Origin: Marsupella aquatica
Lineage: Eukaryota; Plantae; Marchantiophyta
Reading direction: 5' to 3'
Length of the DNA stretch: 64,000 nucleotides
NCBI GenBank assembly: GCA_973895155.1
Contig: OZ316896.1
Location: forward strand, 17,038,754-17,102,753
A model generated the notes under the pieces. That model did no database searches. It saw only the letters and a list, made by a program, of their open reading frames with translations, and was not told the origin of the DNA. A program made the position numbers and the translations under genes. Below, piece by piece: positions 1 to 64,000 of this stretch (position 1 is the first letter of the stretch; each line of letters starts with the position of its first letter).

Positions 1-1149
1 ATCGAGTGGGACTGAAGCTTTTCATTCCTACTTTTTTTCCTCGATCTTCCATCTCTTACTGTGCTATGGTGGGAAGCCACAACCTATTTGAAGGGTTCCC
101 TGGATTTGTGGTCACACCTTGCACAAGCGAAGGTTTGAAACTTGGATCGAGTGTCTCATATATTGCCAGTACTACCAGAATCTCTAGTCACCAAGCAACA
201 ACTTTTGGTAAAGTTTGGTCGACACGCATACACCTGAAATGAAGCTCGATTGCTCGGAGAATGCCTTCAAATTCGGGCAAGCCCAGAATGAAAGTACAGG
301 ACTTAAGTTTCCAACAGCGCTACGTTATGTGTCGAGGTTTAGATTAGACTGGAACAGTTCATATGTATGTATTTCATGGCCATGTTCTTCCGTCGTTCTT
401 CCCAGCTATCACAGTGCAGAGAGGAGCCAATCATCACTGTCACTGATTCTTATTGGCACTCTCTCTCTCTGTACTGTTGCTGCCCTCGTTGATGATTACA
501 CAATGGAGCTTGAGTTTGTCCATGCGTGCAGGTGTTCCAACACCAGGTGCCTGTTGGAGTGTTCTAATTGAATGGCTATTCCAACCATTTCGAAGCTTGA
601 AGCACCACTTTCATCTGTTCAAGCTGCTTTCCCCTTCTCTCCTCATAAATGAAATTTTCGAGATGTCATTGGTCCCACAGCTGACACATTTTTGAATAGC
701 CATTTTCTTCCCAGCCATATAATTATATACAATCATATCATATATAGAGACGTGGTAGGCTGCATGAGCATTGCCTTGCAGTGAGACAATTATTGCCGCA
801 TCCATTCTTGATCTGGCAACAAGACAGACACATAAATATGTGACCCCTTTGGGTAGGGCTAGTTTCCCCACTGGTTTATTATATTACCCAACTTCTGCGT
901 TCGTGAATATCTAGGGTTTCTATATGACCAGATGCCTCTCTTTATATTATACTATGTTATGAGACTCCAATGCATGTGCATTGTGCAGGAAAAGTAGGTG
1001 AGTCAAAGAAGTGCAGGTGAGACAAACAAGTATAGGTGAGGAATGGAATTGTTAAAGCATCTTATCTGTCATCAATGTCAGGGTGTGTCTCTGAGGCAAG
1101 GTGGATTTTTGAGTCCAATGCCCCTGCCTGCCTTGCACAATTACCAGTA

Positions 1150-1300
1150 GTTGTGACCAGGTTGTTGTTGTGGCCGTGTTGTGGTTGTTGAAGTCAATTG
1201 CTGTTTCAAGTGGGTTGTGATTGCCGCTATGTGATTGTTGTTGTGGCCGTGTTGTGGTTGTTGAAGTCAATTGCTGTTTCAAGTGGGTTGTCATTGTTGC
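1150..1300. repeat. ~72-bp tandem duplication
   Basis: gttgttgtggccgtgttgtggttgttgaagtcaattgctgtttcaagtgggttgt occurs twice. Confidence 0.85.
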
Positions 1301-2728
1301 TATATGGTGAATGCACATTTCAGATTTTGTCTTATTCAGATTTTTGTGTCATGTATTTTCATTTCAATCTGCCTTATTAAGGGGCAGCCTTTGTATTTTA
1401 TACATTTTTAATTAATTTTTAGACCCCTTTAGTTTTAGGTATTCTAGAGTGTTTTGAACTTATTTTGGCAGCCCCCTTTCACAGTATGTGTTTTCTTAGA
1501 GATGAAACCAAAGGCTCCACCACCACGAGTGAGAGAAATGGTGCTGAAGAACATGAATGCATAGCCTCTTAAGTTCTCCTCATGTTTTTATTTCCTAGGT
1601 TTATGGTTTTTATTGAAAGGAGTGTCATTCATAAGGCACCCTGAGTTAAGTGCACACATCGTAGCATCGTTTGACTGTACCTTTTCTTGGTCACTGTGCT
1701 TTTCTTGGCAGACACTTTACTTATATAACAGCACTTCTATGCTCTCATATTTTATTTACTTTCAGATCACTACAAGACAAAAAAATAAAACATGTTCCAG
1801 GATGAGCATGCTATATATTGTAAGAGTGTTGCCATTATGTCCATGGTGTGTGCAGTTGGAGGGTAGTGGACTGCTCATGAGGGCACAATGTCATGGTGCC
1901 CCTTGTCTCCTCCTTTCCCTCTCTGCCTCGGCCCTCCTCCCGCCCCCCTTTCCTCTCCTCCCCCTCCCTGCACAAGGGAGGCGGAGGGAGTGCGGAGGCC
2001 ATGACAGCGGTTGGATCCCGGTGCGGTCGCGTGGTTTTGCAGGGTGGGTTCTTGGCAAATCCAATGGTAGCAAAAAATATATCATATAGTATGACCACAG
2101 TTTGTTCCCACCCATTTTGTGTTTTGTAAGCAAGTGCACCAAAAGTTGGTGGGATTGCATATTTAATGTGTGGATCTTCTTGGCCTTTTTTTCAGCCTCA
2201 TTGTTACTGCACAGTTTTGTTCTTCCATACTAAGATAATGATTGCATGAAATGAACATTCTACAATTGGCTCTCTTCAAGTGCAAATTCCATAAGTGCAG
2301 ATTCTGACTAAGCGCAAGAAAATCTGTTCTTCCCTTTTATATTACTCAGAATTTGCGCCTTTTTTGCAATTTTTTATAAGTGCAAAAAGGCCTGGAATGA
2401 ATTTTTGATACATGTGAACCCGATTGTTGTGTGATAAGATTAAGTGTTGTTTTTTTCTACCTATATAAGTGCTTTTTTATGCCTGACAGAAATTGCAAAT
2501 CGCAGCATACTGTGAAAAATTCTAGGCACCCACAGGTTGAATGGATTTGTTATACCATGATAAACCCTAAAATGCTACGCACCCATACACAGGTTGAATG
2601 TATTTTTAATACCATGATAAACCCTCCTATTCTTTTATATCACTGAGAGTTGTTACTTTCAAATATCAGATTGCTTTTTTGATCTGCAATTATCACTACC
2701 CATTTTTGATGTGCTTTTTACAAGGACA

Positions 2729-3125
2729 TGTAATTATGAGTTACAGTAGGTGCCCAGGGACTGTACTGTAATTATGAGTTACAGTAAGTACCCAGACTCC
2801 CAGAGCCGATTTATGTGCTTCTGATGTGATTTTACAGGGAAGTGTAATTATGAGTTACAGTAGGTGCCGAGGGGCTATCCTGTAACTACGAGTTACAGTA
2901 CGTGCCCAGATACTCTGCTCTAATTATGAGTTCCAGTACGTGTCCAGATACTATGACCTTACTATGCTGTAATTATGAGTTATAGTAGGTGAGACCATAG
3001 ACCAATTATGAGGTAGGTTCCCATAGACCCAAAGAGACAGAATCACAGATGACTACTGGACTGGAAGAAATCAGCTTCAGAATTCATAGCACTGACACGT
3101 GGAATGTAATTATGAGTTAGGTATC
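2729..3125. repeat. Degenerate minisatellite with core gtaattatgagttacagtaggtgcccag
   Basis: About 7-8 imperfect copies of the core with variable spacing. Confidence 0.8.
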
Positions 3126-3926
3126 CAGAGACTCAAGAGACAGAAATCAATTACAGCAGACTGTATAGTTAGTTACTGGGAACCTTACTTTGAGAGGTGA
3201 GCAAGTAAGAGTTACCCTGGATTATTGGCAACAAATCATGAGTATGGCAGGATCCCCATGTTAACAGGTGACTCATTGGGAAACTTAGCTTGAGAGGCAC
3301 GAGCAAGTGAGAGTCACCCTGGAGGTAGCAAATCATGAGTATGGCAGGCTAATTCAGTTTTTATTGTTCAGTGTACATCAATTGTACCGATTGTACTCTA
3401 GCTTAACAGAATGTCCATGTTCACAAAAGGATGGCAGGCTGTTTAAAGCCCTGTCTGAGGGCCTTCCGCTTCCACGTTTGCCCAAAGTCACCTGATCAGG
3501 AGTTCATTGTATTAAATTTCATGGAGGCCGACAGTTTGCTGTAAGTCGTTATTCTCCGGGCTGGAGTGCAATCGCCGTGAGGTTTGGCTCTCTTAGTTTA
3601 CATCTCTATTATCAACATGATCTCGCTCATTCACTTTCTCAAGTGCTGCTTCCCAGATCGCGCGATTTTCTCGTGCGGGGAGCTGCATGCGGATCTTTAG
3701 CGAGCGAGCGATCGGCGATCGAGCGATCAACATTGCTTGCCTCACGTTGAGCTCACATTGGGTTTTTGGAGGGCCGTATTTCAGTTATCGTTGCTATTAC
3801 TGTCATCATTGCCGAGGGACATTACGTAATCCATGGAGCTGATCTCTCCTCCGTGTTCAAGAACAGGAGCTGGAACTGCAGCAGCTCTGTTCTGGCCACT
3901 ATTTAGAACTTCTTAGAGCTTTTTGA

Positions 3927-4510
3927 AGTGGTATCACGAGCTGTCGAGATCAGATAGAATACAGTAGTAGCCTCTGTGGACAACGTCTCGAGATCACAGA
4001 GCGCTGTGCAGAGGAAGAATACTTAAATTAGAGAACGGTATCACGAGCTGCTGAGATCAAACAGACTACAGTAGTAGCTTCTGTGTACAACTCTCGAGAT
4101 CACAGAGCACTTTGCAGCAGAAGAGGGTTCATTAGAAAGTGGTGTCACGAGTTGTCGAGATCACACAGACTACAGTAGTAGCCTCTGTGGACAACTCTCG
4201 AGATCACTAGCGCTTTCCAGCAGAAGAGGATTTAATTAGAGAGTGGTATTACGAGCTGTCGAGATCGAACAGACTACAGTAGTAGCCTCTGTGTACAACT
4301 CTAGAGATCACAGAGCGCTTTGCAGCAGAAGAGGATTCAATTAGAGATTGGTGTCACGAGTTGTCGAGATCAAACAGATTACAGTAGTAGCCTCTGTGTA
4401 CATTTAAACTCCCGAGATCAAAGAGCGCTTTGCAGCAGAGGAGTACTCAAAGATTCGGGAGTGGTATCACGAGATATTGAGATCGAACAGACTACAGTAG
4501 TAGCCTCTGC
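3927..4510. repeat. ~105-bp tandem repeat, ~5.5 copies, upstream of the lipase
   Basis: gtggtatcacgagctgtcgagatc...actacagtagtagcctctgtg recurs at ~3929, 4037, 4140, 4243, 4350 and 4463. Confidence 0.9.
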
Positions 4511-5005
4511 GCTGATTAGAGAGGGCAACGGAGGTCGTATACGACTAGACCGGACAAGCCCAGAAGAGCAAATGTTCTCTGAATGATAGTACCATAGTTA
4601 GTAGTAGTTTGTACTGGCACAGCAACTTACGGAGTATGATCCATTTCAGGACAGCCGCGTAATCGCTGTCGGTGGACAAATTTCTTGGAACGTAATGTTG
4701 TGAATGTGCAATTTGGTGGGTAGAGGGAGGAGATTCGGAGCCCTCAAGGAGTGTCGCGCACACCGAGAGGTCATTCTCACGCCAGAAAACTTCGCTTTGA
4801 TCATCAGAGGTTCCTTGCGTGATGAGACGAGAGATTCATTCATTCATGTACTGTATTGTACAGCATTGTCCCTTCATGACGAAGAATTTGAGCTTGGCCT
4901 CAGCTCTGGCCTAGCTGGCTAGCTTTGCGAGGAGGCGGACAGACAGACAGGCAGGTGGGTGGGTCGGCGGGAGGGCGTTGGAGTAAGGGCCAGTGGGAAA
5001 TCATC

Positions 5006-8000
5006 ATGACTACGAGCAAAGCCGTCCATGGCAATTTTTCAAACATTCGGGTTGCAGCAGCGTTGTTGGTGGTGGTGTTGGATGTCACATTCACCAGAAC
5101 TCTGACAGCGGTGAAGGCAGCCAGTTTGTGCGACAACTTCATTTCACCCCTCGGATACGCTTGCAAAGAATACACAGTAATCTTCTCTCAACTTCTAGTC
5201 CAAGTTCCTTCTTCTTCTTCTTCTTCTTCTTCTTCTAATGCCTAGTATCTTGGAGGAAGGGTTCTGTGCGGAATCTTCTCTAGCTTTCAAACCTTCAAGT
5301 GCCTCCTGTACGATGAACCAAGTTTGTGAGAGGACTCGAGTGGTAATGTGGGGTCTACGTAGTTCTGCCGGAATTTCTCTGTAGCTCCGAAAATAGCAGA
5401 TGAGATTACTCCAGCTAGATATTTGACGTCGAAAATTGGGTTTATTATCTTCCCAGTGTCATGCTCTATGTCTGGTTATAAACCCAAGGGCTACGAGAAG
5501 GTCTCACCTTTGCACGTATAGCAGTTTAAAAATTCATCTGTATTAGCATCTCGGCTCCGAGTTCTGGTAGAAGGCACTATTGCAGTGACCGTCGATATTG
5601 TGGATTGAATTTGGTGATTCAAGCATTTCTCATTTGGCATGCTGCCGTTTCTTCATCAAGAAAATTGTCTTAGCTAAGGAGTTCAGGAACGTCTTTACTA
5701 CATCTCGTCTATTGGGCACGGAGCTCTGTTGGACAGTATCGACAGCGCTACAGAGGTGGTCCAATTGTAGAAGCGCTAGTCGTAATTCAGGAGTCGCACT
5801 TTATTGCACAGTACTATACAGCTATACAGCCTTTTCAGGAATTATTAACTTGTGACCATTAAGTATCGACGGCTTCAGCAAACTCAAACATTTGGCCTCA
5901 TTATCATCTCCGAAATTGTGGAGAGTGACGTACCCCTGCTTCATTCCATTCATCTAGCTTTCAGATAGTTTTCAGATCGTTCGAGAATGTTTCGAATAGA
6001 AGCGATGCATAGCCCATCTTGGACTTTGCACCAATTTCGCATAGCTGGTCCTCTGGCTGCCAAAATGCTACTAACCGATTAATATTCTTTGAATCATCCT
6101 CATCATTCAAATCACCTGAGTGCAGAAAATTTGGCTCTGTCTCGAGTTCGAAGCCTGCGAAGAACTTTATGCTTTAGCAGGATGCTTGCAATGACCATAT
6201 ATTGCATGTTGCAATTTCCAGTACTAATCTCGATCATTTTTCACGCACCTTCTAGATGTACATCCTCAATAGGTATCGTCGATTCTTGTTAGTTCATGAA
6301 CAGTCATTCAAAACATGAGGTGGTCCGATGCTGAACTAGTTTTAACTCCAGATATAATTGTCAGTTCAGAATTTCTGCTATCAAGTGGTTATCAATCCCG
6401 CTATATCTCAGCCGGGTTGCTCTTAAAATGAACAATCATTTAAGTTCGGGTCACAGATTAGGACTAATTTAGAGTATCGAGAGCCACTGCTGTGATAGAC
6501 TGACCGATGGAAACCTCCCTCAGAGTGTTATCAAACTTTAGAAGGTAGGTCCATGTAGACTCGGGGTTCGCAATTTTATCGCATGGCTTTCTTGTTGAGG
6601 ATCTCTAGCACTCATGGTCACTGAAGGTACATTTGTGGATTAAAGGATCCTTTGCTGAAGCTGGAACATCCTTTAATCGTCCCTAAGGTGTGATCTAACT
6701 CCCAAATTGTGGGTATGCAGGTGGAAACCTCGGATGGATTTCTGCTAGGTTTGTACAACATACCATATGGTGTTGCTGGACCCAGTTCCTCAGACAGGCG
6801 ACCAGTGCTGTTATTCCACGGTTTCCAAGCTGTAAGTACTTCGTCGAGATGGGCCCGGCAATATAGTTTTCGTGCGTGTGTTGCAATCCTGAAGTTTGAA
6901 ATTTGAAACTTTCTCTACCTCACTCTTCCACCTCGCCGTTGCTTCCTATCGCTGCTATTACTCTTGTCGTATGTCATAGCTCAGGCTTAATTATCTCTGA
7001 TAAAAGAGTCAATTGAAGTGACACGCTCATGTGAGCAAAATGAATGAGGCAAGGGTGGACAAGATTGCAAATCTCTTAGTTGTTAACCGAATCAGAGAAC
7101 ATTGAACTTAAATCCCAGAATGCTACGTTTGATACCTTAAATGCTTTGTTTCGGTGTCCCAGATTCACTTCAGGTCGCTGGGTCTCACTCTTGTCGTTAG
7201 GTTTCCCTTCTTACCTATGTGGTTTTCATCGACTCGGCGGTCCAATCCAACTGTCTCAAATCACATCCAAATGCAAGCTCGCTGTCAATCTAGGGATCAT
7301 GATCTCCCTTTTAACACCAAGCGTAAAATGATCCTATCACGTTTTAATGACTTTCTATTCAGATTCAGGGATATTGTCGAGGTGGGTGTGTTCTTGAGTT
7401 TTACGGATCTGATCTGATCGTCATTGTTTGGTTGATACCAGGCGGGAGACAACTGGGTGATCAATTCGGCAGAGGAATCTTTGGGGACCATATTGGCCGA
7501 TAAAGGGTATGACGTGTGGATTGGTAACAACCGCAACGTCGTCTGGAGCAAAGGGAACACGAAGTATGGCTACAATGATTCGGTATGTCCTTGAATTTTG
7601 AGTAGCCTAGAGTGCGGTCACTTCTGAATCTCTAGACTCATTTCTTCTGTTTCCATTGGTTGACCACATTCTTATTGGACTCTTCAATCTTCCGGTTTTG
7701 AACTTTCTTTAGTGACCTGGCAATATCGTGTCGCTTGATTGGCGCGGGACGATTTATTTGTTGTCAGGAAGGATTTCAGTAGGAATATAAAATGACTTTT
7801 GAATGCTTTGTCTAGTTTGGTTGTCGCAAAGAAGTATTGATAATGGTAAGGAGTACACGAATGCCCTGGCTCTTCGCTGAATGATGCGCTTTGTGGATTG
7901 TAGGGATACTGGGATTGGAGCTGGGATGAGCTGGCGGCCTACGATGTGGTCTCCTCGATTGATTTTGTGTACAAGCAGCGCGGAAACACACCAGTTTCCT

Positions 8001-10115
8001 ATATTTGTCACTCTCAAGTATGAAACTCGATTCAATTTTCTCACTAAAGTACTGCTGTAAGGAAAACATATGCATGTTTCGCACAAAAGAGGCTTATGTT
8101 TTCGGGGTTAGTCTTGGTCTGGCGTTTGGCTGAGCCCGGGCTTTCGTGCCTAGGTAAGATCTACAGGTGATTAACCGTGATCATCTGGACGTGGGAGATC
8201 ATGACCCCCTTGTTTTCAAACCAAGAAGCTGACAATATAATGGTTGACATGATATATATAATAAGAGACTTCCCTGTTTCAATGAAATCCGCACTGACAC
8301 GACATGATGAAGATCATACCGAAACTGATCCATGGCGTGCATTCTTAGGAACTCGTCAGTTTGATAACGATGGTCACTTTGAGACCAACATCCTAGACAG
8401 TCGAAGAGAGCGCCAACTTTAATAGTTGTCATAGGCAAATGTGTGTGGGAATTCCTGGACATTGAGATCAAACTTCAGAACGTTACAAAGCTTTCAAAAT
8501 AATTAAACCAGTTTTTTGGGGTGTGGTAGGGCTGTATGACTCTCCTTGCCGCTTTGACTGGCACGCCGTTGAGGGCTCAAGCAGAGAGCCAGTTGAGATT
8601 GGCAGTGATGCTCGCTCCTTTTGCGTATACTGCTCATATCAGCGCCCCACTGCAGAACTTCATCCTCAGCAGCTATGGCGACACAGTACGTGCCAATGCT
8701 CAAAGCAAGTACAGGAGTGAAAACTTTAAGCTTCCTAAACATCGAAAAGTAGTTGATGACCTCGACAATCAGAGATTCTGCTTAACTAGCAGTCATGAAG
8801 TTTTCTGCATAAGCATCCCTAGTAGCCTTCTGCCATTGCTGTTCTTCACGTACCAACTGAGTCGATGATGTCTTTGCGTACCCAGATTCCCATATTGCTC
8901 GGCCTTGGTCCAGTGGACGGAACTATGTAAGTGGTCTTAAGCCTTTCAATTGTGAATTAGCATTGTGAATGTGCAAGTACCTTTTCGTTTCGATGTCAAC
9001 GTACTTCACCAGGTTTTGTGGTGAGCCCAAAGTGGCCCTAGAAACTGAAGGTATTGTTGATCAACAACCCCCTAAGAGTTTTGTAAGTAACATTCTAGCG
9101 GTGTTGTGTATTTGCCAGATTGGTCAGCAACGTTTGCAAACAAGGTCAACAGGCTTGCGATAACTTAATCCGTGGACTGACGGGTATGCGCGTTCGGCTA
9201 AGCTTTCCAAACCCCAAATGAATATGCACCCAAAACTTGAACCTTTTGGTGCGTGGCTGTCAGATGTCTGTATGTAACGATGTGTAGGACCTCCCTGTCA
9301 GTAGTTTCATCGAACCCACCATTCATTCCAGCTATGCACTGAATCTTTTCTGTTGACACTGGCAGGTCCATCCAGTTTTCTCAATGACACTCGCACCCCT
9401 TTTTATTTGAAAGTCTTCCCTCAAGTGACTTCCAGCAAGAACTACAACCACTATGGCCAAGGTAAGCACTCAGTAACAGGCCGTAGATGCTATTACTGAA
9501 AACAGATTTACTGAACTTGTTAATCTCTGTGTAAATCATCAACAGACCATATGTCAAGTTTTTAGTAAAACGTTTCCTTCATGCCATAGTTTTGTCAGTT
9601 ACAAGCATGGAATAAATTTACTCCCTTCTTAGTGAAAGTGTTGTATTCTCATCTGTTTGTTCATACTTGAAAACTGGTCGTTAAGTAGAATTCTAACTAT
9701 AAGTCTGTCTGAAAACTATACACGATTTTCCAATCTAGTAATTGAGGAATGATTTGAGTGGAATTTCCTTTGAGCCTGCCTGGAATGCCTTTCTTTTCTT
9801 GCAGTCAAACGAAATGGATTGTTTCAGAAGTACGACAAAGGCCCCATTGAGAATATGCTCACTTACGGCCAACTTGAACCCCCACTCTACGACCTTTCCA
9901 CATTTCCAACCAGTTTTCCAGTGCAAATTTTCAGCGGTGGCAGAGATGGATTAGCGGACCCAGAGGACACTCAAAAGACCCTCTCGAGCCTTCCAAGTAC
10001 TCTTAACAAAGAAGTTCATAACATTCCAAACTATGGTCATCTTGATTTCATAGTAGGTGATCATGCTTACCTGGACATCTATCCTCTTGTGCTGTCCTTC
10101 TTAAAGTCACACTGA
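5006..10115 (+). CDS. Triacylglycerol lipase, acid-lipase / plant LIP1-like alpha/beta hydrolase, 9 exons
   Basis: GT-AG exons 5006-5176, 6721-6831, 7442-7582, 7904-8017, 8530-8685, 8886-8926, 9119-9183, 9366-9461 and 9805-10115 join in frame. Motifs: signal-peptide-like N-terminus, [45 protein letters not shown], nucleophile [14 protein letters not shown] (Asp), YGHLDFI (His). Confidence 0.93.
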
Positions 10116-12275
10116 AGAATGCTCAGAAAGATCTAAGATGCAATGCAATTGGGAAAGAACTACTCTTTCACCTTACATTCCGTGGCAACAGATTAGACCT
10201 GTGGATTGAATAGATCAAGCTTTCAGAACTTTTGAAGGTGATAAAAACTTTCCCACTATTTTGTAGCCTTAATTGGAAAGGTTAAGAACTGGCCTACAAT
10301 GGATTAGACGATGAAGAGGTAAACTTTCATCACTCAAACGCCTGACTGCTCTATTAGAGTAGAGAGCTAAGATTTGGGCTCGGGGGATAGTTTGTCTAGT
10401 CCATCCATGTCAAAATTCATTGATCTAAGAGTATGAGCTGACTCAGGTAGAATGTGTCCCACCCACCTATGTCATAGCAACATGGCTACTAGAAAGCTTG
10501 GTTGCTGGACTTATCCAGAAGTAAGCGCACCTTTCGATGTTAGTCCTCGTAGTCTGGAGAGCAATTTTAAACATGCTCCAATTTCCGGCCCATCACATTA
10601 CTTATAATATTTCAGATGTGACTTCCTTAGGATGAAGAAGTGTCCAAACTGTATCTTCTGCATGCATCAAATTGACAAACACTCGTAGATACTGCCTTTC
10701 TCATGTCCACCTTCTCTTGGACCTTTCGGAACATGGGCTTTGGTCCTCCTCTTCCAACAGAGTTCTTGCTACTATTAGTACTGGGGCCCTTCGTCCATGG
10801 TCATTATCAATCGCCACAAAAGTGAGGTTGTTCATATTTCAATTGCTCAGTCAAGGCTGCCCCTTTCAAATCTAGGCTGCTTGCATGCTACATTACTTGT
10901 TGCATTTGTTACATGAGTACATAAGGGAACTGAGTGATTGGTGGTTGATGACCTACTGAAGCAGTGCGGTTTGCAAATGGAACTGTCCAAACGAGGTGGA
11001 CAAATTGTACCCCACCCAAAAGGATGGTGTACAGTTTAGGACAGAACACGCTCTTTAAGTTAGAACAGAAATTGCTCCGATCGACTTAGAGAACCGTGAT
11101 GGACACAAACCAAACTCACAGAACATCATTTCCGATCTTTCCAAGAGCCCGTAGCTCATGCTTTCTTGCAGTTTTTTCAGAGTACTTTGCTCCTTTGTAA
11201 AAATCTGTTGTGGGGGGTGTCCATTCAGTCTCCAATATTTTGTTACAATTTTTCAGAGTATTTTGATTCTGTTGTGTCACTGTTTGAGTGAGTTACAATT
11301 TTTTCAGAGTACTATGCTCCTATTTTATCAGTGTCTTGAGTGTGTCCATTCAGTCTCCCATATCAACCTTTGTGTCTATTTTGTTACACTAGCATCACTT
11401 ATGTCTCTAGTTATTTTTTGGAAACTCTTGAGTAAATCTCTAATGATTTTACACTCCAGGCTGAGCTGGTCTCGTCTTTGTTCAGTTTCCCTAGTTAGTT
11501 TTGATTAATTCTCCATCCAAATTTGTAAAAAGTACATAAAATATAATCTTTAGCAGTCCTTATTCACATTAATGCAATTAGAAAGTAACTGTCGCAGTAA
11601 CCAGTAATAAAACTGAATCTACTGCTTGTCTTGAAGCTCTAGTACGATCAAACTCAAACCCATGCAACTGTAGGTCCCTTGTTTGGCACCTCAGACTTCT
11701 GCTCTTTAAGCTTCAAGGGCACATAACAAGGGAGCTCAAAATAGCACAATCCATATCAGACTTCCTATCATTCCGTTTGGAATACCTCCTAAATTCGGGA
11801 ACACTGTTGTTGCAAACTAGCACGCATTTGCAATGTAGCATCTGCCAAGATGCTCAAGTATAGGAAGCATAAGGGAAACATAGCCCACTTGCGCTCTCGT
11901 TCAGCTCCAAAAAGCTACTGAATCTCGAGTTCTCGTGCAGAGTTGTAGAGGCCCTCCAGAAAGAAATTATATTTATACCACCCTGAAACTCAAACAAATT
12001 GCTTTGCTTGATGCTGACGACCTTGGTCACCAAAGAGATCAGGGTCTTATTCCAATCTAATCTGGCTCCCTTGTTGAACATTGTCTACCGGGGCTACGAA
12101 ATGGCCTCAAATCTCTGATTGAGGATTGGCATGATTGCGAGCAACAGAGAGCTCCCGTGGTGAATAGAACTGGCATCGAGCAACACGAGCTCTATCGTAC
12201 AATTTGAGAACCATCGGAGAAGATCCGTGACAAGCTTAACTCTGAAGCAGGCTGTTTCATGCAGTGTATTACCCA

Positions 12276-15200
12276 CTACAGGTTGCCAACCTCATCCAAA
12301 TGCTTCGTAATAGTTTCAGGGCAAGAACTTTCTCGAAGCAGTTCTAGTCGATTTGCAGCCGGTATAAAGCGTAACAAATTTTTCGCCTGGCCCCAAAACA
12401 AAAAGTGCTTAGCCTGATACCGACCATAACCAAGAGGTCATGCCAAACTAGCTATGCACACCATTCATCCAAGTTAATTATGACTCTTCACTTACCTTCT
12501 TTTACACTTCCATAAAGCCAGCAAAAAACCTTGTCAGCAAGTGCCAGACAAACGCCACCCTGCAAACACACAGGAACTGAGTCTGAGAAATAACCTTCAA
12601 TTCACATGAGAATCCAGATATCTCTTGGGACTAGTTCAAGCACAGTAAGGAAGAATGATATTATCTGAATTGTCAACCTACCCCTTGACCTAGTAGACTC
12701 ATTTCTACTTGAGCTCTGTAGAGGATAAATTACCTCCCAAAGCCGCTTTTGGTTAGCTCGCTGCGTGATATCCATTGTGCTCATCATTTCTGCTCTGGTA
12801 ACCCGACCCCTGTCATCCCTTCACACAGCAACTCTGAAAACTGAGAGCCCACTCTCTTCGGTTATGATGGCCATTGGCATCCATTCAAAAAGTAAAATCT
12901 TCCCTACAAGTACAAATCATCCGAGTAGCCTGATTGCTTCAAAACGTACAAAGTGGGTAGTTTAGCGAACATACCGGAATCCACACACTATCTGTGGCAC
13001 ACCAGCTAAGACTGATTGAATCTGCCAAGAACAAGTTCACCGACGTCAGCACATACTGAGTAACACAAGAAATCGATGAAAGCTTTACGGCAAACTGAGA
13101 GAATACTCGTACAGAGTTGGAGCATTTAAACAAACCCAGAATTTCAGAAGCTTGTGCCTCTCAAAATTGTTTACGGTTCTAGGTTCCAACTGCAGAGCAA
13201 AACAAAAGATGTCAATTGTGGTCAAAAAGGCATCATCATGGTCTACTGGTCAACCCAAAAGGATTTTCTTTTGACGATTGCGAATTTCATTTCCTTTCAA
13301 GGATTGGAAACGGAAGAGAGGTCTCTTAACAGATCTACCCCTAGAGCAAGACAATTATTTGCAAAGCAGAGGCATGTTTCAGCTTCACCAATCACCCGAA
13401 CTGCGTCATGAATAGGGCTCAAGGCGGGACCCAAAAAACGGCAACCAAATTAAGGTAAACCTATGGACGACATGGACCACCGCTCCATAACGAAACATCC
13501 AGTTAAGATCCAAACCTCACGGCTTGTTTTCAACTCAACGTAGGTATTCCAGCCATCTTGACCGGGCACATAACAGTCCATTTCGGCACCCATGATTATT
13601 TGATGAGGACCCAACTCAGTTCGAAGAACGGCACAAAATTCCATGTTCGCATCCACAACTGTATTGTCCAAAGTTGCATTCTTGGCCACATCACTTTTCC
13701 TCGACGATTCTGAACCAGGTCCGGGACCATTTCGGTTTTCGGTAGCAACACGTTCAAAGGAATATCCCCAGTAGCAGCTGCACCAGCAAATCTATCGTCA
13801 GCTTTGCTTGACACAGTGATACTTGCAGCATCGCAGACAACTTATTTCCCCACCCTCCTCCCACAAAGTTTTCAATGACTACAGCACTGCACAAAATAAG
13901 ATAATATCAGTAGTTATATCCGAGTTTTTTTAGAACTAGAATGCCACAATCAAGCAACCCTCTCAAGCCTACGTTCGCCGTTGTTGCTCTGACTGGGGGC
14001 CCTCTGGCAACTTATGCACGTCCAGATAGATGGTGCCAAAGCGCTTGTAGACCCCCATCTCCCATGCATGAAATCTGTTGTATGCAGTTCCAAGTATCTG
14101 CCAGACAAACATTGTTGACATTGAGTTTGACCGCTCGGTCTAAATGAAAAATTTGAAGCACAGCTCATCCATTAAGCCTTTAGTCGTGAAAACAGAATTG
14201 ACAGCGTCCAAATAACTTTTGTATCTATTTTATAAATTTTCCAAAAACCATCTTGCTTAAACAGAGCGTCCATTGACATAAGGTCTTAAAAACTGTCTTT
14301 TAATGTCAGGAGTTCTTGAAGCTCTGCATCGGTCCACGGCAGAACAAGTCCACAGTGATGCAGAACTGGCTCAAGTGGCTGCGCAGCTCCTCACCTTGTT
14401 CAGATTGTTCCGAAATGTCTGTAACACCAGCCGCCCAAACCATAACCATCATGTCAGGATCAGCTTTAAAACGATCCCAGACATCATATATGAGACAGCC
14501 AAAGGGCACAGCTACTTGCCACAAAATGAATGTTGTCAAGAGAAATTCTATTAGCCCTAAGGCAAGCCAGAAGATCTCTAAATCGTGAACCGGAACCATC
14601 AGTATCTGCTCCGACCAAAAAAAGCCGTCAAATCTCAACGCATTCACTGTGGCACGGCTTTGCTTGAGTAAAATATTTGTGTCTAACACTTTTGTGAGAT
14701 AAAAAAGAATGTTCCACATTTGACACTGCGTGTGTAAAAGCGTTGAAAAATGCCCTGGAACCCGCTTGTATGTTTTGAAAAGTGTTTTCATATGCTTACG
14801 CCCATTTCTTGAACGCAAATCTCCCATCACAAAATCGCTTTATACCCATCCGGTGTGCGTCCAAAATCTAATACTATAGATCAAACTATGGATTGTTCAA
14901 TCTACTAATTCCAGCTTGAGGAAGAATCAGAGCCTATCAACCTCAGCACCTTGAAAATAAACCAGGTCCCAGCGTGCCAGCATGATTACCTTCCCTTTTC
15001 TCCACATACGATTCAAATCCCTCGTTCAAATCGGCCCCAGATTCAGACAGAATACCTGACCGGAACCGCCTCTGTGTCCAACACAAGAAATATAATCAAC
15101 GGAAGCTTTCCCTAGCTAACCCTAGGATCCCTGAAGGGAACCCATAGGCATCTGCCAATATATGGGTGACAGTTGCTGAAGTTAACGACCTACCGACTAA

Positions 15201-15937
15201 CAATTGCATTCACTCACAAAATTGACGGGTAAAATTCTTTTCCCGAAATGACGTCTCTATGAAAAAGAATCCAGAACTAAGAAAATGGTGACCAACAGCA
15301 GAACGGCGAGACTCACCAGGCATCGATCATCCCAATGAACATTGCCGTCAGGGGCCCGGCTGTAGCAGGCGACTTGAGCCGGCTGCTCTCGAACACCATG
15401 GAAAAATCCAAGTAACAGGTTCAGGAGGGAAACAACGCTAGTGACCTTTAGTTCATCGTCCACAGAGCAAATGCTACTTCAATTCCGTTCAGAAGATCAT
15501 AGCAGAGCTGCCTGAATCAAAATTAGAACTCCTGAAACTTCCGAGACCAGCCACGCGATCAGTGAGCAGCGGATAATTAAAATGCTACAAAAAAAACAGA
15601 ATCTTCTACATTCCGGTCCCAAAACTAGCGAACAATATACCTCTTGAAATGGAGGGCACCTGAACCGCAAGCTGGCATCACCGTGTCCACTGGCACCCAA
15701 TTTCATTTCAGCCACTTAATTCTCGCTCTGGACACGACCGTCCCCACCCGCATAGCCTTGCCTGGCACCAGAATTGTGCATGTTGTGCCGCCCGCCACCG
15801 CCAAACCACTCTCTTTCTCCACCATGTCTTCCCGTGTCTCCATGCCTCCAACCACTTACACCACCGTGTATCGCACCTCCTTGCCTTCCACCACCTCCTG
15901 AAGCTTCACGATAGTACTGTCTTTTAGGAAAATTCGT
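12276..15937 (-). pseudogene. DXO1: Inverted duplicate of DXO1 (mid-exon 2 to last exon), disrupted
   Basis: Exon-by-exon and intron homology to 22995-26739. In-frame TAA at 15718-15716 (parent AAC TTA, copy AAT TAA). 2-nt deletion near 12380 in the last exon (gcgaaaacaatttg to gcgaaaaatttg). Exon 1 is absent. Confidence 0.88.
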
Positions 15938-17466
15938 CTCCTTGACACCTAATGAGGCCTCCAGACTACTACTGGTCTCCTTGTCTAGCCTGTATCAGAA
16001 CATCATCTTCTCAAATAAGGTTCTGAATTTTCAATACAGCAGTACTACAGGAAACGCTTTGATCCTAAGGAATTGTTTTTAAATATTATGCTTCCTTTCA
16101 TTGCAAGATCGACAGTGCTTTTCCCATTTGCAGCAAGATGAGCGCAAACCTTTCTTTTAAAACTTCAAGAGTCTTTTGATTTTCTTCCGCACAACTGCGC
16201 TATTTCATTTCCACTGTTTCTTTCACCTTCTCCTCCATCTTGCCAAAACATTGCACAGAAGTGATCATATTTAGAAACTTGAATTTTATGTCTAGGAGAT
16301 ACTGTACATGTAGATCTATTCCAAAACGTTCCCAAATCACAACCAAAAGTGAAAGCACCCTCGGTAACTCCTCTGAAATCATTGCGAGAACAGAATTTAA
16401 ACCTGTCGCTCTAGTAGTCGGTTGCGCTCCTCTAGCCTCCTCACAGTTGCTGCTGGTTCTTGAGATGAGCTGCTTCAGTCCTGAACTCCTCTAATTTCAG
16501 GTTCAATTTCCAGTTCTCAATCTCCAGCTGTGCAACTTTTGTTACCAGCTCCTACAAACCCAAGAAGTTCAGTGGTTTCAGGAGGCATATAGGACAGTTG
16601 TCATCTCCATTAGATCAGCTGGCATTTGACTATCGACTCCAATAGGGTGTCTGTCTCAGTTTAAGACTTGAGAAGAAACGCTAAAATTATTCAAAGCGGC
16701 TCTGATCGAAGAGTCCTTTAATGTAGAATTTTGCATATTTTGACTGTACGATATCTGCAACGTACAGTCAAAAAGTGAAATCCGTATTGATTCTAGCCAA
16801 AACAAAGTCCAACAGTGAGATGCTTGAAACTATGATCTCAAAACTGTATATAAACCGGTACAATTAGCTTACATCGGCTGAGACAAGCGCAGGTAGTGGA
16901 TTGGGCGCAAGTAAAGCTTTTGGTAGATAATTATTCAGGAAAGCATTCTCTCCACATTTCGCTCGCTTAGTCAGATTATCCACTTCTCCCTATGGCGAAC
17001 GCCTTAGTCTTTGTCTTAGGAATCAGTCTTCTAAAAATCTGCATTTTGTCAAACCACCCAAGTCGATCACACATCCACACTCAGCAGTCCCAAAATTCTA
17101 CAATGTGTAACATGTCCTTTCTCATCTCAGTCGGACAGATGAAAGTACCGAGGTATGAACGATTAAGCACCCACGACATGCTCCTCGTCAAAAACTTTGA
17201 CATGAAGTCATTCCTTTCAATTGCAGGAAAAAAATGATCTCTAACCACTAGAACCCAAGGCAGCAAAAAAGTAGCTTATTGAAGACACAAGCAATTGTGA
17301 GATTGATAAAGTACCTCATGTACTCTCTGCGAGCTTTCGACATTTTTTCAGACTGTTCTCTTGATTTCCTCCGATTCGCAGCCCTTGCTCATCAAGTTTC
17401 CCTCTCTCTCGCTCCAGATCTATTTCTGCAAGGATTCCATAATTATGCAGAACATTAATGACACCC

Positions 17467-17528
<62 letters not shown>

Positions 17529-17742
17529 TACAAGGATGCCATTTCCACGACATTAATGATGCACCCAGATTATCTGCAGGTCATTGTGCTGTTGGGCTTT
17601 GAGTCTAGAAGCAATAGCCCTAGTAGGCTTCACTCAGAGTTTAAAGTGGAATGGGTCATTGTGCTGTTGGGCTTTGAGTCTAGAAGCACTAGCCCTAGTT
17701 GGCTTCACTTCACACCTTCACTCAGAGTTTAAAGTGGAATGC
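15938..17742 (-). pseudogene. CASP: Inverted partial duplicate of CASP (exons 2-5 plus 5' part of exon 9), fused to the DXO1 copy
   Basis: Reverse-complement homology to ~30170-31780 and 32866-32931. Nonsense TAG at 16202-16200 (MEEKVKETVEMK*). Indels in exon 3 near 16990-17015. Exons 6-8 are deleted. Confidence 0.88.
17469..17523. repeat. (CT)n microsatellite
   Basis: About 27 perfect CT units, absent from the parental CASP intron. Confidence 0.95.
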
Positions 17743-18319
17743 ATCAAGAACTATAATACCAGGTTGCGCCTTTTTATGCAGTGGTAGTCATTCAAATTTG
17801 GAGTAGCTTTTGGGGTGGAAAAAACAGAAACTGAAAAAAGTGGAAGCAATAAAGAACAAATGAATTATATTTGGTGTGAATGAAAAAGTGAATGCACGTG
17901 TCCCCAAACTAGAAGGAAAAAGACAAAGTCTTCCTGTATACAAATTATATGCTCTTCCCTCTACTATCCAAGTTATACCATGCCCCTCCTCTACCATCCA
18001 TGCTATCTCTTAATTCCTTCTACCATCCATGCAATACCATGCTCCTCCCTCTACCATCCATGCTATATCAACCATGCATACATGGCTACACAATGATAGT
18101 AGTTTAATTGCAAATATCACATAGTCAATCAAGTAGGGCATAATCTAATCAATGAGAGAAAAAGAGACCAAAAAGTAATAAAATAAAACAGAGGGAACCA
18201 AGGGGGGGGTTGGTTTGGGGTGGTTTGTTGAGCTTTGAAAGGAAAAAATGACAAAAGCAAAGAGAAAAATCATTGTCACTGTGTTATACTTTGGTGGTTG
18301 ATGTCACCTCTCTTTTGAG

Positions 18320-19435
18320 TCATGATATCTTTTACTCAACATCTTTTATGCAATGAGATCTTTCTAACAAACAAAATCTTTTACTCAAGCTATCTTTAAC
18401 AACATGGTAATTTTTCTCAACTACATCTTTAGCACAACCTCATCTGTTATGCATTGATATCTTTTGACAAACAATATCGTTTAATAGTAAATCAAATGCA
18501 AGGACATTTTGGGTAAAAAATAAAACAAAGAAAAAGACTCGCTCCTTCTCTCCTTGACTTTTTATTTCATAACATCTTTCCCATAATGACAACTTGGGTG
18601 AAACTACATCTTTTTTCTTATAACATCTTTTACTTCACAATATCTTTGGCAAAAATGACACCTTTTTCTTATCAACACCTTTCACATAATGACATCGTTT
18701 TATTTCATGACATCTTTCACATAACAACATCTTGAGCAACACGACATCTTTTTTCTTAACGACATCTTTTGTGCAATGTGTTGAACTATGACGTCTTCCT
18801 TCATGACGATCCAATCATTACTCATTCCATGCACACGTAGTTGACACAATCTCTACGTGGGTCACCTCTTCTCCAAGGCTACGTCCACACGAACACTCAA
18901 GTTTTACTTCAAGAGTAGATGAACACACATGCTCTCACTCTTCCTCAAGTTGCTCCATTACAATGAGTAAGCACACCACCCCAGCGGCTTACACTAGCCC
19001 TGGTATATACAAGGTTACACACGACTAACCTAACCTCGGCTAAGACCCTAACTGTGGTTAGTCTAAGTGCCGTAACCTTTGAGTCACAAGACTAAGAGCA
19101 ATCCTTAACACAATGCACTGGTATTTTCCCTCAACAATGTCTTGGCCGACACGACATCTTTTCTCTCAATGACATCTTGGCGGATATGACAAATTTTTTC
19201 TTGATGACATCTTGGCCGAAATGACATCTTTTTTCTCAACAACTTCTTGGCCGACACGGCACATTTTTCTCAATGCCAACACGACATCCTTTTTCTCAAC
19301 GACCTCTTGGCCAACACGACATCTTTTCTCTCGCGACCTCTTGGGCGACATGACATGTTTTCTCTCAACGACCTCTTGACCGCAACGACATCTTTTTTTT
19401 TTAATGACATCTTGGCCGACTTGACTTCTTTTGTG
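18320..19435. repeat. Degenerate ~17/33-bp minisatellite (acgacatcttttttctcaacgacctcttggccg) interrupted by a solo LTR
   Basis: Recurring gacatcttt motif on both sides of 18779-19110. Confidence 0.75.
18779..19110 (+). mobile_element. Solo LTR with 5-bp TSD CAATG
   Basis: TGTTGA...TTAACA termini with CAATG on both sides. Diverged relative of 40363-40706 (ctacgtccac, ctaactgtggtta, gagtcacaagacta). Confidence 0.85.
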
Positions 19436-21749
19436 CAAGGCACGGGGATTGAGCTAGTATGACCATAATAATATACAGTAGCTATACAATTTGAATATGA
19501 AACTGCTATATGGTGAATCCATCTTCCAATATTTTGTGTTATTCAAACTTCTTTTCTTGTGTATTTTAATTCAATGTGTCTTACCAAGGTGCATCCCTTG
19601 TATACTTTAGATTTTGAATTTAATCTGGCACCCCTCTAAATTTTTCAACCTTTGCTATACTTTTGATCATCCACCCTTTAACAAAGCTCACGGAAGTTCT
19701 AGCCCTTAGTGAAGAAGAAATGATCTAATTAAAGTGCACTCCTCATGTCTTTAAGTTCTACTCATGGTTTTGTGTCCTAAATTTATGGTTTTAATTCATT
19801 TGAGTGTCATTACCTAAGATAAGTACATAAATATCTTTACTGGTGTATAGTATGTGTAGAACCCAATACCATAGACTTAAATTTTTTCTGTTCATTATTA
19901 CTTTTCTTTACATGTGTACTTTTACTCTTGTATCTTATGTGCACAACTTTTCAATGTCACCCTTCCTAATCAATGTCCTATTTATATTTGCCACAAAAAA
20001 TTAGATCACCTGAACTTCACTAAAAACCTTAAACTTTTTGCTAGAGGACAAAATAACTTTTCATGTTCCAGGATGAGTATGCTATAGCTACATCATTCTG
20101 GTGTATGACTATTTTAACTTATTGAAAACTATATATAAGCTAAGTTATACTATCATTTCTAAATTTATTTAAATACAGATTTTGCATAATAGAATGGAAA
20201 TATCATGTAACTATAACATCACTTCCTGTTTTTGTCGTGTAGCACAATAAAAGGATAATCTATGTTGATCAATTGAATAGGATATCTATTCTACGTTTAA
20301 TGAATTAAATTAAAACGTGAATGGATTCTAAAAGTGATAATGAGAAATCTTAAATAGATTTAATGGGAAAAAATGACCAAGTCTATGGCTATTGATGCAA
20401 GTCCTTGGGATGAAAATAGTAATTATAATGAATGTAGGGAATTCCTCGTTGATGTACACAAGTTTCTATATGACACGTATCACAATTGTGCCCACAGTCA
20501 AAAGATTGAAATTATGTATTATGAACATACTTAAAATCTAGCCTAACGATTATGAGTGGTGTGGGAATGGGAGATACTTGATTAAAACCTTGCCAAAGCC
20601 ATTGTGCTTCTAGTTTAACAAATCTAACATTCTGAAGACTCCCACTACCCAAAGAGGTAGACAACGAATTCAATTCAAAAATTTAAGGGGTTGAATGAAT
20701 CGTGTGAAAAAAATTAATACTAAAAGAAATTAAAGGGGGTCTCTCGTAATTCTGATTGGGAAGAAAACAAAGAAAAGGCCCTCATAAACTAAATAACAAT
20801 TCAATTATCACTACGAAAATGGAGCATTCTCAGCAGGTCAAATGTATTCACATATAATAGTGTCAAAAAAGTCATAATATAAGCTTCTACTCAGTTTGAC
20901 ATCCTGACTGGCTGGTCTACTGAGGGGAAATGGCCACACCTACTGTAACTATTTTGTTAGTTTTGGATGAATCTGGTGTTTGGATGGACCACAATGTTTG
21001 ACTTCAAGGACTCTGGTGGACCCAGCACTTTCTGAGATAGTACTTGAAAAGGAGCATATTTACACATAGGAAGGGAAATATTTATTTTTGCTTTGATATT
21101 GTTTTTGCCTCGCCTGTGGCAGGGATTAATTTTCTTTGCAAGGCACTGGCACCTCACATTTTTTGGCCCACAATCTTCTGTGGCGATCGACACATTGCAC
21201 CCAAAACATTTTTTTGCCCAACACCTTTGCCTGACCTGCCTCCCATCTAAATTGGTCTCACTCCTATTCTTGCCATAGCTCTTGCCCCAACTCTGGCTTG
21301 GGCTCTTGCTACCTATTTACATCTTCTATCCTTGCTTTTGACTTGTAGTCACTTGACAACCCCTGATTTACCTTGCAACCATCAGCACCTGACAATATTT
21401 TCACAATGACAACACCTTACTCAAAACAAAAAATATTGTGTCAACACACTTCCCAAAGGCAATCAAAGGAGAATGGATTTTGGTTCCGGGGTGGGGGGGA
21501 CCACTGCCCGAGTTTGCCAAAACGTACATAAACCAAGACTCTACCATTTTGTCATCCGCTCCAGCCCGATCATCTTTGTTTTGCTTTGGGGAATGCATGT
21601 TTTGCTTCGGTGGGTAAACTAGAGTTGAATTTGTGCAACTCAACTATAATCAGCATCAACCATGCACGAATGGACCATGGTTAGGGGACATTACAAATAT
21701 CTATATTGTATAAAAATCTGTTTTGTTTTTTTCTTTCACCATCTTCTAC

Positions 21750-21965
21750 AGTGACTAATGGTTATGGTAAAAAACTAATACTCATGACAAAAAGTTATGG
21801 ACTATGAATTTTGTAGTCCATAACTTTTGTGTCCATAATCCAAAAGGAGGGAGTTAAGTGACTAATGATTATAGTAGAAACCAATACTTATAGCAAAAAG
21901 TTATGGACTACTAATTTGGTAATCCATAATTTTTTGCGTCCATAATCCATAGCCAGGGAGTTAAG
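21750..21965. repeat. ~108-bp tandem duplication with internal hairpin
   Basis: gtgactaatg...aaaagttatggacta-N-tagtccataactttt...ggagttaag occurs twice. Confidence 0.8.
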
Positions 21966-22135
21966 GTACATTAAATTGTCATCAGACGCACAATTAGATT
22001 CTACAACACTCTCTGCTCATGAACAACTCGTGTCACAACACCATCATTCTTATGTTCGTTGGTTCCCGTTCTTTTGCATAACCCACATAGGACTTGGAGG
22101 AAGACGAGCGACGTGGTCGACCGCAAGAGAACTTA

Positions 22136-22166
<31 letters not shown>

Positions 22167-22558
22167 TCTGGGAATCCGTGGCTGAAGGATTCGGAGGCTT
22201 TCCTGCTACAGTATGCGCCTTGTTCCCCGATGATCCAGCAGGACAGCTATCCCTTGAGAAAATTTGGAATTCAGATCACTTTTCTGGGGATTGTTTGATG
22301 GAGGGGTCTCGTAGAATTCGAATTTTCAATAGGTTTGGTCGAGGAATTTAGGGTTGTGGGCTGTTGTACAACGTACCTAACAATAACCAGAGGTTTCTCC
22401 TCCTGGGGCGATTCGTGTCATTGCAACATTGTAGATCAATAAATTCATCGAGGTGCTTGGATCATAAAATCAGGGAAGTGAAAGGGGAGAAATTTAGGGT
22501 GATCCTGAAAGAGAGGAACAACAACAGAGAGAGACATAGACGCTAAGAGAAATCAACG

Positions 22559-25500
22559 ATGAGGGCTGCGAAGGAAGAAGAGGAGGAGGACGTCGAAATC
22601 GATGATGAGGAAGGAGGAGCAGAGGAGGAAGAAGAGGAGGAAGAGGAGGAAGAGGAAGCCGAAGAGGAAATAAACATAGATGAGCAGCTAGACGATGTGG
22701 AGGAAGATTACAACCAGCCTGAGGAAGACGAGGGTGAAAAAGATCTATTCGATTCCGATGAGAATGAGGATTACGCCAAAACTACCGTCATTAGCTCAAT
22801 TAAGCCCCCACGTAAGCTATCCTGGAGCTTGGAGTACATTCTGCTGGCCACTGAATCTTCAACACTCTGAAATTGGACTGCAAACATTGTATCACCGATT
22901 TTAGTTGACATTTGTTTTTTGAACTGAGACTATTGGGATCATAATTGATGCCTTCTGTTATGGACGCTAAAATTCCGCAGGGCCTCCCCCTCCCACGAAT
23001 TTTCCAAAAAGGCAGGACTATCATGAAGCTTCAGGGGGTGGTGGAAGGCAAGGAGGTGGGAGACACGCTGGTGGAAGGGGTGGGAGGCATGGAGACAGGG
23101 GAAGACATGGTGGAGAAAGAGAGTGGTTTGGCGGTGGCGGGCGGCACAACAGGCACAATTCTGGTGCCGGGCAAGGCTATACGGGTGGGGGCCGTCGTTT
23201 CCAGAGCGAGAACTTAGTGGCTGAAATGAAATTGGGTGCCAGTGGACACGCTGATGCCAGCTTGCGGCTCAAATGCCCTCCATTTCAAGAGGTATATTGT
23301 TCTCTAGTTCTGGGACCGGAATGTAGAAGATTACTGTTTATTGTATGCGATTATAACTATCCACTGCTCAGTGATCGTCTAGCTTGTCTCGGAAGTTTCA
23401 GGAATGCTTATTTTGATTCAGATAGTGCCCTGCTCTGCTATGATCTTCTGAACGGAATTGAATTAGAGTTTGCTATGTGGAGAATGAACTAAAGTTCACT
23501 AGCTTTGTTTCCCTTGCCAACCTTTTACTTGGAATTTTCCGTGGTGTTTCGAGAGCAGCCGTCTCAAGTTGCCTGCTATAGCCGGGCCCCTGACGGCAAT
23601 GTTCATTGGGATGATCGATGCCTGGTGAGTCTCGCCCTTCTGCAGGTGGTCTCCATTTTTTTTATTCTGGATTCTTGTCATAGAGAGGGACTCCGGGAAA
23701 GAATTATACCCGTCAACTTTGTGAGTCAGTAAATGCAGTTTGTATCGGTGGGTTCTTAACTTTATCAATTGTCACCCATTTATGGCAGATACCTGTGGCT
23801 GCCCTTAATGGATCCTAAGATTAAGTAGGGAAAGCTTCCGTTGATTATGTTTCGTGTGTTGTTACAGAGGCGGTTCCGGTCAGGTATTCTGTCTGAATCT
23901 GGGGCCGATTTGAACGAGGGATTTGAATCGTATGTGGAGAAAAGGGAAGGTAATCATGCTGGCACGCTGGGACCTGGTTTATTTTCAAGGTGCTGAGGTT
24001 GATGGGCTCTAATTTTTCCTCAAGCTGGAGTTAGTTGATTGAAAAATTCTCCCCAGTTTGATCTCTAGTACAAAAAGATTGGATGCACACCGGATGCTAT
24101 AACGAGATTTTTTGATTGGAGATTCGCTTTCAAGAACTGGGATAAGTATATGAAAACAGTCTTCATAACCCACAGCGGGTTCCAGGGCATTTTTCAATGG
24201 TTTTCTACACGTGCAGTGTCAAATGCGGAACATTGTTTGTTATCTCACAGAAGTATTAGATATAGATATTTTACCCAAACAAACCCGTGCCACAGTGAAT
24301 GCGTTGAGACGTATTTGACTGGCTGTTTTTCGTGTGTGCCTCGGAGCAGATACTGATGGTTCCGGTTCAGGATTTGGAGATCTTCTGGCTTGCCTTAGGG
24401 CTAAGAGAATTTCTCTTGACAACATTCATTTTGTGGCAAGTAGCTGTGCCCTTGGACAGATTTTTTGTTGAGCGGCCTTCTGGATCTCTCATGTATGATG
24501 TCTGGGATCTTTTTGAAGCTGATCCTGACATCATGGTTATGGTTTGGGCGGATGGTGTCGCAGACATTTCGGAACAATCTGAACAAGGTGAGGAGCTGCG
24601 CTGCCACTTGAGCCAGTTCTGCATCACTGTGGACTTGTTCTGCCGTGGACCAATGCAGAGCTTCAAGTACTCCTGACATTAAAAGACAGTTTTTGGGGCC
24701 TTATGTCAATGGACGCTCTGTTTTAAGCAAGATGGTTATAAAACAATTATGAGACAGATACAAAAGTTATTTGGATGCTGTCAAATCTCTCTTCACGACT
24801 AAGTCGTAATGGATGAGCTTTGCTTCAAAATTTTCTTTTAGACGGAGAGGTCAAACTCAATGTCAACAATGTTTGTCTGGCAGATACTTGGAACTGCATA
24901 CAACAGATTTGATGCATGGGAGATGGGGGTCTACAAGCGCTTTGGCACCATCTATCTGGACGTTCATAAGTTGCCAGAGGGGCCCCAGTCAGAGCAGCAA
25001 CGACGGAAGTAAGCTTAAGAGGGTTGTTTTGTAGGCATAGACTTCATTGTCCCATTCAAGTACTCGAAAAAATCGGATATAACTACTGATTTTATCTTAT
25101 TTTGTGGCAGTGCGGTAGTCTTTGAAATTTTTTTGGGAGGAGGGTGGGAAAATAAGTTGTCTGAGATGGTGCAAGTATCACTGTGTCAAGCAAAGCTGAC
25201 GATAGATTTGCTGGTGCAGCTGCTACTGGGGATATTCCTTTGAACGTGTTGCTACGGAAAACCGAAATGGTCCCAGACCTGGTTCAGAAATGTTGCGGCA
25301 AAATGGTGTGGCCAAGAGTGCGACTTTGGACAATACAGTTGTGGATGCGAATGTAGAATTTTGTGCCGTTCTTCGAACTAAGCTTGGTCCTCATCGAATA
25401 ATCATGGGTGCCGAAATGGACTGTTATGAGCCCGGTCGAGATGGCAGAAAGAACTACGTTGAGTTGAAGACAAGCCGTGAGGTTTGGATCGTAGTTGGAT

Positions 25501-26739
25501 GTTTCTAGTGATTTATGGATTCGTTTTGGAACGGTGGTCGTCCATAAGTTCATCTTAGTTTGCTTGCCGTTTTTTGCGTCCTGCATTGATCCACCTCTAT
25601 TCATTACGCAGTTCGGGTGATTGGTGAAGCTGAAACATGCCTAAGCTTGGCCAAGAATTGTCTTGCTCTCGGGATAGATCTGCCAAGAGACCTCTTTTCC
25701 CTTTCCAATCTTTGAAAGGAAATCAAATATGCAGTTGTCAAGATAAACTCCTTTGGGTTTGACCAATGGAATATGATGATGCTTTTTGGCAGCAATTAAC
25801 ATCTTCTGTGTTGCTTTGCAGTTGGAACCTAGGACCGTAGACAAATTTGAGAGGGACAAGCTCCTGAAATTCTGGGTTTGTCTAAATGCTCCAACTCTGT
25901 ACGAGTATTCTCTCAGTTTGCCGGTAATCTTTTCATCGATTGCTTGTGTTACTAAGTATGTGCTGACGTTGGTGAACTTGTTGTTCTTGGCAGATTCAAT
26001 CATTCTTAGCAGGTGTGCCACGATTAGTGTGTGGATTCCGGTATGTTCGCTAAACTACCCACTTTTGTACAGTTTGAAGCAGTCGAGGCAACTCGGATGA
26101 TTGGTACTTCTACGGAAGATTTCACTTTTTGAATGGATGCCAAAGGACATTGTAACCGAAGAGAGTGGGCTCTCAGCTTTTAGAGTTGCTGTGTGAAGGG
26201 ATGACCGGGGTCGCGTTACCAGAGCAGAAATGATGACCACAAAGGATATCACGAATCGAGTAAAACAAAAGCATTTTTGGGAGGTAATCTCTCTACTCTA
26301 GAGATCAAGTAGAAATGAGTTTGTTAGGTTGAGAGGTAGGTTGACACTTCAGACAATATCATTCTTCCTTATTGTGCTTGAGCTAGTCCTAAGAGATTTC
26401 CGGATTCTCATGTGAATTGAAGGTTATTTCTCAGACTCGGTTCCTGTGTGTTTGCAGGGTGGCGTTTGTCTGGCATTTGCTGACCAGGTTTTTTGCTGGC
26501 TTTATGGAAGTGTAAAAGAAGGTAAGTGAAGAGTCATAGGATGAATGGCGTGCATAGCTATTTTGGCGTGACCTCTTGGTTATGGTCTGTATCGGTAGAC
26601 TAAGCACTTTTTTGTTTTGGGGCCAGGCGAAAACAATTTGTTACGCTTTATACCGGCTGCAAATCGACTAGAACTGCTTCGAGAAAGTTCTTGTCCTGAA
26701 ACTATTACGAAGCATTTGGATGAGCTTGGCAACCTGTAG
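22559..26739 (+). CDS. DXO1: DXO/Rai1-family decapping/deNADding exoribonuclease with plant acidic and RGG-rich N-terminal extension, 13 exons
   Basis: Exons 22559-22811, 22981-23291, 23559-23624, 23868-23949, 24350-24435, 24564-24587, 24884-25008, 25220-25481, 25822-25875, 25994-26040, 26199-26283, 26458-26521 and 26627-26739. Motifs: FQE|[13 protein letters not shown]|TFRNNLNK|[32 protein letters not shown]|[17 protein letters not shown]. Confidence 0.95.
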
Positions 26740-28450
26740 TGGGTAAAGCACTGCATGAAACAGCCTGCTTTAGAGTTAAGCTTGTCTCGGATCTTCTCCC
26801 ATGCTTCTGAAATTGTATGATAGATTAACACAGAGCAAATTTTTGATTGAGTTGGGTCAGCAAAAGACGCTGGCCATTGCACATGGTTTTAGAAAATCAT
26901 CTGTGCACCTGATTTTACTTGAGGTCGTATTTCTTCGATGCCCAGTTCTATTCACCACCTGTGTTGCTCGCATTTGTTACTGCTGTTGGTACATGAATTC
27001 TTCTTTGAACGGATAATTATGCCAATCCTCAATCAGAGGATTTTAGCCCAATTCTTAGCCCCTGTAAACCAGGTTCAACAAGTGAGCCAGATTGGTTTGG
27101 AATAAGATCCTGATCTTCTTGGTGACCAAGGCACTGGCCGTCAGCATCAAGCAATGCGATTTGTTTGAGTTTCAGGGTGGTTTAAATAGAATTTCTCTCT
27201 GGAGGGACTCTACAACTCTGCACGGGAAATAAAGACTCAGTAGCTTTTGGAGCTGAACGAGAGCGCAAGTGGGCTATAAGTTTTTCCCTACGCTTCCTAC
27301 ATTTGAGCATTATCGCAGATGCTACATTGCAAATATGAGCTATTTTGCGAGAACAGTGTTCACGAATTCAGAAGGTATCTCAAAAGGAATGATAGGAAGT
27401 CTGATATTGATTGTGCCAATTTTGAGCTTCACGGAAGCTTAAAGAGCAGAAGTCTGAGGTGCCAAACAAGGGACCTGCAGTTGGCATGGGTTTGAGTTTG
27501 ATCTGTCACATGTACTAGTGCTTCAAGACAAGCAGTAAAGGACGTTTTATTACCGGTTACCACAACGGTTTCCTACTACGTGCATCAATGGGAATGAGGT
27601 GTGCTAAAGATTATATTTATGTACTTTTTACACTTCGTGATTGAGAAATTTATCAAAACCAATGACGAACTAAGGAACTTAACAAAGAGAACAGCCCAAG
27701 GGCCAAAGCAGACTTCGTTACTTTCCCTTCACCCTTGAGCAAAACAATTCAGGGCGATTACTTGTTAAAATCTTTATTAGAGTCTTTTGATTAGGTGTGG
27801 CCATTTGGGTCAAACCCAATATTACAACAAAAAATAAAGCCTCAAAATACTATATCAGCTTGGTCCACAGGAGTCCTGAAGTCAACATTACAGTCCATCC
27901 AAACATCAAAACCATCGAAAACTAATAAAACCCTTAGGTGTGGGCATTAATGTCTTAGGGCCACTAGTAGGATTCCCTTGCTTGACCCTCCCATGCAGGT
28001 CACTCTCCCATGCAGGTCACACCTGAGCTATACCAGGCTCTTCAGTTCTCCCATGCAGGTCACACCTGAGCTATACTAGGCTCTGATAGATAGACTTTGG
28101 GGTCCTGGTTTTAGGGTCTGCTATAGTTCTTTATTTCTTTGCTTCCTTGCCTTTCTTGGCCCCTTGGTGGTCCCCCCCCTTGATTGGGTCTTTTGCCCTC
28201 TGTTTTTTGGCAATATGAAATACACACTAATTAACCAATCAGTCAAAATGTCAAACCAATTACACCAAAAAGAGATGACACACCCACACTTGTAAAGAAA
28301 CACTAACCAATCGTAACTTCTCTGCCTTTGCTGACCCGGCCGGCAGCCTCCAAAACAACCAGCAATAGCAAGTTCATGCGTGGGGCCCTGAGGCCGCAGG
28401 CCCGGTCACCGGTAGCCTTGCCCTGTCGTGATTACTGTCACACTGATCTC

Positions 28451-28572
28451 ATTACATATACTATTACACATAATTAGATACCATTAGATACCATTACATA
28501 CTATTACACATAATTACATAGCATTACATAGCATTACATAGCATTACATAGCATTACAGTGAATTACATACG
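28451..28572. repeat. 10-bp attacatagc-type repeat upstream of CASP
   Basis: About 12 variants of ATTACA/ATTAGA at a 10-11 bp period. Confidence 0.85.
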
Positions 28573-29258
28573 TTACGGCGACGTTACGTGTCAGCGGCCC
28601 GTTTCGAAGGGTCATTCTCTCTTTTTAAGGCTCCGTTCGTTCGCATCTTCGTGTTCGCTCTTCATTCTCGACATTTGCTGTGTATAACAAGAGGAGCAGT
28701 GTCTCTGCGTTTCACACGAGAGAGGTTTCCACTTTCGACACGATCGATCGATTGATCAATAGATCTACTGTGCGGTTTCGGGAGAAGAAAGTCGCCCCTC
28801 GATTTCTGATCCGGTATGTTCTGTCGATTCTGCAGACCGGATTTTCTCTCCAGATGGTGTGGTTTGAGTAAATGCGTGAATGAGTATGTTGATGAAGCGC
28901 AAGAAGCTTGAGACTGAGTTCTGCGTTTGGAGAAGATTGATTTGGTAGCATTCTCGTTGTTTCGTAGACTGCTGTGGTGTGTGAAGGAATGAGTCTTGGG
29001 AATGATGCGCAAAGCTTGAGACTGGCTGGACTGATTTCTCGGTCGGTGAGCGTTTTCGTGTCCTCCTGTCGATGATGCAGTCCGGTGTTGAGTTTTGTTT
29101 GATTTGACACTTTCAGAGGGAGGCTGGAACGCGATTAAGGAAGTACGCAAGGCTGAGGAGAAGAGAGAGAGATAGAGTGTCAGCTGATTTGGTTGGTGGG
29201 AAACTATCGAACGCAGGAACGAACGAAAGAGCGAAAGAACTTGGAAGTGGTGAACAAG

Positions 29259-32200
29259 ATGGATGGCGTGGAGGACGACAAAGGAGCGGCGGGGGATGGA
29301 GTGCTGGAGCGAGAGAAAGAATTGCAGCAGCCGGTTGCGGCTTTTAACGCGGCCTCTCCGATCGCTGTGGTGTTGAATTATTGGAGAGGTATGGAAAAAT
29401 GCTCCTCTTTGTCGTCGTTCTTTGGGATCGTGGCCGTTAGTGTCGATGCCCCTTTTCTGTCCGATCTACCTGTTTTCGGTCGGTAAGTATGTTGTAGGCA
29501 ACGCAAATTTTGCAGAACCGGGAAGTACGTCAGACCAGACCAGACTTGACCCTGTCCACATTATCGTGTACCACCACATCCTATTGCAATGCATAGGTCT
29601 GATAATTGCTGGTGCTGCCTGGTCTCGTTCTGGTTGCACAAAAGGGGATATTCACGGAATTGGTTTCTGCTAAAGACTCACTTCTGTAGCACTGGCGTCC
29701 TATATCCTCTGAATTTCCGCTTTGACTCTTTCCTTCGTGCTACGGAAAATGTGCTACGAATAGTGTGGTTCTTGGCTTTGTCAGATACCATCTCCCGTCA
29801 ATACCGTGTTGTTCACAAGATCTGTATCGTATCATTTCATCTAAACAAGAATGGGCACATACAAGCTCGTGTAAAGATGACCCAACAATATGAGTGCAGT
29901 GTCAGATGTGATAGTTGCATAACCGAAGTTGATTCCATTGTCTTGGCTAGAGCTATGAAATTCATTTTTTCACCCCTTCAATGTTAGCAGGGACACTTTT
30001 GTATGACAAGAAGTTTAGGGTGTGATAACAGATATATGAGGAACTGAACCCTGTTGATTCGTTAACTTTCTTGCAAGCAGCACTGATGTCTTTTCCTCTC
30101 CAAGTGAAGAGTCTGTTGCATCTAGCTTTTGAAAGTCGCAGAAGCTTATATTATGGTCATGTGGATCATGTCCATTCCACTTTAAACTGCCCAGTCTACG
30201 TGTCCGCTAATTGAGCTTAAGTAGACCTTTCCGCTGTCGGGCGGATGCTTCTAGTCTCAAAGCAAGCAGCACGATGACCTGTAGATAATCTGGGTGCAAC
30301 ATTAATGTTCTACAAGTTGCATCCTTGCAGAATTTGATTTGGAGAGAGAGAAAGGGAAACTTGATGAGCAAGGGCTGCGAATCGGAGAGAATCAAGAGAA
30401 CAGTCTGAAAAACCGTCGAAAGCTCGCAGAGAGTACACGAGGTATTTTATTAATCTCACAATTGGTTGTGTCTACGATAAGCTACCTTTTTGTTGCCTTG
30501 TGTTTCAGTGGTTATAGATCATTTTTCCTGCAATTGAAAGGGATGATTTCATGTCAAAGTTTTTGACGAGGAGCATATCGTGGGTGCTTAATTGTGTATA
30601 CCTCTCTACTGTCATCTGTCCGATGAGATGGGAAAGCACGAAGACATATTACACGTTGCAGAATTTTTGGGACTGGTCAGCAGTGGATATGTGATCGCCT
30701 TAAGTGGTTTGACAAAATGCAGATTTTAAGAAGACTGATTCCGAAGACAAGACAAAGGCGTTCGCCATATTACTGAAAGCTTATCAGGAAGAAGTGGATA
30801 ATCTGACTAAGCGTGCGAAATATGGAGAGAATGCCTTCCTTAATATCTACCAAAAGCTCTACGAGGCGCCGGATCCACTACCTGCGCTTGTCTCAGCCGA
30901 TGTAAGCTAACTGTACCGGTTTATCTACATTTTTGAGATCATCGTTTCCAGCATGTCACTGTTGGACTTTGTCTTTGGCTGGAATCAGTACAGGGTTCGC
31001 TTTTTGTTTTCAAATGTTGCGTTGTAGCCAACATTGTTGCAGATATCTTACAGTCAAAATATACAAAATTTTACATCAAAAGACTCTTCGAACAGAGCCA
31101 GGGTGGATAATTTCAGGGTTTGTTCTTAAATCTTAAACTGAGATAGACAACCTATTGGCGTCGACACTCAAATGCCAGCTGATCTAATGGAGATGAGAAC
31201 TATCTCATGTCCCTCCTAAGTCTATTGAACTTCTTGGGTTTGTAGGAGCTGGCAACAAAAGTTGCACAGCTGGAGATTGAGAATCGGAAAATGAACCTGG
31301 AATTAGAGGAGTTCAGGATTGAAGCAGCTCATCTCAAGAACCAGCAAGCAACTGTGAGGAGGCTTGAGGAGCGCAACCGACTTCTAGAGCAACAGGTTTA
31401 AATTCTATCCTAGCAATGATTTCATGGTAGTTACCTGGGGTGCTTACCCTTTTGGTTGTGATAAGGGCGAAGGTTTTTGAATAGATCTCCTGTAGTTCAT
31501 AGATACAAAATTCAACTTTTTAAATATGATCACTTGTGTCCAATGTTTTGGCAAGATGGAGGAGAAGGTGAAAGAAACAGTGGAAATGAAACAGCGGAGT
31601 TTGGCGGAAGAAAATCAAAAGACTCTTGAAGTTTTAAAAGAAAGGTTTGCACTTACCTTGCTGCAAATGATAAAGCACTGTCGATCTTGCAATGAAAGGA
31701 AGCATAGTACTTTAAAACATTTCCTTTGGATCATAGCATTTCCTCTCGTATTGCTGAGCTGAATATATAAAACGTTATTTGAAGCATTTGAAATCATCAA
31801 ACTCGTGAATGCTATTGAGTGGGATGATTTTCTCGTATTGTTGGGTACGGTGAAGCCCTGTATGTTTCCGTTGGAAAGAAGCGCTTTGCTGATTCCGAAA
31901 GTGGTGCCATCTTCACAGGGAGCGATCTCTTCAGGATCAATTACGGGCAGCTAAGGAGAGTGTACAGAATATGCAACGGCTTCATGAATATGGCCAAAGT
32001 CAGCTGTTTGAGCTACGGGCGCAATCAGGTTTTATACTTAGCACTGCCCGAGTTCCTTTCTTTGTGCCAGAGAACTCAAGATTAAAAGAAAAGCATGTTA
32101 AGGGTCGAGATGCCTTCGTTGATGACTGTTCTGATGTTTCGATTAGGATCACGGTACTGTTCTGACGTCGTTGTCATGTCTAATGGCTTCTGCACTCGTC

Positions 32201-35200
32201 AATCACAATTATTATGTCCAGATGACTCTGATAAATTTCGCGCTGTGTTTGGAAGCCGGGATCACTCACGTTGTCCACTGTCCCCAATTGTGCACGCAGA
32301 GGAAGAACGAGCAGCAAAGCAATCAGAGCTGAATCTTTTGACAGACGAAGTGGACAGAGCACAGGCAAGGCTGATAAGCCTAGAAAGAGAAAAGGTTTGT
32401 TCAGAATGTCTTGACGTCTTTTAATTGTTTTGCCTTCGACCATTTTGAACGAGAGGGACTGATTGTCATCGTTACCGCGTGTATAGTAATCGAGAAATTA
32501 CCCCTCGTCTGTTTGGTTTGACAAATTTGAGGCGGGACAGAGCATCACATGGTCTCTTTCTGCCTGCGTAGTTCAATCCTGCGAGCATGTACAAAACTGA
32601 GCGCTTCTTATAAATAAGCGTCACATGTTTATTAAGCGCGTTGTACATCGCCATATTCTTGTTACCTGTGACTCAGTGAGAAGCACGCTGACGTGTACGG
32701 TTCTGGCATGTAGGACCAACTTCGGTCTCAGTTGACAGCAGTACACAACCAAGAAGTACAGTATCGTGAAAAGTAAGCTCGGATGCACCTTATCAATGCT
32801 ATAAAGTTGATTGATGCGCCTTCATCTGAAAGTGAGTGTTGTTGAATATAATGAACATAATCTGGGATGTTCTGATACAGGCTAGACAATGAGACCAGTA
32901 GTAGTCTGGAGGCCTCATTAAGTGCCAAGGAGAAAATTATATCTGACCTACATACGCAGCTGCACAAGTTGGAAGCAACTTTGTCCTCAGAACGGGATGA
33001 ACATTCTGTAGAGGTGAAAAAGATGAGCACACAAGTCAATGAGAAGGTCAGTCGTTTGGCTCGAAAACCCTCCCAAGGATGTATGTTATTGTGTCAGGAA
33101 TCAACGCACAACGGGGTGCTAGATACTAGAGCTTCAAGGAAAGTACATCTTTACTACGCTATGTTTATGCGCTGCACACATCTCGCCCGAAGATCATCCG
33201 TTAGTGAGCGATGATTAGTATTCGAGCTTTGTTTGCCTTGAGAGAGAAATTTTACGCTTGACCCATCCAACACCAATGGAAAGAGTCAAGAAATTTCCTT
33301 CTGAGACTGTCTTGACCGTTGGAGACTTTGCTGATTTGGTCAAAATACTGGAACTGCCAGGATGTTATCATTGAAGACTTGCGGAAAGAAATCAACCAGC
33401 GGCCGACTGCAAAAGTAGCAGAAGACCTTCGGAAACAGATCAAGATATTGCAGGTGTTTAGTCTTTCTCAATCACGTGCCAGAGAAGTTCTAACTAAATA
33501 AGTAAACCTTTGATAGCTGTGAAGCACACTTTGCATCAGGTTGCAGGTTTTATGTTCAAACACTGCTAGATCGATGATTCGCTGTTCTTGTTAAAGTAAA
33601 AGCTGTATTTTTTTAATTGTCCGCTCATCATGCTACTTCTAAAAAGTAGTACCTGTGTTTTGGTGCAGGCAGTTGGGTACAACTCAATTGAGGCGGAAGA
33701 TTGGGAAATTGCTACTCGCGGAGAGGATATTGGAAAGCTGGAAACTTTGTTACTAGAAAAGAATCGCAGGATGGAACATGAACTAACACAAGCCAAGGTC
33801 CAATGCATACTTGACTTTTCTTTCAATGGTACTTGCAATGTTTTCTTCTGTCGAGAAACTTCTTATTTAGCAATAAGTTGTCGCTGTCCAAATATCTACG
33901 AACTTAAAGGGCTTGTTTGGACATCAAACATATTACTGTAGGCGCAGAATGACCATAGTAGGAAGAGCATAGCATAAACAAACATTCTATAAAGTACTGC
34001 ACCTGATGATTAATCTTGATGTCAAGATAGCTCTCATCCATCATGTGAGCTGTTCTTGTATGGTCTTTCTAGTGCTGAAGGCTCTCAAGTGGTGGTTAAG
34101 TTAGGCTCTGTGCTTCACATAAGTGGACTGGAAATCTTGTTAGTACTAGAAACCTAATATCAATTGAGGGAATCGGTATCAGGTGCAACTGTCAGAAAGA
34201 AACAGTTCTGCGGCAATAGCAGAAGCACAAGTCCAGGAGCTCAAGGCGAAGGTGGATGAGCAGAAAAAACTTATTTCAAAGCTAGAGGAGGACATTCTAA
34301 AGGTTTCATTCTTTCCTCAAGTCGTTTGTCCGACTTAAATCTCTATTTGCTACCTTTGGCACAGGCAAGGTTTGAAATCTTTAAAAACCGCCGTGGAGTT
34401 TAGTGCCTTATAGGTTTTTCAGGTTTGCAAGACTTCAAGAAAATGAGCCTCATAAAGTTGTGCCCTATGACTCCGAGAGATATTCAGAAGTGTTTATTCA
34501 ATAGCCTCTACTAGGCCTCTAAATTTGCAAGACTTGAGAGTCGTCGTATCAGCATGTTTCATATGAGCTATGTGCATCACAGAACATATTTCATGGAACT
34601 ACCAAAGCGTTTATTTTTTGGGTATGGTCGTGGATTCTTACTGTCTTAAGATTTGTTTATTCCACAGGGATATAACTCGTCAGAGAGACAAGCCTCGAAG
34701 CCAGATGAATGGGAGTCTACAGAGTCTGGAATCCCCACTGATTTGTTCGAGGTAGTGTATTTGCCCACGCCACCGATAAGTTTTTGAAGACGGGGTGCAT
34801 GTTGTGCTCTTGTCCCTTTGAAAGTGGATTTTGCTTTCTCACTCATCGGTTGAAACGTTTTGGCAGGGTGGAGGAAGACGCAGCGCTCCAGACGAAGAAC
34901 GGAACTCAATGCTGGATGTTATATGCAGTCAAAGAGACAGGTTCAAACAACGCCTGAGGGAAGCAGAAGAGGTTAGTGGTTTGTTCTCCACTCCGTAGAT
35001 GGGTTTCATTTATTATAAATGTTGCCCTATACATTCTGTGCCGTGCCTTCTGAGATCACAGGAATATCCATCTTTTTTGTGAAAGTACACGGCATTGGAT
35101 GACTTATTTATTGTCGCATTTTCAGGAGCTGAAAGTGGTGAAGGAGAAGAGCAAGAAGGTTGAAGCAGATCTAGAGAGAAGCAAGGCCGACAATGTGAAG

Positions 35201-36572
35201 TTGTATGAGAAAATGCGATATGTTCAAGATTATACACAAGAGCGACCCCTTTCACGAGGGCCTAAAAAGGTTTCCCACTTCCGTCGATGATCATAATTTC
35301 ATTTGGACATTTGATTTGTTCGTTCCATGTGCATTTAGCCTGCGTCTTTAGATCTGTAGGTGTGGCCTCCACCTTACCAATCCTGTTTTTTTCAGCCTCG
35401 GTGCCGTTTGATATTTGGACATGGCTACATCGTTCTGGAGCGTTCGGTCTGCATTTTGCCATTACCGCATTTTGCGTAATAGGAGGCAAGCAATCAGCCC
35501 AGTAAATTTATAACACTCTTTAACACTTGCTGCCTGCTATTGACTGTAACAGCGGGTCGAAGACGTTGAAGCAGGAGTCTCAGGAGATTTTGAATCCAAG
35601 TACAAGAAAATATATGAGGATGACATAAATCCTTTCACCCAATTTTCGAAGAAGGTTTGCTACTGTCCTGCAATGTAGTCTACCTTCACAATTCAAATTA
35701 GAAGGAAGTTCCTTCTCAGTCTGGTCTGCACTGAAGTAGTTACTAAGCGGTGACTTCACAAGAACACGTCATCTGTCATGATTTCTAGTGTTAGGAAATA
35801 TCCATTAAGCTCTAGCGCTTAAAAGAAAACAGAATACTCATAGCCAGGACGTGGTGGGACCTGCTTTGTTTTAACTACAGGAAAAGGAGAGGCGATACAG
35901 GGATCTTGGAATTAGAGACAAAATCACTCTATCAAGCGGACGTTTTCTTCTGGGAAATAAGTAATTGACTTCGTTAATATGTAGTTATGTACTATATTTT
36001 TGAGTTTGTGAGGCTTGAAGTAGTATGCTGGTAGCGGAGAATTTGTGGACTTTTGTCAGACTCTTCTACGTCTTTCTTCCGCTGTGTCTTTGCGCCCCTC
36101 CTCTTACCATTGTGGCCGAGTTCATGTGCATCGTATCATTTACTTTAGGATACGTCCATATGCCTGCCGAATTGTTTCTATTGGCTATGTCTCTTAGAAC
36201 GTGTCTCGCAGACACAAGTGAAAAAAATACTTGTTACTTATATATCTGCATCCGTGTGTATGTTGGTTTGCAGATATGCCCGGACGTTCATTTTCTTTTA
36301 CTCCATTGGTCTTCATTTACTCGTGTTCATGAGCCTTTACAAATTTTCAGTTCTTAGTCACCACAGGTGAAGTTGGCAAAACTCCCCTGTACGCTTGTTG
36401 CACACATAACATTTTATGCCGTACTTTATCATTGGGCTCGGGTTTAATGATTGGATGCTGATTAAATACTATGTGGGTCGGGGTTCATGATATTTGCTGC
36501 AGTGTAAGGAGCGAAAAAGGACACTTACATGAGGTTGAACGATTTTTGAATAATACCTCCATTCAGATTTGA
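29259..36572 (+). CDS. CASP: Golgin CASP (CUX1/CASP, yeast Coy1-like): long coiled coil with C-terminal transmembrane segment, multi-exon
   Basis: Exon 1 is 29259-29388 (SPIAVVLNYWR). Later exons encode LDEQGLRIGENQENSLKNRRKLAESTR, YQEEVDNLTKRAKYGENAFLNIYQKLYEAPDP, QRDRFKQR, LERSKADNVKLYEKMRYVQDY, YEDDINPF and the TM YARTFIFFYSIGLHLLVF. Probable last exon 36503-36572. Confidence 0.93.
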
Positions 36573-37508
36573 GAGACGGTTCCGAGTAACAGTAGTGTTC
36601 TACAGCAGTGCTCAGCAAGAATCACTTTTTGGCTGCACCTTCCTTCGGACGGCATTTGTTGGTGACCACATTTTTGTCCTTGGTTGGCACGTCTCCAGAT
36701 AGTTCAATCTGGTGGAATTCGTACATGTAACCATTAGGACTCTGTAAATATCCAATATCAGAAAATGTTGTCATCACGACTAGATTACAGGGAAGTTTGG
36801 TGAGAGGTCAAGGCCAATGAAGTGGTTATTTGCGAAGCATTGGTGAGCTGGCTACCTTATCATTATATTCTTCTTGTTTAATCTTTAGAATAATACCACT
36901 CACGCAACAAAGATTTGTGGAATCAATCATGAATTCGATGTCTCTCTGATCGACTCAGATTTGAGATGTTAACACTATATTTCACATTGTCGAACCTCTG
37001 AATCTGTTGAGTTTGTCTGAATTTGTTGAATCACATGGGGATATCTGTATCTGCAAGGTATTGCCAGGCACGTCCAGAAAGCTATCGGTTTGGAGGCCCT
37101 CGAAATCCGCAAAATAATCGTCACTTTTCGCTCCAATTCTATCCTCACGTCTAAGAAAACCATAGCAAGGGTGAATATGAACTACAGGAATGATGATATG
37201 TCCGAGCGTTTGCCAAGCTATCATTGTCGTCTCAAAAGTTCAACTTCCACCGTTGACGGACCCTTCGGATTAGATTTTGACAGCTAAAGTAGAGTCCCTT
37301 CCCTCTCCAAACCAGAGAATTCACTGGCTTTGATTTGCACGATTCATCAATCCCAAACATTTTTGCCAGTATATCACCAAAAACAATTTCGCAGAATGGA
37401 TACATCACGTACCAAACACAGGTCGAAAAGCATGCAACGCCCACGTAGGATTCACAGAAATGACTGACATTTTTCCATGAAGGACCACCTCTTGAGACAA
37501 TCCATCAA

Positions 37509-38116
37509 AAAGCCCATTGTTGCAGCATAAGCGTTTTTGGTACCCAACTATACAGAAAAGGAATTTCGTGAGAGAAAAGCCTCGTAAGACGATACATGAA
37601 AGCCCACCGTTGCACCAAAAGGATTTTTGGAATCCAACTATGCAGAAAAGGAATTTCATGAGAGAAACGCCTCGTGAGACGATACACGAAAACCCACCGT
37701 TGCACCACAAGCGTTTCTGGGATCCAACTATCCAGACAAGGAAGGACCCTATTCTCAACTCCAAGACGAAAGAGTACAAGGGGTGGTCGACTAATGGCGA
37801 AGCACTACAGCTCTGTGCGGTGCACCGAGACCAAAACAAGGATAGAACACTCCACAACCAGAAAAGCCGGCCCCTGCTCATATTGTGGTAAGCAGTAACA
37901 ACTACAACACCGGAATCAAAACTCAAAATAGGGGTTCCTGGTAGAGTTCCAAGGCCTGGTAATGTTGCTCGGTGCAATGCCGAATCTGCACAGGACCGAC
38001 AACAGTCCTTTACACGGAACTCAAAATAGGGGTTCCTGGTAGAGTTCCAAGGCCTGGTAATGTTGCTCGGTGCAATGCCGAATCTGCACAGGACCGACAA
38101 CAGTCCTTTACCCGGA
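37509..38116. repeat. 90-bp tandem repeat (~2.5 copies, 37509-37735) and 98-bp near-perfect duplication (37921-38116)
   Basis: aaagcccaccgttgcacca... at 90-bp spacing; actcaaaataggggttcctggtagag... at 37921 and 38019. Confidence 0.88.
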
Positions 38117-39316
38117 AGGACGTTGCGAACGATGGACTCTTGTGTGTCCAATCCCGTGTGAACGTGTTGGGTAGCTCGCGGCAAGATGAATCACTCCAGC
38201 AAAGTATCAGTCTCTACGACGGATCGACGAAATGGGAGGAAATCTGTAGCCTCCGTTGCAGTGGGTGGGCTCGGCGGACGATGTTCCTCGACCGTAATCT
38301 TGCTTTGTTGTTCTCTGTCCTGCTCTTCATGGCTGTCATTCTTCTCCTTCAGATCCTCTGGCACCACGCCAGGTTTCTGCCGCTCTTCACCTGGTTTGGT
38401 ACTTGCCGCCGCTACGCCAGAGTCGCTCGTCTTGTTCATGGGAGTTGCTTCTTCTTGCTCCACTCTGTGTGTTCCTTCGCTAAAGTAATCCTCTATCACT
38501 AAGGCCTGTTCGGCCATACTATATCACGAAGCTTCTCAAAAAGCTGGATCACCCTGAGAGCTGACTTCCCCAAGGATTCGGATTGACAGATTCTAGTGTG
38601 AAAACAAGTATCAAGGAATTGAGTGTCTCCAAATCCTACGAGCATACGGGACTGAGAATCGGACACATTCAAAAGAAAGCGACCGACTGCAAAACTGGGT
38701 TGTTTCCAAGTAAGAGAAAGATATGGAGTGCAGATAAAACTATGAACCTTTGACCACAAGTCTCGCACGGGACTCCTTCTCAGGAAATCTGAAGAGGCAG
38801 AAGAGTGATACTGGTGAGCAGATTGCACAAAAGCGGACCTCAGTAACCGGAATGTATGTTGGGGAAGAGATCTGTCTGCTTGAGCAACAAATGGAATCGA
38901 AGAATTGCGACCCTCAAACGATAGAAAGGCCTCTACTGAACAAGTGTCCTTAGACGGTCAGTGATGTGGCAAGAAAGCAGATGGGTTGCTCTCTACTTAC
39001 GACAGCTGTATAGTACACAGAGAAAAAACCATGCTTGTAATCACACATCAAAATGTGATAATATATTCACTGATTTTAAAAAATAAAAAATAATCATATT
39101 TATCATGTGGTACAAAAAAATATATATATATCATATTTTGATGTACACTTACCTGGACCGGAAAAAACTTTAAAATGTGCCATTGGTTGACTAACATTGA
39201 GAGAGGAAATTGGATGCCATTTATTTCATGGTGCATTCCTTTTGATTGTTCCCTTCTTGTCCAATCCTCAATATAGTACCTTACCATTTCCACTCATCAA
39301 ACTATTTGCATTCTTC

Positions 39317-39661
39317 TCTTAGGATTTACTCTTAGGTCTAGAGTTACCATTGTACCGTAGTTAGGGCTAACCTTAGTCGCAAACTTGATTAGGTTAGTTA
39401 TGTTGTGCACACTCTATAACCAAGCGGTGTTTGTTTGGAGAGTGGGAACTCAGGCTCATTGTTACGGAGCTAATTGAGAGATAGAGAGAGCTTGCACTGT
39501 GGATGCTTGGTATGGCTGGTCGGCCTAGAGTGCAGTAAAGCTCGTGTGTGTTCCCGTGGACGTAGCCTCATGTGGAGGTGAACCACGTATCTCTCTGTAT
39601 CGACTCTTGTGTGTTGGATGGTTCATGGGCTTGCCGTTGCGATTGTCGTCTATGCTCAACA
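39317..39661 (-). mobile_element. Solo LTR with 5-bp TSD TCTTC
   Basis: Reverse-complement match to 40363-40706 and 63846-64000. Flanked by TCTTC at 39312-39316 and 39662-39666. Confidence 0.82.
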
Positions 39662-40362
39662 TCTTCTTCCAATTCAGCTTTAGCAACAGCTTTCGTGATT
39701 GAGGTGTTTAGGTTACAAATGACTACTGTGCACTACTGAAAAATACTTGGAAGGCTTTACGAGAATTGTGCCACGAGTTCATGCAAAGTTAAATATGGCA
39801 TGTTCCCACACTTGAATGGCTAAGAGTGCCTCTCACACATAGAAAAAAATGACCCACCCTCAAAATTCTGGTAAAGGCCTCTAACTTTAGACATCTAAAA
39901 CTATGTATCACATTACCAAAGAAGATATCACACTTCAGAAGAACAAAGAGTTTAATATATCACCCCGCCAAAGAACAAATAACTACAAAAACCAAATATA
40001 TCAGAGTGCCAAGGTGTTGAATATATCATGTTGTTAAAAGAACAAAAAAGTATAATAAGTTTAATATCACCCTCCTGCAACAAAGAACCTGCTATCAACC
40101 AAGGTAGGTCTAAACCACCAGTTTCTTTTTATACATTTATCTAGCAGCACAAGTATTCCAACAACAAGCATAGTCAGGCTAGCAACAAAACAAAATCTGA
40201 GTTAGTATATTGTTAGTACCATGGTTAGTACTATAGTTAGACACCCATGTTTAGCACATCAGTTAGTACAATTGTTAGTAGATTTCATGACACATAATCC
40301 CTAGGGTAGGAAGTTGAATGTAGGCTAGAATCCATCTTATCTCAAGCAACTATAGACCCAAT

Positions 40363-40706
40363 TGTTGAGCATAGACGACATTCACAACAGCAAGCCCATG
40401 AACCATCCAACGCACAATAGTCGACACAAAGAGATATGTGGTTCACCTCCACATGAGACTACGTCCACGGGAACACACAAGAGCTTTACTGCACTCTAGG
40501 CCGAACGGGCATACCAAGCATTCACAGCACAAGCTCTCCCTATCTCTCAACTAGCTCCGTAACAATGAGCCTAAGTTCCCCCAGGGTCTGGCATCAGCCC
40601 TGGCTATACTCACAACAGCACTACCGCAAACATTAGCTAAGTCCTAACCCGAGTTAGCCTAACTGTGGTTAGCTCATGAGTCACAAGACTAGAGAAATAT
40701 CTAACA
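40363..40706 (+). mobile_element. Solo LTR with 5-bp TSD CCAAT
   Basis: TGTTGAG...CTAACA termini, with CCAAT at 40358-40362 and 40707-40711. Confidence 0.88.
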
Positions 40707-41379
40707 CCAATGTGTCCCTCTATACCTTACCCACCTTTTTGCTTATCCCCAAGACAAGTTGGCAACCATACTTGGGATTTTTTCTTGAGGCTTGGGATAG
40801 ATCATGACCAAATGTGTAGTTGGCCTTGCTCTTCTATAATTGTGTTGCATCTGCGACTTTATAACAACATTCTAAGCGGTTTGTTTGGTGAATAAGTAGT
40901 GTTTGTGGCAGTATTTGTGAATGATTGAATGTATGGAGTCAAGGGTAAAAAGTCAAATGTAGGCTAGAATGCCCAAAGTTGAAAGCTAAGAAGAAGGTTT
41001 GCTGGGTTTTAGTTGTCTTTTGTTAGCAACCATTTCCTATCTTAAGCTAGCACCCATACACCCAAGGTATTTCTGGAGACATTTCTCACCTCTTTGCTTA
41101 TCTGTAGGATAATGTCCCGGTGGAGGTAAAAGGTCATGACAAGCAGTATATGGATGCCATCCCCAAAGGAGATCAACTCCTCTAGTTTGTTCTGATGCTC
41201 GACATTCCTACAACATGGCCAATTCAAATTTAACACTTGCAAGTACTTACCTAGAAAAACAGGCCAGGCTAAGACGCTCATTGTTCATGTTGTTTTTGGA
41301 ATGAATTTGAGCAAGCTATGTGTGCATGACTGAAAGTCAATTGTAAGCAAACTCTCATTTTCTGTGCATGTACGACCAT

Positions 41380-43700
41380 TTTCAAGTCAAGTAGTTGGGT
41401 AAATTCTATGCATCACAAACTGATAACAAGCAAAGTAGACCCAAGAGGAATTTGAATTTAGGGAACTACCAATCTTAATGCATGCATGACTTAAGTTCAA
41501 TTGGAAGAGAATCTCAAATTCTATGCATGCATGAATGTCCCTGGAATTATCCATGTGGATTGCAAGGGTGATCAATAACTCAGGTAAGTCTACTTTACCC
41601 AACGAGTGCGAACAACTGAATAGCATAAGGACTGAGTACAACAGAACACAACAAGGGAAAGAAAGCATAAGTATTGAGTTTACAAAAGCAACCTGGGTGA
41701 AGTATGCATGGTCAGAATAGGCATGGGTGAAGTAAGGATGGGGGGCAAAGCACAGATAGGTGATCAGGCAAATACATTAGGGTGTGTGAGAGCACGGCCA
41801 TAATCAAGGTCTTCTTATGGCTGTAATTAATTAGCTGCAAAAGATAACCTATTCCTACAGACATCCACCTTTTGGAAGTCTGATCTTTACCGGGCAATTT
41901 TATGGGTATCCTTTATGGGTATCCTAGAAGGTTTTTGGTCCTGGCCATAAAAGCATTTCCATAAAAGCATTTTATGACCTTGGCTTTAATTCACTTACAG
42001 CCGTGTTTAGACTCACAAGATGATGTCTTGTGTGTTGGCAGTCAGGATGGCCATGGGAATTTCCGGAATTCTAGATAGTTGTGGTGGTAGTTCGATTTCT
42101 CTGCCATCCTATTGTGAACACCAAATTTGTTTCCAACTGCCAGTAAGTGTGAGTGTGTTAAAAAGAAATAAACACAAACACAATTCTCAATCCCGATCGA
42201 TAATCAATTGGTGGTCTGCTTAATCCATTTCAGGCTTTAGTCGTGCCTTAATGTCTCTTTTTGACACATTGAAGTCTCAAAGATGTTCATAAAAGCTTTC
42301 CCCACCCTTGGGTGAAGCGCCATTTCTCGTTGAAGACGTCGGGTTCTTAGAATTCCATCGATTTGCTAGATCGAGTTCCATGGTGTGCAGTGATTCATGA
42401 ATCAACAGACTTAACTCTCTGATCGACATCATTGCTTCCCAGATGGAATGAATTGTGCACAGTAGGTGTTTCAGTTGTGCAGCTGATGAGATGCAGAGCA
42501 TGGACGCTAATGCTGAAGACACTACTGAAATGGTCGTGTTGGCTGATAGCAAGGATTCGGCAGGAAGCAGTGGCCCGAATTGTTGGTCTGATTTCACACT
42601 AGACCCGCTGACGGAGAGTTCTGTTTCGGGTCAGATGAGGACGGAATGAGTTTCCTTGAAGAGGTAGGGAGGGGAAGAGATGTTGAAAGGGGAGCGCAGT
42701 CGAAGTCGAAGAAGGCATGGCTGCGTGGAATGGCTGTCGCACAGTGGACAGTCGGTGTGCAAGTCGATGCGGCATGGCTGTCGCATAGTAGACAGACACA
42801 GCAGCCCAAGAACTGGAATTGGTTTGAACCTAAAAAGCTCGCTGAGGTGCACCAGGACCAGTCTTTAGGAAACAGTCGCGCCCTCCCCAACACAAGCAGG
42901 AACAGTCTATAGCTGACTGGGTCAAAATGTGTCCTGCTGACCTGGGCCAAAATGTGTCGGGAATGCCCTGAAGTAAGAGACCTGGATCCACCAGGTTTTT
43001 GTCGTGGATAGTTGGATCGGGAAATATTTCTCCTGCAAGCAAAATACTCCGTTCAACACACAGTAACAGTATGACTCACACTTTCGGCAAGTCAAGCAAA
43101 AGTACTTTGAAGACGCTTTGTCTTGAACGTTATCTCAAGAACTGTAGTATATGGGTCCATTGCATAGCAGGCCCTCTCCTTGCCAGCGCACCGAGCAGTC
43201 GAGCATCAATTGGAAATGAAAAATATATTGGGTAAGTCGGCCACGACCAACTGTTGGCCAATACCACAATCACCGTTTTGCATAGCCGGAGATCTGCAGA
43301 GCTTGGTTAGCCACCCTCCCGCAGAGAGAGATTGTTGCAGATTGATTTTGCAAAATTCCGAAGCACTGTGCAGCGGATCCTCGACGGATCGCCTCTACTC
43401 TCACCAGCTTCGAGCGGTGTCATCCTTCCGTGATTGTCAGTGAGTGATGGCGATATTTATCAATTAAGGTCACAGATGGTAAGCTTTTCTGGGTAGATTG
43501 GCCCGTTAACGAAGCTCATCAGGGGATTCAGCATCGATTGTGTTGAAGTCGACGTCGATGTGCCATGGAAGTTTTCGCGGCCGAGGTGCTGGATCGTCTC
43601 GTCGGTCGCTGCTGACGGCTGGAGTTGGGGTGGGGGCTTCTTCGAGTATTTCTGAAGAAGGGAGGTAGCTTAAAGTAGTTGCTACCCGGACGGATTCATG
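41380..43700 (-). mobile_element. Possible degraded non-LTR (LINE) ORF1-like remnants
   Basis: Broken coding-like frames with weak LINE-ORF1-like peptides (KVDLPELL..., DIHACIEFE). No RT or endonuclease motif was seen. Confidence 0.25.
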
Positions 43701-45199
43701 AACATCAGGTGAGCCTTTTGCACAGGAAGAGCTTGCTTTGTCTTGAACACTATATCAAACAAATAGACCAAATTTCGGAACTGTCATAGCCTGATTAGGT
43801 TTAGTACCAGCAAGTTGTTGTTCTCACATTGGACTTGATCTATATGAAGTATTTAACCGGCTTTAGTAGTAGTCCGTCTTCAAGAACATCTGGATTGTTC
43901 AAAGACATATCTCGAGTTTGTGGCCATCCGGCAACAAATTTCTTTCATGCGATGACGGGTTCACACCGATGCCTGTCGGTACGATTTCTCCGAATTGGCC
44001 TACTCGCCATCAGAACTACTGCAAACTACTCACGTGATTCAATCAGACTTTCAGCAGTTTAGGATCTTACTAGGTGTGGATCAGGGCTCCTCTTCTCGTT
44101 CTTCCTAACACTGATTGAGGATTTGTCTCCAAAGTTTGCAAGTTCTCTGTAATCTGTGTCACGTGGTAGCTACGTTGAGTTATGTCCTGGATGGACATCC
44201 CTGGATTGATGTCTTTATCTTAGTGAATGATCCGGAACGCAGAGAAGGTAGGTCTCTCAGATTTGGGCCGCCAGTCTAACTATCCTCTTAACTTGCATGC
44301 CCCCGTCACTCTTTGGTGTGTATATACTTACTTACCTCCTGATTAGTTTTGTGAGCATAGTCGATTCGGGATCGGGTCTTAAGGGTAACGAGCTGTGGAA
44401 TGCTGTTGCGAATGATCCCCGGGATGGGCGCGTTTCTATTTTAGTGTTATTTTGATTGTAACGAACGTCGTTGATTGCTCTCAAATCAAAACCTCGAATC
44501 ACACCCTTCTTTCGTCACCTGTCAGCTCAGATTCTCTAGCATGTGTCTTTATTTAGATGTAAAATATAAGCTTATTAACATATTCTTAGCTTATGTTATC
44601 CTTTTCCCGGCTTACGATTGTTCCTTGATTCCCCTAAGTCGACTGAATCCGTGCTCCAGCCGTGACTTTTATGCAGTATAGCAGTACGCAATTCTAATCA
44701 TCGGGGATAGCCATTCTTGAAAGCAGAAGGGACAAGGACACATTAGGAATGCATCGCTAGCTTGCTTGCACATGCACTAATCCGTCCGTCCTTCACTTTC
44801 TGTCCATGAAGTTCTGCGCTCTATCCACAATCAGAGGCTTTGAAGTAGCAATAGGACAATTCGCCACCACAATTAAATTCCAGTACGATTTCGTCTTCAG
44901 TTTGGAAATTGTTAACACATTTCCCGATTTTGGGAGTACCCACATATGAGCAGGTCTGAGCACTTCTAGGCTGATCTCGCACTCTGGCATTACACGTTCT
45001 CAAGCCTCTTCAAGTTGATGCGGAGCCTACGATTGGTTTGATAGCGGCATCACTTCTTTTCTTGCCATGATTAATATGTGGAATTGAATGTTTGTAGGTA
45101 AGCATTCTGAGGCTCGGCAGATCACGTCCACTGTAGAGCCACCTGCAAAATTGACGTCTAATTACCACCACAAGTTTCCAGCAATTCGAAGCCATCGCT

Positions 45200-48100
45200 A
45201 TGGCTCAAGGGGGCTCTTCTAGTCGCACTCAAACTCCAGAGCCCTCCAATAACGCAATTACTCGGGTATCTTACGGCATTGACCTCGATCTGAACCTGTC
45301 TGGATATGCCCGTTGTGTTTAGAGATTGATCGTTTTGACAATATGCAGCCTGAAGGTCTATCTCAATCATGAGTATTTTGATATTGATCGATTTCTGCAA
45401 GTTTTCAGTTTTGTGTTGCATCCAATCTCAGTCCTATACAGCTAATTTCTATGCCTACTGTATGTTGGCGTGCTTAGGTTTTACAGCTTAATGAATCCCT
45501 CTTTGAGCTTCACAAACCAAAAGGGCGACCTAGCATGGTGGTCTTGTTTTTTCATGGCTTTCAGAATGGAAATTATGAAAATGCCCATATATCAACATGG
45601 AAAACTGAGCATGGACGAGAGGATGGATCATCCACATGGCTCCAGACTTGGTTGGTTGATGACGACCAGCACCCAGACGCTCACATCCTTTCTGTTGCAT
45701 ATAATGCTAGCTTGATGAAAAGCAAGAAAGAAGGAAGCTTTGACCTCTACATCATAGGGGAAAATATTATTTCAGATTTGCTAGAGGCAAATATTGCGCA
45801 AGGTCCCCGCTGTCCCATAGTATTGGTAGGACACAGTTTTGGGGGCCTCGTGGTGAAGGAACTGTGTGTTCAAGCACATAAGAGAGGCAGTATGGGTAGC
45901 TCCAAGCACAAAAACTTTCTGGAAAATATCAAGGGGGCATTTTTCTATTCCACCCCTCATCATGGGATTTCAGGAGAAATTTCGGAGTATTTTGTGAGCA
46001 AAACAAATCAACCCTTGTTGAATTATGTGAAAGTCCTGAGTACGTCTGCAGCAAGATTGCATGAAGATTTCGACAAGGTGCGAAAGCAGTGTGCTTGGCA
46101 GTCGGCAGGAGTAGGAGAAGGATTACCCACCCATCTGGTACTGGCATTCTCTCTCAATCTTATTAAATGGAAATATATGAAGATCTCTGATAGCTTCCAA
46201 TCACTTCTAAATCGAAGCAATGATCAGATATTAAATACTTACACCACGATACAATACTGTTCTAGATTGTTGACTAATTTGTTTCAATTCATTCCATAGA
46301 ACCCGCCATAGTACTGATAGAAGAAGGCAATGCGCAGTAACAATTTCTTTGCGAAGTGCAACTCTATGGATGCAATTTTGTTTAGTACTCAGTCATCTAA
46401 GTAGCATGTAACCGAGCTGCTAAAGAGTAATTTGTGTGAAGGATATAGTAGATACTTCCTTCATTGGATCTTGGTTGTTTGCTTGCTTGTATGTGCACAG
46501 AACTTATTAAAAACACAGATAATTGTACCAGAAGGATCGTCAAGATATGGAGACACCTTTGCTATGGTGCCAGAAGCTGATCACTTATCAATCTGCCGGC
46601 CAATATTAAAAATCTCAAGACCATTCAAGTCCTTGTCCAGCTTCCTGCACGGAGTTTGCGTTATGTGGAAGGTGAAGTCAAACTCTAGCTCGAATTTGTG
46701 GTGTGTTCATAATTGATGGTGGTTGTCTGTCAAATTATATCTGACATCGTTCCCAGCTCAACTGGATGAACCAATTCGATCTGTGAACAACACCTTAGAG
46801 GACATCATCAAAATGTGAAGGAGGCTATAGAACTAAAAACTCGTGTGCAACAGGATGCCGACCTTCAACCGATCCCAACAAGAATTTTCGACATCGATGA
46901 CCTTTATGTTCCTATTGTGGAGGTACAGAATGCTGTCATCGCAGCAATCGAAAAATTGGATGGTCCTCGGATAGTATTGTTGCATGGTGGTGTAGGCAAA
47001 GGGAAATGTGGTGTGCCAGATATGTGCATATGATATATCAAAACAGAAAAGAAGTGTTTCAGTATGTGCTCCTAGTCGATTGTGCAGGTAGCTCCAAACT
47101 TGATCCTTCGAACAAGCAGTATGAGATCTTGAGGAGGCTTTCCCCCGCCAGCTTAACCACTAATCCAGAGAAAGAAAGGAGTGACTTTAAATTAAGGATT
47201 GCAAAATCCCTCCACGAGTTTTTTTTGAGTGGCAGCAAGATCCTAATCATCCTGGACGGTGTGTCAGACCGTCGATTTATAGATGAGATGTTGAAAGCTT
47301 CTCAAGGTGGTACACAAGTGAAGTACTTGGTTACCTCACAATATCCCAATTTGTGTCACAGCTGTAGGAATTACTCTTTCCCTGTTTACATGTGTGATCC
47401 CAAACATGATGAGGCGAAGACGATACTGGCGACCCTTGTTGGACTGAAGGACAACGTAATTCCTCAAAAGTTACAGGTCCGTTTCGGAAAATCAGTTTCA
47501 GACCTTTTGTTGGTTTGCTCCTTATCACGTTCAGAGTTTACATTGGACTATACAATTCACAACAGTGCTGGAATTCCTACTTCATTTTTGTGCAGTATTG
47601 AATCATTTAACAAGTTACTTAGTATATATCAAAGCCTCTATATGAATATTGTTTTTGCAGCGTTTAACTAGTACTGCATCATTTTCTTTGGCATGCAGCG
47701 CATTGCAGATCAGATGATAACGGCTACAGGTGGCAACCCATTAGCTCTAGCATCTTTGGCGAGTAATTTTGTTAACAACCAAGACAAGACAGATGTGCGT
47801 GCATGGAATGAAGCCTACAAAGCACTATGTCAGATACTTCGCGATCCAGAGAAAATACTTGTCCTTGGGGGCACTTCTGATGATACTCCGCCAAGAAGTC
47901 TTTGGGCTGCCATGAAACTCTGTATTGATTACTTGGAGAGCCGTGATGCCAAAGATATTTTGTTCTTGATGTACGCCTGTGAAGGAGAATCAGTCCCAGA
48001 GGAGGTGTTAAGAATTATGCATGCTACTGCAAAGACTTCGGGTGGCATGTTTTCCAAGTCAATTGCAGAATTATGGTCTAGGGACCTCTTGAAAGCCAGT

Positions 48101-51100
48101 ACTAATACTATAGCAGCCAAGCTGAATTTTGATAGTAAGCACCAAATAAGTTCCAAGTCATGGTCCATGTTGACTACACTGAAGCTCTACATTGACCAGC
48201 GTATGGCTAGTGACCAGGAAATGAGGTCCTTATTCAGTTTTTTGCAAGGGGAAGGTGAGATTAAAGCTTCTTCTAGTGTCAAACATGAACGGGGCTCCGA
48301 AGCAGAACCAATGGTGAACGGGAAGAACAAAGTGGCAATCGCTCTGTGTGCATTGTATTTCGATGGAGATCATACTGATAAAGTTGTGAAAGAAGCTGCA
48401 ACTTGGGCTTGCGGAGCATCACATATGAACGACTGGAATGCTACAATCAAAGAGCGGAGACGAAAGGCCATTGAGCCCCTAATCTGGTTGCTGGACCAGA
48501 CAGAAGAAGACGACCCTACATGGAGAGAATCACATCTCCAGTGTCTGAGACAGGTACCTCTGGCTGCCCTTAAGTGTTAATTTTTTTCTTCCACTATCGA
48601 CTTTCACGCAATACACAAGTCATTTCTGCATGTTGTTAGCTTACCGTATTGAATTTGTTGGAACTAATGTTTTCACTAGGGCTTACGTTCTGTAAGGGTT
48701 GAGTAACAGAATGTCTTATGCATTGTATATGTGGCATGATGCTGATCATATTTCCGTGACCGCGATCAAAACTCTAAAACCACAATAATGGCTTTCAGAA
48801 ATTCGTCAAAGAACAGCACGCACTTCTCTCCGGAGCACTTCAGCTCCGGCTGAGCTATCTTACTGGGTTTACTGCAAAAAAGACAGAAATGAGTGAATTC
48901 GTGCTCGCGTCAATCAAATTGGCCTCAATGGAGTTTCCTGAAATTCTTCTGTACATTACAGTTTGCCTTATTTCCAAACGACAGGAATTTGAACCATCGA
49001 GATTCCAACAATAGAATCTCCGTCCCCATGTACAGCTTGTATGAATTTTATTTTGTTTCATGATTCCAGGTATTTCTGAGGTACATTTGTTTCAGCGAGC
49101 TTGATGACAGCAACATCTGTATCCTGTTGAAGCTGACCAGTTGCCCATCAGCACAGCTGGCAATGCTCGTCGCTCTTGCCGACATTCTTGACATCGAAGA
49201 AATACCTTTGCTAAAAAGTGATAGTCTGACTTTCTTGCAACCACTAGCGCACATTTTGAAATCGAATGCAGATTTGAATTCAAATATTCAAGTCGCTGCC
49301 TGGGAAGCACTAGATAAAGTTACTCAGAAATCTACTCGGGAAAGGCAATCCGATTCTATCGTAACAAGCACGCCAGATCTTTTGACCACATTGCAACGCT
49401 CTCTCCAAGATTCAGATGCGCGTGCAACAAAGGCTGCATTGATTTTGGCTCGCTTGTCATATGCCGGATATGAAATTGGCAACCACATTCTCACTGAAAA
49501 TGGGGCTGGGTTGCTCAGAAGCCTTGTGAAGGCTCTGTCAAAGGACCACAATCCCAAATTCCAACAACGGGCAGTGCATGCGATGGCCAATCTAGCTGCA
49601 GGAGGGGAGTCTGTGAAACTGCGAATTTTGGGTGCAGATGGGGCACTTGCAGGCTTGGTCAAGTGTCTCTCCAACGACCAGAACCCAGAAGTACAGGAAT
49701 ATGCTGCATGGACTTTAAAATATCTAGCTTTTGGACAGGAGACATTGAAGCTCAAAGTTTTGGGCGAAGATGGGGCGCTGGAGGGCCTGGTGGGGGCTTT
49801 GTCAAAGGACGGGAATCCCGAATTGCAAAAACGGGCAGCGGGGGCGTTGCGCAATCTAGCTGCAGGAGGGGAGTCTGTGAAACTGCGAATTTTGGGTGCA
49901 GATGGGGCACTTGCAGGCTTGGTCAAGTGTCTCTCCAACGACCAGAACCCAGAAGTACAGGAATATGCTGCATGGACTTTAAAAAATCTAGCTTTTGGAC
50001 AGGAGACATTGAAGCTCAAAGTTTTGGGCGAAGATGGGGCGCTGGAGGGCCTGGTGGGGGCTTTGTCAAAGGACGGGAATCCCGAATTGCAAAAACGGGC
50101 AGCGGGGGCGTTGCGCAATCTAGCTGCAGGAGGGGAGTCTGTGAAACTGCGAATTTTGGGTGCAGATGGGGCACTTGCAGGCTTGGTCAAGTGTCTCTCC
50201 AACGACCAGAACCCAGAAGTACAGGAATATGCTGCATGGACTTTAAAAAATCTAGCTTTTGGACAGAAGACATTGAAGCTCAAAGTTTTGGGCGAAGATG
50301 GGGCGCTGGAGGGCCTGGTGGGGGCTTTGTCAAAGGACGGGAATCCCGAATTGCAAAAACAGTCGGCGATGGCGTTGCGCAATCTAGCTGCAGGAGGGGA
50401 GTCTGTGAAACTGCGAATTTTGGGTGCAGATGGGGCACTTGCAGGCTTGGTCAAGTGTCTCTCCAACGACCAGAACCCAGAAGTACAGGAATATGCTGCA
50501 TGGACTTTAAAATATCTAGCTTGACAGGAGACATTGAAGCTCAAAGTTTTGGGCGAAGATGGGGCGCTGGAGGGCCTGGTGGGGGCTTTGTCAAAGGACG
50601 GGAATCCCGAATTGCAAAAACGGGCAGCGGGGGCGTTGCGCAATCTAGCTGCAGGAGGGGAGTCTGTGAAACTGCGAATTTTGGGTGCAGATGGGGCACT
50701 TGCAGGCTTGGTCAAGTGTCTCTCCAACGACCAGAACCCAGAAGTACAGGAATATGCTGCATGGACTTTAAAAAATCTAGCTTTTGGACAGAAGACATTG
50801 AAGCTCAAAGTTTTGGGCGAAGATGGGGCGCTGGAGGGCCTGGTGGGGGCTTTGTCAAAGGACGGGAATCCCGAATTGCAAAAACGGGCAGCGGGGGCGT
50901 TGGGGAATCTAGCTGCAGGAGGGGAGTCTGTGAAACTGCGAATTTTGGGTGCAGATGGGGCACTTGCAGGCTTGGTCAAGTGTCTCTCCGACGACCAGAA
51001 CCCAAAAGTACAGGAATATGCTGCATGGACTTTAAATAATCTAGCTTTTGGACAGGAGACATTGAAGCTCAAAGTTTTGGGCGAAGATGGGGCGCTGGAG

Positions 51101-52648
51101 GGCCTGGTGGGGGCTTTGTCAAAGGACGGGAATCCCGAATTGCAAAAACAGTCGGCGATGGCGTTGCGCAATCTAGCTGCAGGAGGGGAGTCTGTGAAAC
51201 TGCGAATTTTGGGTGCAGATGGGGCACTTGCAGGCTTGGTCAAGTGTCTCTCCAACGACCAGAACCCAGAAGTACAGGAATATGCTGCATGGACTTTAGA
51301 AAATCTAGCTTTTGGACAGGAGACATTGAAGCTCAAAGTTTTGGGCGAAGATGGGGCGCTGGAGGGCCTGGTGGGGGCTTTGTCAAAGGACGGGAATCCC
51401 GAATTGCAAAAACGGGCAGCGGGGGCGTTGGGGAATCTAGCTGCAGGAGGGGAGTCTGTGAAACTGCGAATTTTGGGTGCAGATGGGGCACTTGCAGGCT
51501 TGGTCAAGTGTCTCTCCAACGACCAGAACCCAGAAGTACAGGAATATGCTGCATGGACTTTAAAATATCTAGCTTTTGGACAGGAGACATTGAAGCTCAA
51601 AGTTTTGGGCGAAGATGGGGCGCTGGAGGGCCTGGTGGGGGCTTTGTCAAAGGACGGGAATCCCGAATTGCAAAAACGGGCAGCGGGGGCGTTGGGGAAT
51701 CTAGCTGCAGGAGGGGAGTCTGTGAAACTGCGAATTTTGGGTGCAGATGGGGCACTTGCAGGCTTGGTCAAGTGTCTCTCCAACGACCAGAACCCAGAAG
51801 TACAGGAATATGCTGCATGGACTTTAAAAAATCTAGCTTTTGGACAGAAGACATTGAAGCTCAAAGTTTTGGGCGAAGATGGGGCGCTGGAGGGCCTGGT
51901 GGGGGCTTTGTCAAAGGACGGGAATCCCGAATTGCAAAAACAGTCGGCGATGGCGTTGCGCAATCTAGCTGCAGGAGGGGAGTCTGTGAAACTGCGAATT
52001 TTGGGTGCAGATGGGGCACTTGCAGGCTTGGTCAAGTGTCTCTCCAACGACCAGAACCCAGAAGTACAGGAATATGCTGCATGGACTTTAAAAAATCTAG
52101 CTTTTGGACAGGAGACATTGAAGCTCAAAGTTTTGGGCGAAGATGGGGCGCTGGAGGGCCTGGTGGGGGCTTTGTCAAACGACGGGAATCCCGAATTGCA
52201 AAAACAGTCGGCGATGGCGTTGCGCAATCTAGCTGCAGGAGGGGAGTCTGTGAAACTGCGAATTTTGGGTGCAGATGGGGCACTTGCAGGCTTGGTCAAG
52301 TGTCTCTCCAACGACCAGAACCCAGAAGTACAGGAATATGCTGCATGGACTTTAAATAATCTAGCTTTTGGACAGGAGACATTGAAGCTCAAAGTTTTGG
52401 GCGAAGATGGGGCGCTGGAGGGCCTGGTGGGGGCTTTGTCAAAGGACGGGAATCCCGAATTGCAAAAACAGTCGGCGATGGCGTTGGGGAATCTAGCTGC
52501 AGGAGGGGACTCAATTAAACTCACAATTGTGAACAAGGAAGGGGCAATTGCAGGCCTGCTTAGGGCTTACTCGGAAGTCAACAAACCTCTTTTGCAGAAA
52601 TACGCCGCGTTGGCATTGGTCAAATTGGCACATACACTAGACCCATAA
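45200..52648 (+). CDS. NLR/STAND-like protein: alpha/beta hydrolase + NB-ARC-like NTPase + armadillo-repeat array; interrupted by a frameshift and an in-frame stop in this sequence
   Basis: Predicted exons 45200-45265, 45487-46137, 46501-46671, ~46854-47476, 47699-48553 and 49070-52648. Hydrolase: VLFFHG, ILSVAYNAS, IVLVGHSFGG, FFYSTPHHG, ADHLSICRP. NB-ARC: Walker A HGGVGKGK, Walker B-like ILIILDGV, RNBS-B-like KYLVTS, GLPL-like GGNPLAL. Then ARM repeats. Frameshift at ~47007; TGA at 50522-50524. Confidence 0.85.
49589..52510 (+). repeat. Coding tandem array: 11 x 264-bp units, each encoding two 44-aa armadillo repeats
   Basis: Unit starts (aatctagctgcagg) at 49589, 49853, 50117, 50381, 50642, 50906, 51170, 51434, 51698, 51962 and 52226, with a partial unit at 52490. 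ARM signature GAL..LV..L....P.VQ..AAW.L.NLA. Confidence 0.97.
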
Positions 52649-54222
52649 ATCAAGATTAAAGCGAGGTCCGAGGTGGTCTGGTTGGATGCTCTGACCAAGT
52701 CTGCTGCCATGGGTGAAAATGAGTTTCGAAAAGAAGCACAACTGGCTTTGAAGAATCTTGAGGTAGATAAGCGTTATGGCTTGAAATTTTGGCAGAAATA
52801 CCTTTAAGACTGGGCTCATGGAGACCAACTAGAGCAAAGGTATCCAACAATTTAAGTGGCATGGTTTTGCTATTTCAGAAGCGTGGAATTTCTCAGTCCG
52901 GAAGGATTGGTCTAAGGTCCAACTCCCGTGCAAGGTTGAACGCAAGATTGGATTTGTCAGTCATATGAAGGACAATTGTCCATATATAGTCACCGCAAAT
53001 GCTTGAAGATCCATGACCTGGGCTTACTGTTCACTTTTCTCAAACCTTCAGGTACTCGCGTTAGTCTCCCAAGCTTGAGAACGCCAAGACTGATTCAAGC
53101 ATCTGGTAGCAAGTAGCTAAATTTGTTCTGAACAAGGTTTATACAGGGAATGCTGGAGCACCAGGGTGTCTAGACAATTGTGCCTGTTTACCGATCAAGT
53201 AGACCCAGAATTGATGGATACATCAGACACATCAGATTCAGATTACCCCATGTTGGTGCCGCACCTTGTTAAATGTCGCCTCTCGCATTGCTCGTACACC
53301 ACACGCCCAGCTACCTATATGTGTGATGAAGTTCCTTGCTCAGAAAGTCCTTGCTTCTTTGGCTAAACCGGCTGGTTGCTTAGACTTTTCCGCTCAAGTG
53401 CTCCTCGTATTTTCTCCTTTCACTGGCAAGCTCACTTTCCTGCTTGTCCTGTCTGTAACTTCCCCGATTTGGCATTCCGTAGAATTGGAAATTCATTCAC
53501 TCTCGGTTGTCCATTGCTGACAGCCATGTCAGAAGTTTGAAAGGATACTCAGGAGAATGTCACAAAGCTCACATGGTGCACGATTCTGTCGGCCTCAAAA
53601 GGTCAGTACGTTTTCTGTTAGTACTTTGCAGAACTCTGTGTCTTATTTTTTGGGTGGTAATTTACCTTCCATGGATCAATGTTGGGTTTGCCATTCAACG
53701 GATCTTGATCGTTTTGATCATATTCTAGTTCTTATAATTCATCATCTGTCATTGATCTGAAGGACTTCACAAACCCACAGACTAGTTATATTTGTATGCT
53801 CTAGCTGATGTGAATGATCTATTGGATGTGGTGGTTGCCAGTCAGACAATGTTGAGCTTACAACAGGATTTAGTATTTTCTGATGGGGACTCAACCTTAA
53901 TTATGTAACGCTGCCAAAGGAACAAAAAAGTACAATAAGCTTGAATATATCAGAGTGCCAAAGAACAAAAGCTCCAAACGTAGATACCTTAAAAATATAT
54001 ATATTTCCTGCCAAAGAACAAACAACTCCAAAGTTAGAGATAGGAAGTGAAAAGCAGGGGTCCCAACAAGGGGGCAAAGGGAGGGAAAAAAGGGAGAAAA
54101 AAGCCCTGGGAAGACCACCAAGTGAATTCAAAAACCATCCATTATTACATGAGATCTAAGGCGCTACTCAACTGTAAACTGAAAAGCCCATGTCTTCCCC
54201 CAATTCCATTTCCGATCACAAT

Positions 54223-54515
54223 GCCATGGGACATGACCTTGTGTCCAGGGAAGACGGTAGTAGAGCTCTAGAGTAAAGTAACATAGGAGGGTCACAAAGA
54301 GTTTTGAACCCACATGGGACATGACCTTGTGTCCAGGGAAGATGGTAGTAGATCTCTAGAGTAAAGTAACATAAGAGGGTCACAAGGAGTTATGAACCCA
54401 CGACCTCTACCTTCCCAGCTCAGCGGACATGACCTTGTGTCTAGTGAAGATGGTAGTAGAGCTCTAAAGTACAGTAACATACATAGGAGGGTTGCAAAGA
54501 GTTTTGAACTCATGA
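54223..54515. repeat. ~90-110-bp tandem repeat x3
   Basis: ggacatgaccttgtgtc...ggtagtagagctcta...agtaacat...ggagggt occurs three times. Confidence 0.85.
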
Positions 54516-54940
54516 CCTCCACCTACCCAACTCAGCTCGAAACTCAGCTCGAGTCCTGCTATGCAATTAGTATCCATTTTTGGTATTTATTTATTTTAAT
54601 AGTAAACGTCCCGTCCTATTAGTATCCATTTTTGGTATTTATTTATTTTAATAGTATACGTCCGGTCCGGGCAGCATCACGCAGGCAGCAGGTATGGAGA
54701 GTCATTAAGACTCTCCAGGGACCCTTAGCCCTGAATGAATAACTAAAGCAGGCTCAACACACATCCACCATTTAAAAGCAGGCTCAACAGACACCCACCA
54801 TCAAAAGAAGGCACTTGAGGGACAGGAACTCAGGAAACTGTCAACCATAGCGTGTACTGTAGAGCCCAATCTTAAAAAGTAGTAAGCAATACGTTGGGTG
54901 TGCACATAAGCACGTCAATACCTCTCAAGAGTGAGAGAGA

Positions 54941-55687
54941 CTATGAAGAAGGTCCAGGTGCAGGAGAATGAGGAGAGGCAATAGGTGTGTAGTTGGGCGT
55001 GCTAGTGTCGATGGGTATGAGAAGAGTGCTTGCCGAATCAATACCCGATCCTCCCAAAGTATTGGCGTTGATGACGGAGTCTTCAGGCACTCCAAAGCTT
55101 TGGGCAATACTATACAATATATCCCCAGGCGCTATGGGATAAGTGACTAGATTCTGCACAGTAGCATTGTGCTGGGCAGCACTCGGGCATGCGCAACGCA
55201 AAGGGACGATAATGGGCAAGCCAACGACCAGATAGTTGGAGTCCACTGTAGGATTCGCATCGATCATTGCTTGGGTGGTGCTCAAATACTCGAAAGTGTT
55301 CTCACTCAGGTCGTAGAAAGTGTCCCCGCTCCCTATGATGTAAGTCAAATTGGCGTAAGACGTCTGATTGAAGCAGATGCAGATGAGAGGTATTATCAGG
55401 GGTTGCCCACTCGTCAACGAGCTGTTCGCCGACAATTTGTTCAGAGTGGCCAGCTCCTGTGGATCAGTGTTAAAGAGCGATCCTATGGAAATAATGTCGC
55501 TGTAGCCCGTCCGAGCTCTGTAGAGTGCAAATGCACCACACTTGTTCGTTCCCAAATCTGAGCACAAGTAAGTGGTGCCACGGTAAGCCTGCTGGGCACT
55601 GGTCCTGTGATCTTCGAGTCCTATCACCAAAATCAGAAGAACAAGTAGGAAATGACGGCAGAGACTCCTAACGTCGGACTTTTCCAT
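54941..55687 (-). CDS. Secreted LysM-domain protein (LYK4/5/LYR-type ectodomain only, no TM or kinase)
   Basis: 248-aa single-exon ORF: signal peptide, YLCS...CGAFALYRA, and three LysM-like modules separated by CIC and CAC motifs (YIIGSGDTFYDLS, TYPIAPGDILYSIAQSFGV). It ends in a Pro/Ser linker followed by a stop. Confidence 0.88.
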   Translation of the reverse strand: MEKSDVRSLCRHFLLVLLILVIGLEDHRTSAQQAYRGTTYLCSDLGTNKCGAFALYRARTGYSDIISIGSLFNTDPQELATLNKLSANSSLTSGQPLIIPLICICFNQTSYANLTYIIGSGDTFYDLSENTFEYLSTTQAMIDANPTVDSNYLVVGLPIIVPLRCACPSAAQHNATVQNLVTYPIAPGDILYSIAQSFGVPEDSVINANTLGGSGIDSASTLLIPIDTSTPNYTPIASPHSPAPGPSS

Positions 55688-56746
55688 AGCTACAAGAGTC
55701 CCTGGGAAAGTCCTTCACAAGCACCCCCAAGAAAAATGCTTTAGGCGTAATTCTCTCACTACAAAGAGGCAATAATTTCCTGTCCACGGCGATGCTCCCT
55801 GATTGGACTCAAAACATCGTCCCCAAGCTGGATCACTAAGCAGTGCACACTCCCTGCTCCGTGTTATTCCGTCCTCTTCCGACTCACCACCAATAGCAGC
55901 ATCACGAGTCACTGCAGTTTCCAACGTCCTCACCAACACTGCTTCGTCCCGGCTATTTAACCTTCCGAACAGATCAAGACGGTCCCACCTTTCAGCAGAG
56001 ATGACGAACTCTGAAAGAACTCAACGACTTCCGCAAGATCTCGAAAGAGTCCGCTGGCCCTCCGGAGCATTCCTCTGACGAGAATCAGAACAGGACACAG
56101 CTCAAAGAAAGACCGAGGTCAGCGAGAGGAAATATCGATGGAGTTATTGTCGAAAATGAGTATGATTCCTTCTTTGCAGCAAAAAGGCTATGTCCCCTAC
56201 AAGAAGTCCCCGGGTTCTAGATAGGGAACCTCTTTTCCTGCTCCAATCCCAATCAGATGCTGTTTCCCTCCTTTTCCCCCACCTTTGCTTCAAGACCGAA
56301 GTAGGCAACGAAGGAAGGCAAGAGTAACCAAAGCAAGGATATCTATCACCCGCACTTCCGGACCAATGCGACGTTCTTACAGCTAACTCTCATAGAACTG
56401 ATCTTTCCTCGTCCTTCACATGAAATCACGCCCGTGCTTCCTGCTCCTATTCCACTCCAGTCAATTAAAAGTTGCTATCCCCCTTCTTTCCCCACCTTTG
56501 AGTCAACACTACAGCTGGCAAGGCAGCAATGCAAGAGTAAGCAAAGCAAGGGCATGAATGCAACGAACATAGAGCTAACACGCAGACGTCCTTCACGTAA
56601 AATCATGCCCTTAGCTTCCTGCTCCAATTCCAATCAGTTCCCGTTGCTGTTCCCCCTCTTTCTCCACCTTTGTGCCACACTACAGCACTGCAGTAGGGAA
56701 GGAACTAAGGATGTAAGGAAGGCAATGAGACTAACACCCACAGTTA

Positions 56747-57556
56747 CACGCGATTGCAACGCAACGCGCATAGAGAGAGCTAGCATGATCAGCAGCAGCC
56801 ACCTCACTCCCAGCAATCTACAAAGCATGAAGCTTCCAACTAGGAAATGAATCCCCCACGCGATTGCAACGCAACGCGCATAGAGAGAGCTAGCATGATC
56901 AGCAGCAGCCACCTCACTCCCAGCAATCTACAAAGCATGAAGCTTCCAACTAGGAAATGAATCCCCCAGTTTCCATTTTTCTACTATGCAAGTCTGCATA
57001 AAAGGGCGTACAAAAACCCTGAATGAGGTTAGTCCTCAAAAGGCGGACGTCAGCCACCCAAAGTTTTTTTTGCCTTGATTACCAAAGCTGACCCATTCAA
57101 CAGAGGATAGACTATTTTTTTGTGCCTTGAATACCAAAACTGACCCAGCCAGCCACCCAAAGTTTTTTTTGCCTTGAATACCAAAGCTCACCCATTCAAC
57201 AGAGGATAGACTATTTTTTTGTGCCTTGAATACCAAAACTGACCCATCCGACGATCAACTCAGGAGCATGCACCTCTCAGGAGGGTAGCCCACAAGGGGG
57301 GTCATAAGGAGCATGCACCTCTCAGGAGGGTAGCCCACAAGGGGGGTCATACCCAGTACCAGGAAGGAGAGAGGGTTGGACCAGAGCCCCAAAGCGGACT
57401 AGCTAAGGGGTTCAGCCACCTAACTTCATCCTCTGTGCCCTTGCTGGGATACGGTCTTTGCTAGTTGATAACCCCAAAGCGGACTAGCTAAGGGGTTCAG
57501 CCACCTAACTTCATCCTCTGTGCCCTTGCTGGGATACGGTCTTTGCTAGTTGATAA
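56747..57556. repeat. Four adjacent, mutually unrelated near-perfect tandem duplications (~110, ~99, ~45, ~85 bp)
   Basis: 56747-56968, 57051-57247, 57263-57351 and 57387-57556 are each a two-copy direct repeat. Confidence 0.9.
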
Positions 57557-58276
57557 GGAAGCTTGCGTGAGACTATTGGTAGCTTCCGTCCATTGTCTTG
57601 ACTTTTCTTGACTTTTCTTGTTTGCATTTACCATTTCCAAGTTCACTCTTTATTCTTGAGACTGAGTCAGCATGAGCACTTCAAACGTACCGGTTCTCCT
57701 TCTCTTGGGAGCGTTTCAATTATTGTCTTGTACCTAGAGAATTCTTCATTTGCGTTGGGCAAGGGGAGGAAAAGGGTCGAAGTTCCTGTCAAAATGGCTA
57801 CCTGAGATTCGTCGAGGGCATAAGCACTTCAAAGTTAGCTTGATCAATTCAAACGTTTCTTTCGTCAAGGGCTTGATGATATATCTCAGCTGCGATTTTT
57901 CTCTTCCCTTCCTAATTCCACCCCTTTGAGAATATAATACTCTTGAATGTGCAATCCATGATTATTGGTTATATCCCTGTGCCTATACATCACCTGCAAA
58001 AGCAATTGAGCTGTGGGACCAGCATCGTACAGAAATGGAACGACATGGAAAAATTCCTGATTCCGATCTGATTGCCAGGTGAAAATACTTGTGTAAAGGA
58101 ATGGAGGATCTGCAGGAGGCAGCGAGGAAACCACGTACAATTATGCCACAAAAGTGGGAAGATCTTAACATATTTGGCCACTGTTCAAACAGCTTGGAGC
58201 GGAGCAGGAAAACGAGGAACTAATGGACTTATTTTGTTAATGACTGAGTGGCCATGACCAACTACAAACTTTCTGG

Positions 58277-60178
58277 CTAGCTTGGGAGAGAAAGAAAGAA
58301 GATGTAAGAGGGTGACCCATCTTCATCCGGGTCACAGGTATCAGAAGCTTGAAATCTCGCAAATAACAGAGATGCCAAAGAGTGCATTAAGGAAGGAGAA
58401 TTGCCCTCGCTACCAGCAGCCGGTTGTTGGGCATTTGTCATCAGGAGCTCAAATGCATGCGAACCTGTTCTTCCCTTTAGTGAGGCTATGCTCGCACCTG
58501 TGAGTAAATACTTATCTGCAGGGTCCTTTGAACCGTCTTTATATATCAGCCACTTCACCATCATTTTCCCATCTTGAGTTGCTTTGAGGGCCTCAATGGC
58601 TGTCTTCGATATACCAAATCCTTTGAGCAGAAAGATAGAAATTTCCTTCGAAACCACGACAGCTTTCACCAGCTTCACCGACAAACCAAGCCCACCAGCT
58701 GCCCCTTTCAAGGCTGCGAACCCTTGTCCAACCAGGCCAATCATCCCCCCACCTTTCAATCCTAGTACAGCTTCAAAAACCTTTAGAATACCATTTGTCA
58801 AATCATAGCTCTTGCTCACTAAATCCCAATTAGTAAGCCCACCTTGGAGATTGCCTCCCAGTCCAGCCCCAAACTCCTTCGTCAATCTTACCAGAGTGAG
58901 AGCCCCATCGGACGCCTTCAGACCCTTCAAAAGTGTCTCTCTTCTAGCTTTACCTGCAGCTGCATTGATGTCAGCTTTACTGAACATTCCAATATGGGTT
59001 CTAGTAGATTTCCACACACTAGCAAAGTCTTTGGAGATCTTCCCCGCTTTCACAATCATCCTGGCTGTTTCAAATCCTAAGACTACGCCATTGGCAGCTC
59101 CAAATCCTATGAGAACGCCACCAGCAGGAGCCTGGAACTTTTGGATCACACCGGTGGCAGTCTTCACCCCGCTCACAACACCAGTGGCCATCTTCACGCT
59201 CTTCATAAATCCCTTCATTGGTTTCAGTTGATTTGAAATGCTATCGACCGCTCCTAGTCCTGTCCCTGCAAGCGTTCTGTTTGTCATTCCGTCACTGAGC
59301 TTACTCGAAAGGGCGCCATCTGCCGGTATTCTGGATTCTCCAATTGCTATCCCACTAGCGGCACTACTGCCTTCTCGAAGGAAGGATCCGTTTACCCCTT
59401 CAGCAGGGGTTAGTGAGCCTGTTGTTGTTGGACTGCCAGATATGTTCATATCTCCAAATTTGGTGCCATCTCCGCTCCCACGTGGAGTCCCGTTGGCCCC
59501 AGCATTCTCTGCAGTGGCTCCATTCCCACCTGGAGTCCCTTCGATTCCGTTGCTCTCAACCCTGCCAGTAGTTGCTGCTCCTGTCCTGGCTTGAGGTCCT
59601 TTAATCCCTTTTCCCTCAGCATTGCCCGTAAGTGCTCCATTGCCACCTTCAGACCATTTGCTCCCTCTGCATTCACGACTGTTGCCTGATGTTCCTCCAC
59701 TCCATGCCCCCTTTCCTTCCAGATTTCCTTCTCCTCCTCTGATGTTGCCGACGTTATCTCCTGTACACCTGGCTCGTCGTCCAGCTCCTATTCCTCTGCC
59801 ATTTCTGACCCCACCTCCACCACTTCTTCCTCCTAAGGACTTTCCCAAACTTAATCTACAACTACTAGTAGGAGTTCCGATTCTCCCTACTTTTCCACCA
59901 CCACTACCAGGCCCCCACCTACTACTATTACTACACCTCCCACCGGCAGTTCCATCGCCAAACATGCCTCCATCGTCCCGGGAAAAATCCATGTCTTTCA
60001 AGGCTCGGGTGGTGGATCTGAAACCCTTCATCATCATATAGCTGAATTGCAATCTCCTAAGCACGTTGAGAGCCAAGCCCTCGAATCCCATGATTCCTTT
60101 CTCTGCTGCTGGTTCGGGCCCGGGAGCAAAGAAGAAGCTGCCACCCATCCCATTTGGGGGATTGCCGAGGAGCCCCAT
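58277..60178 (-). CDS. Hypothetical protein: Gly-rich disordered N-half, Gly/Ala-rich amphipathic/hydrophobic C-half
   Basis: Uninterrupted ~1.9-kb ORF (track 58277-60211). The in-register plus-strand frame is broken by several stops. The start codon is uncertain (several ATGs from 60178 downward). No family recognised. Confidence 0.6.
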   Translation of the reverse strand: MGLLGNPPNGMGGSFFFAPGPEPAAEKGIMGFEGLALNVLRRLQFSYMMMKGFRSTTRALKDMDFSRDDGGMFGDGTAGGRCSNSSRWGPGSGGGKVGRIGTPTSSCRLSLGKSLGGRSGGGGVRNGRGIGAGRRARCTGDNVGNIRGGEGNLEGKGAWSGGTSGNSRECRGSKWSEGGNGALTGNAEGKGIKGPQARTGAATTGRVESNGIEGTPGGNGATAENAGANGTPRGSGDGTKFGDMNISGSPTTTGSLTPAEGVNGSFLREGSSAASGIAIGESRIPADGALSSKLSDGMTNRTLAGTGLGAVDSISNQLKPMKGFMKSVKMATGVVSGVKTATGVIQKFQAPAGGVLIGFGAANGVVLGFETARMIVKAGKISKDFASVWKSTRTHIGMFSKADINAAAGKARRETLLKGLKASDGALTLVRLTKEFGAGLGGNLQGGLTNWDLVSKSYDLTNGILKVFEAVLGLKGGGMIGLVGQGFAALKGAAGGLGLSVKLVKAVVVSKEISIFLLKGFGISKTAIEALKATQDGKMMVKWLIYKDGSKDPADKYLLTGASIASLKGRTGSHAFELLMTNAQQPAAGSEGNSPSLMHSLASLLFARFQASDTCDPDEDGSPSYIFFLSLPS

Positions 60179-60960
60179 CAACGAATGACAGGACCACTTT
60201 GACACGAGCACTGAATTACTGCTGACGCTGCCTGCGGAGAACAGAGCGATGATTAATCAATCGCCTCGACGATTCTGTACGTAGACCACCAGCCAAGAAA
60301 TGTACTGCCTTCCCTCTCTCTCTCTCTCTAGTGCAGAAGTAGGAGATTGGCGAAACCCTCTGGTACAGTATGTCAGCGACTGGCGGCACCAGCCCAGCCC
60401 TGAAACATTACGGTAGAATCCCGGGTTTTGCTTGGAATTTATGACAGTCGCATGTGCTGGGCTTCTAATACTCGGAGTTGCGTCTGAACTCCTTCAATTC
60501 GATTCCCTCGCATATAGGAGCGAATTGCTCTTTTTGGCCTCTTCAACTGTCTGTTTGTTTTGTGAGTTTGAGGGTCAAACCGCTTCCTCTTCAGTTCCCG
60601 TTGCTTCCGCCATCTCTCTCTCTTATCTGGTCTCTGCTCTTTCGACTGGATGGATCCGAAAATCTCGCAGTGACAGATTGCAGCTCCCAATAGCCAACTC
60701 GTGTTTCTTCGTTTCGCTAACTAGACTGTGCGATCGATAACTGGGGAGGAGTGTCTGTGACAGAGTGTTCCCGTTCTGTGACGGAGATTTGCTGCTCTTG
60801 GGAGTTTTTTTCTGGAGCTGGGCGATCCGATCGAGGTGCAGAGGGGTCTCGGGAGCAGCATCGAGTTAAAGGGTTTAGTCCATGAAAATTGTTTGGAGCT
60901 AGTAGTCTCAAGCAGGGATTAGGATAGCAACAGCAGGAGCAGCAACGAGAGGTGTCCGAG

Positions 60961-61116
60961 ATGGCGTCCTCGTACGCTATACAGGATTTTGTGGGCAACG
61001 GAGTTCTCAAAGACGTGGTAGACAAGCTTGAAGGTGATGGCTGGGACGATGTACCCACTTTGAAGATGATTAACGCTACGGATATGGAGGCGCTGCAACT
61101 GACGGACGAGCAACGA
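60961..61116 (+). CDS. First exon of a plant SAM-like plus cyclophilin-like domain protein; remaining exons not identified in window
   Basis: MASSYAIQDFVGNGVLKDVVDKLEGDGWDDVPTLKMINATDMEALQLTDEQR followed by a GTATGT donor. It resembles the DFVGNGVL...GWDDVPTLK N-terminus of a conserved plant family (from memory). Confidence 0.7.
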
Positions 61117-62022
61117 GTATGTATTCTCTTCTCTTGTCAGGGAGTCCTCTCAGCGTTATTCCTGGCATGGGTTTTGCGTGTAGCATGGGAAATTTCTGCA
61201 GCTCGGTCGTGTCCATGCGAAAGAAAGATTTTGTGAGAGAGATGTTAGAGCCCACTGGCAATCTTAAGGTCTCGGGATTGGGTTGGTCATCGTCTCTGCA
61301 TAAGTTGTAGCCGAGGAGGCAGGTCAGATCATATGTGACTAGTGCAACGTCTCTCCAAACCCCTCGAGGAAATTCTTCTAAAACCTTTCTTCATTCTCTG
61401 AAAGCCCAATTTCTTTCTGTTCCGAATTCTTCTCAATCCCAGGCACAGCTCATGACGGCCAATCGAAGTTGAGAGAGAGAACGAAAAAATAGATGTAAAT
61501 TGAAAGAGAGATTCCAAGTACCTGCTTGGTTGGGCCAGCAGACGTCCTAGGAGCTTAGTCGCCCAAACTTGCAGAAGGCACGGTATGATGACATCCAGAT
61601 TCTCACTCACTTGGAACCGAGCAAAGTCACCTGGGTGTGTTACTCATACGTTGCGAAGGCCCATGTAATCCAGTCGTCTCTGTAATTGTCACCAGGAACT
61701 TTGGACACAGCCTACGTTTGAAAATTACAATCTCATGCGGTGCTCTATGACCTTTGGGGGTTGTGGATGTTCGGAATTTGATACTGGCAGCCTAATAAGA
61801 TCAAATCCTACGGACCAAGCGAACAGTTACTCAGTTTTGTTCCCCCCTTCTACTTCTCAATTGCTCGGCGGCCAGATTCTGTTCCCAACGTAACGTTCCT
61901 CGGAGACGAGATTCTCTGATTCAAACTTCATATTTCATGCCATGTGTCTCCGGAGAAGCTTGAGATAGCCAGAGCCGTGTTAGAATATCTATGACGTCTC
62001 AATCAGTAAATGGAAAGGCGAC

Positions 62023-62230
62023 CAGCCAGTGCTGCAGCTGCGAGGGTGCCCAGCGTCCGATTGATGCCCTTGCTTAGGGTGAGCCCAACGTTCGCCTCGA
62101 GGACCACATCGGCCGTGACCACGGCCCACATCCCGTTCTTGTTGAGGACGCTCAAGGGATGAAACAGAGGATGGAGCATATCGACGCCGAGAGGCCCACC
62201 TTGGCCGGGAGGTTGAAGGAACCCAGCCGA
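62023..62230 (-). pseudogene. ALMT (aluminium-activated malate transporter)-like fragment with frameshift
   Basis: NGMWAVVTADVVLEANVGLTLSKGINRTLGTLAAAALA matches the ALMT pattern WAVxTVVVVxE..VGATLxKGxNRxxGT. The upstream AKVGLSASICSILCFIP (ALMT KVGLAL-like) is in another frame, shifting at ~62155. A possible next exon lies near 61470-61568. Confidence 0.7.
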
Positions 62231-63845
62231 ACTAAGTACCGTACACTGATGTGAAACTTCGCAAAATTGAGAGACTGAGAATGGCATGCCATGCCATGTC
62301 AGTAATATGTATCTACGCAAAATCGATTGGCAATAGGGGTTTTCGTGTCTAAGCCCAAAACTGCTCTCCCCCTATATCTTGCCTGCTGCAAAATCGGTTC
62401 ACGGAACCTATAATTTACCCACAGAAACGGAAATCACATCCAAACCCTTCTACCTTTCTATCTACCCGTTCCCCAGCTGCAAAAACCAATCTCCACCCGA
62501 CCGAATCGCTCTCGTGTGCGCCCAGGGACAGCTATCAGCCCAGAACCGGGGCCCTACGAACATCATTCTCGGCACAAAGAGAAGTGGGAGCAATTTGTAT
62601 TGCATGCAATGCGCCACAACAGCTGCTACAGAAGAGAGGCATCGCAGACACTCACCAATGATGACTCCAAATACGAAAGTGCCCAAAGTTTTGTACTTCC
62701 CACCAGTGATCAATCACACAAATTCATCCCATCCCGCAGCACAAATCCGTGTCTGCCCACAATCCACTCTCTTGCCCTCTTCCAAATTAGATCGAGAGCA
62801 ATTTGCAACGATCTCTGACTGCTCCAGCCTCATCAGGGAACAATCAACGAGGCAAATCAGCTCAAGACTTCCCCATTCTTGTGAATAAAAAGTACTCAAC
62901 TTTTAGCAAACCTGCTCCTCAAGAAAGGGTAAAGTATTGGTGGACGAGGGCTCTAATCAATGAGTGGATCTTCAGGCTGAGAGTCTACAGTCTGAGCATT
63001 GTGCGAAGGCAAGTTTCCTCAATGCCGATGAGTTTGGCAGTACTCACAAAAGAAGACCTTCAAAATCCCAAGTGCCACTCTAGAAACTCTAGAAACTTCG
63101 TGTGCAGCTGGAAATGCGAGTGGTGTGAGCGGATATTCTAGAACGCCGTTAGAGCTCAAATTCCTCACTGCAGTCCTGTACTCTGTATATATAGCTGTCT
63201 AATAAAATGGGATCCAAGGCATATACGTATCTAATGAACAATGATAAGGGCTCTATACCATGACTCTTGGGCTTAGCAATAGTTGGGGTGGAGCTGGAAA
63301 TGGGCTCACCACTCATTTATGTGCATTGGGGCTAATTATTTATGCTCAACCCATAGTCTTCAATAATAAGCTTGCAATTTACTTAATGGGACCCCATATA
63401 CAATCGGGCATTCAGGCAGGCATTTTTAAGATTTGCTCGTCCCATAGTCCCTTTTGAAAATAGCCTTGATATTCACTTAGTGGGACCTGAAATAGAATGG
63501 ACATTCAGTATTTCCTAATTGTCTCTTTCCATCTTCCCCTCTTTCTAAAATAGGCTTGCAATTTAGGTAGTGGTACCCAAATAGAATCCCCCTCCCCCCC
63601 CCCCTAACAAGACCCCATAAGTCCTGAATCTATTAGTGAGACCCAAAAATAGTGGTTAACTCCTGCTTGAAGAGGGCTTCTTATTTACAGTGAGGGTGGC
63701 TTGCGAAACAGGGGGAGGGGTGGATTGGGAGTTAAAGTTGCAAATGTGGGATCACCTGTGTTTTTTTATGGGAGTGTGCTTGAGTGAACATGGGAGCAAG
63801 TAGGGAGCACAAGATTGCAATTGCCAATCACATTAATTGACTACC

Positions 63846-64000
63846 TGTTGAGCATAGACGACATTCGCAATGGCAAGCCCATGAACCATCCAACACACAA
63901 GAGTCGACATAGAGAGATACGTGGTTCACCTCCACATGAGGCTACGTCCATGGGAACACACAAGAGCTTTATTGCACTCTAGGCCGACCGGCCATGCCAA
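63846..64000 (+). mobile_element. LTR of the same family, truncated by the window edge
   Basis: tgttgagcatagacgacattc...gtggttcacctccacatgag...ctacgtcca is nearly identical to the start of 40363. Confidence 0.85.

Follow-up and report, generated by a model that had tools for sequence, protein, structure and literature searches.

Does the locus at positions 45200..52648 of a 64,000-nt stretch of Marsupella aquatica DNA (hereafter, the window) encode a working NLR-like receptor in which an N-terminal hydrolase is coupled to an NB-ARC domain and ARM repeats stand in place of LRRs, and does it represent a single receptor class? The domain order, hydrolase followed by NB-ARC followed by ARM, is confirmed, and is made up of the following features:

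45200..45265, + strand: exon 1, an N-terminal leader of 22 codons (ATG at 45200, GT donor at 45266)
45478..46137, + strand: exon 2, the bulk of the alpha/beta-hydrolase (nucleophile elbow GHSFGG at 45829-45846; Pfam DUF676, E 4e-6)
46501..46657, + strand: exon 3, the C-terminal part of the hydrolase (His motif ADHLSICRP at 46576-46602)
46658..46853, + strand: fusion junction and remnant C-terminal CC half, in frame with exon 3, aligning to the CC of the relatives P0001 and P0061
46854..47476, + strand: first half of the NB-ARC (Walker A at 46986-47009, -1 frameshift at 47013; Walker B at 47240-47263, reading LDG)
47699..48553, + strand: second half of the NB-ARC and the helical region after it (GNPLAL motif at 47729-47749; 61% identity to P0001)
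49070..52648, + strand: last exon, a helical linker and then 24 ARM units (49538-52648), with a TGA at 50522-50524 in unit 8
52649..52807, + strand: in-frame open tail, possibly a further capping ARM unit (weak: conditional E 0.013)

The four introns of the locus have GT-AG ends, and exon ends of relatives match two of them. The motifs named in the initial annotation are all present (GHSFGG, ADHLSICRP, GGVGKGK at 46986-47006, and GGNPLAL), and Pfam gives matches to DUF676, to NB-ARC in two exon frames (E 1.5e-3 and 0.086), and to Arm (E 1e-53 and 3e-104). The N-terminal enzyme is, as had been proposed, a DUF676-like hydrolase of the type found in hydrolase-NB-LRR (HNL) proteins: its N-terminus resembles that of the HNL P0008 (comparison by eye), exon 2 is approximately 75% identical to the Calypogeia fissa HNLs P0008 and P0009, exon 3 is 60-64% identical to P0008-P0010, and the hydrolase tree nests the locus beside the C. 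fissa HNLs P0008-P0011 with support of 100/100. High-depth short contigs, likely from HNL paralogues, cover exon 3 up to 46657. Comparison of the hydrolase exon with PDB sequences returned weak matches only (E 0.15 and above).

The central and C-terminal parts have a different affiliation. The first half of the NB-ARC is 56-58% identical to P0001 and 65% identical to P0061, the identity of the second-half exon to P0001 extends along the entire exon (E 7e-97), and the body as a whole (NB-ARC plus ARM) shares about 60% identity with a CC-NB-ARM protein. The predicted STAND layout is borne out both by the matches in the window frames and by the intact relatives, whose NB-ARC domains score above the Pfam cut-off (E 2e-16 to 3e-19); a profile built from the CC-NB regions of 11 relatives matches NRC2, ZAR1, MLA13, and Apaf-1. 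In an NB-ARC phylogeny, built without rice RLS1, the locus falls in a clade separate from the HNL NB-ARCs (100/100), together with liverwort CC-NB-ARM(-TPR) proteins, including P0075 from M. paleacea (not necessarily a row of the published CC-NB-ARM table). The top ESM Atlas match of both P0001 (0.91) and P0075 (0.94) is a 1051-aa streptophyte NB-ARC/Arm cluster.

LRRs are absent from the locus, and ARM repeats lie C-terminal to the NB-ARC instead. The initial estimate of at least 22 repeats was sound: we count 24 units, with A and B repeats of 132 nt alternating; 22 units are 44 aa long, one is 43 aa long, and the last is short. The best PDB sequence matches of the ARM exon are designed armadillo proteins, and a predicted model of P0075 (pLDDT 85) matches armadillo structures, with a Foldseek list consisting mostly of ARM proteins and NRC4 at rank 45. 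The units are near-identical (98.7% nucleotide identity among B units); across the 20 internal units, all 11 variant codons are amino-acid-changing and 8 of the 11 lie on helix 3, the face of which we take to be the binding groove, although this excess of amino-acid-changing variants is of borderline significance (crude P 0.04). The tail beyond the last exon was scored with an in-house ARM profile and has no Pfam match; if it is a capping ARM unit, the TAA at 52646-52648 would be a lesion, the fifth in the gene.

By homology, the locus is a chimera of an HNL-type hydrolase and a CC-NB-ARM body, its ancestry split between 75% identity to HNLs for the hydrolase and 48-61% identity to P0001 for the NB and ARM parts. 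Half of the displaced CC domain is still present, in frame, at the junction. The locus contains only this C-terminal half, interrupted by a stop and a frameshift, and no complete N-terminal CC domain; CC and NB occupy a single open frame in five relatives. The break thus lies inside coding sequence, the front half of the CC having been replaced by the hydrolase and the back half left behind. Contigs bridge the junction in 4 of the 4 runs compared, from two studies, and contigs from paralogues meet the window at 46715, upstream of which their sequence differs. We note separately that the initial annotation overlooked the leftover half CC domain, at 46672-46853. A candidate intron at 46658-46756, with its acceptor at 46756, was dropped, as this region aligns to CC coding sequence.

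The proposal of one splice-compatible gene, and with it that of a working receptor at this locus, does not survive inspection of the reading frame, which is broken several times over by stops and frameshifts. Read straight through, the frame ends at codon 314, in a TGA at 46714-46716; this is followed by a -1 frameshift near 46814, the -1 frameshift at 47013 inside Walker A, an altered Walker B, and the TGA in ARM unit 8, which was created by a 3-nt deletion. Intact Walker A and B motifs in a single open frame are not found at this locus: Walker A reads GK-C, lacking the Ser/Thr; the remaining 29 of the 30 rows of NB-ARM type read GKS or GKT. Public contigs identical to the window share the lesions at 46714, 46814, and 47013, and the locus is therefore most likely a pseudogene. 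All three are matched with 0 differences by contigs of sample X1, which is possibly the sample behind the window assembly and hence not independent; contigs of a second sample, X2, match those at 46714 and 47013, again with 0 differences. The TGA at 50522 lies in a tandem array, where misassembly could account both for it and for the number of units.

We weighed whether the locus might nevertheless work, its lesions being assembly errors or spliced out, and regard this as very unlikely. A phase-compatible donor at 46672 and acceptor at 46853 would bypass the first two lesions, frame-restoring GT-AG pairs past 47013 exist on paper, the hydrolase retains its Ser and His motifs, and the ARM stop is known from the assembly alone. 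However, the hypothetical 46672-46853 splice still leads to a stop at codon 359, right behind Walker A; a new intron near 47013 would cut into the P-loop or the helix that follows, in a region that is a single open frame in relatives; the frameshift there is matched exactly by the X1 and X2 contigs; and Walker B is altered as well.

The three hydrolase exons are open and retain Ser and His, and every lesion lies downstream of them. The locus might accordingly make only a truncated hydrolase of approximately 313 aa, ending at the TGA at 46714 and acting alone like TIR-only or other N-terminal-only proteins; in this connection, one study reports that two Marchantia hydrolase domains are active in isolation, giving HR-like death in N. 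benthamiana (PMC11218826). An intact hydrolase is, however, equally explained by a short time since inactivation. In addition, so early a stop, with three introns still to come, should expose the transcript to nonsense-mediated decay, and we give the truncated product little credence.

Contigs from a second organism (B) bear on whether the fusion ever functioned. Contigs there that are window-identical just past 47013 have an intact GKST P-loop, indicating that close intact NB-ARM copies exist; none of these contigs links to a hydrolase. A near-identical fused copy in the same organism carries its own in-frame stop at 46675 together with the TGA at 46714, and the fusion may therefore never have yielded a full protein. 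An extra T at 47013 in organism B was considered as an open but degenerate P-loop and set aside as ambiguous, with loose contig ends showing GKST.

Such observations invite the reading that the fusion never functioned, being a chance join of two abundant NLR families, and that other hydrolase-NB-ARM models are by-products or annotation merges. Each family has multiple copies here, with many contigs at 90-95% identity; one join in three would be in frame by chance; and stops interrupt the junction frame of the fused copy in organism A as well as in organism B. Against this, the hydrolase-NB-ARM layout is uninterrupted in three C. fissa gene models, CAM6129886.1 (P0002), CAM6088866.1 (P0035), and CAM6117780.1 (P0050), all of them predicted and known from protein rather than DNA sequence, which are long and have intact P-loops. 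The nucleophile Ser is Cys in two of the three; P0035 has Ser, His, and P-loop in place even though its hydrolase is 56% identical to the nearest HNL. In Riccia, moreover, five hydrolase-bearing genes from two species form a clade on the same NB type. We thus consider an accidental, stillborn fusion improbable, while granting it a substantial minority share.

The trees point to repeated N-terminal-domain swaps onto CC-NB-ARM bodies rather than to the single receptor class first supposed. AU tests reject a grouping of the locus with P0002 and P0035 in one clade, on the hydrolases (p-AU 1.9e-64) as on the NB domains (p-AU 0.002), and this rejection of one origin by both domain trees indicates repeated replacement of CC by hydrolase. 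For each of the three, the hydrolase sister is a different HNL and the CC-bearing NB sister differs too; the NB pairing of P0035 with P0086 was starred in one tree and reached only 94/94 in a later one. P0002 has its own seamless junction, from P0036-like to P0003-like sequence. The intact C. fissa layouts thus likely arose by separate domain swaps. It could be argued instead that hydrolase-NB-ARM is a single ancient class, from which CC-bearing relatives derive by replacement: Calypogeia and Riccia each have hydrolase-bearing members of the NB clade, and label changes on a tree cannot separate gain from loss. Yet the hydrolases on this NB-ARM body need 6 separate origins among 10 rows (with partner rows picked by best BLAST score) and sit beside different HNLs, both the locus and P0002 retain remnants of a CC, and the AU tests disfavor a common origin; we hold an ancient class to be extremely improbable.

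Taken together, a recent in-frame rearrangement between an HNL and a CC-NB-ARM gene, the window copy now being a pseudogene and the same swap having occurred separately in liverwort genes that are still uninterrupted, is the reading that we hold with good though not full confidence. The rearrangement would have joined the hydrolase exons to those of NB-ARC and ARM. In intact versions, by analogy with other STAND receptors, a ligand would be bound by the ARM groove and the NB-ARC would exchange ADP for ATP and oligomerize, and clustered hydrolases may then produce a defense or cell-death output in place of the CC domain. With ARM units this similar, differing on helix 3, repeat shuffling would be able to change the binding surface quickly.

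The initial annotation recognized no described plant NLR class in this architecture. This stands for the full combination, as we found no description of hydrolase-NB-ARM in the literature searched (the supplement of PMC11218826 may list such rows), but not for the body, NB-ARC with ARM replacing LRRs being already described. A CC-NB-ARM cluster has been reported (Castel et al. 2025). The catalogued class includes rice RLS1 (LOC_Os02g10900) and Marchantia CC-NB-ARM-TPR proteins, the cluster comprising 5 rows from M. polymorpha and 11 from M. paleacea, several of them NB-ARM-TPR (PMC12512272); a gain-of-function RLS1 allele leads to HR-like death (PMC10030324). The locus shares with this class an NB-ARC followed by ARM repeats without LRRs, but differs in that a hydrolase replaces most of the CC, the copy is broken, and 24 near-identical units contrast with three ARM motifs in RLS1. 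With bryophyte HNLs (Hyd-NLRs) it shares the hydrolase family, Ser elbow, and His motif, but not the NB-ARC clade or the LRRs. Sphagnum hydrolase-NLRs, nested in a CC/RPW8 clade, provide a published hint of independent hydrolase gain on a CC-type NB-ARC; they are treated as moss NLR subclades, and "arm" has 0 occurrences in the main text (PMC11218826).

Fungal NLRs with SesB-like hydrolases show N-terminal swaps between close paralogues and carry repeats that are >85% identical and vary at sites on the concave face (PMC4986451). The locus has in common with them a hydrolase, a STAND NTPase, and a solenoid, as well as N-terminal swapping and conserved repeats; its B-unit identity exceeds their 85%, and its variable codons cluster on helix 3. 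Its parts are nevertheless of plant type, with ARM rather than WD40, ANK, or TPR, making this a parallel and not membership. We saw no evidence of fungal descent of these parts, and horizontal transfer from fungi is not needed to account for them, because all named close relatives are liverwort proteins. A broader proposal, which we put forward tentatively and at slightly less than even confidence, is that liverworts have an LRR-free receptor class that is repeatedly reinvented, in which an HNL hydrolase took the place of the cell-death module of CC-NB-ARM bodies on three or more, perhaps six, occasions and fungal-style homogenized ARM arrays vary on the binding helix, with the locus studied here a recent decayed member and CAM6088866.1 an intact one.

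The main use of the window locus is as a snapshot of the way in which a swap comes about. Its relatives P0003 (CC) and P0002 (hydrolase), 79% identical in the NB region, form a natural pair for asking how oligomerization affects the hydrolase, a question listed as open in a 2023 review (PMC10586772), and the need for catalysis is directly testable because just 3 of 10 hydrolases attached to this NB-ARM body retain Ser. Should the intact versions prove functional, an enzymatic output would be tied to an ARM groove that binds peptides and varies at few positions, and N-terminal executioner domains in plants would be portable even from one NB-ARC clade or sensor type to another.

Coding segments for a hydrolase, an NB-ARC domain and ARM repeats lie at 45200-52648 on the + strand, in the order that the initial annotation had proposed:

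45200-45265, + strand, exon 1, GT-AG ends
45478-46137, + strand, exon 2, GT-AG ends
46501-47476, + strand, exon 3, GT-AG ends
47699-48553, + strand, exon 4, GT-AG ends
49070-52648, + strand, exon 5, GT-AG ends

All exon-search matches with a species name were liverwort proteins: Calypogeia fissa supplied 7/7 matches of the NB exon and 22/27 matches of the hydrolase exon, for which Riccia sorocarpa supplied 4 and the last one carried no species name. With identities of 61-75% to these proteins, the window probably comes from a leafy liverwort related to them. The idea of one splice-compatible gene was not confirmed, as TGA codons and -1 frameshifts break the reading frame: an in-frame TGA at 46714-46716, a -1 slip near 46814, another at 47013 within Walker A, and, in the window sequence, a 3-nt deletion giving a TGA at 50522-50524. 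Walker A is GK-C here and GKS or GKT in all the remaining 29 of the 30 NB-ARM-type rows; Walker B is LDG. A hypothetical rescue splice from 46672 to 46853 would bypass the first two lesions, yet its product would terminate at codon 359.

We compared four of the five sequencing runs listed, all as contigs: X1 and X2 from organism A, X3 and X4 from organism B. No single contig among those listed for these runs spans the whole locus. X1, which may be the sample behind the window assembly, shows 0 differences and 0 gaps against the window over 46525-46925 and 46919-47312; X2, a second sample, agrees across 46714 and 47013, with coverage that excludes 46814. For organism B, one contig per run carries an additional base after 47013. 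Contigs that agree fully with the window over 47014-47070 have GKST in their loose ends, and the P-loop lesion therefore seems confined to organism A.

The hydrolase exons share 75% and 60-64% identity with C. fissa hydrolase-NB-LRR proteins (HNLs), and the NB and ARM segments 48-61% with P0001, a stored CC-NB-ARM relative. Positions 46672-46853 align to the C-terminal half of the CC domain in P0001 and in P0061 (also CC-bearing), and this remnant is in frame with hydrolase exon 3. In five relatives CC and NB form a single open frame ending at the window's intron position 47477. Paralogue contigs from X2, X3 and X4 meet the window at 46715, upstream of which their sequence differs and, in translated loose ends, reads as CC; contigs from 4/4 runs bridge the hydrolase/CC junction. 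Given the in-frame remnant, the joins at 46715 and the bridging contigs, the hydrolase/NB-ARM join is real DNA, formed within coding sequence. The fused copy of organism B, read from contigs, has an additional in-frame stop at 46675, and the window-type fusion may thus never have yielded a full-length product. We think it quite probable that the window copy is both a pseudogene and a chimera.

Predicted C. fissa proteins have the same layout. With our own profiles we classified 170 proteins, a selection and not a census, from three word-based searches plus the best 150 of 2298 phmmer matches. Predicted gene models among the 170 include two hydrolase-NB-ARM-TPR proteins (P0002, CAM6129886.1; P0035, CAM6088866.1) and nine more with a hydrolase preceding the same NB type, one of which, C. 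fissa P0050 (CAM6117780.1), is predicted to carry ARM/HEAT repeats. For the other eight of the nine, all from Riccia, the ARM family is absent among the Pfam matches listed (at most five families per protein). In P0002, HNL sequence like that of P0036 runs straight into CC sequence like that of P0003, its CC-bearing counterpart, at a point different from the window junction.

On an NB tree of 38 rows, a single clade holds the HNLs (100/100). The window falls with P0001 and P0061, both CC-bearing, P0002 pairs with P0003, and P0035 pairs with P0086; placing all 12 rows that bear a hydrolase in one clade is rejected (p-AU 7e-6). A clade of the window, P0002 and P0035 is rejected both on a 14-row mixture-model NB tree (p-AU 0.002; P0035 pairing support only 94/94), the NB trees including five half-length rows, and on a 29-row hydrolase tree leaving out the short P0034 (p-AU 1.9e-64). 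In a second hydrolase tree, of 26 of 121 hydrolases chosen by best BLAST score, 10 rows require 6 origins; their nucleophile position holds Ser in 3, Cys in 2 and Asp in 5, and that of 80 HNL hydrolases Ser in 41, Cys in 17, Gly in 11 and Asp in 1, with 10 unmatched. The trees of these predicted sequences show separate origins for the intact-looking hydrolase-NB-ARM models elsewhere. Because CC remnants persist, we infer that the CC came first and the hydrolase later. The architecture is best seen as a novel combination of two receptor classes already described, rather than as a separate type of system.

Riccia P0056, P0064, P0069, P0078 and P0110 form one clade of hydrolase-bearing NB-ARC proteins with Asp as nucleophile, in which a search for the His motif found none; from sequence, they are likely pseudo-hydrolases, and their C-terminal regions have no domain assignment. 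The same hydrolase family is also joined to B-lectin, U-box, caspase-like, Roc-COR and NAM domains (predicted proteins P0014, P0031, P0041, P0127 and P0154), and is thus a widely shuffled module.

The window ARM array has 24 units of two alternating types, with type B units at 98.7% DNA identity. Among 20 internal units, 11/11 variant codons alter the residue (crude P 0.04 for the absence of silent change), and 8 of the 11 fall in an 11-residue stretch leading up to the conserved helix-3 Asn. Variation in P0002, P0003 and P0050 is greatest 7-8 residues ahead of this Asn, and P0002 and P0003 also vary 4 residues ahead. A designed armadillo protein has its Trp and Asn at the positions that align with the Trp and Asn of the units. 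The variable helix-3 face would be the peptide groove. A CC-NB profile from 11 relatives matches NRC2, ZAR1, MLA13, Sr35, ADR2 and Apaf-1 (E 5e-12 to 2e-6), and the predicted model of the M. paleacea NB-ARM relative P0075 (33-row alignment, pLDDT 85, pTM 0.64) is helical at its N-terminus and also contains a P-loop domain and an ARM solenoid. In an intact hydrolase-NB-ARM receptor the ARM groove would bind ligand, ATP would drive oligomerisation, and hydrolase clustering would be the defence output.

Other features of the window are as follows:

11498-17613 versus 22995-32933, inverted duplication in several blocks, ~6 kb total, 82-96% identity (longest block 3.9 kb, 87%)
39444-39661, 40363-40580 and 63846-64000, repeat element of 155-218 nt present three times, 91-94% identity
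54941-55714, - strand, one uninterrupted frame coding for a hydrophobic N-terminal segment and three NFP/LYK-type LysM domains
56747-57556, cluster of several different two-copy tandem duplications, 45-112 nt, perfect or near-perfect
58277-60256, - strand, Gly-rich open frame of 659 codons, no Pfam match; Pro-rich frames on the opposite strand, so either strand may be the coding one

The LysM frame and the NLR-like locus lie in convergent orientation. The frame reaches its stop behind a linker rich in Pro and Ser, and the next frame showed neither a transmembrane nor a kinase segment; it reads as a putative LysM receptor ectodomain, truncated or secreted. Two copies of the repeat element form an inverted pair ~700 nt apart, and the elements are possibly transposon ends.

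The suggestion of an undescribed plant NLR class has to be narrowed, since an NB-ARC with ARM repeats is already known from the CC-NB-ARMs, a conserved class according to PMC12512272. Its cluster, 62 rows as listed, includes RLS1 and 16 Marchantia rows; Calypogeia and Riccia are absent from it, and no row names a hydrolase, the last a soft negative because Pfam detects such hydrolases poorly and two cells are incomplete. According to PMC10030324, RLS1 is a CC-NB-ARC protein with three ARM motifs, as against 24 units in the window, and its gain-of-function allele leads to HR-like death. PMC11218826 reports that two Marchantia hydrolase domains cause HR-like death and that Sphagnum hydrolase-NLRs were gained independently. 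NB-ARM and hydrolase-NB are each mentioned, separately, in PMC7145615, PMC9825502 and PMC10586772, and literature searches, with subscription papers mostly outside their scope, found no published description of hydrolase-NB-ARM. Fungal NLRs have an apparently similar variation pattern (PMC4986451), there in ANK and TPR repeats and here in ARM repeats. The window locus itself is broken; the probable series of hydrolase swaps, together with a fungal-style ARM array, is surprising and testable.

Follow-up and report, generated by a model that had tools for sequence, protein, structure and literature searches.

Repeat-shuffled sensors have been well studied in fungi and, in plants, have been noted for repeats of the ANK, TPR, WD40 and LRR types. 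In the fungal NLRs of high internal conservation (HIC), such as HET-E, a STAND NTPase has an effector domain on one side and, on the other, repeats that build a superstructure. The repeats of these tripartite receptors are near identical (more than 80% within the gene) and are shuffled, a few hypervariable codons on their concave, binding face are under diversifying selection, and disrupted alleles are frequent (PMC4986451, PMC12222747, PMC13449251). The class is further marked by a number and order of repeats that vary among individuals, and by intact genes in which the repeats determine the ligand bound and set off cell death. The signature is described alike on WD40, ANK and TPR repeats, and a hydrolase/NB-ARC/TPR form is reported along with disrupted alleles (PMC4986451, PMC12222747). 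HIC NLR architectures are further reported in animals, plants and bacteria, in a survey that covers ANK, TPR, WD40 and LRR and excludes HEAT-type solenoids (PMC13449251); its main text makes no mention of Marchantia, bryophyte or Calypogeia.

ARM-tailed NLRs are also known in plants (PMC10586772, PMC12512272, PMC10030324). Rice RLS1, a CC-NB-ARM protein tied to cell death and resistance, is described as carrying ARM instead of LRR after its NB-ARC, with three ARM motifs in 1040 aa (PMC10030324, PMC12512272). In bryophytes, hydrolase NLRs (Hyd-NLRs) are reported to bear an alpha/beta-hydrolase N-terminal to the NB-ARC and a C-terminal LRR (10.1101/2022.10.19.512840); their NB-ARC belongs to the TIR-type clade. 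As for the repeat itself, positions 29, 30 and 33 are described as forming side-chain or peptide pockets in designed ARM binders (PMC11228518), and conserved asparagines on the concave side as binding the peptide main chain (PMC4756613).

Here we describe a gene in a 64,000-nucleotide stretch of DNA from Marsupella aquatica (GCA_973895155.1 OZ316896.1:17038754-17102753; hereafter, the window). Its order is alpha/beta-hydrolase, NB-ARC and ARM, so that a STAND NTPase is flanked by an effector domain and by repeats that form a superstructure, as in the HIC NLRs, with a hydrolase as in fungal sesB. It differs from the fungal receptors in that ARM takes the place of WD40, TPR or ANK in the sensor, each unit holds two repeats, and the host is a land plant. 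The array is read as an ARM version of the HIC NLR sensor, a principle that has been described before in plants with repeats of other kinds. With RLS1 it shares an NB-ARC followed by ARM; however, it has a hydrolase and a mere helical remnant of the P0001 type where RLS1 has a CC domain, and about 22 homogenised repeats behind that hydrolase. With bryophyte Hyd-NLRs it shares the N-terminal hydrolase, but its C-terminal repeats are ARM, not LRR, and its nearest NB-ARC relative, the protein P0001, has a helical N-terminus. This N-terminus and its remnant in the window gene point to a separate gain of the hydrolase. Designed armadillo repeat proteins (dArmRPs) have a consensus ARM scaffold with variable helix-3 pocket residues, like the array described below; they are engineered, and the modular peptide reading shown in them would be a prediction for the window array. 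In a search of the open-licence literature, no paper was found that describes ARM arrays of this homogenised, groove-variable kind in the NLRs of liverworts, and neither RLS1 nor any other protein named as a flowering-plant NB-ARM was among the named matches of the gene, many of its matches being unnamed.

A disrupted hydrolase-NB-ARC-ARM gene

The sequence-only reading had placed the array in a plant receptor, and domain matches together with relatives show that the host is NLR-like, an NB-ARC gene from a family of liverwort type, and likely an immune receptor. All of its features lie on the plus strand. A probable first coding exon (45200..45265; ATG at 45200, GT donor at 45266) was inferred from the sequence and its three-frame translation. 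Exon 2 (45478..46137) encodes the alpha/beta-hydrolase domain with a GHSFGG nucleophile elbow, as seen from a Pfam DUF676 match (E 4.3e-06, above the cutoff) and 40% identity to the N-terminus of P0002. Exon 3 (46501..47476), assigned by tblastn to P0001 and P0003 in three successive frames, holds the end of the hydrolase, the remnant of a helical, CC-like N-terminal domain (42% to residues 96-137 of P0001, E 1.4e-07), and the P-loop and Walker B of the NB-ARC. The NB-ARC profile match is weak in the window (E 0.0015) and strong in the relatives. Exon 4 (47699..48553), with 61% identity to P0001, encodes the second half of the NB-ARC, including a GNPLAL motif, and the helical domain that follows; this region was used for the family searches and the tree. 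Exon 5 starts with unique, diverged ARM/HEAT repeats (49070..49588; profile search and tblastn), continues through the array, and closes with the last diverged ARM repeats (52490..52807).

Most lesions were located in exon 3, where the tblastn matches cross three frames between 46672 and 47491, with frameshifts near 46800 and 47013. An in-frame TGA at 46714..46716, where P0001 has R, is a probable nonsense lesion; contigs from two of four runs (X1 and X2) span the site without difference, and splicing around the TGA is possible. Frameshift 1 (46794..46803) was detected as a change of tblastn frame. A contig from X1, possibly the source sample, is identical to the window, letter for letter, over 46525-46925; therefore, the first stop and frameshift 1 are not assembler errors. 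Frameshift 2 (47006..47014), one base short and within the P-loop, was detected from the frame change in both translation and tblastn; contigs with the extra base occur in all four runs, and the short form in X1 was inferred solely from leftover depth. In addition, the second Asp of Walker B is replaced by Gly (LDGV, 47258..47260), where seven of the eight relatives examined have LDDV and one has LDKL. At the 3' end, the TAA at 52646-52648 is probably premature and the likely original stop lies at 52805-52807: ARM similarity to P0001 continues through the TAA, and tblastn matches extend in frame to 52759-52789. Unlike an intact HIC NLR gene, the window copy is thus read as a pseudogene from its sequence, with two frameshifts, a stop in the fourth unit of the array and probably two more stops. 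Owing to the unit-4 stop and the frameshifts upstream of the array, it cannot make a receptor.

Contigs from X3 and X4, labelled as a second organism, differ over several pieces by one base in 368-549 and keep the frame at both frameshift sites, at the first by means of frame-keeping indels. Relatives in which these frames are intact are therefore likely to exist. Since many contigs in all four runs are less than 99% alike, the family is multi-copy, and scanning the ORFs of the 64-kb window, with Pfam scans of selected other ORFs, revealed no convincing second NLR. The copy carries up to five breaks, so no selection at the protein level now acts on its array, and this speaks against the reading preferred below.

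Units and mosaic variants of the array

Tandem Repeats Finder reported an array at 49531-52509 with a period of 264, 11.3 copies and 97% matches. The unit anchor was found 12 times, from 49589 to 52490, and cutting at the anchor gave 11 units at 49589..52489, each formed by two 44-aa ARM repeats. The units differ pairwise by 0-11 bases per 264 bp, within the identity range of HIC repeats. The sequence-only reading had counted 11 essentially identical units of 264 bp; the array and its 11 units are real, but unit 4 (50381-50641) is 261 bp long. As read from the sequence, its 3-bp deletion, at ARM positions 40-41, creates an in-frame TGA at 50522-50524 that cuts the array exon into two ORFs, 486 and 707 codons long, and no single open frame covers all 11 units. 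The deletion was not seen in the run contigs, but these drop rare variants, and its absence there does not speak against it.

Re-reading the units reproduced exactly the three residue lists given before (KY/KN/NN/EN; E/K; RAAG/QSAM with R/G), as well as the three singletons, which are N>D and E>K in unit 6 and K>N in unit 10. In armadillo numbering, with the conserved Asn as 37, the shared variable codons are at 36, 37 and 43 in one repeat and at 30, 31, 33 and 36 in the other; the singletons fall at 21, 26 and 21. There are 14 variable nucleotide columns. The units had been said to show no synonymous-only differences, and indeed no codon differs only synonymously, although in two of the 14 columns the change is a synonymous one, at the third position of a codon that is itself replaced.

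The position 37 variant, an Asn replaced by Tyr in 3 of the 11 units, is present in P0001 too. For that reason, N37Y looks like an allele of the family rather than a product of decay.

The variants are combined as a mosaic, as had been proposed: on shared sites, 9 unit types occur among the 11 units, and of the 10 pairs of sites compared within the unit, 5 show all four gametes, one of these pairs being separated by 8 bases. Neither a higher-order period in unit order, sought across the array, nor an exact duplicate longer than 396 bp within it was found. With four-gamete pairs, nine types and no long exact repeat, the pattern implies recombination and fits gene conversion or unequal crossover, not duplication by the assembler; it corresponds to the repeat shuffling of HIC NLRs. 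Contigs from X3 and X4 have different residues at these positions of the unit, alleles and paralogs being inseparable in such contigs.

Replacements at the predicted binding groove

To place the variable codons on a fold, units 6-10 were modelled with AlphaFold, which returned a three-helix solenoid (pLDDT 81.9, pTM 0.79) whose best fold matches are dArmRPs and importin alpha. The W-x-x-x-N motif of the unit aligns, in sequence, on that of importin alpha, and codons 44-45 and 82-88 of the unit fall in helix 3 of the model. ARM/HEAT families lead the profile matches of each array ORF, with no LRR family among the best 25 Pfam matches per ORF. Folding of the unit as an ARM solenoid is thus supported by the model. 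To the pocket positions 29, 30 and 33 we added positions 26, 36, 37, 40 and 41, which we take to complete the wider ARM groove. This set was fixed ahead of the counts; it is a predicted groove, assigned by alignment and armadillo numbering.

In the window alone, 5 of the 7 shared variable codons lie within the 16 groove codons of the 88 (P 0.002). The groove codons accumulated 8 replacements in 38.7 sites against 2 synonymous changes in 66 (ratio 6.9, P 0.007, with the RAAG/QSAM block, a single event, counted as five changes), whereas replacements on the scaffold occur at 0.83 times the synonymous rate. We also compared one unit with the four runs, which gave 42 variant rows, 40 of them scored. 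Of these run variants, 31 do not occur in the window; they comprise 17 nonsynonymous and 0 synonymous changes on the groove (ratio 4.2), compared with 7 and 7 elsewhere (0.42), and limiting the groove to positions 29, 30, 33 and 37 gives a ratio of 4.3; these variants mix alleles and paralogs and were scored base by base, so they are not independent events. Taken together, the signal by position is a strong one: relative to synonymous changes, replacements are 4-7 times as frequent at helix-3 groove codons, and about 0.4-0.8 times as frequent on the scaffold. By these crude site-class counts, the array has the few diversifying binding-face codons of an HIC NLR. The prediction that the variable codons line the helix-3 groove is supported, with shared ones at 30, 33, 36 and 37 and a groove-specific excess of replacements.

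A lack of synonymous change across the whole unit had also been put forward as evidence, and did not survive the count. With 2 of 14 changes synonymous against 25-32% synonymous sites, the overall deficit is not significant (P 0.13-0.27), and the argument was dropped. Counted by codon, the figure is 0/10 (P 0.02-0.05), and by independent events 0/7 (P 0.07-0.13).

The groove bias extends to the relatives. In five liverwort NB-ARC-ARM proteins, groove diversity exceeded outer diversity in 8 of 8 same-phase repeat sets (groove 0.52, outer 0.16, core 0.10), and when the 34 positions are ranked by variability, the eight groove positions take the first eight places; the sets come from five proteins of two species, are not independent, and exclude the repeats at array borders as well as a P0043 repeat that carries an insertion.

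These observations make it probable that the family follows the HET-E strategy with an ARM sensor, in which recombination homogenises the scaffold and shuffles groove residues diversified by selection. Unequal crossover and gene conversion would keep the ARM array homogeneous, while residues of the predicted binding groove would be diversified by selection and then reshuffled. Intact relatives would thereby acquire new specificities of protein recognition, in the manner of fungal HET-E-type receptors. In intact copies, the predicted groove would bind an extended peptide or a protein surface; ligand binding, as suggested by NLR biology, would convert the NB-ARC into an oligomer with bound ATP, after which the N-terminal domain, hydrolase or helical, would presumably carry out a defence or cell-death response. 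In the dead copy, the variants would preserve the trace of selection on functional members of the family, perhaps with further shuffling since the gene died. The modular peptide code, diversified by recombination, that the sequence-only reading had envisaged thus stands as regards groove bias, recombination and recurrence in relatives; it does not stand for this copy, which is broken, and the code as such is deduced from the position of the residues.

An alternative, which we hold to be unlikely, is neutral turnover in a dead gene, in which the array expanded and underwent unequal crossover during or after pseudogenisation and the variants are relics of a few ancestral units that no longer mean anything. 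It would be consistent with the distribution of lesions (up to four disabling ones in unique coding sequence vs one in the array), with the few private changes among the 11 units and with the overall synonymous deficit, which is not significant. Nevertheless, neutral turnover leaves the groove bias unexplained in the window, in the run variants and in relatives annotated as full-length, and the second-organism contigs keep their frame at both frameshift sites. It may hold for the order of units in the window, yet the family would still need selection.

That the groove variation reflects freed constraint or tuning to a host partner (guarding, self/non-self recognition or development), and not a code for pathogen peptides, is quite improbable. 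HET-E-type receptors are reported to recognise allelic host proteins (PMC12222747), and N37Y would break regular main-chain binding in the units that carry it. However, relaxation alone predicts a ratio of about 1, far from those of the groove, and exposed outer positions stay conserved in the relatives; a host-partner target would change only the ligand, leaving the mechanism of diversification intact. Finally, it is extremely unlikely that the assembly created the length or order of the array or its unit-4 stop. Over the unit, contigs reach a depth of about 6.2-6.4 times the single-copy level in X1 and of 7.4 times in X2, below the 8.4-10.5 predicted for 11 units, and the unit-4 deletion is unseen in contigs. 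However, contig depth is not copy number and still indicates many unit copies, long exact duplicates and a higher-order period are lacking, every 31-mer of the X1 contig path is present in the window array, run contigs match the upstream lesions letter for letter, and relatives carry such homogenised arrays.

Relatives of the window gene

The best named relatives of the gene belong to the leafy liverwort Calypogeia fissa; these proteins are about 1500 aa long and up to 61% identical over exon 4. Of ten longer NB-ARC and ARM relatives examined, six are from C. fissa, two from Marchantia paleacea, and one each from Riccia fluitans and R. sorocarpa. Judged by its relatives, the window most likely stems from a leafy liverwort. 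Homogenised arrays occur in 5 of the 24 family proteins longer than 450 aa, with periods of 135, 45, 45, 90 and 91 aa (one, two or three repeats), and were not found in the other 19, which weighs against the reading preferred above. The differing periods indicate that homogenisation recurs with different units. The discovery is best placed at the level of the family, of which the window locus is a dead example.

More tentatively, and with doubt, liverworts may run a natural modular armadillo binder, in which every unit of a multi-copy NB-ARC-ARM family recognises a brief segment of its target via pockets 29/30/33/36/37/40, and receptors are reprogrammed when units are exchanged within and between loci, with dead copies such as the present one serving as unit donors. 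ARM grooves read extended peptides at about two residues per repeat, and for this reason the target of a family member could be unusually easy to decode from the order of its units. For binder design, the family would in addition supply a natural collection of pocket residues. The window locus itself, being dead, has a lower direct value; P0043, a Marchantia paleacea protein with a homogenised array, puts unit swaps within reach in a related liverwort.

With the NB-ARC region of P0001 as query, only P0001 and P0003 were retrieved. In a midpoint-rooted FastTree tree of 28 of the 50 distinct relatives, from which mostly short or weak matches were left out, P0001 is the sister of the window gene (support 0.999, with P0008). 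P0001 has a three-repeat unit besides its helical N-terminus, and the two-repeat unit of the window looks, by inspection, like a deletion derivative of it. The sister proteins P0002 and P0003 differ in their N-terminus; given this difference and the helical remnant behind the hydrolase in the window gene, effector domains appear to have been swapped within the family.

N-terminal effector region of the NLR-like gene

A leftover of the helical N-terminal domain found in P0001, the nearest NB-ARC relative of the broken NLR-like gene, lies between the hydrolase and the NB-ARC domain at positions 46670 to 46800 (+ strand). Retention of this remnant suggests that the hydrolase was placed ahead of a pre-existing effector domain. 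As the hydrolase exons (45200 to 46716, + strand) carry no stop before the in-frame TGA, the probable nonsense lesion, a hydrolase-only product of approximately 310 amino acids might be made if the gene is transcribed.

Contigs from X3 and X4, two sequencing runs labelled as a second organism, differ from the window by 7 to 8 bases plus indels within positions 46525 to 46925, and close to this stretch by approximately 1 base per 370 to 550. The differences within 46525 to 46925 could reflect a conversion tract or a close paralog.

Sensor type across the NB-ARC family

Five family proteins (P0002, P0003, P0005, P0007, and P0028) end in TPR-like tails, which follow or replace the ARM repeats; variation in the family therefore extends to the predicted sensor type.

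Neighboring LysM gene and other features

The 257-amino-acid open reading frame at positions 54941 to 55714 (− strand) is a putative LysM receptor-like gene; Pfam assigns its three LysM domains to the NFP/LYK type. It begins with a hydrophobic leader, ends in a Pro/Ser-rich stretch, and is separated from the NLR-like gene by approximately 2 kb. An open reading frame scan also returned long frames on both strands at positions 58277 to 60256, that on the + strand being Pro rich, and a Pfam search of these frames gave no match. Finally, a group of short, near-perfect, two-copy direct repeats, with periods of 110, 99, 45, and 85 bp, occupies positions 56747 to 57556.
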